Below are positions 1 to 64,000 of a stretch of DNA of 64,000 nucleotides, piece by piece. Position 1 is the first letter of the stretch. Every line of letters starts with the position of its first letter. The stretch comes from Octopus vulgaris. Lineage: Eukaryota. Location: positions 170,624,001-170,688,000 of the forward strand of contig OX597815.1 in assembly GCA_951406725.2 (NCBI GenBank). Direction: 5' to 3'. Under the pieces are notes generated by a model. The model was not told the origin of the DNA. It worked only from the letters and a program-made list of their open reading frames with translations, and ran no database searches. The translations under genes and the position numbers were made by a program.

Positions 1-168
1 ATCTAACCGCTGATTTACAGTTGTTGAATCGTATTTATCTATATAATTATTCATTTAGGTAATGATATGAGAATGAAAACGTAGAAACTTAATACTTGTC
101 GAACGGCACAGAAACAAATGCAGCAATTTTTAATTAAAGCCTGTTTTCCATCTGACATAAATTTGCAC

Positions 169-169
169 A

Positions 170-206
<37 letters not shown>

Positions 207-408
207 ACATACAAACACACACACAAGAATGCATACATAACAAACATATATAGATAGATAGACAGAAAGACAGACAGGTAGTTAGATAAATAGATTGATA
301 GATACATACATACATGCATACATACATACATACATGCATACATACATACATACATACATACACATACATACATACATACATACATACATACATACATACA
401 TACATACA
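169..408. repeat. Compound microsatellite (CA)n/(GATA)n/(CATA)n
   Basis: Directly visible simple repeats. Confidence 0.95.
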
Positions 409-1038
409 TGAAATAAAGGAGCATATGTTTAAAAGCGAAAATATTTTGGGCAAATTATTTTACAGAAGGTATCGCTCAGCCAATTGCTCGTCCTTTCCTT
501 TCTTCATGAGATAGGGAAAACTAATCCAAATAGCAGCCGATCGGCTATTACACCCGTCTCAAGTGTATAATTATTTATTTACAAATCTTCTGATCAATCA
601 AAAACTGGCTGTCGTTCACACGAAAGTACCAAAAATAATATTGTGTACAAGATATAATTCGGAACAAGAGATTGGCGATACATTTCTGTTAACGCTGTAG
701 TCGTTTGTTACTTCTGCAGTTAATATTCAGTTGCTCGGATAGTGAATACTTTTCATATTGATGCTCGCGGAATTCGTTTTGTGCAAGCAAAAGTTAACGG
801 GGAAAACGGTGAAAGAAAATATTTTGATAGTAGTTATCATATCGGAAATTCAAATGTATGATTAAGATTCTATTATGTTTAGCAGAAATACTATTGATAT
901 GGAAAGTGGAAGAATACAATGTTATGTAGAATAATTACTTCGGAAGTATGGTCAACATTATTCGGCATGCAATAGTGTCAAAATATTTACTCAGTGTGGA
1001 AACATTTGGCACATACTAAAAATGACGCCAACATAATC

Positions 1039-1346
<308 letters not shown>

Positions 1347-1767
1347 TATTCATGCATATAGAGACATAGATATGGATATATAAGAGTACTTGTATGTGTA
1401 TGTGATTCTATATGCATGTACAATAAAACTTCTTCACACAGACACATTAAAGGAAATATGTCCCTTACACTATTGCATGACAACAGAAAATCTGCTTATA
1501 ACCTCGAAGGACCGATATCGTGTGTAGTGTTATAACTTATACTATGACAAAAGATATAAATTCTACTCAAGTAAACTAGAATTCTAAGATAATATGAACG
1601 TAATGAATATAAAGCTAGCATCCACGGTGCCAAGTATAATACATCAATTTTTTCAGTTCGGAAGTGATTTAGACAGGATACTGCAATGTCTGTTGGGAAA
1701 CATATATAATGTTTCCTATTATATTTCAAAATTCTGTCAGTCAGTCTGCCTGCCTGTCTGTCTGTCT

Positions 1768-1846
<79 letters not shown>

Positions 1847-2113
1847 CATACATGCACATATGGGTACAGAACATCACCAACGCTGCAAATAACATGAAAT
1901 ACGTAAACAACGAGAAAAACGGAAATCAGGACAAGTTAACATAGGAAAAGGACCATTCATCAGTTGTTGGCTGTTTATGGGATCAAAGACAGTCGATCCC
2001 ATAAATTCTAAAATAGAATTTAGGATTTATGGGGGTTCAAATTTGGAAACATGTATACATGTGTGTATACATATATACACGCACAGGCTCATACAGACAC
2101 ACAGACACTCACA

Positions 2114-2165
<52 letters not shown>

Positions 2166-3307
2166 ATCAACACAATTAACAAACAATTCCAGTAAATGGA
2201 TTAAAATTGTAAAAATCAAGAAAAGGAACGAACGTGGGATGGGGCATGCACAAGAAATATATTAGGTTGATGCTCGGTAAAAGGATCGGTAAAAACAGAG
2301 AGTTTGAGATTTCGAGTACAGCTCTTCGTCGGAAAGGAGAAAGGGAAATGTGCAAAGAAGGAGAAGAAATTGTCAACGAACCGCGTTTTATTATAATATA
2401 ATATAATATATATATTTGTGTGTATGGGCCTCTATAGAGTGGATACTGAGAAAGAAAGACGCGCCCATAAACAGCGATGGATATCTGTAAAAAGTAGCTT
2501 TTGTGCTGGTCTGATCTAATGATCGTCTTTCCTGAATCATCTATATTAACTTGAAAAAATGTTATTAAATTTCTTGAAATTAACCGTTCTTGTCATTGCG
2601 TTTCGCTCACAATTACCACAAGGTATTTTGTTTTCTTACTTTCATTGAGCAGAGGATTTTGATTAATTAAAAATCGTTGTATATGATATTCAATGCGTCA
2701 CTCTTTCACATAATTAAACACAGAACTACAAGTACATAAACAACAGACACGCACACATTCAAATTCAAAGACATTATCTCTTTCACAAAAACATTTGTAT
2801 TTTATAAAAAAATAATAGGAATTCCATAACAATCGTTATTTAGCTTCTAAATAATTCTTCAATATCTTTTGTCTTCCTGCTTATCTTAGGTTTCCCTGGC
2901 TTTAAGAGAATGGGTGATAATTTTGCCGGTAGGTATAATGTCCTTCTGTCGCAGATAAGTTTTTCTACAAACAGATTTGAAGACATAAAAGCAAGTAGCC
3001 TAAAGCATTTTTGTTTTCAAATTGAGACTGCTATGGTTTGTTGAAGAGATAAACACCATTCAATTAAGAGGTACGTTGTCCTTGTTTAGCCCCAAGTCAA
3101 ACTTCACCTACCGAGCAATGATTATCACGTCTTTGTTTAAATCATAGTATATCTAGAACCACAATACCGAATATCTCTTTTCATCTGCAAGATTTTGACT
3201 TTGATTTCAATAAGCTGTCGCTTTATATTTAGCCGTTCGATTGATTGTGAAAAGATTTGATTATTGACACAATTGAGATAGCTGTTAAAGTTAAGTGAGC
3301 TGTAATA

Positions 3308-3904
3308 TTAGGTCGTCAGGTATGAAATTTGTAGTAAGGTATATGGTAAATTTTGATAGCAGCTCATTTTGCGCCATTATATTTTGACAATCTTTATTTT
3401 TTGTTAGAAAGCTGACACATCTATTTCATTATTCTAACTCATTTTGCGCTTTATAAAGTATTTATAAATCGTTTTTTGCTAATTTGTTTTAGAGATGGAT
3501 AAGTCGAAAATTCGTACAGTTTTGAAATACGAGTGCTTTCTTAGAAATACAGTATCACAGACAGCTCGAAATATTAATGGAGTATTTGGAGTTTGAAGTT
3601 CTCTGTCATCCACCATAGTCACCTGATCTTGCCCCCACTGACTACCACTTCTTCGAGAATGTGGATAACTTTTTGATAGGAAAAACATTTAATTCCAATG
3701 ATGCTGTAAAGCAGGCTTTACAAGATTTTATTGACTCTAAGATTGCCATTCTTTTACAGTTCCGGGCTGGGCAAGCTGCCGCTGAAATGGCAAAAGTGTA
3801 TTCACAGTATGGATGCATACTTTGATGAATAAAACTATTCCTTGTATTTGTAAAACATTAGCAAACTTTTTACTTTTCTACAAATTTCATACTTGACGAC
3901 CTAA
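3308..3904 (+). mobile_element. Internally deleted mariner (Tc1/mariner) DNA transposon
   Basis: TIRs ttaggtcgtcaggtatgaaatttgtag (3308) and ctacaaatttcatacttgacgacctaa (ends 3904), each flanked by TA. Interior keeps the transposase N-terminus (MDKSKIRTVLKYECFLRNTVSQTARNINGVFG) joined to the C-terminus (HPP*SPDLAPTDYHFF...LPLKWQKCIHSMDAYFDE*), i.e. the mariner YSPDLAP motif; the catalytic middle is missing. Confidence 0.92.
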
Positions 3905-6900
3905 TACCTAGTGGAAAGTGGATATTGACGTGACTTGGAGAGGGTACACTTACGGTGGGCTGACAGGATGTAGAATATTGAAAACACGTCTCGTCCGGTG
4001 TATGATACTGCTGAGAATGTGCCATTTGCAGCTGTCAATAAAATGTACAGATTACGTTTACGGGACGATATTGACTGCTAATATATGGATCCCCCAAAAT
4101 AGAACTTAAAGGCTGGATTGTACCATAAAATACAACACGAGGAGAAATACCTTCAACCTAGGATTTATTGAGCTGACATAGTGGTATCACGTGAAGTTTG
4201 ATACAAATAAGTTAACTATCAAATTTACCGATCGTCTCAAACAAGAATGCATTGTTAAAAAATTATGATATAAAAAATCGCTCAGGTGTTTTCTATGCTT
4301 ATAGCAAAATAAAATTAATATCTGAAAATCTCATAGTTGTGCATGAAATAGTATGTAATCGTTTACAGCAAGTTTATTGCAAATTGGTTATTTTATCAAG
4401 AAAGTTCGGGGCTTCATTTAAACTGGTTCTTCTAATAGTACGAAATATGCCATAATTACAAATTGGCGACTTAAATATGACAAAATATTCATATGAAAAT
4501 ATGAGTCTTATGAAGTTTTACCATGACAATAAAAGTGGTGTACAATATAAGTATGTATAAGATCAATGCTAGATAACACTCACTATGTAATATACCATAT
4601 GATAAATATAGCTTCATACGTCTACATAGAAAAATGTTCCACATTCAGTCATTATGATATAATTGCATAAATATATAATTAAATAAATAAAGAAGCAAAG
4701 AATGCGTTGGCGCCATATTTCATATTTATTTCAACTGTCGTTCATAAAATGAATCAACAAAGTGTCAGACGATATGAAAAATACACGATATTTCGCACGC
4801 CATCGCATTGAGTTACATGATATTAACCATCAAGATACGGCAAACATCCTAGTCTATCGTCTGAATACCTATGATCACGATTCAGAGATTTCGAGACTGG
4901 TAGCAAGAAATTATCCTTAAAACTAGGAGTATGCTTCGAATGCTCCCAACAGAATAGACTCCACAAAGGGGTCGGGTTGGACGATACATTTTGTTCTATC
5001 AGTTAAGATTTAATGTATGTTTGATCAATTGACTGTCATTCAGAAGAACGTTGATGTTCTAAGCCTCCTTTGGTCAAGGTTGACCATACAGCAGCAAATT
5101 TATGGGTAGGCTGAGGCAAGATTAAGATTTTTTGAGAAAGACTAACAGTTGCCACTACATGTAAAGCTCCCCTCTTCACCCCCTTCACGCTACCAAAGAT
5201 TATTCAGTGTTGAAAAGCTGTATCGCCCCAAGTCATCGGCTGATACAGCATCGTACAAGTGTCTTTTCAAACGTTATTTTCATTTTTGCGATGAATCGGA
5301 AAAATATATCTAGGAAACTTGCCCGACCTCCTAACAATTTCTTTGGTTCCGGTATCCTAGTTATCGACTCCGGCAAAACGAAAGTCAAAATTGTTATTAG
5401 CAGAATTCGAACTCAGAGCGCAGATAAAACAAATACTGCGAATCATTCTATCTGATACCAACAAATCTACCAGTATACTGCGATAAATGCATTCAACCAC
5501 TCCTATGCGCCATTATAGAAGCATTCACACTGTGAAACTACATCAATTTATTTTGTCGCCGACACACCGACGTAAACTAAATATAAATGACTGACTTCAC
5601 AAATAATTATTGTTTTAACATCATGAGAATAGATTTATTTTAGTGCCATAAAATAAAACAATGGAACGGACATTTTTATGTTTAAATGTTTTCATTGCAT
5701 AGTTTTCATTAAATGGTTTTCATTTAAAATCCTGTTTTCATTTAATTTCCTAAATCAAATCTTAGAAAAAATATACCATCCTCTAAACAGAAAAAATACC
5801 GTAACATCTCTTCTTAATTGCTTTGCTGAAATGTTATAATTTTTTTTTATTTAGAAGGGCGGCTTTAGTAAGGGATGAAATAATATATGACATATATTTA
5901 TATCCACTAATGTTGTGCGTAAAAACGGCACCAGAGAAGATTGTATTTCATGTCACAAGTATCGATCGAATAAGTGTTAATATAAGGAATTTGTATTATT
6001 TTTTGCACTTTAAATTAAAAGAAATCCAGGGCATTAAATTCACTCGTGCTGCACTCAGACGCAAGGTGTATAAAATTTATGTATCTGAAAATTAACTTCC
6101 CTCAGACCTTTCTTATAAAGAAAATAAAAAAAAAGATGGTTTTATTTTCTTATAAGAATATAATGGTCACCTGACATTTCAAATCACATCTAAAACGTCT
6201 GGCAAAGATATCTAATTAAGAGATAAAACAATAATAAAACCCCATTCCTTTGTATCGCTAAGAAATAGTTCTTTCTCATTGAGAAATTTAGCGAAAGCAA
6301 TGTCTTTTCAGTCGATATATCAGACTGTACCTGGTATGGCAATATTTTAAACTAAGTTACTCACCTACGGCCATCATCCAATTGTGGTTTCTCAAATCCA
6401 ATATCAAAAGGTATGAACTACGCTATATCAACGTCTATATGCTAATAGTCTCTGTTACGTCTCACACATACCCGTAATAATAATAGCATGCTTACTGTAG
6501 TTGTCGGTTTCAATAACACTCGCTCCTATTTAGATGAACTCCTTATCCCTTTTAATCTTCTGCATACAAAAGTTATTTGCTTGCAATCTAGATATCACTT
6601 AATAACAATACACCCCCCTCTGATGATATAGATAGAATCATTCTCTAATGAGATCATTGAAATCTTAGTTCATTAAATGGCAAAAAGACATAATTACTGC
6701 TCATATCACTAAACACTCTTGTATCTCATACTTTCGGGCGTTGAGCAGCATTTAAATCCTTCAAAACTGCTGGAAGTTTCTCTCCCTAAAAACTTTTAGT
6801 AAAATTTCTTTCCGATCTTACATTCATAGCATCACTAAACATCTATTACGATAATTAGCTTTCGTTTCAGTGACAGAAAAGTACATCCGCTACAATTAAT

Positions 6901-7439
6901 TGATGATCTTTTACATGATCGAAGCAGGACCAATAGTTGATAACTGCTGTCACGCGCTCAAACTTTCTAGACTGTAGACTGCATCTAATTGAGGGTTTAT
7001 TCAAATGATTGGCAAAGTTCCACTCTCCAACGAGTAGTCAACAGACGCAACATTTTTTTCTCTCTTGTTTAATTTTCATATAATAGTTTATGCATCTCAA
7101 CCCGCCAAATACTATCATTTTAATCATGCCTAACAACCTCAGGTTACCCTTACTCTGTCTCACAACTGATAAACTTATACACAATCCTTCCTTCAGCCTT
7201 CAGGACTTTCCATCATGCTAATTTTATTTGTACACAGACGACTTAAATTACAGACGTTCAAGGTAACAAATAAATCACATCAACTATAGCTATATTTTAG
7301 ACATACTAAACTACTACACCAGTTGCTGAGCAAAATAAGAAAAATGGATCAGAAGTAAAAGGTAGCTTAGTGGACACTTCTTTTGTATGATCTACTTCGC
7401 TAATGATAATGATGATGATGATGATGATGTTCTAGTGTG

Positions 7440-7640
7440 AGCATAAGGTCAGCAATTTTGACGGGGTAGAACAAGTCAATCCAATCGACTCCAGTTCTCC
7501 ACTAGTGTTTTATTTTATATATCCCTGTGGGATGAAAAGCAAAGCCGACTTCAGGAAGGTTTGAACCCAGAAGTTAATGAGTTGATGAAGTACAGCAAGG
7601 CTTTTTGTCTGAAGTTCTAAGCATCAGAGCCTGATGATTT
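7440..7640 (-). mobile_element. Decayed SINE, family B
   Basis: Matches the family B consensus (cagcaatttt...gtcgattacatcgacccc...ggatgaaaggcaaagtcgac...tttgaactcagaa) seen intact at 50560-50800. Confidence 0.6.
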
Positions 7641-9103
7641 TGCAACATCGCCAAGAGCATGGACAATAAAGATATTTTTAAAATGAAATATATCCGAGAA
7701 TATAACCGAAATAAAAAAAAATAAATTAACTTAAAACAATTTCTTGAGTACTCAAGTAAGTACAAAGTTAGTCTATTGTATATATTGCATGTGATTATAT
7801 TATATCATATTGATTACATTATTTTGAAATAATTTTCATCTTCGAAAATAAATCTGCGTGTCATGCAAAATAGAGTGGATTGAAATCGAATACAAAGAAA
7901 CAAAACGAAATGATCGTAGTACATACGCTTGATACACTCTTACACGTATTATAGATGTTACAAATGGTTACCATACAAGTAATAGTACACATACGCAAAG
8001 CTATGAAGCAAATATCAAAAATGTAAAGAGCATTTGACGACAAATAGTAGAAACGAACTTACAACGAAGTCGACACTGCTTAATAATATTAACCATGACT
8101 AAGTCAATAAGCAACAAAACATTGTCGGCCGGGTTTGATGGATATATTAATGTGAGTTTAATGTAAGTTCGGTGTAAATGCAATGTAACTCCAAGATCAC
8201 TGTCTCCTATCATATGCTTAACATCCAAAATAAAGGCCTATCTATTATTGCTAGCTTCTAAAATAAAATGGAAATTAAAACAGGAAGCTATATCAATGAA
8301 TACAACATTGAAGTGTTACGTTAGACATCAGCACTACATTAGATATATATGCATTAAATAGGAACAATATGCTGTAGAGAAAAAATATTGTATTGAACAT
8401 TTCGTTGCACATAAAATAACAATATCAAAAAATAAACTGAGAAGATAGAACACAAAGAATATAATGTAAACATTGCAAAGCAACGGATTAGTCACACAAG
8501 AAACGACCTATGGAAACCAGCATCTTATCACGAATTACCACAGACGCATCACATAAGTATCCACAGAGCACAGACAACAATAGAACAGAAGCCAAACGCA
8601 ATAAATAAGTACGCAATACACACAGAAAATACAACGGAACTCACTACAGTATCACAAACAAGGAATTGTAGCAAAGCTAAAACGGTAGCAAATAAAATAC
8701 AACATGAAATGTATAAAGTCCCTATAGAGCGGTTGAACCAAATATTCAATTTTCTTCGACTTTGCATTTGGAAACGAACAGGATTAAAATACAAGCATCA
8801 CAACAGACCAACACGAGGTAATGTCATGGAAGACCGAACAGAAACAATACACAATACAAGAAAACGTAAAGAATTCGATGGATCTGGATCAACATAACTG
8901 CTTGACCTGCTACGTACAAGTCAGCTACTTTAAGAACGTATATGAACGTAAAGTGCCACAAGTAATTCTGTTCACTGGAACAAACTACTCGAATGTCAAC
9001 AAACAGAATGATGTATATTCGGATGCACTAGCAATGAGGAGGGGAAAAAAGGGCTTGATTCTGATCGTGTCACACTCAACCAAACTCACACCTCACAAAC
9101 AGA

Positions 9104-9155
<52 letters not shown>

Positions 9156-10054
9156 GCTACCAGGAAATAAAACGCAACACATAAAATTGAAAACTTAAGA
9201 AAGACTTACCTTGTTTGCCAAATGGAAAATGAGCGGTCGACGCATAAAAAGAAGAAGAAAAGAAATCCAAATAAAAACAATGTATAATATCATGAAAAAA
9301 TGAAAATAATTGGAATAAAAAATGTATCAGCAAGCGTATGCAGTATAAGATGCTTCAAGGAAGCAAATATTTGATTCATAGGCCAAAACATATACATAGA
9401 AAATTATGACTGATCACAACCATCAAAAATATAAGTATAACGTCAGGAATTATGGAAACGATATATTTAGAATTGCCGCGATCCGTTGCATTACAAATGC
9501 CATCTTATGACCAATAATTATTTCTTTATTGCCCACAGGGTGCTAAACACAGAGGGGACAAATAATATCAGCACAACCTTTTCCATTGCTATTAACGCCA
9601 TTTACAGAATTTCTATTTGGAAAATATACGTGTGTATATATAAGTACTATTGCTGCTGCTTTTGTTGTTTTGACATGACAAAACGACTTACTAGTATTGT
9701 TTACGCTAGTGTCATTGTCCGTAAAATCCTTTGAAAGTGTCTTACTGTAAAATATTCTTTTTTTTTTTTATTCTGCTTTTTTTTTAGTGTAGCTGCTACT
9801 CTATTTTATCAGAAAGATGTTGTCTATGTTTTGTAACCACATGCAAGAAACGTGAACATGGAAAAAAATCCATGTTCAAAAAAGCCTTCACTCACCTTTT
9901 GACAAACCAAATTCACAAAAAGCAATCCTATCACCTTTTTTTATATTTTTATATATACAGCAGCTGAAGACACGAAACAAAAATAAACATCCAATTCTTA
10001 GATGAAATTGTAAGTTGAACATGTGCTACCTTTAACACGTTTTGTCAGGGAATG

Positions 10055-10343
10055 ATTATTATTATTATTATTAGTAGTAGTGGTAGTAGTATTAGTAGTA
10101 GTAATAGTAGTAGTAGTGGTGGGAGTAATTGTAGTAGTAATAGTAGTAGTAAGAGTAGTAATAGTAGTAGTATTAGTAATAATAATAGTAGTAATAGTAG
10201 TAGTAGTAGTAGTAGTAGTAGAGGTGGTAGTAGTAGTATAGGTGGTAGTAGTAGTAGTAGTAGTAGTATGAAGATGGTGATGGTGATGATGTATTTAATA
10301 AAATTGCTGGTGATGATTATGATATTCGTTTATGTATTTTAAT

Positions 10344-10389
<46 letters not shown>

Positions 10390-10401
10390 TTAATAATGAT
10401 G

Positions 10402-10450
<49 letters not shown>

Positions 10451-10483
10451 TAATAATAATAATGATGATGATAATAATAATAA
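10055..10483. repeat. Compound trinucleotide microsatellite (ATT)/(AGT)/(GGT)/(AAT)/(GAT)
   Basis: Directly visible; explains the poly-S and poly-N ORFs in the track. Confidence 0.95.
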
Positions 10484-11284
10484 TTCATTGAATATTCAGA
10501 CGAATTTAGAATAAAATCAATAGTTTTCTATGCCGAGCATCTGTATCATCTATACCCATTAATAACAAAGCTGTATTATAAATTAATAAATATCAACGAC
10601 ATGACTATTCCGTTACAAGTTTTGTTTACCTCGTCACCATCATTATCATCTCACACGAATACCATACAAAAAAGAAATTACTTAAAAGACATGAAAAGAA
10701 AAAAATTGAAGATACTTTACAATATTTTAAAAGAAAACAACCTGAATAACAAAACACAAATAAAATTTTAGAAAGCAATAACAGAACTATTCCGTATATT
10801 TCATCACGAACGCCTGCAGCAAGTCTACTTCTCGATAATGAAGATGCGTTGCCTTCAGTTTTCCTGATGAAAAATATCTACTTTTAATATCGAACATGAC
10901 AGCTACCAAGCAGAATAAGTCAAGCATTATCCGCTCTCCAATCGTCACCACTACAACTGCTAATATGCACATATTGTTATATGTAAATCCGTAGGAAGAC
11001 TATAGCATCTAAATAAGATATGGGGATTTTTTTCTATTAAACACGTCCCATTATTTCAATGAATATTTTAATTGCGATTAATCACAATAATGTTAAACAG
11101 AAAGTTGTAAAAAATTTTGTTGGGTACATCGAGTATTTGTAAACTGCTTACTTCGTATTTATTTCATCGCCCAGAGAAATAAAGGTACATTTCTGAACTG
11201 AGAATAGAAAAATATGTAACATTTTACTGTATTTTCCACGCAACCCAAATCATCACTGCAGAAATTTTAATAATATCCTTTTCT

Positions 11285-12050
11285 AATTTTGACACAAAGT
11301 AAGCAATTTTGATGTGAACAGGTCGTCTATCACATCGACCTCAGTACTCAACTTGTACTTATTTTTTCTGTTCCAAATGGATAAAAGCAAAGTCAACCTC
11401 GACGGAAAATACACTGAAAACGAAAATGTGGTCGGACAAAAATGTTACCAAGAATCTTTTGTGTGTCGCGTTAATGATTTGACCAGCTCACCGTTTTAGC
11501 AATTCTAAAAATATTAATTTTATATAAATACAAGGCTTCAGATGTAGGGAGTGGGGTTAGTTGATTATATCGATCCTATTAGTTACTTCAATAGTACATA
11601 ATTTTATTCACAATGGGAGGATAAAATGCAGATTTGAATTCTCTTGACAGAAAATAAACGTCCGTGACTAAATGCCACAAAGTACGGTGTCTGACACAAA
11701 CAATTCAGTCAACTATTGATTTCTAACATGCACAGGGGGCCTCGCCTCTGGGAACGAGTAAAGTGGATTATATCAAGAAATGCATTTAACTGGCCACGTA
11801 ATTTTGTCGAACCTCAAGAGATATACGGTAATATTAAACTCGGTCAGAAGGTATTTCGAATGAAGTTCAACTGAATATCAGTTAACTATCGCTACAATTA
11901 TAATATTAATTTCTTAGCCAAACACAAGGACAGAGTTGGGAAAAGTGGTAAGTCAATTAAATTATACCCTTATTGCCTGGTATTTGGTTTTGTCAAACCC
12001 ATAAAATATGAAGTTGATCTCGCAAGAATTTGGAATCTATAAAACGACTA
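11285..12050 (-). mobile_element. Cluster of about four decayed family B SINE fragments
   Basis: Repeated degenerate cacaagg...gtcgattatatcgacc...tacttattttatcgacc...aaagtcgacctcg motif near 11290, 11530, 11730 and 11920. Confidence 0.5.
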
Positions 12051-12129
12051 GAACTAAAATTTGTAAAAACCCTTTAGGTGTCTGACAACTCTACCAATCC
12101 GATATAATTGTTAATTGTCCATTTGTTTG

Positions 12130-14150
12130 TTATAATAATGTTCTAGATGAAACAGCACCAATTAATCTTCGGGATCTTCATTCATTTACATTTTACATTG
12201 TATTTTCAAGTTTTCAATGTTTGTCCATCTTGGAAGTCGATGTAGTAATGAGTTGATCTTACTGGTTATATCCGGTTGAAGAGACTTATTAAATGACGTT
12301 GAAGTTAAACATGTCAACGAGAGTCTTAAATACACACCATATGATATATAGTTTCTGAATGGATTTTACTAGTTGGATCCATTGAAAGCTTTGTAACATA
12401 GAGTTTGCACTGAACTGCGAGCTGATAAAACCTCCGTTTGGTGATAACATATTTCTGTTTCATGACATTCTGATGAATTATACAATGCTCTCTAGCGAAA
12501 TATCAGGAATACTTTTAACTATGACATCTCGCTCACTTCTGCATATTGCAGATTTGAACTTCAAGGCCTTATCGAGAGACTTATATTTCAAAGAGGTATT
12601 ATATTATTGGGAAATCTAAATATTGGGAATTTTTATTATGAGAAGAAATGTATTCGATCAGGCATATCGTTAACAATGCTGCTGCCTCCCTTGTGAAGAC
12701 ACTTCTGATAAGCTTTAGAAGTGGCTAACAAAATCTTACAGGTATTAGAAGTCAGTGTTATAGAACATATATTATGATTTTCGAGTTATTTAGTACATGT
12801 ATGTTTGGAATTGGCCCTGCTTGCAGTTCTGTGAAATGAATACAGGGCAGATTTTATTAGAATTTTGGTCTCAATGTATATATTTTATATAATTCGCCAT
12901 ATCACCATCGAATAACATCTCACTGACTAATCTCGCAGATACAATCCTTCAAGGCATGTGGAAGAATAGAAAAATGAATGTAAGAGATGTGTATTTTGAT
13001 GGATATAAAACGACTACAGACTTTATTGCCACCTTGCTCTTAACTGTAAACATTTGGTTCCTGCTTGTCTGGTTATGTTAATGGTTTTGATATTGTCGTA
13101 TAAAATCCGATGGTCCACATAATCAAAACCATTGTGAAAATTCATATAAAGATAGTCGATATTTCTGTCAAGGGATAAAAATGTCAAATTCTGTTCATAG
13201 TTCTGAAGTTGCGTGGCCAACGTTATGTAGATTGAAGCTAAGTGGAGCATTATAAATATTCTGCACAAGTAATCATAGTTGCACAGATTATTTGTTGTAA
13301 TACTATAGTTATATAAAATATGAGGGATGTAACTACATGCAACCCAGCCTACCTCTTCTACAAAATTTCAGAAATATAGTAAAATTAACGTTTGTCAGCG
13401 TTTAATTCTGGTGCCCAGAAACTTTAGTAAAATAATGTTCGATCGATTCACTACCACAATTTTGCATGCTGGGGCTCATTTGATGTAAAAAGAATTTATG
13501 AAGTTCCATGAGAGTTTTGCGAGAGCATGAGTTGAATACCTACTGTCATACCAATGAATACTTCCTGACAGTCAGTGTTTACAGTTTTAGTGCGAATAGA
13601 AGACCATTTTATATTGGATTTTGAGAATGTGCAATATCTCATCTGGACCGTTGGTGTGTTTTATATCCAAACACTGTCATCGTATTGTTTTGGCCGAAGA
13701 TTTAAATAAAAAGAATCCAATTCTCTGAATAATGTTTTTAACTTAAAATTATTCTATTTCAATAGAACTTGAGGTTTTGATAAATGAAATGTTGTGAATA
13801 CACACGTATTATTTTTTTAATCTTAAATTTGCAATTTCTCTGCGGTTAACGTCGAATCTATTTTCCTTATGTCGCTTTCAAAATGAAAATGTTGTTCTAA
13901 GGTCGCTATCCCCAACAATAGTAAGCTCTATAGTAGCGTGTTCAGAATTAACAATAGGGGTTATCTTAAACTTCTAATAGGACCAATGTCATTCACTACC
14001 ATGCTGTGAACAATGTTGTTCTTTAAGAATATAATTTGTTATAGTAAGACGTATGAGGTATGATAAAGGAATTTTAACAATTGTAGCATGCTTCGCTGCA
14101 ACATATGTGGATGTAATCTTCAAAAAACTGAACTGTGTGACATATTAACC
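12130..14150 (-). pseudogene. Highly decayed CR1-group LINE ORF2 remnant
   Basis: ORF 13023..13268 (-) contains IDYLYMNFHNGFDYVDHRIL, homologous to VDVIYLDFAKAFDKVDHGMI of the LINE at 45.9-48.3 kb. Boundaries approximate. Confidence 0.55.
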
Positions 14151-14369
14151 AGCCAGCATGATGCATATGCTTTCGGTAATTTGTTGGAAACGTGAGTATT
14201 TTTAATTAATGTCTCGAAGTTATTTTGGTGTAGGAGTTTATCGAAAACTTTTTATTCAATCAACTAATAATAAATATGCTGCTGCTGCTGATGATGAAAA
14301 TGATGGTGATGACGAAGATGATGATCTTGATAATAATAAAAATAATAATACTTTCTACTATAGGAACCA

Positions 14370-14600
14370 GGCCAGAAACTTGGTGGAGGGGGTAAATCGA
14401 TTACATCGAACCCAGTACTCAGCTGTTACTTGTTTCATCGTCCCCGAAAGGAAGAAAGGCAAAGTCGACCTCGGCGAAATTTGAACTCAGTATATAAAGA
14501 CGGATATATAGTAGAAGACACTTGCCCAAACTATCACGGTGTGTGACTGAACCCAGAACCGCTGCTTAGCAACCAAGCTTATGACCACTCAGCGAAGCCT
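14370..14600 (-). mobile_element. Family B SINE fragment followed by a family A-like SINE head fragment
   Basis: aatcgattacatcgaacccagtactc...ccccgaaaggaagaaaggcaaagtcgacctcggcgaaatttgaactcag, then tagtagaagacacttgcccaa...gactgaaccc. Confidence 0.7.
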
Positions 14601-14823
14601 GAGTTTGTGTAACAGCCTTAGCTTTTTATCTTTTATGTCTTACTTTGTGCAAAATCGACCCCAAAACTTACTTTGAAAATCTGGTGCTTATTCATTCATT
14701 CACGTTTGCCAAATTGCAAAGATTATTCGTGGAATAATTAATTTTCTAAATGAAATCTCTAAAATTTGCTTCGTTCGAAGTATAACAAAGAAAAGCTTTA
14801 TTAAATAAATATATACATATATG

Positions 14824-15080
14824 TTGGGTTGATGCATAATTATTGCATTTTATACAACAATTATTGCATTTTATTCAACAAAAACATTAACAACATGTAG
14901 CAAAAACATCTTTAAATGACTATTCCGGAGCATATTCACCGTCTGCTCCAATTACCGCTTCCTATTTACTTGGCAGACAGTTAAAACGTCATTTGAAGAC
15001 ATTTTTGTTAAATATTGTTATAGTTATAGTTAAATAAAATTTGTTGATAAAAAACCCGCAATAATTATGCACCAACCCAA
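14824..15080 (-). mobile_element. Mariner-derived MITE (about 257 bp)
   Basis: TIRs ttgggttgatgcataattattgc and gcaataattatgcaccaacccaa, TA on the right. Minus strand keeps a transposase C-terminus remnant, CLPSK*EAVIGADGEYAPE*. Confidence 0.85.
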
Positions 15081-15272
15081 TATATATATATAAAGAGATA
15101 CCCAGTATTCATTCTTTATCGAGTGAAAAAACGGTATGGACGATTTGTTTTGGAGTCTGGCAATACCATGTACGCCTATGAGGATTTACTTTCCCAAAGA
15201 AACCTGTTTTTTCTCAAACTTTTTCTCAAACCTGTTATAATGTGATACATGCCTTTGGTGTGGTAATTGTAC

Positions 15273-15367
15273 GCGGCTGAAGAAGGCTCTTGATCTATCT
15301 GTTATATCAATTATGCATTGATATAAGAATAAGGTGTTCAATATAAAGCCCGAAACATATGTACCGC
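15273..15367 (+). ncRNA. Type I hammerhead ribozyme motif (Penelope-like, palindromic stem III)
   Basis: gcgg-CTGAAGA-aggct...agccc-GAA-ACATATGT-A-ccgc: stem I gcgg/ccgc, conserved core, stem II ggct/agcc, GUA cleavage triplet at 15361-15363. Confidence 0.7.
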
Positions 15368-16292
15368 AAAATCCTTTGCCTCCTGTTTTTCATTTGATAC
15401 ATATATAAAGAGATAGATAGATATAATTTGCCTAATTTTCTTTAACAAAAATATAATTATTTGTTAGAAATTTTAATTTTATTATCTGACTTGCTTAATA
15501 GATTTAGATTTTATTCACTGCACCTAATTATAATTTATCATCAACAATATATGATAAACTCAAAAATATGTGCTCAAGTCTTGGAAAATCATTCCAATTT
15601 ACCATACTTAGAGTATATAATCATGATTTCAGTTTTCAAAATTTTAAAGTAAGACAGTCACGTAATTGAAGATTGCGATTTTTCTACCAGCTATAAGATA
15701 TTTCATGATATTAATATGCCACGAATCTTAAATCTATTGAGTACATCTCGAATAAAAATAAATTGAATTGTGAAGAATATATCTTTGCAAACGATCAACG
15801 TTTTAGAAAATTTTTGGAGGTAAATTTTTAACCTGAGACATCCAAAGACAATCTGTTAATTTCACTTTGACGTTTATTATTTGTTGTATTATGTCAACAT
15901 TTTCGTCACACGAGTTAAGATATGGTGACTTACACACTGCATCTAATCTGTGAGCTTAGGTTCATCGGTACTGTGTGTGTGCTTTCAATATGGGTCGGCC
16001 GTCCTAGCTGGCCGGTTGACTTTGATATTTAATTGTTTCGCATATTCTCCCTCCTATTTTACTTCATAATGAAAACAATAAATATTTTAAAGAGAACTTC
16101 AACTAAAAGTGTTGGCAGGGTAGGCCACCGGTGTTCCTGTCTCCTGGACAATATCCCTGCTCATCGCTATCGGGGCGGAGATGGCTGTCCGCAAGTGCGA
16201 GCCCCGTGAGTCGAAGTGGCTGTTTTAGCGCATTTCGAGAGGTTAAACACCATTTAAATAAAAGGAAAAGAAAGAGTAACGGGGTAGATAGT

Positions 16293-16300
16293 AAATAATG

Positions 16301-16375
<75 letters not shown>

Positions 16376-16376
16376 T
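16293..16376. repeat. (TAA)n microsatellite
   Basis: Directly visible. Confidence 0.95.
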
Positions 16377-16419
16377 TATAAACTGAAATTGTACACCATC
16401 ATGGTAATCCCTAAAACAT

Positions 16420-17910
16420 GTTGGAGCATCACTGAAAGGAATATGGCAAAAAGTACATGGACTAAAACACAGCCCTGTTTAGTTCCAGTGGCAACAGAAA
16501 ATGCCTCTCAACATTGACTGTTAGATATCACTGTTGCCATCATTCTTTCGTGCAAAAAATTTTTTATCCTTATCTTGTTATCAGGAAGACTAACTTTTCA
16601 TGCAATTTTCCAGAGCGACTCACAATTCACAATATCAAAGGCCTTAATCAAGTCGATAAGAATCACCTGCATGTAGTATTTTGCTCATGTGCATTTCCTT
16701 GAACCTCCGAACCTAAAACCTACATTGGCCTTTAGGATATATGCTGTTTACTACACATTTATTGATGCGGTGAAGAATCACCCTCGCAATAATGTTTGTA
16801 GCTATGCACAAAAAGAAAAAAAACATTCCCTTGTGATTGTCACATACACTATTCCCTAATCAAAGCGATCAATTTGTGCAGCTTTCTTACAAGTTGTCTA
16901 CCACCATGTTTGTACGCTTCTATGGCAATACCGTCTTGGTGATTCATGCTCTTGCCTGATGAGTCTTCATGCATAGAACTGGCCAGGTCCACCACTGCTC
17001 CCCATCGCTGATAATCCCGTGCTTTGCTTGATGGCGGCTTCATGCGTAGAACAGCCCAGGTCTACCACTGCTCACCGTCGCTGGCAATTCCATGCCAGTT
17101 CCTCTGCAACCCCCCTAGATGAAATTTGAACATCTGGAGATCTTCCCCAATCACATTTATTCGGTTATTCTTGAGTCAATATGAATTTAAAGTGTCCAGC
17201 CCACCTTTTCCGTATTCTATCTTTGCTACTTGAGAGTTTTGACACATCATTAGAAAGAATACGATCCATACAGCCATGTTTTGGACCGACTTGAACATTT
17301 GAAATTATATAATGAACTCAAATTGTGAGAGTTAGCAGCCTGTTCTGATTCTTGGGCTTGTTTTGTCCACCAAGAAATTTTCATCTCACACAATTCTTTC
17401 TTAGCACATTTCTTAGAGAAGATGTATCTGAGTAAAGGTGAGTTTTTGTTCTAGATCCATGTGATGTGTCTTTTGGGCATAATTGTAAAGAGAGATTTGA
17501 TTTGAGAATCATTTCCATCGAACTAATCTTGATGACTGCGTTTGGCAAATCCTAGAACTTCCTCAGCAGATGATTGGATGTTGTCACGAATATTATGCCA
17601 CGAAACTTCAGCTTTGAATTATGGTGTGTTTCAAAATCTTTTCGCGCCTCAGGATTATTTTTTAAAGACACATTTATTGTCGGAGGTATATTGGATCGGA
17701 ATGACTTCTTTGTATATGCTTTAGCCAGTAGCCTACAGCGAACCATTCAGTAATCGGCAGTTTTGTGAGTTCTCGTTAATCTAACATCACTGCAATCTTT
17801 GCTTTTTTAATTATGATGTAGTCCAGCCTCTGCCAGTTACCAGATCAGAGATGTTTCCATGTGTTTTTATACTTATCTGCCTGCTGAAAAGCTGTGTTTT
17901 TGCATTAAAA
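16420..17910 (-). pseudogene. Decayed RTE-clade LINE (end of endonuclease to start of RT)
   Basis: Minus-strand translations NTAFQQADKYKNTWKHL*SGNWQRLDYII (about 17900-17810) and DGIAIEAYKHGGRQLVRKLHKLIALIRE*...CDNHKG (about 16940-16820) match RTE ORF motifs. Confidence 0.75.
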
Positions 17911-18109
17911 AGCTTCTTGGACCGGTGAATGTTACGAGTAACGCAAGCCCATATTACTTAAAACAAATGCATTGTGGAGGTATTCTGAAGGTGAGATGAA
18001 GCTTCTATAGCGACGGAAATAGGCAAGATGCGTTACTGAAAGTTTCTAGCCAGAAACTCACAAACATACAGCACAGAGAATGATGGCCATCTCTTTGTAG
18101 AATCCGAAG

Positions 18110-18385
18110 GCATCCTCCGGTGTGGAAGTCCTATTTAGGCATGGCTCTGCTTCTCCAATATCGGAGGCGGGTGAGAAAAAGAATCTTAAACAGTGTGTCG
18201 TCTTCAATAACATTGGAATTGACGCCAGATGTTTAACTATTCACTTTATTGCAGTTAAGGTAAAGGAAGATAACACGAAAATGTCAGTCTTTAGTTGTTG
18301 GAATATACGAACCTATAGAACAGCAAAAGCACAACTTGCAAAGGCTCATATAATATTGATACTGTCGTTCTTAGTGAAAGTAGGG
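18110..18385 (+). pseudogene. RTE-like 5' UTR and endonuclease N-terminus fragment
   Basis: MSVFSCWNIRT... followed after frameshift by ...YNIDTVVLSE, resembling APE motif I (WNVRT...IDIAALSE). Confidence 0.55.
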
Positions 18386-18421
18386 CTTGCCAATAATAAT
18401 AATAATAATTATTATTATAAC

Positions 18422-18456
<35 letters not shown>

Positions 18457-20015
18457 TAGACAATGGTGATGATTATATACGATATATATATATATATAAT
18501 TATATACGATGTACACACACACACACGCCCACAATCTTAAAACTAGACTCAACTATACTTTCTGATACCAAATTCAAATTACAATACAACCATATACGAG
18601 AGAAAGAGGCCAATCAAAGAACAAGATATATTGACGAATAGAACTATTAAAAGTTATACTGTTGCATAGGATTTTCAATTTTTTTTCTTATTGAGGTTAT
18701 GTTAAACAGTTACCCAGGATTTCACAGAAATTGGGAATGAGTAACATTGTTAATTTCAGTAAAAACACTAGCATATTTATTTGACAAATAATCGCTCGTG
18801 ATGCAAAAAAGGCAGCGATTAGTTGAAATTGAAATAAATATTCAAGAAATTATTTAATACAGAAGTTTCAGTTATTGACTTGTGGATTATTTCTTTAAAT
18901 GTAAAGACCGCATTTAAAACTGCTATATAAATGTTGATAGCTTTCTAATTCTGCTTAAATCTCCTGTTCGTTCCATAGTGACAGGGTTGATTTATTCCAA
19001 ATAAATTCTCATCTTAAATCCGGCACGCACCAGGATAATTTATAAACCTGCAGGAATATTGCTATTTATATCGTTATCAATTAAGGAAAATGATAAAGAA
19101 CAAGCTTTCCCTGCATAAAACTCATTGCACTACAAAAGTTAAAATAACGTTGAAAATTCTTTCGCATATTCAATAAGGCAACGAGGAATATACTATGCAG
19201 TAACTACATCAAATGAAAATAGGAGCTTAATTTTTCTCACTTTACTTTCAATATCGTAAAAATTACGGACTAAACCGGGTATGAGTTCAAATAAGATATT
19301 TTGAAAAAAGCAACATGATATTCAGATAAAAACAGTTGATGAACATCAGGGAAATAAATAATTAAAAATCAGTAGTGGAATAAGACAGGGGATGATAGTT
19401 GTATGAAATGCGAAACAAAATATTTAGTAGCGAAGTAAGATATAGTAAAATATAATCACACACATACAGACAACGCTAAATACCAAAGAAATTCTAAACA
19501 ATAGAACAAAGCAAAAAAAAAAAAAATGTTAGGCGTATCTTCACTCGCACATTCGTAGTGCCGCACAGAATATTAACTACAGTCATTTAATGCACAAAAT
19601 GTACCAGAATAAAGGTAGATCCCCAACAAGTATCACATACATCAAGCAGAAGCGGTCCAAATATTCTGCTATACATATGGAGTGGCTTGGAAATTGTTCG
19701 TGGTACTAAAATATTTAAGCATTACGTTTTACATTCATGTTGTTATTACAAATGAAAAGCAGAGATCTAATGTAGAACATCTGGAATTATACTTCTCTGA
19801 ACGAGGACAGCCCAGAGCACAGAGGAGCCCTCATGATATGCATAACATCATTTAAACAGTAATATTGATATCACATACAACAGGGCTCAGTAACATACGA
19901 AATATGCAAATATTCAAAGATAGAATCCATCAGAAGAAAATGCATTAACATAAGGCACGTATATTTTGTATATGTGCGTGTGTGCATATCTGCCTGCTTA
20001 TCTCTGTATCAATCA

Positions 20016-20086
<71 letters not shown>

Positions 20087-20790
20087 GACCTATACTCACT
20101 TCGTCTTAGTCTTAGTTACTCCTGTACAGTTGGCCTGTATACTGGGCTACACTGTGTACAGGCACACACACAAGCATCTCGTGTCCAATATCACTACCAT
20201 TCCGTTCACGTTATAGACGCTAATTTCATTAACTTAATACGTTACTAAGCAGAATGATAAACGAGAGTTTTCGATGCTCATAAAATATCCTGGCGCGAGA
20301 ACAATACAGAAACTAATTAGAGTGACACCATCGCATCAAACTAAACTCTTTAAATTCAGATTTTACACACATAGTTAAGAAGCGCGTAGCTTAGCACTTT
20401 ACCCAGTGACATTGGCACTTAATTAGATACAAAACATGTAATTAAGTGCAAGGCAAAATTTTAAAAATGACCACAACATTTCCCCTATAAATATACCAAT
20501 TTCAGCAACAGGTAAACACATTTATCAAGTGTCTTTCGAAAAATATTGACAAAAATTTGTTATGATGATCACAGGGATACATAACTCAACTCACAAACTG
20601 TCAACTAGGACAATTAAAAGAAAAAAGCGCTGCTAGTTACCGTTGATGTTAGCAAAAGATCATGTTCCATTTTCGCATAACATTTTTGATACTTTTATGT
20701 TGACTAAGCTAGGATTTCTTTTGTTGCATTTAGTTTTCTATTTCTCAATCATCACGAATACATGTTTGTCTTAAATTCTTGTTTTTATAG

Positions 20791-20862
<72 letters not shown>

Positions 20863-21111
20863 ATATATATATATATATATATCTATCTGTCTGTCTCCCT
20901 GTCTGTATGTCGGTCTGTCTGTCTCTCCACCTATCTATCCATCTATCTATCTATCGATCTACCTACCTACTTACTGTCTGTCTGTATATCTATCTATGTA
21001 TCTGTGTGTCTGTGTGTCTGTGTGTCTGTCTGTCTATTCATCTATCTATTTATATATCTATCAAGCTACCTATCTATCTATACTGTCTGTCTGTCTGTCT
21101 GCCTGCCTGTA

Positions 21112-21180
<69 letters not shown>

Positions 21181-24012
21181 CTCTATCTATCTATCAACCT
21201 ACCAATTATCTACCTGCACAACCATACAGCTATGTATCATATAGATACGAAATAATACGATACATTGGCTATCAACCTACGTATATCTGCAATATCTATA
21301 ATTTCCGAGTGTAACACTTACCAAAGCCATTCATTTTAACCTATACTTATACGACACAACATTTATAAATCACCTTAATTCATACACAATCTCATCTGCG
21401 GATTACATCATGCTATTAAATTTCCGCTTCTACCCAGAACCCTCCATCTATATATGAATCGCGCTGCAATTCAAGATAATTCTTTCTTACTATTAACAAC
21501 GGGAGAACACCATATACAACAATAAAACATGCTGATGACACAAAAGTAAATTTGTAATACTTATATACAATGCTTGAACAATATTTACAGTGTACATAGA
21601 AGATAGTAAAGAAAGCATAAGCATCACATAGGAATCGCACTCGCAAGCATTATTTTAAACAATGCAAAGTATAGTGCAGATGTGCCTATAACAAATAAAC
21701 ACATCTGCAATGCTCAGAAATAGTAGAATAGAATTATATGCGCAAACTTCATTACTCTCTAACATACAAATCCCCATTGTATGACAGAATGTGTTATATA
21801 GACTCTAACGAAACTAAAGTATATTATATCTGAAGCAATTGGTTTGTGGATCTTAACTACTCATTCGGAGGTCTGCCTATTTACTATAGATCTACTAATC
21901 ATATTTGCCTAGGGCTAAAGTACAACAAAAGCAGTGATTTAATCAACTAGCTACTACTGAATTATTCTACATTCATTAACAATGTATTTCTTTTGATAGC
22001 ACTGAAGTGATTTTCCCAGTGTTTATGAAGACGTATTTGTTTTAAAATCTTGTTTTTATAGCTAATTATCTATCTATATAGGAAGATTAGAATTAAGCAT
22101 TCATTCAGATCACTTTATTTATTTATTTATTTATTTTGCTTTAAGAGGAAATTACATCCTTTTTTCTCTTCTTGTCCTTCAATAGTAACTTCGTTTTATG
22201 ATTTTGCAATTTATGTTTATAGACATTATCCTGAAGCTTTATATATTTCTGAGATTCGAAGATTTCGAGGTTAGATACTTGGTTGATTAAGCATTTCTCT
22301 AACATGAAAGATTTATTGAAATTCTACTTGCTTTCGTCTTAAGTAGTTTACTTAAAATTGCTTCGGAGGTAATCTTGGCTTCGTATTACTAATAGTTAAT
22401 AGGAAACAGTGATAGTGATTAAAGATAGTTGTTTTATAAACATACATAAAAGAAAACTTTGTTCCTTTAGGCAAAGATCTTCAAAATATTGGACACTGTG
22501 TTGAAAAACTGGTGAAGGATACTCGGAATATTGTTACATATGTCGGTAATAAAAGTGATTAAAACAGAGGTACAATGTGACTAAGTGGGATATAATAAAG
22601 TGTAGGAACCGTTACTAATGCTTCCTTGAAATACAGGAAATGAGAAGTACGTTTTCTTTCTTATTTTTAAATAATAATATCATCACTGCATAAATAATGC
22701 TTGCAGTACTTTGATTCATTCAAAAAGATTTCACATGTTTAGCGAAAGAACGAAAATAACATAAAAGGTTACACTTAACATCCAACACGAATATTTGTTA
22801 TTAATATTCTCCTGCTTCACAAATGCCCCGAGTTGCATGGAATCTTATCAGTAACTCTGTGTTTGTTTATGATTGTATTAATGTGAAACTATTACTAAGT
22901 GAACACGTACACACCTTTATGTGAAAGTCACTGGTATCACATGTTTGCGTTCATAAGTGTATTTATTCTTCAGTCAGTATGTATGCGCGCATGCAATAAA
23001 TTCGTACATATTTATATCATTACTGTGTACTGCGAAGATTTCCACTATTTCTCATGGTTGAATGTTTTTTGAGATTCTTTGACGATTCTTATATATTGAT
23101 TTGTTGCTTTGGGAGAATGCCACATGATATTTGGGTTGGCTCTGTTAATTAACACGACGCATGTACATAGCTGCTACTTATTCTATCGAACCTGGAGGAT
23201 GGAATTTAAAAGCATTGAACTATGCAAAGCTTAATTTAATGTTATATATTTCTGATGTAGTCACTTCATAACTGTTTACAGTTTAATAGAATATAGCATA
23301 CGCATACAATTTCTATTTCCGTGCGTGGAAGATCGAACGCAATACTATAAGTAAACAAAATTACTCAGTATTTCCCATTAGGTTCAATGATATATCGAAA
23401 TATCGTTATAGTGTCAGTGGGAAATTTAATATTCTTTGTCGGTAAAATTGTTTTTCGCTCTGTCGTTTGCATCAGAGCAAAATTCTGTGTCAGTGAAAGA
23501 ATTTGAAGACAAATTCGTGATATTTACCGAGTAGTCAAAATATTTTCCATTCGGTTATCGCAACTTTTCATATGTAGAAATATTATTTCTTTATATCAAA
23601 GAATGTTACACACACACACACACACACACACACAAGTGCCCCCTCACACACACACGCACATATTCTGTTTTACTCTTTTATTTGTATCAGTCATTTGACT
23701 GTGGCCATACTGGGTTTATTTTAGTAAAACAAATCGACGCCAGCACTCATTCTTTGCCTAACAGCTAGGTTAGAGGGACGTAAGCACACCAGGATCGGTC
23801 GTCAAGCGATGGTGGGGGAACAGACACACAAACATACATACATATACACACACACACATATATATATATATACGACGGCTTCTTTCAGTTTCCGTCTACC
23901 AAATCCACTCACAAGGCTTTGATCTGCCCATAGCTATAGTAGAACACACTTGCCCAAGGTGCCTCGCAGTAGGACTGAACCCGGAACAATATGGTTGGTA
24001 TGCAAGTTACTT

Positions 24013-26037
24013 TATTTCATTCGATTTGCCATTAAGGCATTACACAGAAGTAGTAGCTGTGGGCTAGACGAGGACACGATGATGATGAAATGACAGAAAT
24101 GGTTAATGGGAGAAGCAAGCATTGCCCGCTGATTGTTGCATTCTCGAAAACATTGCTCTTTTTATTTAAAAACAAAACAAAATGAGGCACCAAACATCTT
24201 ACCTCAGTTCAAAAATATTTGACATAATCGTCTTTACAAATTGAGAGGCTGAGCATCTTACCAAAGAATACAAACAATATAAACAATGAAAATTGAGGCA
24301 CTAAGACCTCTTATCCTTTCTCTCCAATCAGGCCATATGCCTCCTGCAGGCACTCCTGTAGTTCCAGGTGGGTGCGCAAAAAAGCAAAGCTATCCTGTTC
24401 CTTCGGAAAGGAGTCCATCACCCTGAACATTCCAACTTCCGTTAGCGACTCCGCAGTTACTTGCGGAGGCCAATACAGGTCTTCAGTCCAGGGCAAGGTC
24501 CCTCCCTCCGGCCCTCCAGCTTCCTTACGAAGCTCTGTATCGCCCCTCCCTTATGGAAGAAGATCACAATATCATCCGTCATAGCACTTGGAGGAAGCCA
24601 CAGTTTCCTCCGTCGGTGGCACAATTCCCACCGACGAGGTTTCAGGACATGCTGGCAGTGCAGTACCAACCGTCGGCAATGTCCCATACTTTGTATTTTT
24701 CTTTTTTTTCACCCTTGTGCTACGGGAGGTTGTTGTACCTCTGCTTTATTCGGAGGATCTTCCCTCTCTCCTGCAGCTTTAAGTTCCTTCGGTGAGCAAC
24801 CGTTGTTGCTCACCTTCTTCCTTTTATTTTTCCTTTTTTCGAGGAGGCCTCCACCTCCTCGACTACCTTCATCTCCTCCCCCCAAAGGTGAAGCGGGGGC
24901 CGCTACTTATATTAACTGCTCCAGGCCCCTATTTAGGGTACAGTTCTTATTATTATGCCCCGCTTCCAGGCACAGGTAATACTTACGGAGGGCGTCCCTC
25001 GAGAATCACCGTATACCTAGAACCAGCATTTTAAGAAATTCTTGAAACACCAGATTTTTGGCTGATTGGGTCCACAGGGTCAAAACCGCTTTTGATACCA
25101 CTCAACCAGCGCAGGCAAAATTTTGTCATTGAGGAGCTTGGCTCCGCTGCCACCAAGACCCCGGCGGATAGTGTCTTCTATCCACTCGTGTTCTATCCTG
25201 AGTGACAACTGTAGACCCAAGCCCTAATCAACTTCGTCCCACAATAAGTGGGAAGAAACAATATATCCTCGCCCTCTAAGGGCTGACTTGCAAAATTGCG
25301 AGCCTCTTCAGAAGTGTCAAATAGCAGCCACACCGTCGCATATTTGACACCCCTGGAAATAAATTTTATAGTTGGCATATACTCCGCCAACTTTCTTTCT
25401 ATGTCGGTCTTTATAAAGAGGGCGATGGTGTCGAGCGACTTGGAGTACGTTTGCAGCACCACCGTCCTCTCCTCAAAACTTTTTATCCACCGTTTGGGTA
25501 GGACAATTTCGCACTCCAGCACCTTATCTTTCTTTGCCATATTGAGAGCAAAAAAAGTTCAAACCTAAGTTCAAAAAAAGGTCCGAAGTCTAAACAAAAA
25601 GAAGATAGAAGAAAGAAGGAAGGTAGTTCAAAACACAGCAAAATAAAGCACAATTCCGGCCGAGAGTACTTCTGGCCTAGGGTAATCCACGAGCAGGAAC
25701 ACAGGGCCACAAAATTGGTACGAGTATCACAAAGTTTTGGTAAAATCCACAATTTTTGTTAAAATTCCACAATTTTTTGGGAGGTGAGACACGCCCCCAA
25801 AACAATAATTCTCACAGCTAAGTGAGTCACTTAGCGCGAGTCTACAGGCAGATAAATATCCGGGACCCGGTGAAGATTTCTTATTTACAAAAAGCAAAAC
25901 AATATCAAATAACAAACCCCGCTAAATCTCCTCAAAATCAGATGCCTACCTTACAGTCGCGCCTTCGACGTTTTTCAGTTGAAGCGCGCTGCGAAAGCAC
26001 GTCTTGACAGCATTCAGTGCAAAAACAACAGACTCAC
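24013..26037 (-). mobile_element. ORF1-only non-LTR retroelement (HAL1-like, L1/Tx1-type ORF1), 2025 bp
   Basis: Degenerate 11-bp TSD gcaagttactt (24002-24012) and gcaagctgctt (26038-26048). About 500-nt 5' UTR, one decayed gag-like ORF, about 300-nt 3' UTR ending ...aatgaaataaa. No room for an ORF2. Confidence 0.85.
24311..25540 (-). pseudogene. Frameshifted ORF1/gag-like protein with RRM-like region and CCHC zinc knuckle
   Basis: MAKKDKVLECE...ERTVVLQ...VWLLFDTSEEARNF...; then YTVILEGRPP and, after a frameshift, (Y)YLCLEAGHNNKNC = CX2CX4HX4C with first Cys TGT>TAT (24940-24981); basic low-complexity linker; C-terminus ...WPPQVTAESLT...LQEAYGLIGEKG*. Confidence 0.8.
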
Positions 26038-26272
26038 GCAAGCTGCTTACCATACCGCCACTCCTGCACCTATATATATATATATATACATATATATAAC
26101 TCACGCATCTGGAGCATCATCGTGAGTTTTTGCCTTTTCCACAGACCTCTTCTGTAGTGTGTTTCTTCTGGGTGATATAATTTCATATTACCACCCGTGC
26201 TTGTGTTTTATCCTGAATCTTGGTTTATTTTGTGAATGAGAGCGTTTGACACTGCTATCATCGGTAAATCAC

Positions 26273-26439
26273 CAGAGCCATCTTAGCAGTATTATAGGCC
26301 TCTAAGCAAATCAATGTACTGGGCCATTCAGTATTTATTCATTGACTTCATGGCAAAATATACATAGAACAGAATTGGCACCCTAGATGCTTGGGGTCCC
26401 GACAAATGCCAAGTGTACCCATGGTTTAAGACAGCACTG
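26273..26439. mobile_element. Possible hAT-like MITE
   Basis: Imperfect terminal inverted repeats cagagccatcttag and ttaagacagcactg; no clean 8-bp TSD. Confidence 0.3.
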
Positions 26440-26452
26440 TTGCACACAAACA

Positions 26453-26491
<39 letters not shown>

Positions 26492-26608
26492 AACACCCAC
26501 ACACATTTATATATGTATGTATGTATATTTCTATCTATCTACGAAGGTAATCGAAACTGTGCCGGTGCTCTAATCATCATACGTTTATAAACCTTGTACA
26601 ATTTATCC

Positions 26609-26732
<124 letters not shown>

Positions 26733-26736
26733 CATA

Positions 26737-26815
<79 letters not shown>

Positions 26816-27026
26816 GCGTGTATGTATGGATGCAGGCATGCATTGCGATTTCTTACGAACAGTTTACACCTTCGAAATTTACTCGCAAGTGTATTTTATA
26901 TGATCCGTAATACACTCTAGCTCAGTCAACTGTTAAAATTTGTTGGTATCTAGTTCACTTCAGATATATATGGTACAGTTTATCAAATATTTTCATGCCA
27001 ACACGTGTTAATACTCTCACTAAAGT

Positions 27027-27112
<86 letters not shown>

Positions 27113-30100
27113 TGCTGTGAATTTACAATCGATACCTTAACTTTACAGTCAGCTATTAATGGGTAACATAAAGAATGCTGCTATAAATGTTTGAAATAAT
27201 TTCTTCATTTACCAAGATTCCTTTCCTATATATTTTAATGATATTCCTAATTATTAGCATAAATCTACAAGAAAATAGATTGTGTAATCGCTTTCGTGTC
27301 GTGATTTAATTATTTACTCATTTAGAACATTTCTTCTCTTAGTTTTGCATTTTATTTCTATCTTGAGAATGTCTTGACATTTAATCATTCTCCTGGCATT
27401 GTCAAGTATTCGCCCCAAGAAGTTAATTTTTATCCTCTCAGTAATGACGCACTATACATAGTTTGTTGAGAATGATGTAGTAGTGACGGCGTTGACAACG
27501 ACAACGTCATTGATGTTGTATTTGATGATGAGGATGATGATGACGACGACGATGATTTTTTGTAAAATATTGAAAAATTAAAGATTGGATTTTAAGTACT
27601 TTCGTTTGTGGAGAGTTAGGAATACTTTAACGGAAACCCAACATAAAAATAATAAAATTCCTTTTAACATAAGATGTCATTTCTCTTTATTAAACACTTC
27701 ATCTTTCAAATATTTATAATAAAATATAATATCTTAATGGAAACTACACTGAAATCTCATGCAAAGTTTATATCAACGAAACTCCTTTTTCGTATTACAT
27801 CTGTCTATGCTCGTCCACTCTACAATCTACGCACGTTATTCAACCTGCGTTCTAAAAGGTTGTTGCTTCAGTTACGTCGTATCAACTTACCCAACTCCGC
27901 TGGAAATCAGCAATTTCAGCTATTTTGGCTCTAAGTTTCTCTTTTACGTTTAGTTTTATCCACAGATCATTAAAATACTTTAGATTTGATGGAGCATTTA
28001 GGATACATATTTCATTCATTGTTCTCTCCCTAAATCATGTCTTTATTCACTTCAATTCCCATAAATTACACTGGTTTATTTACTTATCCCAGAGCGACAT
28101 TACTGTTGTTTTACTGATTAACTTCTATTTCTGAGTAACATAATGGACACTGGTATATATGTTTATCTCATTAGCCAATTTTTTCTAGAAGCCTTTAATA
28201 ATATTCCCTATTTATATCTCGGAAGGGTCATTACACCAATAATAAGCACACGCGTTGGTTGTATTTCACTTTTTAATTATTTATTTGTCAGTTGCTAGAT
28301 ATTTATTCAGTTAACTACTCGAGTGCTTCATTAATCATTCGGTTAATCAATCATTTAGGTAAATAGTTAACTAATTTAGAAAATAAATAGTAAGGACGAA
28401 ATATTACGAGTGTGTGAGCCTATTAGTAGCATAATGACGCTCTCGAGATACAACAATAAGTTTCAGCACAGGAGATCTCATCAAGAATCTTGCAAACGAC
28501 GTAAAATATATTACAAATGATTAACTGTAAATGTACAGGGAAACAATTTATTTAATTACTCCTGAGCGCTGATAATAATTTTAAACATTTAGAAGATTCC
28601 TTCACTTGCTTTGCTTTTTATTTTTGTCGTGACAGTTAATCATTTTCCTCGACGTAGTCAAGTATTGTACCCAACATATTAAACTTTGTGTTGTCATCCT
28701 TGTTGATTTCTATATGCACACTGTATTGGTTCCCAGACTCATCCCACAGAGATAATACTGTTGGAAAATCTTTCTTTATTTAGAACTTCTTGCACCAGTT
28801 ATCATAATGATATATTTGCTTTCTTCAGACAACTACCAAAGCATGAGAATATGCATTGAGTAGTTACGCTGGGAAACAACCCCTTATCCCTGAAACGTTG
28901 GGGACATAAAATCGAAAGTGGAACCCTGGAGAAGTATGCAGTTAATGTTGTTGATGTCGGACGCAAATCAAACACGTAAGCGCTGAGCCATGGGCATTCT
29001 CCTACGCTTGTCCTCCTCCACATTTCTTTACTCAACCAACGTATACAACCCTCAAATATCACAGGCTAAAAGAAGACGCTATTTAAAAGGGATGTGAACA
29101 CCTAATCTCACATGAGTCGTCTGTCCACCACACCAACACATATGACCTACAATCAGAAAAGCAAAGAATACATTCCTGTACCTTTTCATGTGAAAGTTAA
29201 TACATGTATGTATGTATGTGTATGAACACATATACATATGGGCATACACACATAAACACACACATCTGTTTGTTTGCTTCTATGTATGTATATGTATGCG
29301 TATGTGTGGGTTTTTTTCTCTCCTTATCTTGTTATTCTACTGCATGACCCTTCAAAATCTTTACTAAAAGCTTTCCAACCAACTTTCCCCTCAGATGTAA
29401 GCATCTGTATTCCGAGAATAGTACCAACTGCAACACCTCCCTTCGATACATACACCACGAACAGAGTTTCTTCGCCTCAAACCCTAAAAAATAATTGTTT
29501 AATTTAACTATTAGCTAACGGGATTTGAACATAAAATTAGTCTTTATTTTGATAGGATAATAATTTGAAAGTTATATAAAATTACATTTTCGATTGCGCC
29601 CGAGGAAATATATACTCAAAACTGCAGACATTTTAAGATCGAAATCGGATGTTTTTATACGACTGGGATTTAGGACTGGACGTGGATTTTCTAAGGAGAT
29701 GTTAGGATGTAGTTGGATATACACGATATCTTTGATTAGGAGATCAAAACACTCTCAATTGATTCATTTGAAGTCCTCCTTACACCATTCATTTGAAGTA
29801 ACATAATAAAGTAACTTTACACAAAAGAACGAAATGCCTCTTCTCAGTTCATTTGAATAAATCTTCACATTTGAAAACGAACGTATATAGTAACCCTTAA
29901 AAATGTTAAAATATTATCTAGCGTAGGTACGTGGAGTTCAAGCAAAAGAGGTGGTTGTCATTGTTCAGAGTTATATCAGTACTCAAATGATAATAGCTGT
30001 AACGACCGAGAATAGAATGCAAACTCGATTACGACAAAATCTTAACTCGGTAGGTAAAAACCATGCAAATATTGTCACCTTTCATCAATCAAACCAGTAA

Positions 30101-30154
30101 AAATGTTTTGGGGTGTACAGTTAGAATTAAAATGTGTCGCAATTTATAATTCTA

Positions 30155-30366
30155 CGTGGGGGTGCTGAAATTCTCTTGCTTTGGGTAAAAGAAAATACAA
30201 GATCTGTTAGTTTTGATTTTATTCAATATAATCTCCCCTCATATTCCCACATCTGTTTCTGCAGTCCTTCAGTTTTTCTAAACCCTGTAAAATAACTCGA
30301 AAGTTTAGGCCTCTGACTACGCCTTTTGCAATAGCCTTAAAGCCAGGAAGTTTTCAGCATCCCTTG
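30155..30366 (-). mobile_element. Mariner-derived MITE (about 210 bp)
   Basis: Imperfect TIRs ta-cgtgggggtgctgaaattctcttgcttt and aaagccaggaagttttcagcatcccttg. Minus strand reads LQGLEKLKDCRNRCGNMRGDYIE*, a mariner transposase C-terminus. Confidence 0.75.
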
Positions 30367-33300
30367 CATAATAAATTTGAATTTGAACAAGAGCTGGAAA
30401 ATTCCAAAGTTTACATTTCTTCTGATCCAGTAAACTTTAAATAATTGCGATGTTATATTTTCAACTTTATACACGTAAATCTTTCACTATTTTTAAATGT
30501 AAAATTAGATTTTCGAATCCACTCCACCACAACCGCCGGGAAAGCAGTCTTTATTATTCTAACTAGGTGTAATTGGGCCTTGAGTAGCAGCCTATTTTCC
30601 TTTGGAAATATATTCCACAGATATTTTTGTTTACAAAAGAATTCTGTAGGACTTTTAATCTTTTGATAGCCGTTTATATCTTCCTCATTGAATGAAGCTT
30701 AATTTTAGAAATAAAGTTATATTTGTCATGGAAGGCCTTAGAAAAAAATCGATTTTAAATATTCTTTCGTTCTTTATAATGGTTTTCTGGAATCCCATAC
30801 TTTAAAATAAGCCATTTTCTGTTGTCATGAAATCATTTGTAGAAATCATATTGTGATAGGAATCGATTCCTTTCACTACGTCACTAATTCTCTTGTGAAA
30901 TTTGCGAACGTACTGAATTCCCAGTGTCCTTGGCTAAGAAATCGTTATTTATGACAGTAAGAAAATAAATATAAGCTTAGATCATCAATATAAATTTTTC
31001 AAAATACAGCTTTTTATCAAATGCCATTTATAATACAGTGTTGCTATTGTTTTTCTTTTTATCCTCATTGTACTACTCACCTACTTTTACAGTTATCTAT
31101 ATTTTCAAGTATGTATGAACTTTACTTCTAGAAATATGCGTTTTTGCTGCCACAAACTGATATATGTTCATAAATAATGCATATTTTCGAGAATTCATAT
31201 GGCGTTGTATTTAAAAGAGAAGTAAGAAATTGAAGAATGTCATTAGAATTTCAGCAGAGCAATCCTGTTCCAATTCACATCAGTAAGGTTTTGAATGTCT
31301 GGCATGACAGTTCTCTAAAGTAAGCTACTATGAATCTATTCCATTGTAGTCTGAACTTAACATGACACTTTTCGACCTATATTATATCACCTTGTGGAAA
31401 TAAGAAAGTTCTTGAATTCTTGATTTTATTTATTATGATCTATAACTGCAACAGTTGTCTTTTACACTTAGGAAAGGAAAAGAATTCTAGAGAACCAATC
31501 CGGATGTTTGTACTCCATTAATGCCTCCTATGACCACGTGATAGTCCTAGACTTGGTGACAGGTGCTTTATTTCGTCGACTCCAAACATATAAAATGTTG
31601 GCCTCAGTGGTATTTCAATTTGGATCAGAGACCCAGAATGAATACCTCAAAGCAATTTCTTGTGCAATCTAACTTGTCTTCCAATTTTCGGCCTCAACTT
31701 ATGCATACACCGAAGTTGATGAAATACTCATTTGTTCTTTTCTTTACAGCTTTAGGCGTCAACGCAATTCGTATTCAAACTAGACACCTGATGTTACAGG
31801 TTCCTTAAAAACAGACATAGATATTTTCTATTTGACAATTGATAAATATATCGAGAATACGCACCAAGCATTCATGCTCTTACAAAATTAAGTCTCTCAA
31901 AATTACTAACTCTTTATCATAATCCCTAACGAGCACATAAATTGCATTAGCGACACTTCACTCTAAAGACTAAGGTTCGTTGTTACTGTCGGGTAATATG
32001 CAGCTTTACTGACCTTTCGCAAATACTGGCTGAGAGACGTGATCTATATTTTCTTTGTCTTCTATATATTTACTGAAACTTCTTTCTACTACGTTGATAG
32101 AACATGCTGCACACTCCCTGTCTTTGTATGTCTGGGTCTTTCTCTCTCTCGTATATATGTTTATGAGCGAAAGAATATATATATATATATATATATATTT
32201 ACATATGTATGTGTGTGCGTGTGTATGTATGCATATCTCCAAGTATCGGGAAGAGCAAGCATTAGACGAGACGAATATGAAGGGATTCACATTAAATACT
32301 TCATTTGCCATCAAGATCATGTGAATGAAGTCAGCCTTTAGAGAGAACGGCAATCACCTAGGATAGCAACATCATAATCATCAGCAACAACTATGATAAC
32401 TGAATTTAAAATATATAATACCGAATACAAACAAAATAAATTACTCAACAGGAGACGCTGTAGAGATTGCCAAGTTTATAATGTTGCAAGACAGCTGTAG
32501 AAGTTGGCAATTTGAATCGTCGGCACTCGTGATGCGAATTGGTAAACGACAGCGGACCTTTGAGCCTATGGCAGCAACCCAACAAAATACAGATGTAGAG
32601 CACCTCATTCGTCTCAAAAGAGACTTCTGCAATTCAAATGCAGTTGTGGGTCTCAGCATTGTGTTCCAACAAGCACAGTTTCAAATGTTACTTCGTATGA
32701 AGAAACAGTGTGGCTGTGCATGCCTCTTGTGATTCTCTTTCGGTATTATGATTTATATGTGATAGACCTCTATTTGTGAATCTGGAGGAAGTGCAAGGTT
32801 AGATTTCCTGAAATTTATAGGCCACAGTATACGAATGAGGTTTCAAAACCTTTGCGATATTTAGTGGCTTTTTACTTAATAAATTTGTAAATGATTAATG
32901 GGTTGGATGGGTGCTGATGAAAGAGAAAACCTAAATGGGATTCCTAGATGTTGGTGTATATCTATATTCTGATACGCCAGGATAAATCGAAATTTTTCGC
33001 TATTTGGTAATAGTCATGGGAAAATCCCACTCGTTTGTGAAATAGAATTGTGTCATAAATGCATCCTAATATCATGTCAATGTGAAACCTTTCTAAATGC
33101 CCTACACGTTTGAAATTGTCTGACACATATTTAATAAATTTTCCCAATACACCAATGCAGACAAATTACACCAACTTCGCTGTATATAGATATTTATTTA
33201 TTAGTTAAGTTGAAATGAATATTCTAGGGATACAACAACTGGTTTACAGAGATCAATTTTTAGGCTGTTTATGGCCAATTTAGATATATATGATCTAAGC

Positions 33301-33759
33301 TAGTATATGATAGTGAAAGTAAAACAACACGCTTTCGTCACAAAACCTTCTATAGTGTGTGAATTACTGAGCTAGTTAAGCAGGAACTAATGAGTACAAC
33401 TATTCAATATACCACTTCATTATTTGTGTTATAAAGAATAGCAGTTTCAGTAGGCTACTTACATTTACGAACAAGTCAGAGAAACAAAAATTGATGAGAG
33501 AATGAAATGGACTAGCCTATGCATAAGGGAAGACACCCAGCACGGCGGTTACCTTGTTCGTGCTTACTCACGTCCCCTAAGTTATCCGAAAGTTATAGTA
33601 CCATATGCCCGACGAGATAGCAAAGCTAAAATACAGACTGGGCCATTACCCATTTTCCATCTTCGATCTTATTGTTTGTTCGCATGAAGCGTCTCGGATA
33701 CAATACGTCGTAACAAAGTCAGTGCTGGATATGATTTCTATAGAAAATCTGTAAGATAA

Positions 33760-34240
33760 CTTTGTCAAGTTATGTAATAGCATTGACAACACAGTTGAAC
33801 ATGGTATTGATTGAACATGCCTATATGGCATCAGGACAGTATTCAATAGTAATACAACACTTCGCATATATCTCCTTTGAGTAAAACCACCAATAGAAGA
33901 GAATATGACCAAAGACTACATGTACTCTATCCCATGCAGCTGTGGTAGGTTATACAAAGGCGAAACATGCTCCCCCACTCAAAATAAGGGTAAACGAACA
34001 TCGCAAATTTGTGACACGGGGAGATATTGATAAATCGGGTATAGCTGATCATGTATGGAAAAACGGAAACCACCTCCCCCTGTGGGATGAAGTTAAAATA
34101 ATAGACAGAGAACACCACTGGAAATACGAAAACTAAAAGAAGCAGCACATATGCTAGGACACAGCAACCGCCTAAGCAGATTGAGTGCAGATATGAGCAG
34201 CATATGGGAACCAATATTAAGGGAGGATAGAAAAATAGTA
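33760..34240 (+). pseudogene. Penelope-like element GIY-YIG endonuclease remnant
   Basis: MTKDYMYSIPCSCGRLYKGET (frameshift) PLKIRVNEHRKFVTRGDIDKSGIADHVWKNGNHLPLWDEVKIIDREHHWK (frameshift) RKLKEAAHM follows the PLE GIY-YIG pattern VY.IPC.CG..YIGET.R.L..R..EH...S..A.H...E. Confidence 0.88.
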
Positions 34241-34266
34241 GATTTATAAGTCCTAAAACTAACGAT

Positions 34267-34480
34267 GGTCATATGGCGCAGTGATTAACAGCGCGGGTTA
34301 CTAACCCCAAGATTCTGAGTTCGATTCCAAGCACTGACCAGAACAATAATAATAAAAACATCGAAAAATACGTTAGGAATCAGAACCCAGGTTCGAAATT
34401 TCCCCAAGAAGCGTTGTGTTAACAGCAAAAAAGATGAGGACAAATATCCATCGAACGTACATAATATAAATAATATTCTC
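34267..34480 (+). mobile_element. tRNA-like head + (AAT)n + PLE-type terminal segment (hammerhead core deleted)
   Basis: Cloverleaf-like 34267-34341 (ggtca/tgacc acceptor, gcgc/gcgc D stem, A box tggcgcagtga, B box gagttcgattcc). Downstream sequence is homologous to 55265-55410 (-) except for the missing CTGATGA...GAA core. Confidence 0.75.
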
Positions 34481-34489
34481 AGGTATTTC

Positions 34490-36300
34490 TATTTTTAATA
34501 GTGGATCAAGGTTCTTGATGGTAGTGTCGATATATAATTTAATAAATGCTGTGTACCTGAGCTTATTTATTATGAAAGTTGCTTTAGCACATTTAACGAG
34601 ACCAAAACCCATCCCGATGTAATTGCTAAATTCTTCAGCAGTTGTTAGCTGCTCTTCAAGTTCTTGGTCATTTCTTGCAAATAGCTTTAGATCGTTCATG
34701 TAAAACAGTTGGTTTATTCTCTTGGTAAGAGTTTTGTATTCATATCCGGTGTTTTTCAATGAATTTCAGAGTGGGATCAGCGCCATGCGAAAAAGTAATG
34801 AGGAGAAGGACTCACCTTGAGAGAGGCCTCGTTTGATGTTGATGCTGTTGTATTTGCTCATCCAATGGTTTTAAAAGAGATCAAGTTATTTCGTAAGAAT
34901 TTGGAGATGTACTTCTGTCAAACATTTCAGCCAGAAGTTAGCGATGCGGGCCAGTTAAGGAGCTTTCCGTTTGTGGTACCTAATAAACCACGTTAGATCT
35001 ATTCTGATTGCCACTCAGTTCTGTTCTTCAACTTCATACAGTTTCTCCTCATGTTCTATTCGGTAAACGTCAGCATTATAATCTTATTCTTTGCTCCACA
35101 TCTTCTTCTAGAACTCATCCAATTTGTCGATCCTTCACCTCTATTTTACTTTTTCCAATTTACCTATGAAACTTTGCGCCTGTTTTGAACATTTTATTTT
35201 GTCGATAAGATTTGTTTCATTCATCATATCTTCTAAGCCGTTGGGCTTTTAACTGTATACGCTATTTCAATAGTTAGTTAATAGCACGGAGGTTTATAAG
35301 ATCTCTGGTTTGATATTGTTTTATTTTTCTAGACTTTCTTGTTTTAATATTTACTCCTGTAACAATTTCACCGAGAACTGATACATCCGCCCGCAGAGAT
35401 GTAATTACTTATTTGTATTTTTGTCTTTCACTAGAAGGTTTATCGACATATCTGATGTTTTTCTTTGTCATCTAATACCTAGGTGAGCAGTAAGTATTAG
35501 AGCAATGGAATAGACAAGATTAATTTAGATCGTTATATCAATTTCCTTATTTCTTAAAATCTGTCTTCGAGCCAATGTTATATATCATGATTTTGTAGTT
35601 ATTCTTTGTGCCGCTTCTAAACTTTGGCAGCGGTTCTAAATTAAACTCAGTGTTATGAATTCACCCATAATGTCTTTTACTTTTGCAATTTTTTTCTTAT
35701 AATTAACCTCAACATATGTGTCATGGCTAGTTTAGTATTCTTGCGGTAATTCTACATATTCCTATTTTTTCTGCATCTCTTTTCAACGCTGCTCTTTGCT
35801 CAGCTTCTCTGTTCTTCACAATGCTTTTCTTACAATAGGTTCTGTGTTTCATCTATATGGCAGCTGGTTTTATTTGGTCTCCCATGACATATCTGTGTCC
35901 TAATTTGGTCAATTTCATCTTTTGTTAGTCTTTTGTTCTTAATGATAATTCTACGTACTTTGCTTAATTTATTTGCATCTATGTAGCTTCGTACATTATT
36001 ACCTGCTAAAGTGTAAGTTTGTACAATGAGGTTATCATTTGAGTTTTGTTGGTCGTTGTAGAAAGCTTCCAATACATCTCTATAATCCTCTCTAGCCCAT
36101 TTTATGAGTTTCGCTTTTGATGGTGATCCTATCCAGTGTTGCTACATGTGTACGATTAGAATTCTCCTGGTCCTGATTAACTGCTAGATGATTTTTTTTT
36201 CTGTTGGAGAGTTAATTCCAGCAGCAGGATAATACAGCCCTTGTTGTTCCTGGCGATGACTGATCTTGCATGAATTTTGTCTTATGGTTAAGACATCACG
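34490..36300 (-). pseudogene. Decayed R4/Dong-clade (RLE) non-LTR retrotransposon, 5' part
   Basis: INQLFYMNDLKLFARNDQEL...IGMGFGLVKCAKATF (YMDD motif), IKRGLSQGESFSSLLF (GIFQGDSLSPLLF-like), and N-terminal KWAREDYRDVLEAFY...YIDANKLSKVRRIIIKNKRLT. Confidence 0.82.
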
Positions 36301-36659
36301 TTGACATTAGAAAACGGGTATGTATGTTTGGATTTTATATTCGACTGAACATTGCTTCCGAGTTGTTTCAAGGGATATATTTCTCATATCGTGATCGCAT
36401 GAGGCTTATTGATCGAAATTTGCCTCTATATTATTATTATCATTTTTTTGTAGATATATTTCTGGGCATAACTGTTTAGGGATGTTTTAAACCCAGTGAT
36501 TATTTGCTCCTTTTTTGCTCGCTTGAGGCAATTCGTTTTGTTTTTATTTTGTTTCATATGTTTTGGAATTATTATCATTATCATTATCATTATCTGCATC
36601 CTCCCCCACCTTCTTCTCCCCTCTTCCTCCTCCTCCTCATCATCATCACCAATACTATG

Positions 36660-36925
36660 GAGGCGGCGAGCTTGAAGAGTCGCTAGCATGCCGTCTTTAC
36701 GGTATGCGTTGAAATTCTGCCGAGGTTTACTTTGCCTTTCGTTCATTCAAGGTTGATAAAATGAGTACCGGTTGAGAAGTGGGGTCGATGTAAACGACTT
36801 ACCCATTCTCCAGAAATTGAGGGTTTCGTGTCAAAATTTGAATTTATTATTATCTAGGTGGCTATCACGCTGGGCAAAATGTTTAGCGGTATTTAGTCCG
36901 ACTTGTCGGTCTGAGTGAATTCAAC
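36660..36925 (+). mobile_element. Family B SINE plus a second head fragment
   Basis: aggcggcgagct...gccgaggtttactttgcctttcgttc...gataaaatgagtaccggttg...ggggtcgatgtaaacgactta. Confidence 0.7.
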
Positions 36926-36950
36926 ATGTTTTGTTGGAAATTATTATTAT

Positions 36951-37605
<655 letters not shown>

Positions 37606-40098
37606 AATACATATAGCACCCTGTGTAGTAGCTATATATCATCACTAGTTTACTTGGTGTTGTATGTACTGTTATTGATACTGCCTTTGTTATCTCACTG
37701 ACTTTGTTTCATTGAAATATGTTGTGCAGCCCTGTATCTTTTTTTTTTCATTGCAGCTACATTACAATTTTAGAGAATCAGCCAAAAATAAACTATAAAA
37801 ATGTTGAAAACTTAAACCCATCTCGGTGCTCTGATTCCAAGTCGTGACCTCTGTTTCCTATTAAAGACATCAAAGAACCGCTTCTGGTGAAAATGGCTTT
37901 GACTAGAAATTTTAGCAGTTCACACTCATTTTTTATCCACACTGCTCCATAGATATGACTCTGGAAAGGAAATATTTACTTACTTGTGACGTGTACCGTG
38001 AGGCCAAAGCTTTGGTAACGGTTTAAAATTCTTAAGTGATTTCACTAGACTTACGCTACCGCCACGAATTGTAGAAATAAAACATAAATAATTCTTTCTT
38101 TCCTTTCTTAATTACTATTTCTTTCTGTCTTAATAACTATTGTGTATACCTGTAATATTCATTACAATTCTTTTTATTTTTCTACACTATTTAACTTACA
38201 GATTTTAGATTATTTCATTATAATTAACTTCGATTGGATTACTTTCGCTGACGCAGACTTAAACTTGATTCCGTGTACGTCATCTATAGCCTGGAGACAG
38301 GCGTATATGTCACAAAGAATAATCCGTTCCACTTCTCTTATATCTGAGACATTATGACTGTTAAATATCAAAATAGTTTAATAAAAAGTGAAAACAGTTT
38401 TAGGGTATATTAATACAAATAGCACCACTTAATACAGAACATTTCAGAAATAAATTGCATTAAATCTCTTAAACTGTCTCTGTACATATATATTTGAAGC
38501 TGAGAATTGAATTTTCTTGTCTTATTGAAGTTGATGTTTCTGTTAATTAGGAGAGAAGAGCAGTTTATTTTATAAGAAACGAATTATGCGGTGACAGTTT
38601 CCATCGTAAGTGTGAGTGTGCGAAATGCCGTGGGTATAGATGGACATATATACATTCACAAACATGCATACATTCACACACGCACACACATAATCAACCA
38701 CACATACACACACACATATAAGTTGTGTGCATATGTATGTGAGTTTTGAGTCTATATAAATATATGTATAATAATATGTGTGTTTGTTTGTGTATTATAT
38801 ATGTGTGGGTGTGTATTTATTCTATAAAGGACCATTATACTACTTATTAGCTGTCAGCATTGATATGTGTTTAAGACATCAAAGAATCGTGGTTTCGTTT
38901 TCTACCCACGGCGGGACAATTTAGAAAAAGCCTTCTCTCCATTAACCTCCGACTTACCAATACATACATATATCCATCCATCCATCCATCCATTCATCCA
39001 TCCATCCATAAATGAAACTGCATGGCCTGGCTCTGATCATGTTAGAATCCCGATATTTGACATGTCGCACATTTGTGGTTCAATACAGGTAATCTCAATT
39101 ACATGGTGGGAGTTTGTTTATGTAGTAAAGACGAATATTTGACTACTATAATCTGACCATCGTTGAAGTTATTCAGTAAGATGCTACGGGGCCGTCTTCT
39201 CTGTCCAACAGTAGTAAGGTCCATGTTATATATATATGCGTGTGTCAGAGTGAGTGAGAATTATATAAACCTTTGTGACAATATGAAGCAATTGTTCATA
39301 ATTATTACAAACACACACATAAAGCTATAAATATTATCCTTCGAAATTGTTTAATCCGAAAGGGCTCGTCAACCCAGAATTTACATGTTCTTATTTATAT
39401 CTTTGCCTCTTATTCATTCGGGGTCAATAAATTAAGTACCAGTACTGAGGTCAATCCCATCCACTGGTCCCCTCCCCTCAAAATTTCAGGTCTTTTGCCA
39501 GTAGTAGAAAGGATAAATTATACATGCCTGGTAGTTTTGAACCATCAATTGCTTATATATACATGGATACCAAAATTTGACTAAAATGCTACAGTTGTTA
39601 CACACAGGTGAATAGTATTTGTAAGTACCTTTCGTTAATTGATTTAGATATATCTATCAATCTACAAACACCCGTACGTCTGCTAATTCTACTCCAGTGA
39701 AGGTGGTTGCAAAGTTAGTTCACATCTGAAGGGTGAATTACGTAACTGTCATATCACGAAGCGACTCGTTATGCTTCTCGGAAATTTTATTAAGTTATAC
39801 TGTCATATTGATTTATGTATACCGTGTTTGTATATCTATTATACATACATATGAATATACATGAACGAACAGATATAAATATACATATATATACATACAT
39901 GTATATATAAATATATATATATGTATGTATATATATATATATATGTGCGCGTGTGTTATATGTACGTGTGTATACCTATATCTGCATTCATACAAATGTA
40001 CACATACATATTTACATACATTCCTAATTAAAAAAAAAATATATATATATATAATTATATATAGACATACACACACCATATTTAAGAATGAATATATT

Positions 40099-40153
<55 letters not shown>

Positions 40154-42461
40154 ACAATTATATATACCGAGATACATATATATATATATACATGTATTAC
40201 ATATACATACCCATATGTGCACACAAATGTGCATACACACCTGTATGCACATTTGGAACTGAGAATTTCGGTGTAGTAGTTTCGCATTCTGAACATCAGT
40301 GTATGAACCCATACCGATAATGCACAGTTGTACAGAAGAGATTAGCTTCTCAGAGACAGCTGAAGAGACAAGGTGACGGATAAATATTCTTTTGAAAGGG
40401 ATTTCACAGGAATACGTTTGCTATATTTTATAACCTAACTACTCGCATCAATGTACAACTTGTATCTCTTGGCTTAGATATTGGAGACTTCAACATTTAA
40501 ATGACAGACATCAGTGAGTTTGCGCTTACACATGACACAGAGGAATTTACGTGAAATTAGATTGCTCGCTCCCGAGAATTGAATAATCAGTTACCTTCCT
40601 GAATAATCTAACAAATATTTGAACACCTGGAACATATAAATTGAGACGAAAACTTTAGAACATGCTGAGTATGGAGATTTGTTTCTAATTATATGCAAAG
40701 AATATAAGTGGCAATCAGCAATATGCTACTGCAACAAATGCAAGTGTCCCTGACAAATTCTGGAATCAAATGAAAGGTATATTTTTATTATATCAAGGTT
40801 GTTCATCAAAAATAGACCATGATAGGAGTACAATGCTGGAGAGACTAGCAACTACTATGGCATTTCGTGACAATTTAACTAAAGAGCGGTGTTATACTTA
40901 TAAATGTCATCGAGGGAAAAACAGAAGTATTTCTCACTATGGTTCAACAAAAGCAAAGGTATTCAAGATATTCGCAGGTAAAAATCAGTAATACATTAGC
41001 ATGGTGTATGGGACACCACTGATTACACATAATGCATTCAAGAAGCCAACTTGTCTAAAAAGAGTAAAATAGCAATAAATATATTTAGACGAGAATAACA
41101 CCTAAATTTCGCAGCTGCTAGAGAAGGGGAAAAGCTTTTCATGTCTATTAATGAGTGCAAAAGGAACGTCTGCCAATAAGCAATGGCTCCTATCCAGGAA
41201 AAAGTACTCGTGCAATGGAAAGTAATTCCTAGCTGATAAAAACACTTGAAAAATAAAAATTAATTGGTATATCAAATAAATCTGTTTAGTACTGGAAATA
41301 GAGAAAAAATATCTCAATGTATGACATGAGAATCTTCTTCAACCTCATTAGAATAATTTATGGTGTTAATATAATGATTCCAACATCACTGGGAGCTAAA
41401 GACAGTACAGAACTTATACAGTAGAACGTGAGTGTCAACAACCTATGGAAAGATAACTTCAAAGATCATGATTGTGCAGCCAAAAGTAGGCTATTATTAC
41501 TCAACCTTTACTTTACATGCACCATGTGACACTTCAGAAAACAAACAATGTATCATTCCCGCTATAGAACTTTGAGCCACTCGGGCGACTGCTAGGTTTT
41601 ATAATGTGTGTTGAAAAGGCAGCAACTCCAATGCAATATACATCAGTAGTCTCGTTTGATTTCACAAAAAATTCTAACGGCTTTAAATTAGCTAATAGTT
41701 TCCTACATTGAATGCAGCAGCCTGAAAGCTGTGTTTTCTTGTTAAGGAGTTTTGCTTTTTGTATTTTCTCAGAGGGAGAATGGGGCCGTTAGAAGATTCG
41801 GGTACATAGCGAATGACCATGTCAACTATATTCCAGATTATTATGACAGGACACTTTACTAGTCCAAAAGTCTTCAGATAAAGTGGGATAGCGGTGTTAA
41901 TTTTCTTTGCCTCTGGTTCTATATAAATGCAAACACTGAATGAACATTCCCTTCAAGTTGTTGGCAATGAACGCCGTGTACAATTTCATGTTGCTTCCAA
42001 ATAGAGCAAAGGTCGGTCCACGTTGAAACGGCTGTCTTGGAATTGAAGACTCGGGAAGGAAACAGATTGGTTTCGGCATTTCTATGCAGGTGCTTGGTAA
42101 AAAGGTTGTGCGCATGTATACTTTTGCTACTGGTTAAGATCTATAATGCTGGTTACAAAGTTGCCTCTATGTGAACATAAGACCAAAAGTTTTCTTGCAA
42201 AATTCAAAATCCTGACTGAAACTGACTATTAAGGGTTAAATTAATTTATCACCCATTGATAATCAGCAACCCAATTGGATTTCTTTCTCGAAACTTAGAC
42301 CGTCCGTGTCAAATCTATTAGGCTTGCTATCTCATTGATAAAACGTTGAGTACAACCGATTTAAATCGGAAAACGTTTTCAGGCTAACATACATAAATGT
42401 ACACACACACACACAAGAACCCATATATGCGTCTCTATATGTAAGTATTTAAATATACGTA

Positions 42462-42915
<454 letters not shown>

Positions 42916-43669
42916 GTGTATGTTTATGTATATATATATATACGTACATGTATATTAAATTTGATAAGCTGTGTATTATTTACTTATCAACTCTTTCTAT
43001 ATAATGAATACTTGCTAGCGTTATGCAATTTCAATATTGAAAATATTGTTGCCAATAGTATATTTCAGACTTCAATGCAGAATTTTAGAGATATTTTCAA
43101 CCTAAATTCAAATATATATATCAAGATATATCAAGATGGCGCTGAACTAACAACAAGTGTGTTAACGTGTCTCTCCTAAATATTAAAGAAGTCCTTCCAG
43201 AGATCGATGTTATCAGAAGCGAAATTGTCTGCAAAGCGAATATAAGTGATAGTACAACAAGTCACTGTATTTGAGAAGAATATTGTCGCTTTTGATATAG
43301 TATTTGCAACTAGAACATACTCGCGAATACACGTGTTAAAACGCACGTGTGTTACTTCCCGAAATCGAAGTGAATTTTATTCTTCGTCTGTGAATCAACA
43401 AGACACAGTATTTTTGAGAAGGATATTTTCGTTTTTGATGTATATCTGCGTGTTCTGAAAAAAGCCTCTGAAAAATTTGCTGCTTAATACCAAATCGCTT
43501 AGGAAAATACAGAAAGTATCGTCAAACTTTTGCATGTGCTAAATCGAAACTCAAATCCCTTTTGTTTACAAAGTGCGCTTGGGGAATATAACAGGTCTGT
43601 CTTGTCTATCTATCTTCCTTTCTTATAAAAAGGAATCACGTAAGTACTCTCTCAGCCGGTAAGGTAAGA

Positions 43670-43990
43670 TATTATTTATTTTGTTATCATTAGTGTTCTT
43701 TCAAACAGAAAATAATTAAAAAAAAAAAAAAAAAAGATATAAAAATATAAAAATACACGCTATTCTATCTTTATAATCTTTATAATTTCGTCCTCCGTGC
43801 CTGCCACGCACTCTCTCTTTCTCTTTCTTACATTTCTATTTCTATCTCTCTCATACATTTTTATTATTTGTTATCATTAGTGTTCTTTCAAACAGAAAAT
43901 AATAATTAAAAAGATATAAAAATACGCGCTATTCTATCTTTATAATCTCTCCCTCTCTTTCTTACATTTCTATTTCTATCTCTCTCATAC
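43670..43990 (+). repeat. Tandem duplication in the LINE 5' UTR
   Basis: ttgttatcattagtgttctttcaaacagaaaataat...cgctattctatctttataatct...tctttcttacatttctatttctatctctctcataca occurs twice (about 43680-43857 and 43868-43991). Confidence 0.9.
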
Positions 43991-43994
43991 AGTT

Positions 43995-44815
43995 TATACC
44001 TTATCTGTCTCCCCATCCACCAGACCCTCTATTTCCGATCTCACTCTCCCCTCCTCCCTCTCTCTCCCTCTGCAATCGTTTCTCTTTCTGCATCTCTCTC
44101 AGATCAACTTTCTCTCACCTCACCCCCTCTCTCAGTTCCTCAACTTCACTCATTCTCTCTTGTATCTATATACCGCCCTCTTTCTCTCTCTCTCTCTCTG
44201 TTACTCCCCCTCCCTCTCTCTGCCTCTTTCCTCTCCGCTCCTTCACAGGTCAAACCCCTTTTCCTCTTCCCCTTCTGTCCCCTTATTTCTTTCTCTACAC
44301 CACCCTCCCTGTCCCTTTACTACACTCTGTTGCGCCCCCTCTCTTCCTCTTCCCCCTTTTTTCTTCCTACCTTTCCTCTCCCTATTCCCTCAAAGGCTCA
44401 CCCCCCTGTCTCTTTTTTCCTCTCTCTGTCTCCTTCCTCAACACCACCCTCTCTGTCCCTTTACTTCACTCCCTGGTACCTCTATCCTGCCCTCTCTCTC
44501 TCTCCCTCTCCATTTCATCTCTCTCTTCCTCTCCATTTTATCTCTCCGCCTTTCTTCTCCCTGCTCCCCCTAGGGTCCACCCTCTTGTCTCACTTTTCCA
44601 CCCTGTCCCTTTCTACTACACCTCTATCCCGCTCACTCTCCCCCTGCTGACCTGCCATTCTTTCACCTTTCTCTTTTTTCCCTCTTATTTTCTCTCTTTC
44701 TCTCTTCTCTCAGGACAATCCCCTCGGCTCTCTCTATCCCCCCTGGCTTTTCTCCTTTCTCTTCTCCCTCTCCATATCTCTCCTTCTCTATCTCTCTCTC
44801 TGTTCCTATATTTCA
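43995..44815 (+). repeat. About 800-nt polypyrimidine tract in the LINE 5' UTR
   Basis: Strongly C/T-biased plus strand, ending tttcactag immediately before ORF1. Confidence 0.9.
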
Positions 44816-44825
44816 CTAGAAGAAA

Positions 44826-45734
44826 ATAGCAAGAAACTGGTCTGCGAGAGAGGTGCAATTGTTCGTCCGCGCTTGGAAGATCGCTGAGGACGACTCGCCG
44901 AACGACATTATTGCTGCGGCGCTGAAAAGCAACAATTTTTCGAGAACCACCGCCCAGATAGAGCGAAAGAAGAGAGAAGTTATCCGTTCGTACGCTCTAA
45001 TCAGGCAACATGTGGACACACTGGACATCATCCTGGGAGGTGACGGCAACAGGGAGGGCCAAAAGGATGAGGAAAGCATCCAGAGCCAAATGGAGAAGCC
45101 TGGAACACAGGGAAACGATGACACATGTCCAGCTTCCAACACCACAACTGAAGACCAAAGAGGTGCGATGGCCGCAAGAAAGGAAAGGCACCCTGGAATT
45201 GATGGGAAGCAGGAGGTAAAGGGTGACAGAATCAAGGCTAAAGGAAGCCCTGTCCAGAGAAAGCAGAGGGACCCCAGCAAAAACTGTAAGGGCAGGGAAA
45301 GAAACACCTGAAAATTCTACCTGAGGGGGGACTGCTGGTACGGCGTTGAAGGTGCAAACTGTCGCTTTGCACATCGGAGGCCCTACCAAAACCGCACGGA
45401 CGCGAGACAGAGGTCCCTCCCTCAGGGAGAACAAAAACAAAAACAAAAACAAAAAGTTAAAAGAAGGGAAAAAAGCGCACTGACCACTACTGAAAGGCGG
45501 TATGCAGATGTGGTGCGCGGAAACCCAACAGGTGGCCAGCTTCACCCAGATGTGAGAAGGGCGGCAGCTGAACAGGAGTCTTTTTTGTGCATGGCACAAA
45601 AAATTGTTCAGCAGCTGACCTGGCTACAAGCACAAAGCTGGAACTACCACCACATAAGGCCACCTCCAACAGATGCAGGATGGCCACCACAGACACCAAC
45701 ACCAACACACACACCACAAAAATATTTCTACTGA
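44826..45734 (+). pseudogene. LINE ORF1: Myb/SANT(trihelix)-like N-terminus + CCCH zinc finger; one in-frame stop
   Basis: Track ORFs 44853..45311 and 45510..45734 are in one frame, separated only by TGA 45309-45311, which occupies the first Cys of *KFYLRGDCWYGVEGANCRFAH. N-terminus (I/M)ARNWSAREVQLFVRAWK...IIAAALKSNNFSRTTAQIERKKREVIRSY. Probable start aaaATAgca at 44826 (ATG>ATA). Confidence 0.8.
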
Positions 45735-48689
45735 ATGTAGGAGGGCTGCTGCGCGGAAACTGTAAAAAGAAAATTTCATTCCTGAGAGACCTTGTGACAT
45801 GCAATCAAGCTATATGCATGGCACTCACAGAAACACATCTTGAACCCGATATAGTGATGCAGAAATACACATGCCGCAATATGCAGTCATACGCACAGAT
45901 AGAAAAGGGAGGAGCCATGGTGGAGTTGCAATGTACATCCGAGATGACCTCACGCCCCAGGTCCTGCTGTCATATTCAAACTCAGTATGTGAAACTCAAA
46001 TTGTACACATAAGACAACTGAATATCGTCATATGCACTACATATCGCCCACCAGATGCCCCAAAACACTCAGGCATGTTTGAAGACTGCCTAACAAAAAT
46101 AGGAGAAGTCCTCACCAACCTTGAACAGCACAACAGTGTATTCTTCATGGGTGACTTTAACCTCCCCAATGTGGAATGGCCTGGGGGGCAGATGCTCCCA
46201 GGGATGACACACCATCAGCAGGCACAGGTGGAGTCCCTGCTCCATCTCACAAATGCCTCTTTCATGGAGCAAATAGTTCTGCAACCAACAAGGGCAGATA
46301 ATATACTGGATCTCTGCTTCACAAACAATATGGATATTATCCATAATGTTAATGTGATGCCGACAATGATCTCGGATCACAACATAATAGAGCTGTCTAT
46401 GTATGGAACAAAAGCCCCCGCAGACACACAGCCTATACGAAGCACCCACCATCTCTCCAACTTAAACTTTCATAAAGCCAACTGGAAGTCGATTGAGAAA
46501 GAGATCCTCAAACAGGATTGGCCTGAATGTCTCTCCACACCGGACATAAACATGAAACACAAACACTTCATGTCCCTAATACAAGCCATATGTGACAAAT
46601 ATGTCCCAATGTGCAGGGCCAGCACACACAAGAACAAAAACAGGATCCCTAGAGAAAGGAGAATTCTTATGAGACGACGGACAAGGATTGCAAACCGCCT
46701 GAGCAAGCACACCAAAAGTGGTGAGAAGTCTCGGCTCGAAAGAATGCTAATGGAAACTGAGAAAAGTCTACATCAGTCCCATGAAAAGGAGAGAGCAGAT
46801 AAAGAAGCTTGGGTAATAGAAAATATAAAATCAAACCCTAAAGCTTTCTTTAAGTTTGCCAAAGAGACAGCCACAGTGCACCAGAGAATAGGACCTCTCT
46901 TCCAAAAAGATGGCTCTCTCACAGGAAATCCCACGAGGATAAGTGAAATACTGAACGAACAGTTCCAAAGTGTGTTCACTACACCTCTAGGACACAGGCA
47001 AGTAAACAACCCAGAAGAATTCTTTGCCACTTTACCAGCGGCCAAAGAGACAAAAATTGAGTACATCAACATCGAAGAAGATGATATCACACTAGCCATT
47101 GATGAGATTGACACAAACTCAGCTGCTGGACCTGATGGATTCCCAGCGATCCTTCTCAAATCGTGCAAACGAGCCCTTGCAAAACCGCTACAGCTTCTTT
47201 TTCAGAGCTTTCTTGCAAGTGGTAAGCTCCCAGTCAAACTGAAAGAGGGGGTAATATGCCCTATCCATAAGGGAGGTAGCAGAGCAGATGCTAAAAATTA
47301 TAGGCCTATCTCTCTGACCTCACACATCAGCAAAGTCATGGAACGAATAGTCCGTAAGAAACTAATCATGTTCCTTGAAGAAAATGACTTACTGTCTGAC
47401 ACCCAGCATGGATTTCGACCAGGTAGAGGCTGCCTAACACAGCTCCTGCAACACTATGACTGGGTGTTGAAACAGCTACTAAATGGCTCAAATGTGGATG
47501 TAATATATCTTGACTTTGCAAAAGCCTTTGATAAAGTCGACCATGGTATGATCTGTCACAAACTGCGTGGTCTCGGCATAGGCGGGAAACTTGGAGAGTG
47601 GCTGCACAACTTCCTAAAAGACAGAAAACAGGCAGTTGTGAGCAATGGAGCCACCTCCAGGGAAACGCAAATAACAAGCGGTGTCCCACAGGGCACTGTC
47701 TTGGGGCCACTGATGTTCATAGTGGCCCTTTCAGACATGCCTTCAGTTGCTACGATGACCACCCTTGCTAGCTATGCAGATGACACAAAAGTCTCCCACG
47801 CAATACAAAACCCTGAAAATATTGCGCATCTGCAACATGAGCTGGACACAATATACAGGTGGGCTGAGGACAACAACATGCAGTTTAATGCAGGTAAGTT
47901 CCAGGCCCTGCGCTACTGGCACACAAAGGTAAATGACGTGAAGACTGGATACACTGGCCCAGGAAGAATTGCAATCCCTGAGTCAAAATCAGTGCGTGAC
48001 CTGGGCATTGACATGAGCAATGATGCATCTTTCCAAATGCATATTGCTAATCTGGTGATAAAATGCAGACGGCTAGCTGGATGGATTCTCCGAACTTTCA
48101 GAACAAGAGAGAAGGAGACACTGATGGTCCTATGGAAAACATTTGTCCTCAGCCGCTTGGACTACTGCTCCCAACTTTGGTCACCACACAATATAAAACA
48201 AACAGCAGAACTCGAAGCAACTCAGAGAAGCTACACAAAGAAAATCGTCTCAATGCAAAATGTCAGCTACTGGGAAAGACTGAAGGTATTAAACCTCTTC
48301 TCCCTGGAGCGGAGGTGGAGAGATATGCAGTGATATACATCTGGAAAATCCTGGAGGGTCTTGTCCCAAACTTTGGCATTCAAAGTTACTCCAGCCGCAG
48401 AACGGGGCGCCGCTGCGTGGTGCCAAGGATTCCAACATCACCATCAAAATACAGGTCCAGATACTGCAACAGCTTGGGTTTCAGAGGACCACAGCTCTTT
48501 AACATCCTCCCTAAATGCCTGAGAGACTTACATGGTGTGGATGTGGGTTTCTTTAAAACTAAACTGGATCTCTTCTTGTTGGGAGTCCCAGATGAACCTA
48601 CCTCACGACAGGAGACACGGATGCGGGCAGCAGCATCGAACTCCCTTGTTGATCAAGTGCCACGTATCAGAGGTGGATTCACAAACTAG
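45680..48689 (+). pseudogene. LINE ORF2: APE endonuclease + reverse transcriptase (two 1-nt frameshifts)
   Basis: Endonuclease: LLNVGGL, LTETHL, YRPP, MGDFN, LDL, SDH. RT: NYRPISL, YLDFAKAFDKVDH, SGVPQGTVLGP, YADD, W...NNMQFN..K, LG, SLERR. Frameshifts near 45852 (PDI/SDAEIHMPQY) and 48316 (LERR/ERYAVIYIWKIL). Confidence 0.95.
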
Positions 48690-48999
48690 TGTAGCTCATT
48701 CAGCGGTGGTGCCCCAGCATGGCCGCGGCCTTCGGGCTAAAACATTTTTAAGGATTTAAGGATTTATATCTGCATAAAGGAAGAGGCTTTAGTGAAATGT
48801 AAATTCCAAAGAAAAACAGAATGTATTAAAAATAGATTTTCAATGCTAAAATAAGTTTAACAAAATCAGGGAAAACGTCTAAGTGGAATTCGAAAAATAA
48901 AGCGTTAAAATTGAGGTAATGATTTGTATGCATTGATACTTAAATATTCGAATTGAAATACACGCACAGATACACATATATGTGTACGTATGTGTGTGT

Positions 49000-49033
<34 letters not shown>

Positions 49034-49051
49034 TTATACACACATACATAC

Positions 49052-49212
<161 letters not shown>

Positions 49213-49358
49213 GCAGCAGGGATACGAGTATTCTACGTTCTTCGTCAATAAGTAGCATAAATATTTGACAAATCGTTAAAGCAAAGTGTTAACTCATGAA
49301 AATAAAAGAAAATTTATCTCAACACTGCAGTCAGTATTTCAATATATGTTGTATTATA

Positions 49359-49575
49359 AGGCGGCGAGCTGGCAGAAACGTTAGCACGCTGGGCAAAACG
49401 CTTAGCAGTATTTGGTCTGTCTTTACGTTCTGAGTTCAAATTTCACCCAGGTCGACATTGCCTTTCATCGTCGTTTCGGGGTTGATAAATTAAGTACCAG
49501 TTGCGTAAAGTTGTTGATCTAATCAATCGGCCTCCTCCTTCAAAATTTCGGGTCTTGTGCGAAGTGCCGGAAAGA
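49359..49575 (+). mobile_element. Family B tRNA-derived SINE
   Basis: ggcggcgagctggcagaaacgttagcacg...gttctgagttcaaatt...ggtcgacattgcctttcatc...gataaattaagtaccagttgc. Confidence 0.88.
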
Positions 49576-50437
49576 ATATACGTTGTGTTATGTATATTAA
49601 AATAACTAATGTACCTATAATCATAAGCCATTTTTCTGATGCAGTTTGTTTTTGGAATGATTTACTGCTCACACATCCCTAGCATGTTAAATAATGCCGA
49701 AGAGTATGCTTAATATTCAGATTCTGGCTAGATAATCAACTTTTCGGCGAGAGAAACTACACATTGTAAAACTTTGCACTTACACATAAAGTAATTTAAC
49801 TTTTCATCTAAATACAACGATAACTCGGTCATTATGAAGGGACAAAGTGCACAAATATTTCTTCTCAGAACCAAAAAAATTCATACAGACTAACAAATCT
49901 GTTTCCCTGTAAATAAGATTTTACTTTGACACTGCCGCTAGTGATTGACTTATTTTCTATGAAAATCTATGTAGAAAGTGCAGGAAGTATTTTGGAAGAG
50001 CTGACCATATTTGAGTTCTATACACTTCTAATGAAATTATTAGGAGATAATGGATATTTCTCGTGAGTATTCTATAAATAAATCTCTGTTGCAAGCCTCC
50101 TCTCCTCTGTTTTCTGTGGGATTTCCATTCCTTTTCGGAATTTTACTGTACCGAGAAATATACATTTGTATTTTAATGGATTTATATACTTCCTATTCAT
50201 AGGGATATTGCTATTCGTTAAGCTATTAAAACTTGTTGCTTTTAAGGGAGATTCAATAGTTAAATAGTAGTGAATCGTGAAATATTTCTTAACTTAGATT
50301 AATGTATCATGGCGATACATCTACACTTCTTTCTAAGATTGTTTTCATCCCTTCTCTAATAAATATCTATAATGTAACGGACAACATTTGCCAATCTATA
50401 CGCTAACGAATTGAGTGAGCAATTGATTATTTCATAT

Positions 50438-50852
50438 TTTGGCACAAGAGGCTAAGTCGATTACATCATCCCCAGTGCTCAATAGTACTTATTTTATCGA
50501 CCCCGAAAGGATGAAAAGCAAAGTCTACCGCAACAGAATTTGGACTCAGAACGTAAAGACGTAGAAAATACCTATTTCTTTACTACACACAAAGGGCTAA
50601 ACACAGAGGGAACAAACAAGGACAGACAAACGGATCAAGTCGATTACATCGACCCCAGTGCGTAACTGGTACTTAATTTATCGAACCCCGAAAGGATGAA
50701 AGGCAAAGTCGACCTTGGCGGAATTTGAACTCAGAACGTAACGGCAGACGAAATACGGCTACGCATTTCGCCCGGTGTGCTAACGTTTCTGCCAGCTCGC
50801 TGTCTCTAAGCATTTTGTTCGGCGTGCTAACAATTCTGCTAACTCGTCGTCT
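50438..50852 (-). mobile_element. Young family B SINE (about 50570-50800) nested in an older family B SINE
   Basis: Older copy 50438-50570 resumes at about 50806 (ctaagcattttgttcggcgtgctaac...gctaactcgtcgtctt); the inner copy is near consensus. Confidence 0.8.
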
Positions 50853-51610
50853 TAATGGGCAATGAAATATTGATAAAATGACAAACATTTTGTAGGAAAG
50901 AGATCTTAGTTATCTATGCTTCTCTCTTTTACTTATCAACTCCATTGCTGTTACTGCCACCATCTTGCTTCTGTCAAAGAGATACAATTTTCTAGTTGGT
51001 TGCCATTCCACACAATTTGTTAATGCTTGGCGCTTATCATGCTAAGACAGGTTTATCTAGTGTTTATGTGAATGAAACAGTGTGAAAGTACATGACAATT
51101 TGTAATCAGTTAAAAATTTGAGCAATAAGAGTTTTTACAATTTCAAAGTATTGTAAAGATATTTTATAAAAACGAATAATTTTGTAGTACATCAAGTGTT
51201 CTGCGGATGAGAACTGAATAATTTGTTTACTCTTTTCAATGAAAATGTTTTCCATTGTTCGATGATATCAAAACTAGATTTAGAGCTTCTTCAAATATCC
51301 TGAAACAAATAGGCAGGTGATTGTATAGAAATATATCACTATGAAGTTTACTAACACCATATTCCTTCGATAATAATTAGCTGAGAAAAGATCACATGGC
51401 GAAATGCTTTAAATTTTTAGAATATTTTACTATTCTTATTAGAAAGCATACATTTACAGACGAGTTAAATACGATAACATTGTAGTGAAGCCGATCAGGG
51501 CTCTATTGAAATTGTTGCCCACATTCATCGTCTCAAATAAATGACTAATATACTGAGATCACACGCAAAGACGTTTGTGAAGACTATTACTTTTTAATTT
51601 GCACCTTCTC

Positions 51611-51641
<31 letters not shown>

Positions 51642-52334
51642 CTGTCTGTTTGTCTATTTGTCTGTCTGTCTCAGCCTTTCTTCCCCTCTCTCCTTCCCTC
51701 ACTCTATCTGTATGTCTGTTTGTCTGTCTGTCTGCCTCTCTTTCTCTCTCTGTATATATGTGTACGTGGGTGTGTGCGCGCAAGCGTGTGTGTGTATATA
51801 TGTATAAAGATTTTCTTTAAAAAATATTACTTAATAAAATTGGGAAAAATGGAATGATATGAATAATTTTGAATGACATTTTTATATTCTGTGCAAGCGC
51901 TTTCGTTGTGCAACTTTTCAAATATGCGTATTTCGAGATAATCCATTTAGCGGAAATTGTTTTTAGCAATGACATTAACTACTTCAGGTTAATTTTCGAA
52001 TTTCGAATGGTTATAAAGTATTCTTCTTTCGCCTATTTTTGCTAAAAACCAATAAATACATACATGTTGGTGGTGGTTGTCCGCTCCTCATGCAGAGTCT
52101 GACTACATATTGTACTTAAACCTTAGATTCATCATGGCGCCTGATGTGCCTTTTTAAATCAGAGAATGTTTTGAAAACACACCCACATAGATTACATATC
52201 TGATTTCGACCAGCAAGAGCTGCAGTTAAGTTCTGATCTTTGTGGATCACAACATGTTTTTTCGGGCCTCTGTTAGATTTGCAAACCCTGTGGCATGCAC
52301 AGCATTAAATGTGTGAACATAACACGTATATACA

Positions 52335-52368
<34 letters not shown>

Positions 52369-53489
52369 ATAAACATACGTATGTGTGTGTGTGTGCGTGT
52401 GTGTGTACATATATATATATGTTTTTGTTTTTTTTTCTTCTGAAGATGGGTCTTTTCACCTGAAAAATAGAGGTTTTATTAAACTTTCTGCATCGTCAGA
52501 AACTTTCTATTTAGCCTCTTTTTGCCTACTTCGATACTACAATGCTTCAAGCGAACTACAACGCTCTTATGTATATACATACACACACACATACACACAT
52601 ATATATATATATATATGTACAATATCACTATTTGAAAAGGATGATAAGAATAGGCTTGATGGATTTATATCTTACCCATACTCTTGTCGTACAAATGAGA
52701 AAGGTTAAGAGAGGAAATTGATAATAGTATCTTCTGCAGAAGTCCAACAAAACCACTCTTTCGTTATGAATAACTGCATTAAATGTTTAGATGTTAGTAA
52801 TATATTTCTGTACATAATTTAATATATACTGTAACTATCATAAGTATGAAAAAAGTTGGATAAAGAGCGGGTAGTGTATTACGTTAGCTACAAAATAAAA
52901 TAAAAAAAGACGTATTCAATTATCCAAAGGAACATAGGTACATCAACAGTTGTCTTCATCCAATCATCTGGAAAATAACATGTCAGTGAACGATGAAATA
53001 TTGGATAATATTACGTTGATATGAAGACCAAAAATAAAATAATTCAACAATATTGGAAGGCAGGGAGAATATAAAAATATATATCGATCGTTAATGAAAT
53101 GCAAATACTAAATATTAGATGAATAATCTGGAATACTCGAACTTATATCTCAAGAGCTATGTACCATGTAAGTTATAAAAAAATGTGAATGTTTGATATT
53201 ATAATATAACTTCGTAATATAATAAATTCATTTTCCTACAGAAAATAAAGATTGCTGTACAAGATACAACAGTCGATTTATTACATTTTTCTTACCACTT
53301 ATATTATGATCAAATCGTTCTTTAATGGAGTACATCATATTGATTTGTTTTGCATAGATTAACTGGAACATAGGTTTAGATATACTTGGTAAAGAAACGA
53401 AATTCTCGATCTTGAATCACCCAAGAGTTTACATATAGATATAATAAGCTAGTACTCATAATTTTCATTTGTAACAGCCTCAGATTTCG

Positions 53490-53882
53490 GATAGGGAACA
53501 ATGAATTACACTGACTCCGTTACCTGATACTTAGTTTTTCGACCTCTCTAAAATGAAAAGCAAACTTGTACCCGATGGTATTGAAAATCAGAACGTAAAG
53601 AACCAGTGCATATTGAATGTTAATCTAAACATTATGCTAATGCGCCAACGGAACATCGTTCAAAATATTGGATTCAAATTTTGGCACAAGGCCAGCCATC
53701 TGGGGAGGGAATGAGTTGATTACATTGACCTCTGTGTTCAACTGATACTTATTTTATTGACCTCTGAAAGGATGAAAAGAAATGTCAACTTCGACAGAAC
53801 TTGAACTCAGATCGTAGAGACAGACAAAATGATGTTTAGCATGGTTCACGGCGTGGTAACGATTCGGCCATACCACCGCCTT
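53490..53882 (-). mobile_element. Two tandem decayed family B SINEs
   Basis: ggcacaaggccagc...gattacattgacc...actgatacttattttattgacc...ggatgaaaag...ttgaactcag...ccgccttaa. Confidence 0.7.
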
Positions 53883-55074
53883 AACATCGTTCAAAATATC
53901 GAAATTAAAATAACTTTTTGAAAAGCCACAAATCTAGTGTTCTTGAGTGAAAGGGTTAAAGAAAATATTGTGACTAAGTAAACAGACATTTTCTAAAAAC
54001 CCAATTTCATATTACATACTGTTGGGTACATATCAAGGCGATTCATGTTGACAATGAAACATTTAAACAAGAAATCTTAAGATTTTGCCACTGTCTCTCA
54101 TTCAAGTGTTGTTGCTTTTAAAAACATAACTATGGTGAAACAATTTGTTCTTTTAAGTTAAAATAAATAAAACACTCTTGCATCAGGCGACATTTATATA
54201 TTCTCCAACTGTTTGTTCTGCCAATTTCTTGTTTTATCTTACAGAGATCTCACAGTCGATTACAAATGAGACAAAATGTAAAGGACACCACAAAAAACGA
54301 TAAAAAAGGACGAAACATGTAAACAATGTTTTAAATAAGTAAACGCTTGCTTTGTTTTCTTTCTTGCTATGTTTTTACTATTCAGACTTCATTTCACATA
54401 CTCAAAGGTATTAGACGCATTGTTTGACTTTCATGTTAAAGCTAATTCAGCTAAAAGCAAACTGATAAGCCAATATTATTTCTTATATCTGGGCCTGTAT
54501 AGAAAATTCTTTTACTAAATGTTTGTATTTTATATTAATTTGAAACAGATATTTTAGACTCACTCATAACTTGATAAATCTTTTATGAAATACTTAGATT
54601 AAACATATCATACGGAAATAGTTCTGTACAAATTCACAAAGAAAAAAAATACAAACGTAAAATTTTAAGATATAGCCATATTTTAAATCTCCATGCTATA
54701 AAATATAAAACAAATAATACTAAGAGTATTTTTTATATCTAACACCAATATATTATTGAGAAAATACAGAAAAGGCTATATCTTCCTTCCGTGTAAATAT
54801 CTGGGAAATACACGATCGCATCTATATCAGGTTAGATATCCTAAATATATTGTGATTTGTCTTACGGACGAAAGGGTTTTATAAAACAAAGAGTATAAGA
54901 TTGTGAATAGATGACCAGTACATACCATATAAACAATTGATACAGGTTATTATCAGTGTCATGCCGTACAGTAATATTAGGTCACGATAAAAATAATTAG
55001 AGAAATCACAGATTGTAAAGAAATAAGCAGAAAATTTAGTTTTTCCCACGTAGTTATAACAAGAAATATCGGTT

Positions 55075-55238
55075 TCAAATTATAGCTAAAGGCTAGCAAA
55101 TTCGGGAAGAGGTTAAATCTATTACATCGACCGCAGTATTCAACTGCTACTTATTCTATCTACCTCGAAGGGATGAAAGGTGAAGTCGACCTTGGTGGCA
55201 TTTGAATACAGTTCAAAAAGAAGGGCGTAATGCCGCTC
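55075..55238 (-). mobile_element. Truncated family B SINE
   Basis: attacatcgaccgcagtattcaactgctacttattctatc...ggatgaaaggtgaagtcgaccttggtggcatttgaa. Confidence 0.75.
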
Positions 55239-55312
55239 TCTGCCTTTATAAGAAGAAATATTATGTACATTATTTACAGTTGACGGATATTTGTCCTAAT
55301 CTTGCTTATTGT

Positions 55313-55360
55313 TAAAACAACGTTTCGGCTAATATACCATCCAGCCTTCATCAGGTGCCT
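55313..55360 (-). ncRNA. Minimal type I hammerhead ribozyme motif
   Basis: Minus strand aggcac-CTGATGA-a-ggctgg-atggtata-ttagcc-GAA-ACGT-T-gtttt: intact core, 6-bp stem II, palindromic ACGT stem III. Confidence 0.7.
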
Positions 55361-55409
55361 TGAGTAAATTTCGAATCAGGGTTCTTATTCCTAAGGTATT
55401 TTTTCAATG

Positions 55410-55457
<48 letters not shown>

Positions 55458-55462
55458 ATTAA

Positions 55463-55491
<29 letters not shown>

Positions 55492-55493
<2 letters not shown>

Positions 55494-55623
55494 TAGTTTT
55501 ATTTTTATATCGTGCTTTCACTTCACTACCGAGCGCAGCTCTGTGTGCCTTGGATATGTGCTGTGATTTGTTGTGATGCTCTGATGGTTATTGTATGGAA
55601 AGTGTTCTGCGTAGGATGTGTGC

Positions 55624-55627
<4 letters not shown>
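55492..55627 (-). mobile_element. 5'-truncated 3' end of an R4/Dong LINE inserted in (TAA)n
   Basis: Minus strand TAHILRRTLSIQ* (the LLGTAHILR C-terminus of R4/Dong ORFs) plus about 95-nt 3' UTR, with (TAA)n on both sides. Confidence 0.75.
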
Positions 55628-55676
<49 letters not shown>

Positions 55677-55740
55677 TGCTTGGAATCGAACTCGGAATCT
55701 TGAGGTTAGTAGGCCGCACACTTAACCACTACGTCACATG

Positions 55741-56296
55741 CCAGTGGGCCCCACGAGCATAATTCAGGAAGTAATTATGACCTGCACACGGGATCCCGAA
55801 TGGCCTCCGCAGGTAGCTGTGGAGGTCATAACGTTGCACGTGTTGCAAAGGCTTAAGAAGCTCAATGAGGAATATCGCTTGTAGTCGGGCGGCCCCGACA
55901 CGCCATCCGCTTTGAGCTTGAGTGAGGCGTGGAAAATGGCGGGGTACGGGGTCACAAGCGATACTGAAGAGGACTATGGGTAAGAGGTTGGAAAGCCTCG
56001 ATATTGTGAACTCATAAGAGGTTTGAAACCTCATTCTGTTTTTAACCAAGGTACGAGGCGAAGTGCCTCAGTTTTGTGTTTTAATTATCAATTATGAACA
56101 ATTGTAAGAGTTTTATTGCATCATGTATGATAAATAAGAGAACAATGTTTTCGGGAAACAACAATCGGCGGGCATTGTCTGTTTCCCCCATTAATCATCC
56201 TTTTCGTTTTTCATCTCATATAACATTATATCTGTGTCCAGCCCACAGATTACTTCTTTTTCTATGTAAAGCCATTATAGCTAATTTAATGAAATA
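55741..56296 (+). mobile_element. 3' fragment of a second, diverged ORF1-only retroelement
   Basis: Frame from 55741: ...TRDPEWPPQVAVEVITLHVLQRLKKLNEEYRL*...LSLSEAWKMAGYG...* (stop 55981-55983), homologous to the C-terminus at 24311-24496. 3' UTR taaataagagaacaatgttttcgggaaacaacaatcggcgggcatt...cccattaatcat...gtccagcccacag...aatgaaataaa is homologous to 24013-24170 (-). Confidence 0.82.
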
Positions 56297-56432
56297 AAGA
56301 AGCTTGCTTCCCAACCACATGGTTACGGGTTCCACAGGGTGGAAACTTGAGCAAGTGTCTTCTACTATAGAGTCGGGCTGACCAAAGCCTTGTGAGTGGA
56401 TTTGGTAGACGCCAACTCAAAGAAGCTCGTCG

Positions 56433-56490
<58 letters not shown>

Positions 56491-56680
56491 TTTGTTTGTT
56501 GTTTGTGTCTGTGTTTGTCCCCCGCCATGACTTGACAGCCGATGTTGGTGTATTTACTTCCCCGTCACCTAGCGGTTCGGCAAACAGAGAATAAATCCTG
56601 GGGTCGATTTATTCAACAAATAGTCGTGCTCCAGCATGACCGCAGTGAATTGACTGAAACAACTAAAAGCCTAAAAGAGT
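56297..56680 (+). mobile_element. Family A SINE lacking the first ~22 nt of its head
   Basis: aagaagcttgcttcccaaccacatggtt...caagtgtcttctactatag...ccttgtgagtggatttggtagacg...(TA)n(TG)n...gtgctccagcatgaccgcagtgaattgactgaaacaactaaaag. Confidence 0.88.
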
Positions 56681-57664
56681 ATTAGTTTCAGTAAGTAGAA
56701 GCTGATCGAGAGGCAGTAAGGATATATGCATAACAACATCGACAGTAAAGGTATCCAATTGATAAAAATTCTATGTTGGGAATCATGTCTAATTTAATTC
56801 TAATGAATGAGCAAGGTTTTTGATTATGTCTCTTCGTAAAATAATAATATCAAATAAAATGAAACTATAATGTTAGCACAAGCACTGGAATTTATTTTCT
56901 CTTTAACATCACTACTTTCAAAATCTGCCTTGATGGATAGATCTAGATTGACATGATTTACATATTAACGGATTCAATAAAATTAATACATGTAAGATAT
57001 TGCGATTAAATCGAATGGTTGCAAAGTAAATCTGTTTTGTATATAAAAAAACAACAAACTGTGAGCATCATGAGAGCAAGTTATCGTTAAGTGATCAGCA
57101 ATCCATAACATTCTGTTGGAATATAAATTTGTTGATAAAGTTGAGAAGTTATATCTGAAAAATTTTATATAAATAGTTTTATCGATGATTTCGTTTTCCT
57201 CTTGAATATTTTTAATTTTCTTTTGCACGTATCTATGCTTTGCAATTCCAGGTGTCAGGTGATATTGGTATAGAGATGAAAATTAAATGCGGTCGTGCTG
57301 TTCAGGCAATCGGCAATAAAGCATTTCTTTTCTCTTCGTGATACAGACAGGAAGTTGTTGACAGAAATAATACTACGAGTTCGCTTTCAAGTTACCAATA
57401 TGTGTCATAGACATTTGTTGATTTTGCAATTTGTGCATTCTGTTAAATGAATGATGAAAAATATGAATCTAAAAATACAAAAATCCCACCAAAGGAATAA
57501 GCAAATAGAAGTGGAATGTGTAAATAGTAGACTGCTATATAAGCGAGTTTCTTAATTCTTTTCTCTCAAAGCGATCAATTGCTCACGCTTTATTTTATTA
57601 GATTACACGATATAAATATACACAAATCTCTCTATTCCTTCTACTACCTATGTATTTACATATA

Positions 57665-58061
57665 CTCTTTTCCTCTTTTACTCTTTTCCTTGTTTCAGTC
57701 ATTTGACTGCGGCCATGCTGGAGCACCGCCTTTAGTCGAGCAAATCGACCCCGGAACTTATTCTTTGTAAGCCCAGTACTTATTTTATCGGCATCTTTTG
57801 CCGGACCGCTAAGTGACGGGGACGTAAACACACCAGCATCGGTTGTCAAGCAATGCTAGGGGACAAACACACACACATACATATATATATATATACATAT
57901 ATACGACAGGCTTCTTTCAGTTTCCGTCTACTAAATCCACTGGCATTGGTCGGCCCGGGGCCATAGCAGAAGACACTTGCCCAAGATGTCACGCAGTGGG
58001 ACTGAACCCGGAACCATGTGGTTGGTTAGCAGGCTACTTACCACACAGCCACTCCTGCGCC
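57665..58061 (-). mobile_element. Family A SINE, full length
   Basis: Near-identical to 42462-42915, with complete head ggcgcaggagtggctgtgtggtaagtagc. Confidence 0.92.
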
Positions 58062-58127
58062 ACATATGTATATATTCTTCTACTATCTATTCCTTCTACT
58101 ACCTATGTATTTACCTATGTATATCAG

Positions 58128-58380
58128 TGTGAAGGCTCATGGCTCAGTGTTTAGAGGGCGAGCTTACGATCGCGAGGTTGTGAGTTCGATTCCCGGACCG
58201 GGTTGCGTGTTGTGTTCATGAGCAAGAAACTTTATTCTACGTTCCTCCAGTTCACTCAGCTGCAGAAATGAGTTGTGACATCACTGGTGCCCAGCTGTAT
58301 CGGCCTTTGCCTTTTCCTTGGATAAAATTGGTGGTGTGGCGAGGGGAGGCTGGTATGCATGGGTGACTCTTGGTCATCTA
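58128..58380 (+). mobile_element. Third tRNA-derived SINE family (with core-like domain)
   Basis: A box tggctcagtgtttag, B box gagttcgattcc, then gttgtgttcatgagcaagaaactttattc...ccagttcactcagctgcagaaatgagt. Confidence 0.75.
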
Positions 58381-58384
58381 TAAA

Positions 58385-58985
58385 ACCAATCCTAGGTTTA
58401 CGTTCCTGCATCACTATCCCTTCTGTGTATCAGGTATTTGGTTAATGTTTCCTGTTCCTAGATTGCAAACGTATACTCTTCAAAGTGAGAAGTAGTAATA
58501 CGGTTATGAGTACATGATAGACTGCTTTGATGATCAATGCTACTATTATTTCGGAGTTTTCTACCAACATATCCACGAATAGTCTTCTGCTCATATATGC
58601 TCATCCTTTCATTTGATGATACGTACGACTTCTTTGGGCATGTATTTAAGGTTATCAGACAAGGAATGCTGCTCAAGCATCTGCCTTCCAAGTCTTGTGA
58701 TATTATCAGCTACATTAATGCAAACTTGGTCAAAGGATGCACTTCGACACTTCGTAGTTAAAAGATGTTGCCGAATGGATATGATAGATATTCAAAGGCA
58801 TTTTGGATTGATGTCAAGCCTCTGTCGCCTTGTTTTTGATTTAGGTAGAGGCGGTTTACATCACTGTTTATGTGGAAATTATGTGTGCTTGTTAGTATTT
58901 TCCGGGTTTTCACATCAATAGCTCGGATCTCAACAAGCGTCCAGTGAATCAGCCCAAATGTTGGCATGAGTACTGGCATTGCAAG
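58385..58985 (-). pseudogene. R4/Dong-clade LINE fragment (post-RT region)
   Basis: [56 protein letters not shown] matches the R4-type A.PV..YSFG.I.W...E....D.KTRK.LT......H..SDVDRLY..R..GGRGL pattern. Confidence 0.85.
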
Positions 58986-60299
58986 AAAATTGTATGTATG
59001 TATGCATGTATGTATGTATGTATGTATGTATGCATGTATGTATGTATGTATGTATGTATGTATGTATGTATTTATACACACACACACACACACAAATATT
59101 ACAATACGGTTCCAAGTTTATTACATATCTTTTCAGGAACTTTTTTTATAATTCTGAATGCGCTTCTTACGAACATTTATGAAAGAGTAATGTGCCTTAT
59201 TCCTTAACCAACGTTTCCAGGCGTTTACAGTCTCGTCTTCAGTTTGAAGTAATGCTGGTATGCATATCTCTAAAGATTATACAAATCTCACGTTACCGCC
59301 GGAATTCGCGTACTTAAATTTCCAGATTGATGCAACGACTACAAAACGTTTATTAGACCTCAATGCATTTATTTTACAATTGCGTTGTGCTCTGCTTATA
59401 ATTTCCATCATTGTTGTATATCTTATTAGAGATTTTGTGCGGCTTAAATTCATAGACCATTAATACTTTTCATACTTAGTTTTATTTTGTGTACTGTAAT
59501 GAATTGCGATGTTGTAAGTCTATGGTGAGCTGACTGAAGAGTGTCGTACCTGAATGTTGAAAATAACAAAATTATGTCGCCTACGACTTCCATGTTCGGA
59601 ATCGAATTTATAAATTACATGGATCATTAGTTGCGTGTTTGTACATTTACATGATTGTTGGTGGTTATTAGTAAAAAGGATTGTAATTTACTGTTACTTT
59701 TCATACATAATTTAGTGTTTTTTTTTATACATAGTTGTTCAGATAGGGAGCAGCAGGAGATACATTACACCATCGGTACAGATATATACGTGCAGTAAGA
59801 CGGAGGCAGACGATAACCACATAAACAGAAAATGGCCGTAGTAAAGCCACTAAATGGAAGAACTTTCCCCTCAGTAAATGGAAGAATGAAATTAAATGTT
59901 TGTCTTTTAAATTACACTAAATAATTTAACGTTTTCTAACAAACTCATACACAGAGCTGTAGAATAATAATTAAGTTATTAAGAACATACAATCAGTCAT
60001 AAAAATGCATTACATAAATGTATTCTAATTATAGGTTAGATAAATTGCATAAACCAAATATCGTAAAATAAGACATCTCAGCGACAATAATATATACAAA
60101 CTCTAAGGTTAAATAAATTGAAAATATGTAAAGCCGTGACAAGCTACTGGTGACAAATATTGCTCATAATTAAGTTTGAAAACCTAGAATTTCTAATTTT
60201 CATGGGTCGAATTGTTTCATTGGTCTTACAAAAACAAGATAATCATAGTATCTCACCATGCATGGTGAGGCGGTGGAACAGTGTCCTCATATATACAAT

Positions 60300-61190
60300 G
60301 AGACTTTGCAATGCACTACACATCAAAAACTAAATGGAATACAAAGTCATTAGTGGACAACACATTTGTACCCGTCACAGTTCTTAATAAAACTAGACAA
60401 TTATTATTGGAAACAATTCTCACAACACAATACAACACTAAGGTAAATACGTACAAAACATAACGCTAGACACGAAGATAAAATAAAACGCCAAACTTGT
60501 GACGTTTATCTGAATGCCAATTCCGTCGCAAATCAGCAACATTACCTCATCCTGCACATTAGGCAACGGATGTCTAGAAACCCTGAAGGGGTATTTACGA
60601 ATCTTACTCTTCCAAAATTCAAATAAATACTGCAAAAATCTGAATGATTTTGAAAAATATAAAAGAGGTAACGCTAAAAAGAATTGGCTTTAGTGCATAG
60701 ACTGCTTTCTATACACTCTCTACAAAAATATCTGTGCTTCATGTTGAAATTAATTGTCGTTACGCAAGTTAACTATAGGCATGTTAGGGGTTCCACATTG
60801 AATATCTTTAAGAAATGCTATAATATGAACAAAAATACCCTTTCTAACAAATAATGAGAAAATTAACATCACTAAAGGAATAAATATGGAGTTTAAAGAC
60901 AAAGGCCACAGATTGGAAATTGCAATGGAATATTGTGTCCAAAGGTCAAGTATATAATTTTAACTGAAAAAAAACATAGCCTTTGCACAATCGAAGCATT
61001 ATGAATAATACTAGTGGATAATAACTTAATCCAAGGATTAAAGGATAATCTCATGTCTGAATAGAATTTGCACAAATTTTGAATTCTATTCAAAAAAATT
61101 TGATTAAAATCGATGTTAAAAACAGCTACCAAACTACATGGCATCTTTCTTCAGAACTAGAAAATTATGGGAATTAACACCGTAACCATA
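60300..61190 (-). pseudogene. Highly decayed L1/Tx1-type RT remnant
   Basis: ...VFNIDFNQIFLNR...FNPWIKLL...ASIVQRLCFFS.. and LFEFWKSK...RHPLP resemble L1/Tx1 D..KAFDR, F..WIK.LY and LF.FLW..K motifs. Confidence 0.4.
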
Positions 61191-61414
61191 CATCAAAAAT
61201 AATGTAACGCTTTTCAAGTGAAACGATTATGTCTCCTATTATTGATAATATCAGCTTTTTTCTCTATATAGCGTCAATATACGTTTTGTGTATAAAAACG
61301 TCTAGGTGTACTGGTGTGTGGCTGAGTGTCTATGTGTCTAAGAATGTGTATCTGTACGTATATACTTCAATTACACACACACACAATCACACATACTCAC
61401 ACACGCATACATAC

Positions 61415-61496
<82 letters not shown>

Positions 61497-61577
61497 TGTA
61501 TGTATGTATATACTGAATATGTAAACGTTGTACGTGTATATATATTTGGATAATATGTATATGTATATATATGCGTA

Positions 61578-61625
<48 letters not shown>

Positions 61626-61984
61626 AGAGGTGGGATGAAATGTCCAGGCACATATCGAATTAGTAAGACCTAGCATCTCAATAATAGCACTATTAAAGTG
61701 TATTACACTGAAATGACAAGAGAAAAGTGAATAAATATGTGCTAGTAAGCACACAATCTAATTAATTTAAACCGATGAAAATAACATTAAACGTGTGTTC
61801 ATTATTTTGCCTGTCTGTGTTTAAGTATTTATGTGTGGAGATATCTGCACGCATGAGTCTGTGTATACCTGTCTGTGTTCAAGTGTATAAGTGTATCAAA
61901 TATCTGTATGCATCTCTCTGTGCATAAGTATATATGTGTATATCCACCACACCCTCATATATATAAAGCGACTGAGAAGGCTAG

Positions 61985-62479
61985 TCAGCACCAGTACAGC
62001 TAGAAATAAGAGTCAAGGCAACTCATAGCCACAATAAGCACCATCTAATTGACTGTCAAGGGAGGCATGCTCTCGAATCATCGAGCATTGCCAGATCACT
62101 AGTGATACCGCATTTATATTAATACTTGTCAGTGGCTCTCACCGGTGCCTTTAGTTAAACTCAACTCGCCTAGTAAGCTGATAGGGTCACCGTAGAAATT
62201 ATACGCTGATTTCATAAATGGCAAAGATGTAAATTATACATAAGGGTAGCTTGTTAACAATTTTTCAACTGAGATGCAACAATATGTATATCACTAAAGC
62301 GACTGAAATCAGCGTATGATTTCTACGGTGATCTTATAAGCTAACAAGGTGAGTTGAGTTTATCCCAAGGCTCTGGTAAGAGCCATTGACGAGCATTAAT
62401 GTAAATGCGAAATCAGTGGTGATCTGGCCTTGCCCGGTGCTTAGAGAGCTTACCTTATTTCAAGCAATACTGGTGCTGA
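61985..62479. repeat. Long imperfect inverted repeat (hairpin)
   Basis: Arms 62063-62214 and 62304-62455 (152 bp each, ungapped, about 81% Watson-Crick by manual count); outer pair tcagcaccagta...gaaataag and cttatttc...tactggtgctga. Confidence 0.92.
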
Positions 62480-63253
62480 ATAAAGCTTTAGTGGCGTATA
62501 TTCTTTTTTGCCTCTCGGTAAAATAATTGCTAACAAACTACCCTTACAGTATATGTATACGTTTAATAGGGCTACTATAAACAGCAATGGCACCAATACG
62601 GTTCCCTGGGTATTGCCACGATGAATTTATGTTTTCCTCAGACAGGGCACCATTTGCTCAACTGGCTGACTTCTATCATTTAGGAAGTAATACAGCTAAT
62701 TCCACAGTTTACCAGCTTTCCAAGGCTTTGCAGGTTTTGACATATCCTGCCACGACCCACCTTATCAAATGCCTTTGCGGCGTCAAGATATATCTAATCA
62801 ACATTTAAATGGCCAAATAGTTGCTTCAAAGCCAGTCATAATGCAGTGAAAGCTGGGTTAGGCTTCTTCACCCTGGACAGAAGCCATGCTGCGTATCGAT
62901 AAATAGGACCATTATCAGTTTCTTTGTAACAATTCGTTCCATAACTTTTACTGACATTTCAATTCAGAAAGATTGGCGTGTAGCTTTTAATTTGAATATG
63001 CAAAAAACTATAGCAGCACACATCTTTTTAGCTATGGAATAGCTAATTTCTATGACAGAAAATTGTACAGTTTATGGTAATGCAGGTATATCTATTAACT
63101 ACACACACAAGTTATCTGTTTAATTTTAATTTCTCTTATTCCTTTCTATTGAAGAGCGTGGGCTCGAAACGTAAATGACCTCCATTTCACCCGAGCGTCA
63201 AACCGATACACTTGCTTGTTGTCCATACACCTGTCTTCGTGTCTTCATCTTTT

Positions 63254-63308
<55 letters not shown>

Positions 63309-63325
63309 CACATATGTTTCCGTAT

Positions 63326-63406
<81 letters not shown>

Positions 63407-63588
63407 ATATATATATGTATATATATACATGTATATATATATATGTATATATGTATGTATATATGTACGTTGCAATGGATCGAACATAGACAAACCAACC
63501 CAATCCATATATAAGTGTTTATGTGTGTGTACCCGTATGTACATGTATATATGTAAATGCATGTATTTATGTCTATTTATGCATCGTC

Positions 63589-63636
<48 letters not shown>

Positions 63637-64000
63637 AACGCATATTTATTTGCGTGCATATATTATCGCACGCGCTTATATTTCGTGTTTTCTATCTATG
63701 TCACCGTGCACCCATGTGAAAGCTGAAAGCAACGTCCGTGCAGTAATAAAGTATTAGATACGTGCCATATCAATTTTAGTTTCCCATGTATAATAATACG
63801 CGTACATTTTAGAACCTTTATTTTCAAACGGAATAGATAATCCGTTGGATACACTCAACACGTCTGTTGAAGGATGAGATAAATTATATATAGTGAAATA
63901 ACAAAATGGTATAATGAGAAGTTTTCAATGTAATTTTCATAAGTAACGATTTATATCCATTGCTGTGAAAAGAAGGTGTGATCACAAGTATGTCGAATAG

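Follow-up and report, generated by a model that had tools for sequence, protein, structure and literature searches.

LINEs that have kept ORF1 and lost ORF2 are known from three clades, L1, Jockey and CR1 (PMC5786205). HAL1, which derives from the L1 clade, is described in mammals (PMC5753468, PMC5786205). Families of the Tx1 clade often target other transposons, for instance Tx1D and Mariner-N4, and are accompanied by non-autonomous passengers (PMC4494074), and the type I ORF1 variants found in animals other than mammals are reported to be consistent with Tx1 (PMC5203782). In Utopia, another site-specific lineage, 5'-truncated copies can lack the upstream target (PMC4640811). Octopus vulgaris harbors 80 L1-Tx1 families, 13 of which were recently active, and SINEs represent 11.6% of its DNA (PMC13282606); OR2 is an octopus CORE SINE (PMC4758252). 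No cephalopod ORF1-only or SINE-targeting element was found in the literature searched, and the term HAL1 does not occur in the available portions of PMC9115989, PMC8967140 and the supplement of PMC13282606, or in parts of the main text of the latter; Repbase, Dfam and the O. vulgaris repeat library may hold the family.

The stretch of O. vulgaris DNA analysed here (64,000 nucleotides, hereafter the window) contains two copies of an element for which these systems are the nearest comparison. We favor, by a modest preference, the view that it is an ORF1-only non-LTR half-LINE, probably of the Tx1 clade, whose insertions fall at one set base of the tRNA-type head of a SINE abundant in octopus. 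That it represents an ORF1-only family, whether half-LINE, composite or of a clade other than Tx1, is very likely. The features of copy 1 and of its host SINE are, in the order in which the minus strand reads:

26038..26072 (-): about the first 35 nt of the host SINE, its head, lying upstream of copy 1; 7-8 mismatches in 35 nt against the heads found at 58063 and at 42924
26038..26048 (-): 5' copy of the target-site duplication (TSD), 11 bp; one mismatch against the empty site at 42890-42900
24013..26037 (-): copy 1, full-length dead ORF1-only element, 2,025 nt, delimited by alignment to uninterrupted SINEs
25541..26037 (-): 5' UTR, 497 nt, with a CpG-rich first 150 nt and a 19-20-nt tandem repeat at 25728-25780
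24990..25540 (-): N-terminal half of ORF1, two tandem RRM-like domains according to the AlphaFold model of a relative; frameshifts near 25194, 25096 and 25025
24940..25010 (-): VILEGRPP motif and degenerate zinc knuckle lacking the first Cys; frameshift near 24985
24551..24939 (-): basic low-complexity linker, of low pLDDT in the relative, with two GAGG...CCTC motifs at 24857-24844 and 24741-24726
24311..24550 (-): last open stretch; C-terminal region with WPPQV (24472-24458) and the stop codon (24313-24311)
24184..24310 (-): proximal 3' UTR, three degenerate ~26-nt units, of which two keep the GAGG...CCTC hairpin intact; the first unit includes the stop codon
24013..24168 (-): distal 3' UTR, the best-conserved part in the copy-to-copy comparison, 78.6% over 154 nt
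24002..24012 (-): 3' copy of the TSD; one mismatch against the empty site; its first two bases complete AATAAA
23662..24012 (-): remainder of the host SINE, comprising the other part of the head, a microsatellite in the middle and a LINE-like tail; matched by BLAST and nhmmer to 42442-42925 and 57649-58057

Copy 1 is GC-rich relative to its surroundings and interrupts a SINE. Its edges, set by alignment to uninterrupted SINE copies, coincide with the boundaries at 26037 and 24013 given in the original prediction. It comprises a 497-nt 5' UTR, a 1,230-nt ORF1 span, its ATG at 25540 and its stop at 24311, and a 298-nt 3' UTR, which leaves no room for an ORF2. The element is flanked by an 11-bp duplication at 26048-26038 and 24012-24002 (AAGCAGCTTGC and AAGTAACTTGC), identical at 9 of 11 positions. 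Each copy differs by one base from the empty site AAGTAGCTTGC, present as a single copy in an uninterrupted SINE of the same window. The assignment rests on this empty-site comparison, in which the flanks were set against the uninterrupted SINEs at 42442-42925 and 57649-58057 and overlap by 11 bp; an unguided scan for repeats and TSDs returned low-complexity matches only and did not single it out. The duplication is a genuine TSD within an otherwise whole SINE. The TSD-bounded unit that had been predicted, with UTRs on both sides of the ORF region, is thereby borne out. The AATAAA with which it was said to end is also present; its last two bases are the first two of the TSD, and no poly(A) tail follows it in either copy. 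The first 150 nt of the 5' UTR show a CpG observed/expected ratio of 1.37 vs 0.78 for the window, and this CpG-rich end is a putative promoter.

Neither LTRs nor terminal inverted repeats were found in copy 1 (best local scores of 10 and 8 between the 300-nt ends), so that the terminal direct or inverted repeats expected of a gag-only LTR or DIRS element are lacking. The marks of target-primed insertion are present, namely the 11-bp TSD of copy 1, the 5' truncation of copy 2 and the lack of terminal repeats.

The second copy lies on the opposite strand:

55768..56296 (+): copy 2, 5'-truncated, of a divergent subfamily; nhmmer E 2.2e-24, matching about 24505-24013 of copy 1
56297..56682 (+): SINE body 3' of copy 2; its first base is model position 26 of the SINE, where the body next to copy 1 also begins

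This copy had been predicted to show the same join of stop codon and 3' UTR. The match is real, and the join aligns between the copies. Copy 2 has one internal stop, carries WPPQV, and ends its frame with a same-frame stop at 55981-55983, followed by a 313-nt UTR. An ORF2 after the ORF1 stop is absent from both copies, the 3' end being reached within 298 and 313 nt. Identity between the copies is 54% in the coding region, 72% over the whole UTR and 78.6% in the distal UTR, and the SINE halves beside them are 82.5% and 76.8% identical. Neutral copies of one master element decay evenly; the uneven divergence thus points to two different masters, both devoid of ORF2, rather than to a duplication. 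Segmental duplication is ruled out by this unevenness and by the end of the similarity at the end of the SINE. A local deletion of ORF2 is unlikely because copies only 54% identical share both the layout of stop and ~300-nt UTR and the end base. The earlier claim that ORF2 loss is a family trait and not a local deletion is thus supported by two divergent copies. Copy 2 has no SINE head upstream and no 5' TSD. Its 5' side abuts another repeat in reverse, a member of another SINE-like family, marked by (TAA)n tracts in its interior (55257-55752 (-); also 34270-34477 (+)), which may have removed the upstream part of copy 2. Both copies are old and dead.

The single ORF originally proposed for copy 1 is not open. 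Frameshift-aware alignment to an Octopus sinensis protein, LOC115225585, places 6 frameshifts and 2 stops in the span from 25540 to 24690. Further frame breaks lie upstream of the last open stretch (24550-24311), so that for the ORF as a whole these counts are minima. This gene model of 281 aa was the sole match of the copy 1 ORF1 among 5,566 candidates, and 197 of 274 aligned codons are identical (72%). We performed searches with the O. sinensis protein itself. A word-indexed search returned only the query, and a search among 1.84 billion representatives yielded 47 proteins, including itself, at E<=0.001. Of these, 43 were aligned as input for AlphaFold, four being left out as partial or chimeric. 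The resulting model (mean pLDDT 80.8) comprises two α/β domains, each of which matches RRMs, at residues 14-102 with Z 8.7 (rmsd 2.8 over 82 aligned) and at residues 102-185 with Z 8.2 (rmsd 3.0 over 78 aligned). The Z values are middling; both fold searches agree, and tandem-RRM proteins are matched at E ~1e-5. A knuckle comes after the RRM pair. The modeled fold is that of two RRMs plus a knuckle, i.e. a type I LINE ORF1 as defined in PMC4120745. The RRM-like region first noticed is thus of RRM type, although the model of the relative predicts two RRMs rather than one region. The AlphaFold check then proposed was run on this relative.

The VILEGRPP motif and the basic linker are present as predicted, but the knuckle next to the motif is degenerate. 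Its first Cys is replaced by Tyr in copy 1 and by Phe in the O. sinensis copy, and is kept in 19 of 20 relatives (counted from 21 regex rows, one of them spurious and dropped). Pfam zf-CCHC matches LOC115225585 only at E 0.058, and zinc binding may have been lost in the lineage of copy 1 and the O. sinensis copy. The architecture of V.VEGR.P followed by a knuckle is common to the members of the 47-protein family, with one knuckle each. None of the 46 relatives of LOC115225585 carries an EN or RT domain; as ORF1 and ORF2 are normally separate proteins, this has no bearing on autonomy. In the Atlas, ZCCHC3-like clusters with RBD and CCHC lie near the family at 0.90, which is a lead only. One gene model, P0019, carries 45 residues 64% identical to the N-terminus of the family fused to an integrase (rve) region, and is probably a piece of a third copy inside a chimeric gene model. 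The known evidence for the family consists of the two copies in the window, the O. sinensis model and this 45-aa fragment.

The C-terminal region had been described as a conserved domain. WPPQV is indeed common to both copies, but conservation between them extends over only ~16 residues around it (a score reached by 2 of 2000 shuffles). The region has no match in Pfam, its best PDB sequence match has E 0.24 and its best Atlas match 0.89 with low recognition, so that it is still uncharacterised, as had been stated. Five of six long relatives (P0006, P0021, P0024, P0035 and P0046) have a common C-terminal domain (0 of 500 shuffles each; 21 of 500 for the sixth), which has no Pfam match and ends with a helix and an F-P-x-D-V-G-like motif. 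In the AlphaFold model of P0021 (6 sequences, mean pLDDT 48), residues 302-357 form a β-α-(coil)-β-α arrangement, which suggests, with low confidence, a small α/β fold; the fold search with this protein was dominated by its RRM. By eye, the C-terminal region of copy 1 fits the domain of these relatives in two different registers. Homology between them found no support, since 131 and 511 of 1000 shuffles scored as well in HMM comparisons. A profile test gave 568 and 411 of 1000, HMMs trimmed anew gave 267-1000 of 1000, and with hhalign the figure was 108 of 200; a single hhalign run reached E 0.041 at a probability of 1.3%. With five sequences only, these tests are weak.

The 3' UTR harbors a repeated hairpin motif on which the original prediction was silent. 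The proximal UTR of copy 2 contains four ~26-nt units with three intact hairpins, and five units across both copies carry GAGG-Y...R-CCTC stems, the fifth pair of which varies (U-G, U-A, C-G). The GAGG...CCTC pattern occurs at 7 places in the window, all within the two copies. As the motif was chosen post hoc, a control allowed any 4-mer stem, and 1 of 1000 shuffle pairs matched the pattern. The two motifs in the ORF linker were equaled in number in 5 of 2000 shuffles of the ORF. Single units fold modestly, five of them giving z of -1.2 to -2.1 and the other two a z near 0 or above it, and the whole UTR of copy 1 is no more structured than shuffles (z 0.31). A structural role of these hairpins is a hypothesis. 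The distal UTR, in turn, is a candidate signal for the reverse transcriptase of a partner.

Copies 1 and 2 both end at the same nucleotide of the SINE head, model position 26, a coincidence not previously noted. SINE heads of this type number five in 64 kb, and the probability that two copies fall at one SINE base by chance is about 4e-5 by a rough estimate. This shared position is the observation that bears most on mechanism. The host SINE, which by inspection we take to be CORE-like with a tRNA-type head, gave no tRNA with ARAGORN or Rfam. Rfam returned only sub-threshold matches, nearly all on microsatellites and none inside copy 1, with no ribozyme or tRNA. The uninterrupted SINEs at 42442-42925 and 57649-58057 are 94% identical to each other and, judged from private changes (6 vs 26), form a younger subfamily than the interrupted pair. 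The UTR repeat units (24265-24175 (-), 55976-55990 (+)) start with GGTAAG, which also spans the SINE insertion point (26054-26046). This coincidence may be due to chance (about 0.07 by a rough estimate). GGTAAG also reads as a splice-donor consensus.

The analysis shows how the element is built, with a TSD around copy 1 and no ORF2 in either copy; both copies end at one SINE base, the relative folds as two RRMs, and a hairpin motif recurs in the UTR. From these observations we infer the following sequence of events, every enzymatic step included. In an active copy, Pol II would start at the CpG-rich 5' end, or transcription would read through from the SINE. The ORF1 protein would coat its own RNA, perhaps at the GAGG...CCTC hairpins, and join the particle, or the ORF2, of an autonomous partner. 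The sequence-specific endonuclease of this partner would then nick opposite GGT^AAG within the head of the SINE; another nick, 11 nt further on, would generate the TSD. Two T at the nick could pair with the AA of the terminal AAUAAA of the RNA, and no A-tail would be copied. Finally, reverse transcription would yield a full-length insertion, as in copy 1, or a 5'-truncated one, as in copy 2. Insertion into a high-copy repeat would spare host genes. Copy 2, with no SINE head upstream, resembles the truncated copies of Utopia (PMC4640811), and may by this analogy count in favor of targeting. The model is built on two copies, and the lack of a poly(A) tail and the modest folding of the hairpins count against it. 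The window yielded neither an autonomous partner that shares the 3' end or target nor any ORF2 that can be linked to the ORF1 family. The link to Tx1 is indirect.

Another retrotransposon in the window is relevant to the main alternative:

44820..48770 (+): separate decayed LINE with EN and RT (Pfam RVT_1 E 7e-30, Exo_endo_phos_2 E 6e-11), whose 3' tail matches the SINE tail

This LINE, which by inspection we take to belong to the CR1 group, is nearly full-length at 43675-48770 (+), with a long pyrimidine-rich leader. Its ORF1, interrupted by a stop at ~45309, gives weak matches to Myb/SANT-like (E 0.0037) and CCCH (E 0.012) sequences, and EN and RT lie in an ORF2 that is frameshifted near 45844 and again near 48330. 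A second fragment was seen at 62568-62989 (68%).

It is conceivable, if unlikely, that a SINE-ORF1-SINE chimera stemming from one ancestral insertion retrotransposes as a whole, its SINE tail being recognised by the RT of this LINE family. Such a composite would amount to a SINE with coding capacity for a protein, kept at full length in copy 1 and truncated at the 5' end in copy 2. Copy 2 does consist of exactly a SINE body and 0.5 kb of element, with no head. Site-specific targeting must invoke a deletion to explain the missing SINE head and 5' TSD, whereas a composite predicts their absence. The SINE tail matches the tail of the resident LINE (0 of 2000 shuffles), while the element's own ends do not (487 and 116 of 500 shuffles were as good); the same figures reject the resident LINE as a direct helper acting through the element's own 3' end. 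The distal UTR and the SINE body are also about equally diverged (78.6% vs 76.8-82.5%), and the SINE bodies beside both copies share a ~30-bp deletion and 9 substitutions relative to the two empty copies (other pairings share 1 and 0). These shared changes may merely reflect an older subfamily, each body having 26 private changes. The coding region, on the other hand, is far more diverged (54%) than UTR and SINE, so that a composite needs recombination of ORF1 onto a shared tail. The 5' UTR contains 13 runs of at least four T, which would stop Pol III starting from the SINE head, and in crocodilians the same question was settled in favor of independent insertion (PMC4494074). In its strongest form, this explanation has a SINE capture a LINE ORF1 cassette, make its own RNA-packaging protein and be copied via its tail by the RT of an unrelated LINE, which we consider unlikely. 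If true, a protein-coding SINE would join parts of two LINE lineages and would contradict a published statement that SINEs cannot encode a protein (PMC5786205).

Less probable again is an ORF1-only, site-specific element that comes from, or is served by, another clade, such as R1, I, Jockey, L2/CR1 or an element with a restriction-like endonuclease. Type I ORF1 with RRM and CCHC is also found in I, Jockey, R1, Tad1, plant L1, L2 and CR1 lineages, although the tabulated Jockey, L2 and CR1 proteins mostly have three knuckles against one here (PMC4120745). Target-specific families exist in R1 and in early-branched groups too, some of them at tRNA genes (PMC4640811), and ORF1-only elements have arisen from CR1 and Jockey (PMC5786205). 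Against such an origin, the Atlas neighbors include ZCCHC3-like proteins of chordates. Finally, internal-deletion products of a two-ORF LINE, or retrocopies of a domesticated ORF1 gene such as L1TD1, would make no self-sustaining family and would fit a total of two dead copies, but are very improbable given two divergent subfamilies with a common stop-to-UTR join, UTR length and 3' end, no poly(A), an O. sinensis gene model that is also truncated at 281 aa and, as weak evidence, no ORF1-ORF2 fusion among the 4999 candidates scored (range 1403-4005 aa only).

Other repeats were observed in the window, on which the repeat finder was swamped by microsatellites. A MITE-like unit of 393 bp with 152-nt inverted arms, 81% complementary, lies at 62063-62455, and an imperfect palindrome of 280 bp, possibly a MITE, at 14812-15092. 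An open stretch at 34376-34765 (-) contains an old reverse-transcriptase-like motif, YMNDLKLFA, with no Pfam RT match; we presume a resemblance to Dong-R4 elements. A further SINE-sized family is represented by at least 8 fragments, including 11325-11426, 14366-14504, 36692-36851, 49357-49558, 50447-50800, 53664-53883 and 55090-55224.

Under the favored reading of a site-specific half-LINE, two known habits, half-LINE and site-specific nesting, would come together in an element that has ORF1 alone and is tied to one base of a SINE head, giving a three-tier parasite chain of LINE, SINE and half-LINE. It bears on the open question of why ORF1 is kept once ORF2 is lost, which a comparison of copies can test, given divergent proteins on a conserved 3' end and a UTR hairpin as candidate binding site. 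Such copies are likely to be annotated as a SINE plus "unknown", or as gene models, as for LOC115225585.

The closest relatives of the octopus element are LOC115225585, with its 197 of 274 identical codons, and the two-RRM and CCHC family of 47, with which it shares the V.VEGR.P-knuckle architecture. Compared with this family, the octopus lineage starts directly at RRM1, most longer relatives having an N-terminal extension, lacks the first knuckle Cys, and has a C-terminal region that does not score against the domain of the five relatives. HeT-A is confined to telomeres. Like the octopus element, HeT-A (Jockey-derived) and Ag-Sponge (CR1-derived) are ORF1-only LINEs, whose protein is thought to multimerise with that of the partner (PMC5786205). 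The likeness is one of description, as host and target differ. Fixed-site insertion and non-autonomous passengers are known from Tx1L in Tx1D, Tx1-Mar and SINEU in Mariner-N4_AMi, and Keno in U2, where non-coding SINEs act as passengers and insertion is into DNA transposons or RNA genes (PMC4494074). The octopus element shares with Tx1 a type I ORF1 (RRM and CCHC, with a degenerate knuckle). A target preference may be a second common trait: both copies lie at the same SINE base, which hitchhiking could also produce. It differs from the Tx1 passengers in encoding ORF1 and in targeting a SINE head, and it offers no ORF2 to place in Tx1. The earlier derivation through L1/Tx1 is at most suggested; type I ORF1 also occurs in many other clades and is not diagnostic of Tx1 (PMC4120745).

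The protein itself is of the LINE ORF1 type, as judged from the two RRMs and knuckle modeled in the 72%-identical relative and from its family of 47. L1 carries a poly(A) tail. Neither octopus copy does, and no Transposase_22 match, the mark of the type II ORF1 of HAL1 proper, was found, two RRMs and a knuckle being predicted instead. HAL1 of mammals has ORF1 only, both UTRs and a TSD, and is non-autonomous (PMC5753468, PMC5786205), all of which the octopus element shares. Mammalian L1 ORF1, in contrast, is type II, with a coiled coil, one RRM and a CTD, whereas the octopus element combines two RRMs with a degenerate knuckle, lacks poly(A) and occupies the same SINE base in both copies. The original prediction of a cephalopod HAL1-like lineage therefore holds for an ORF1-only, non-autonomous, non-LTR family in octopus, with HAL1 as an analogy only: the octopus element works like HAL1 but is not HAL1 proper.
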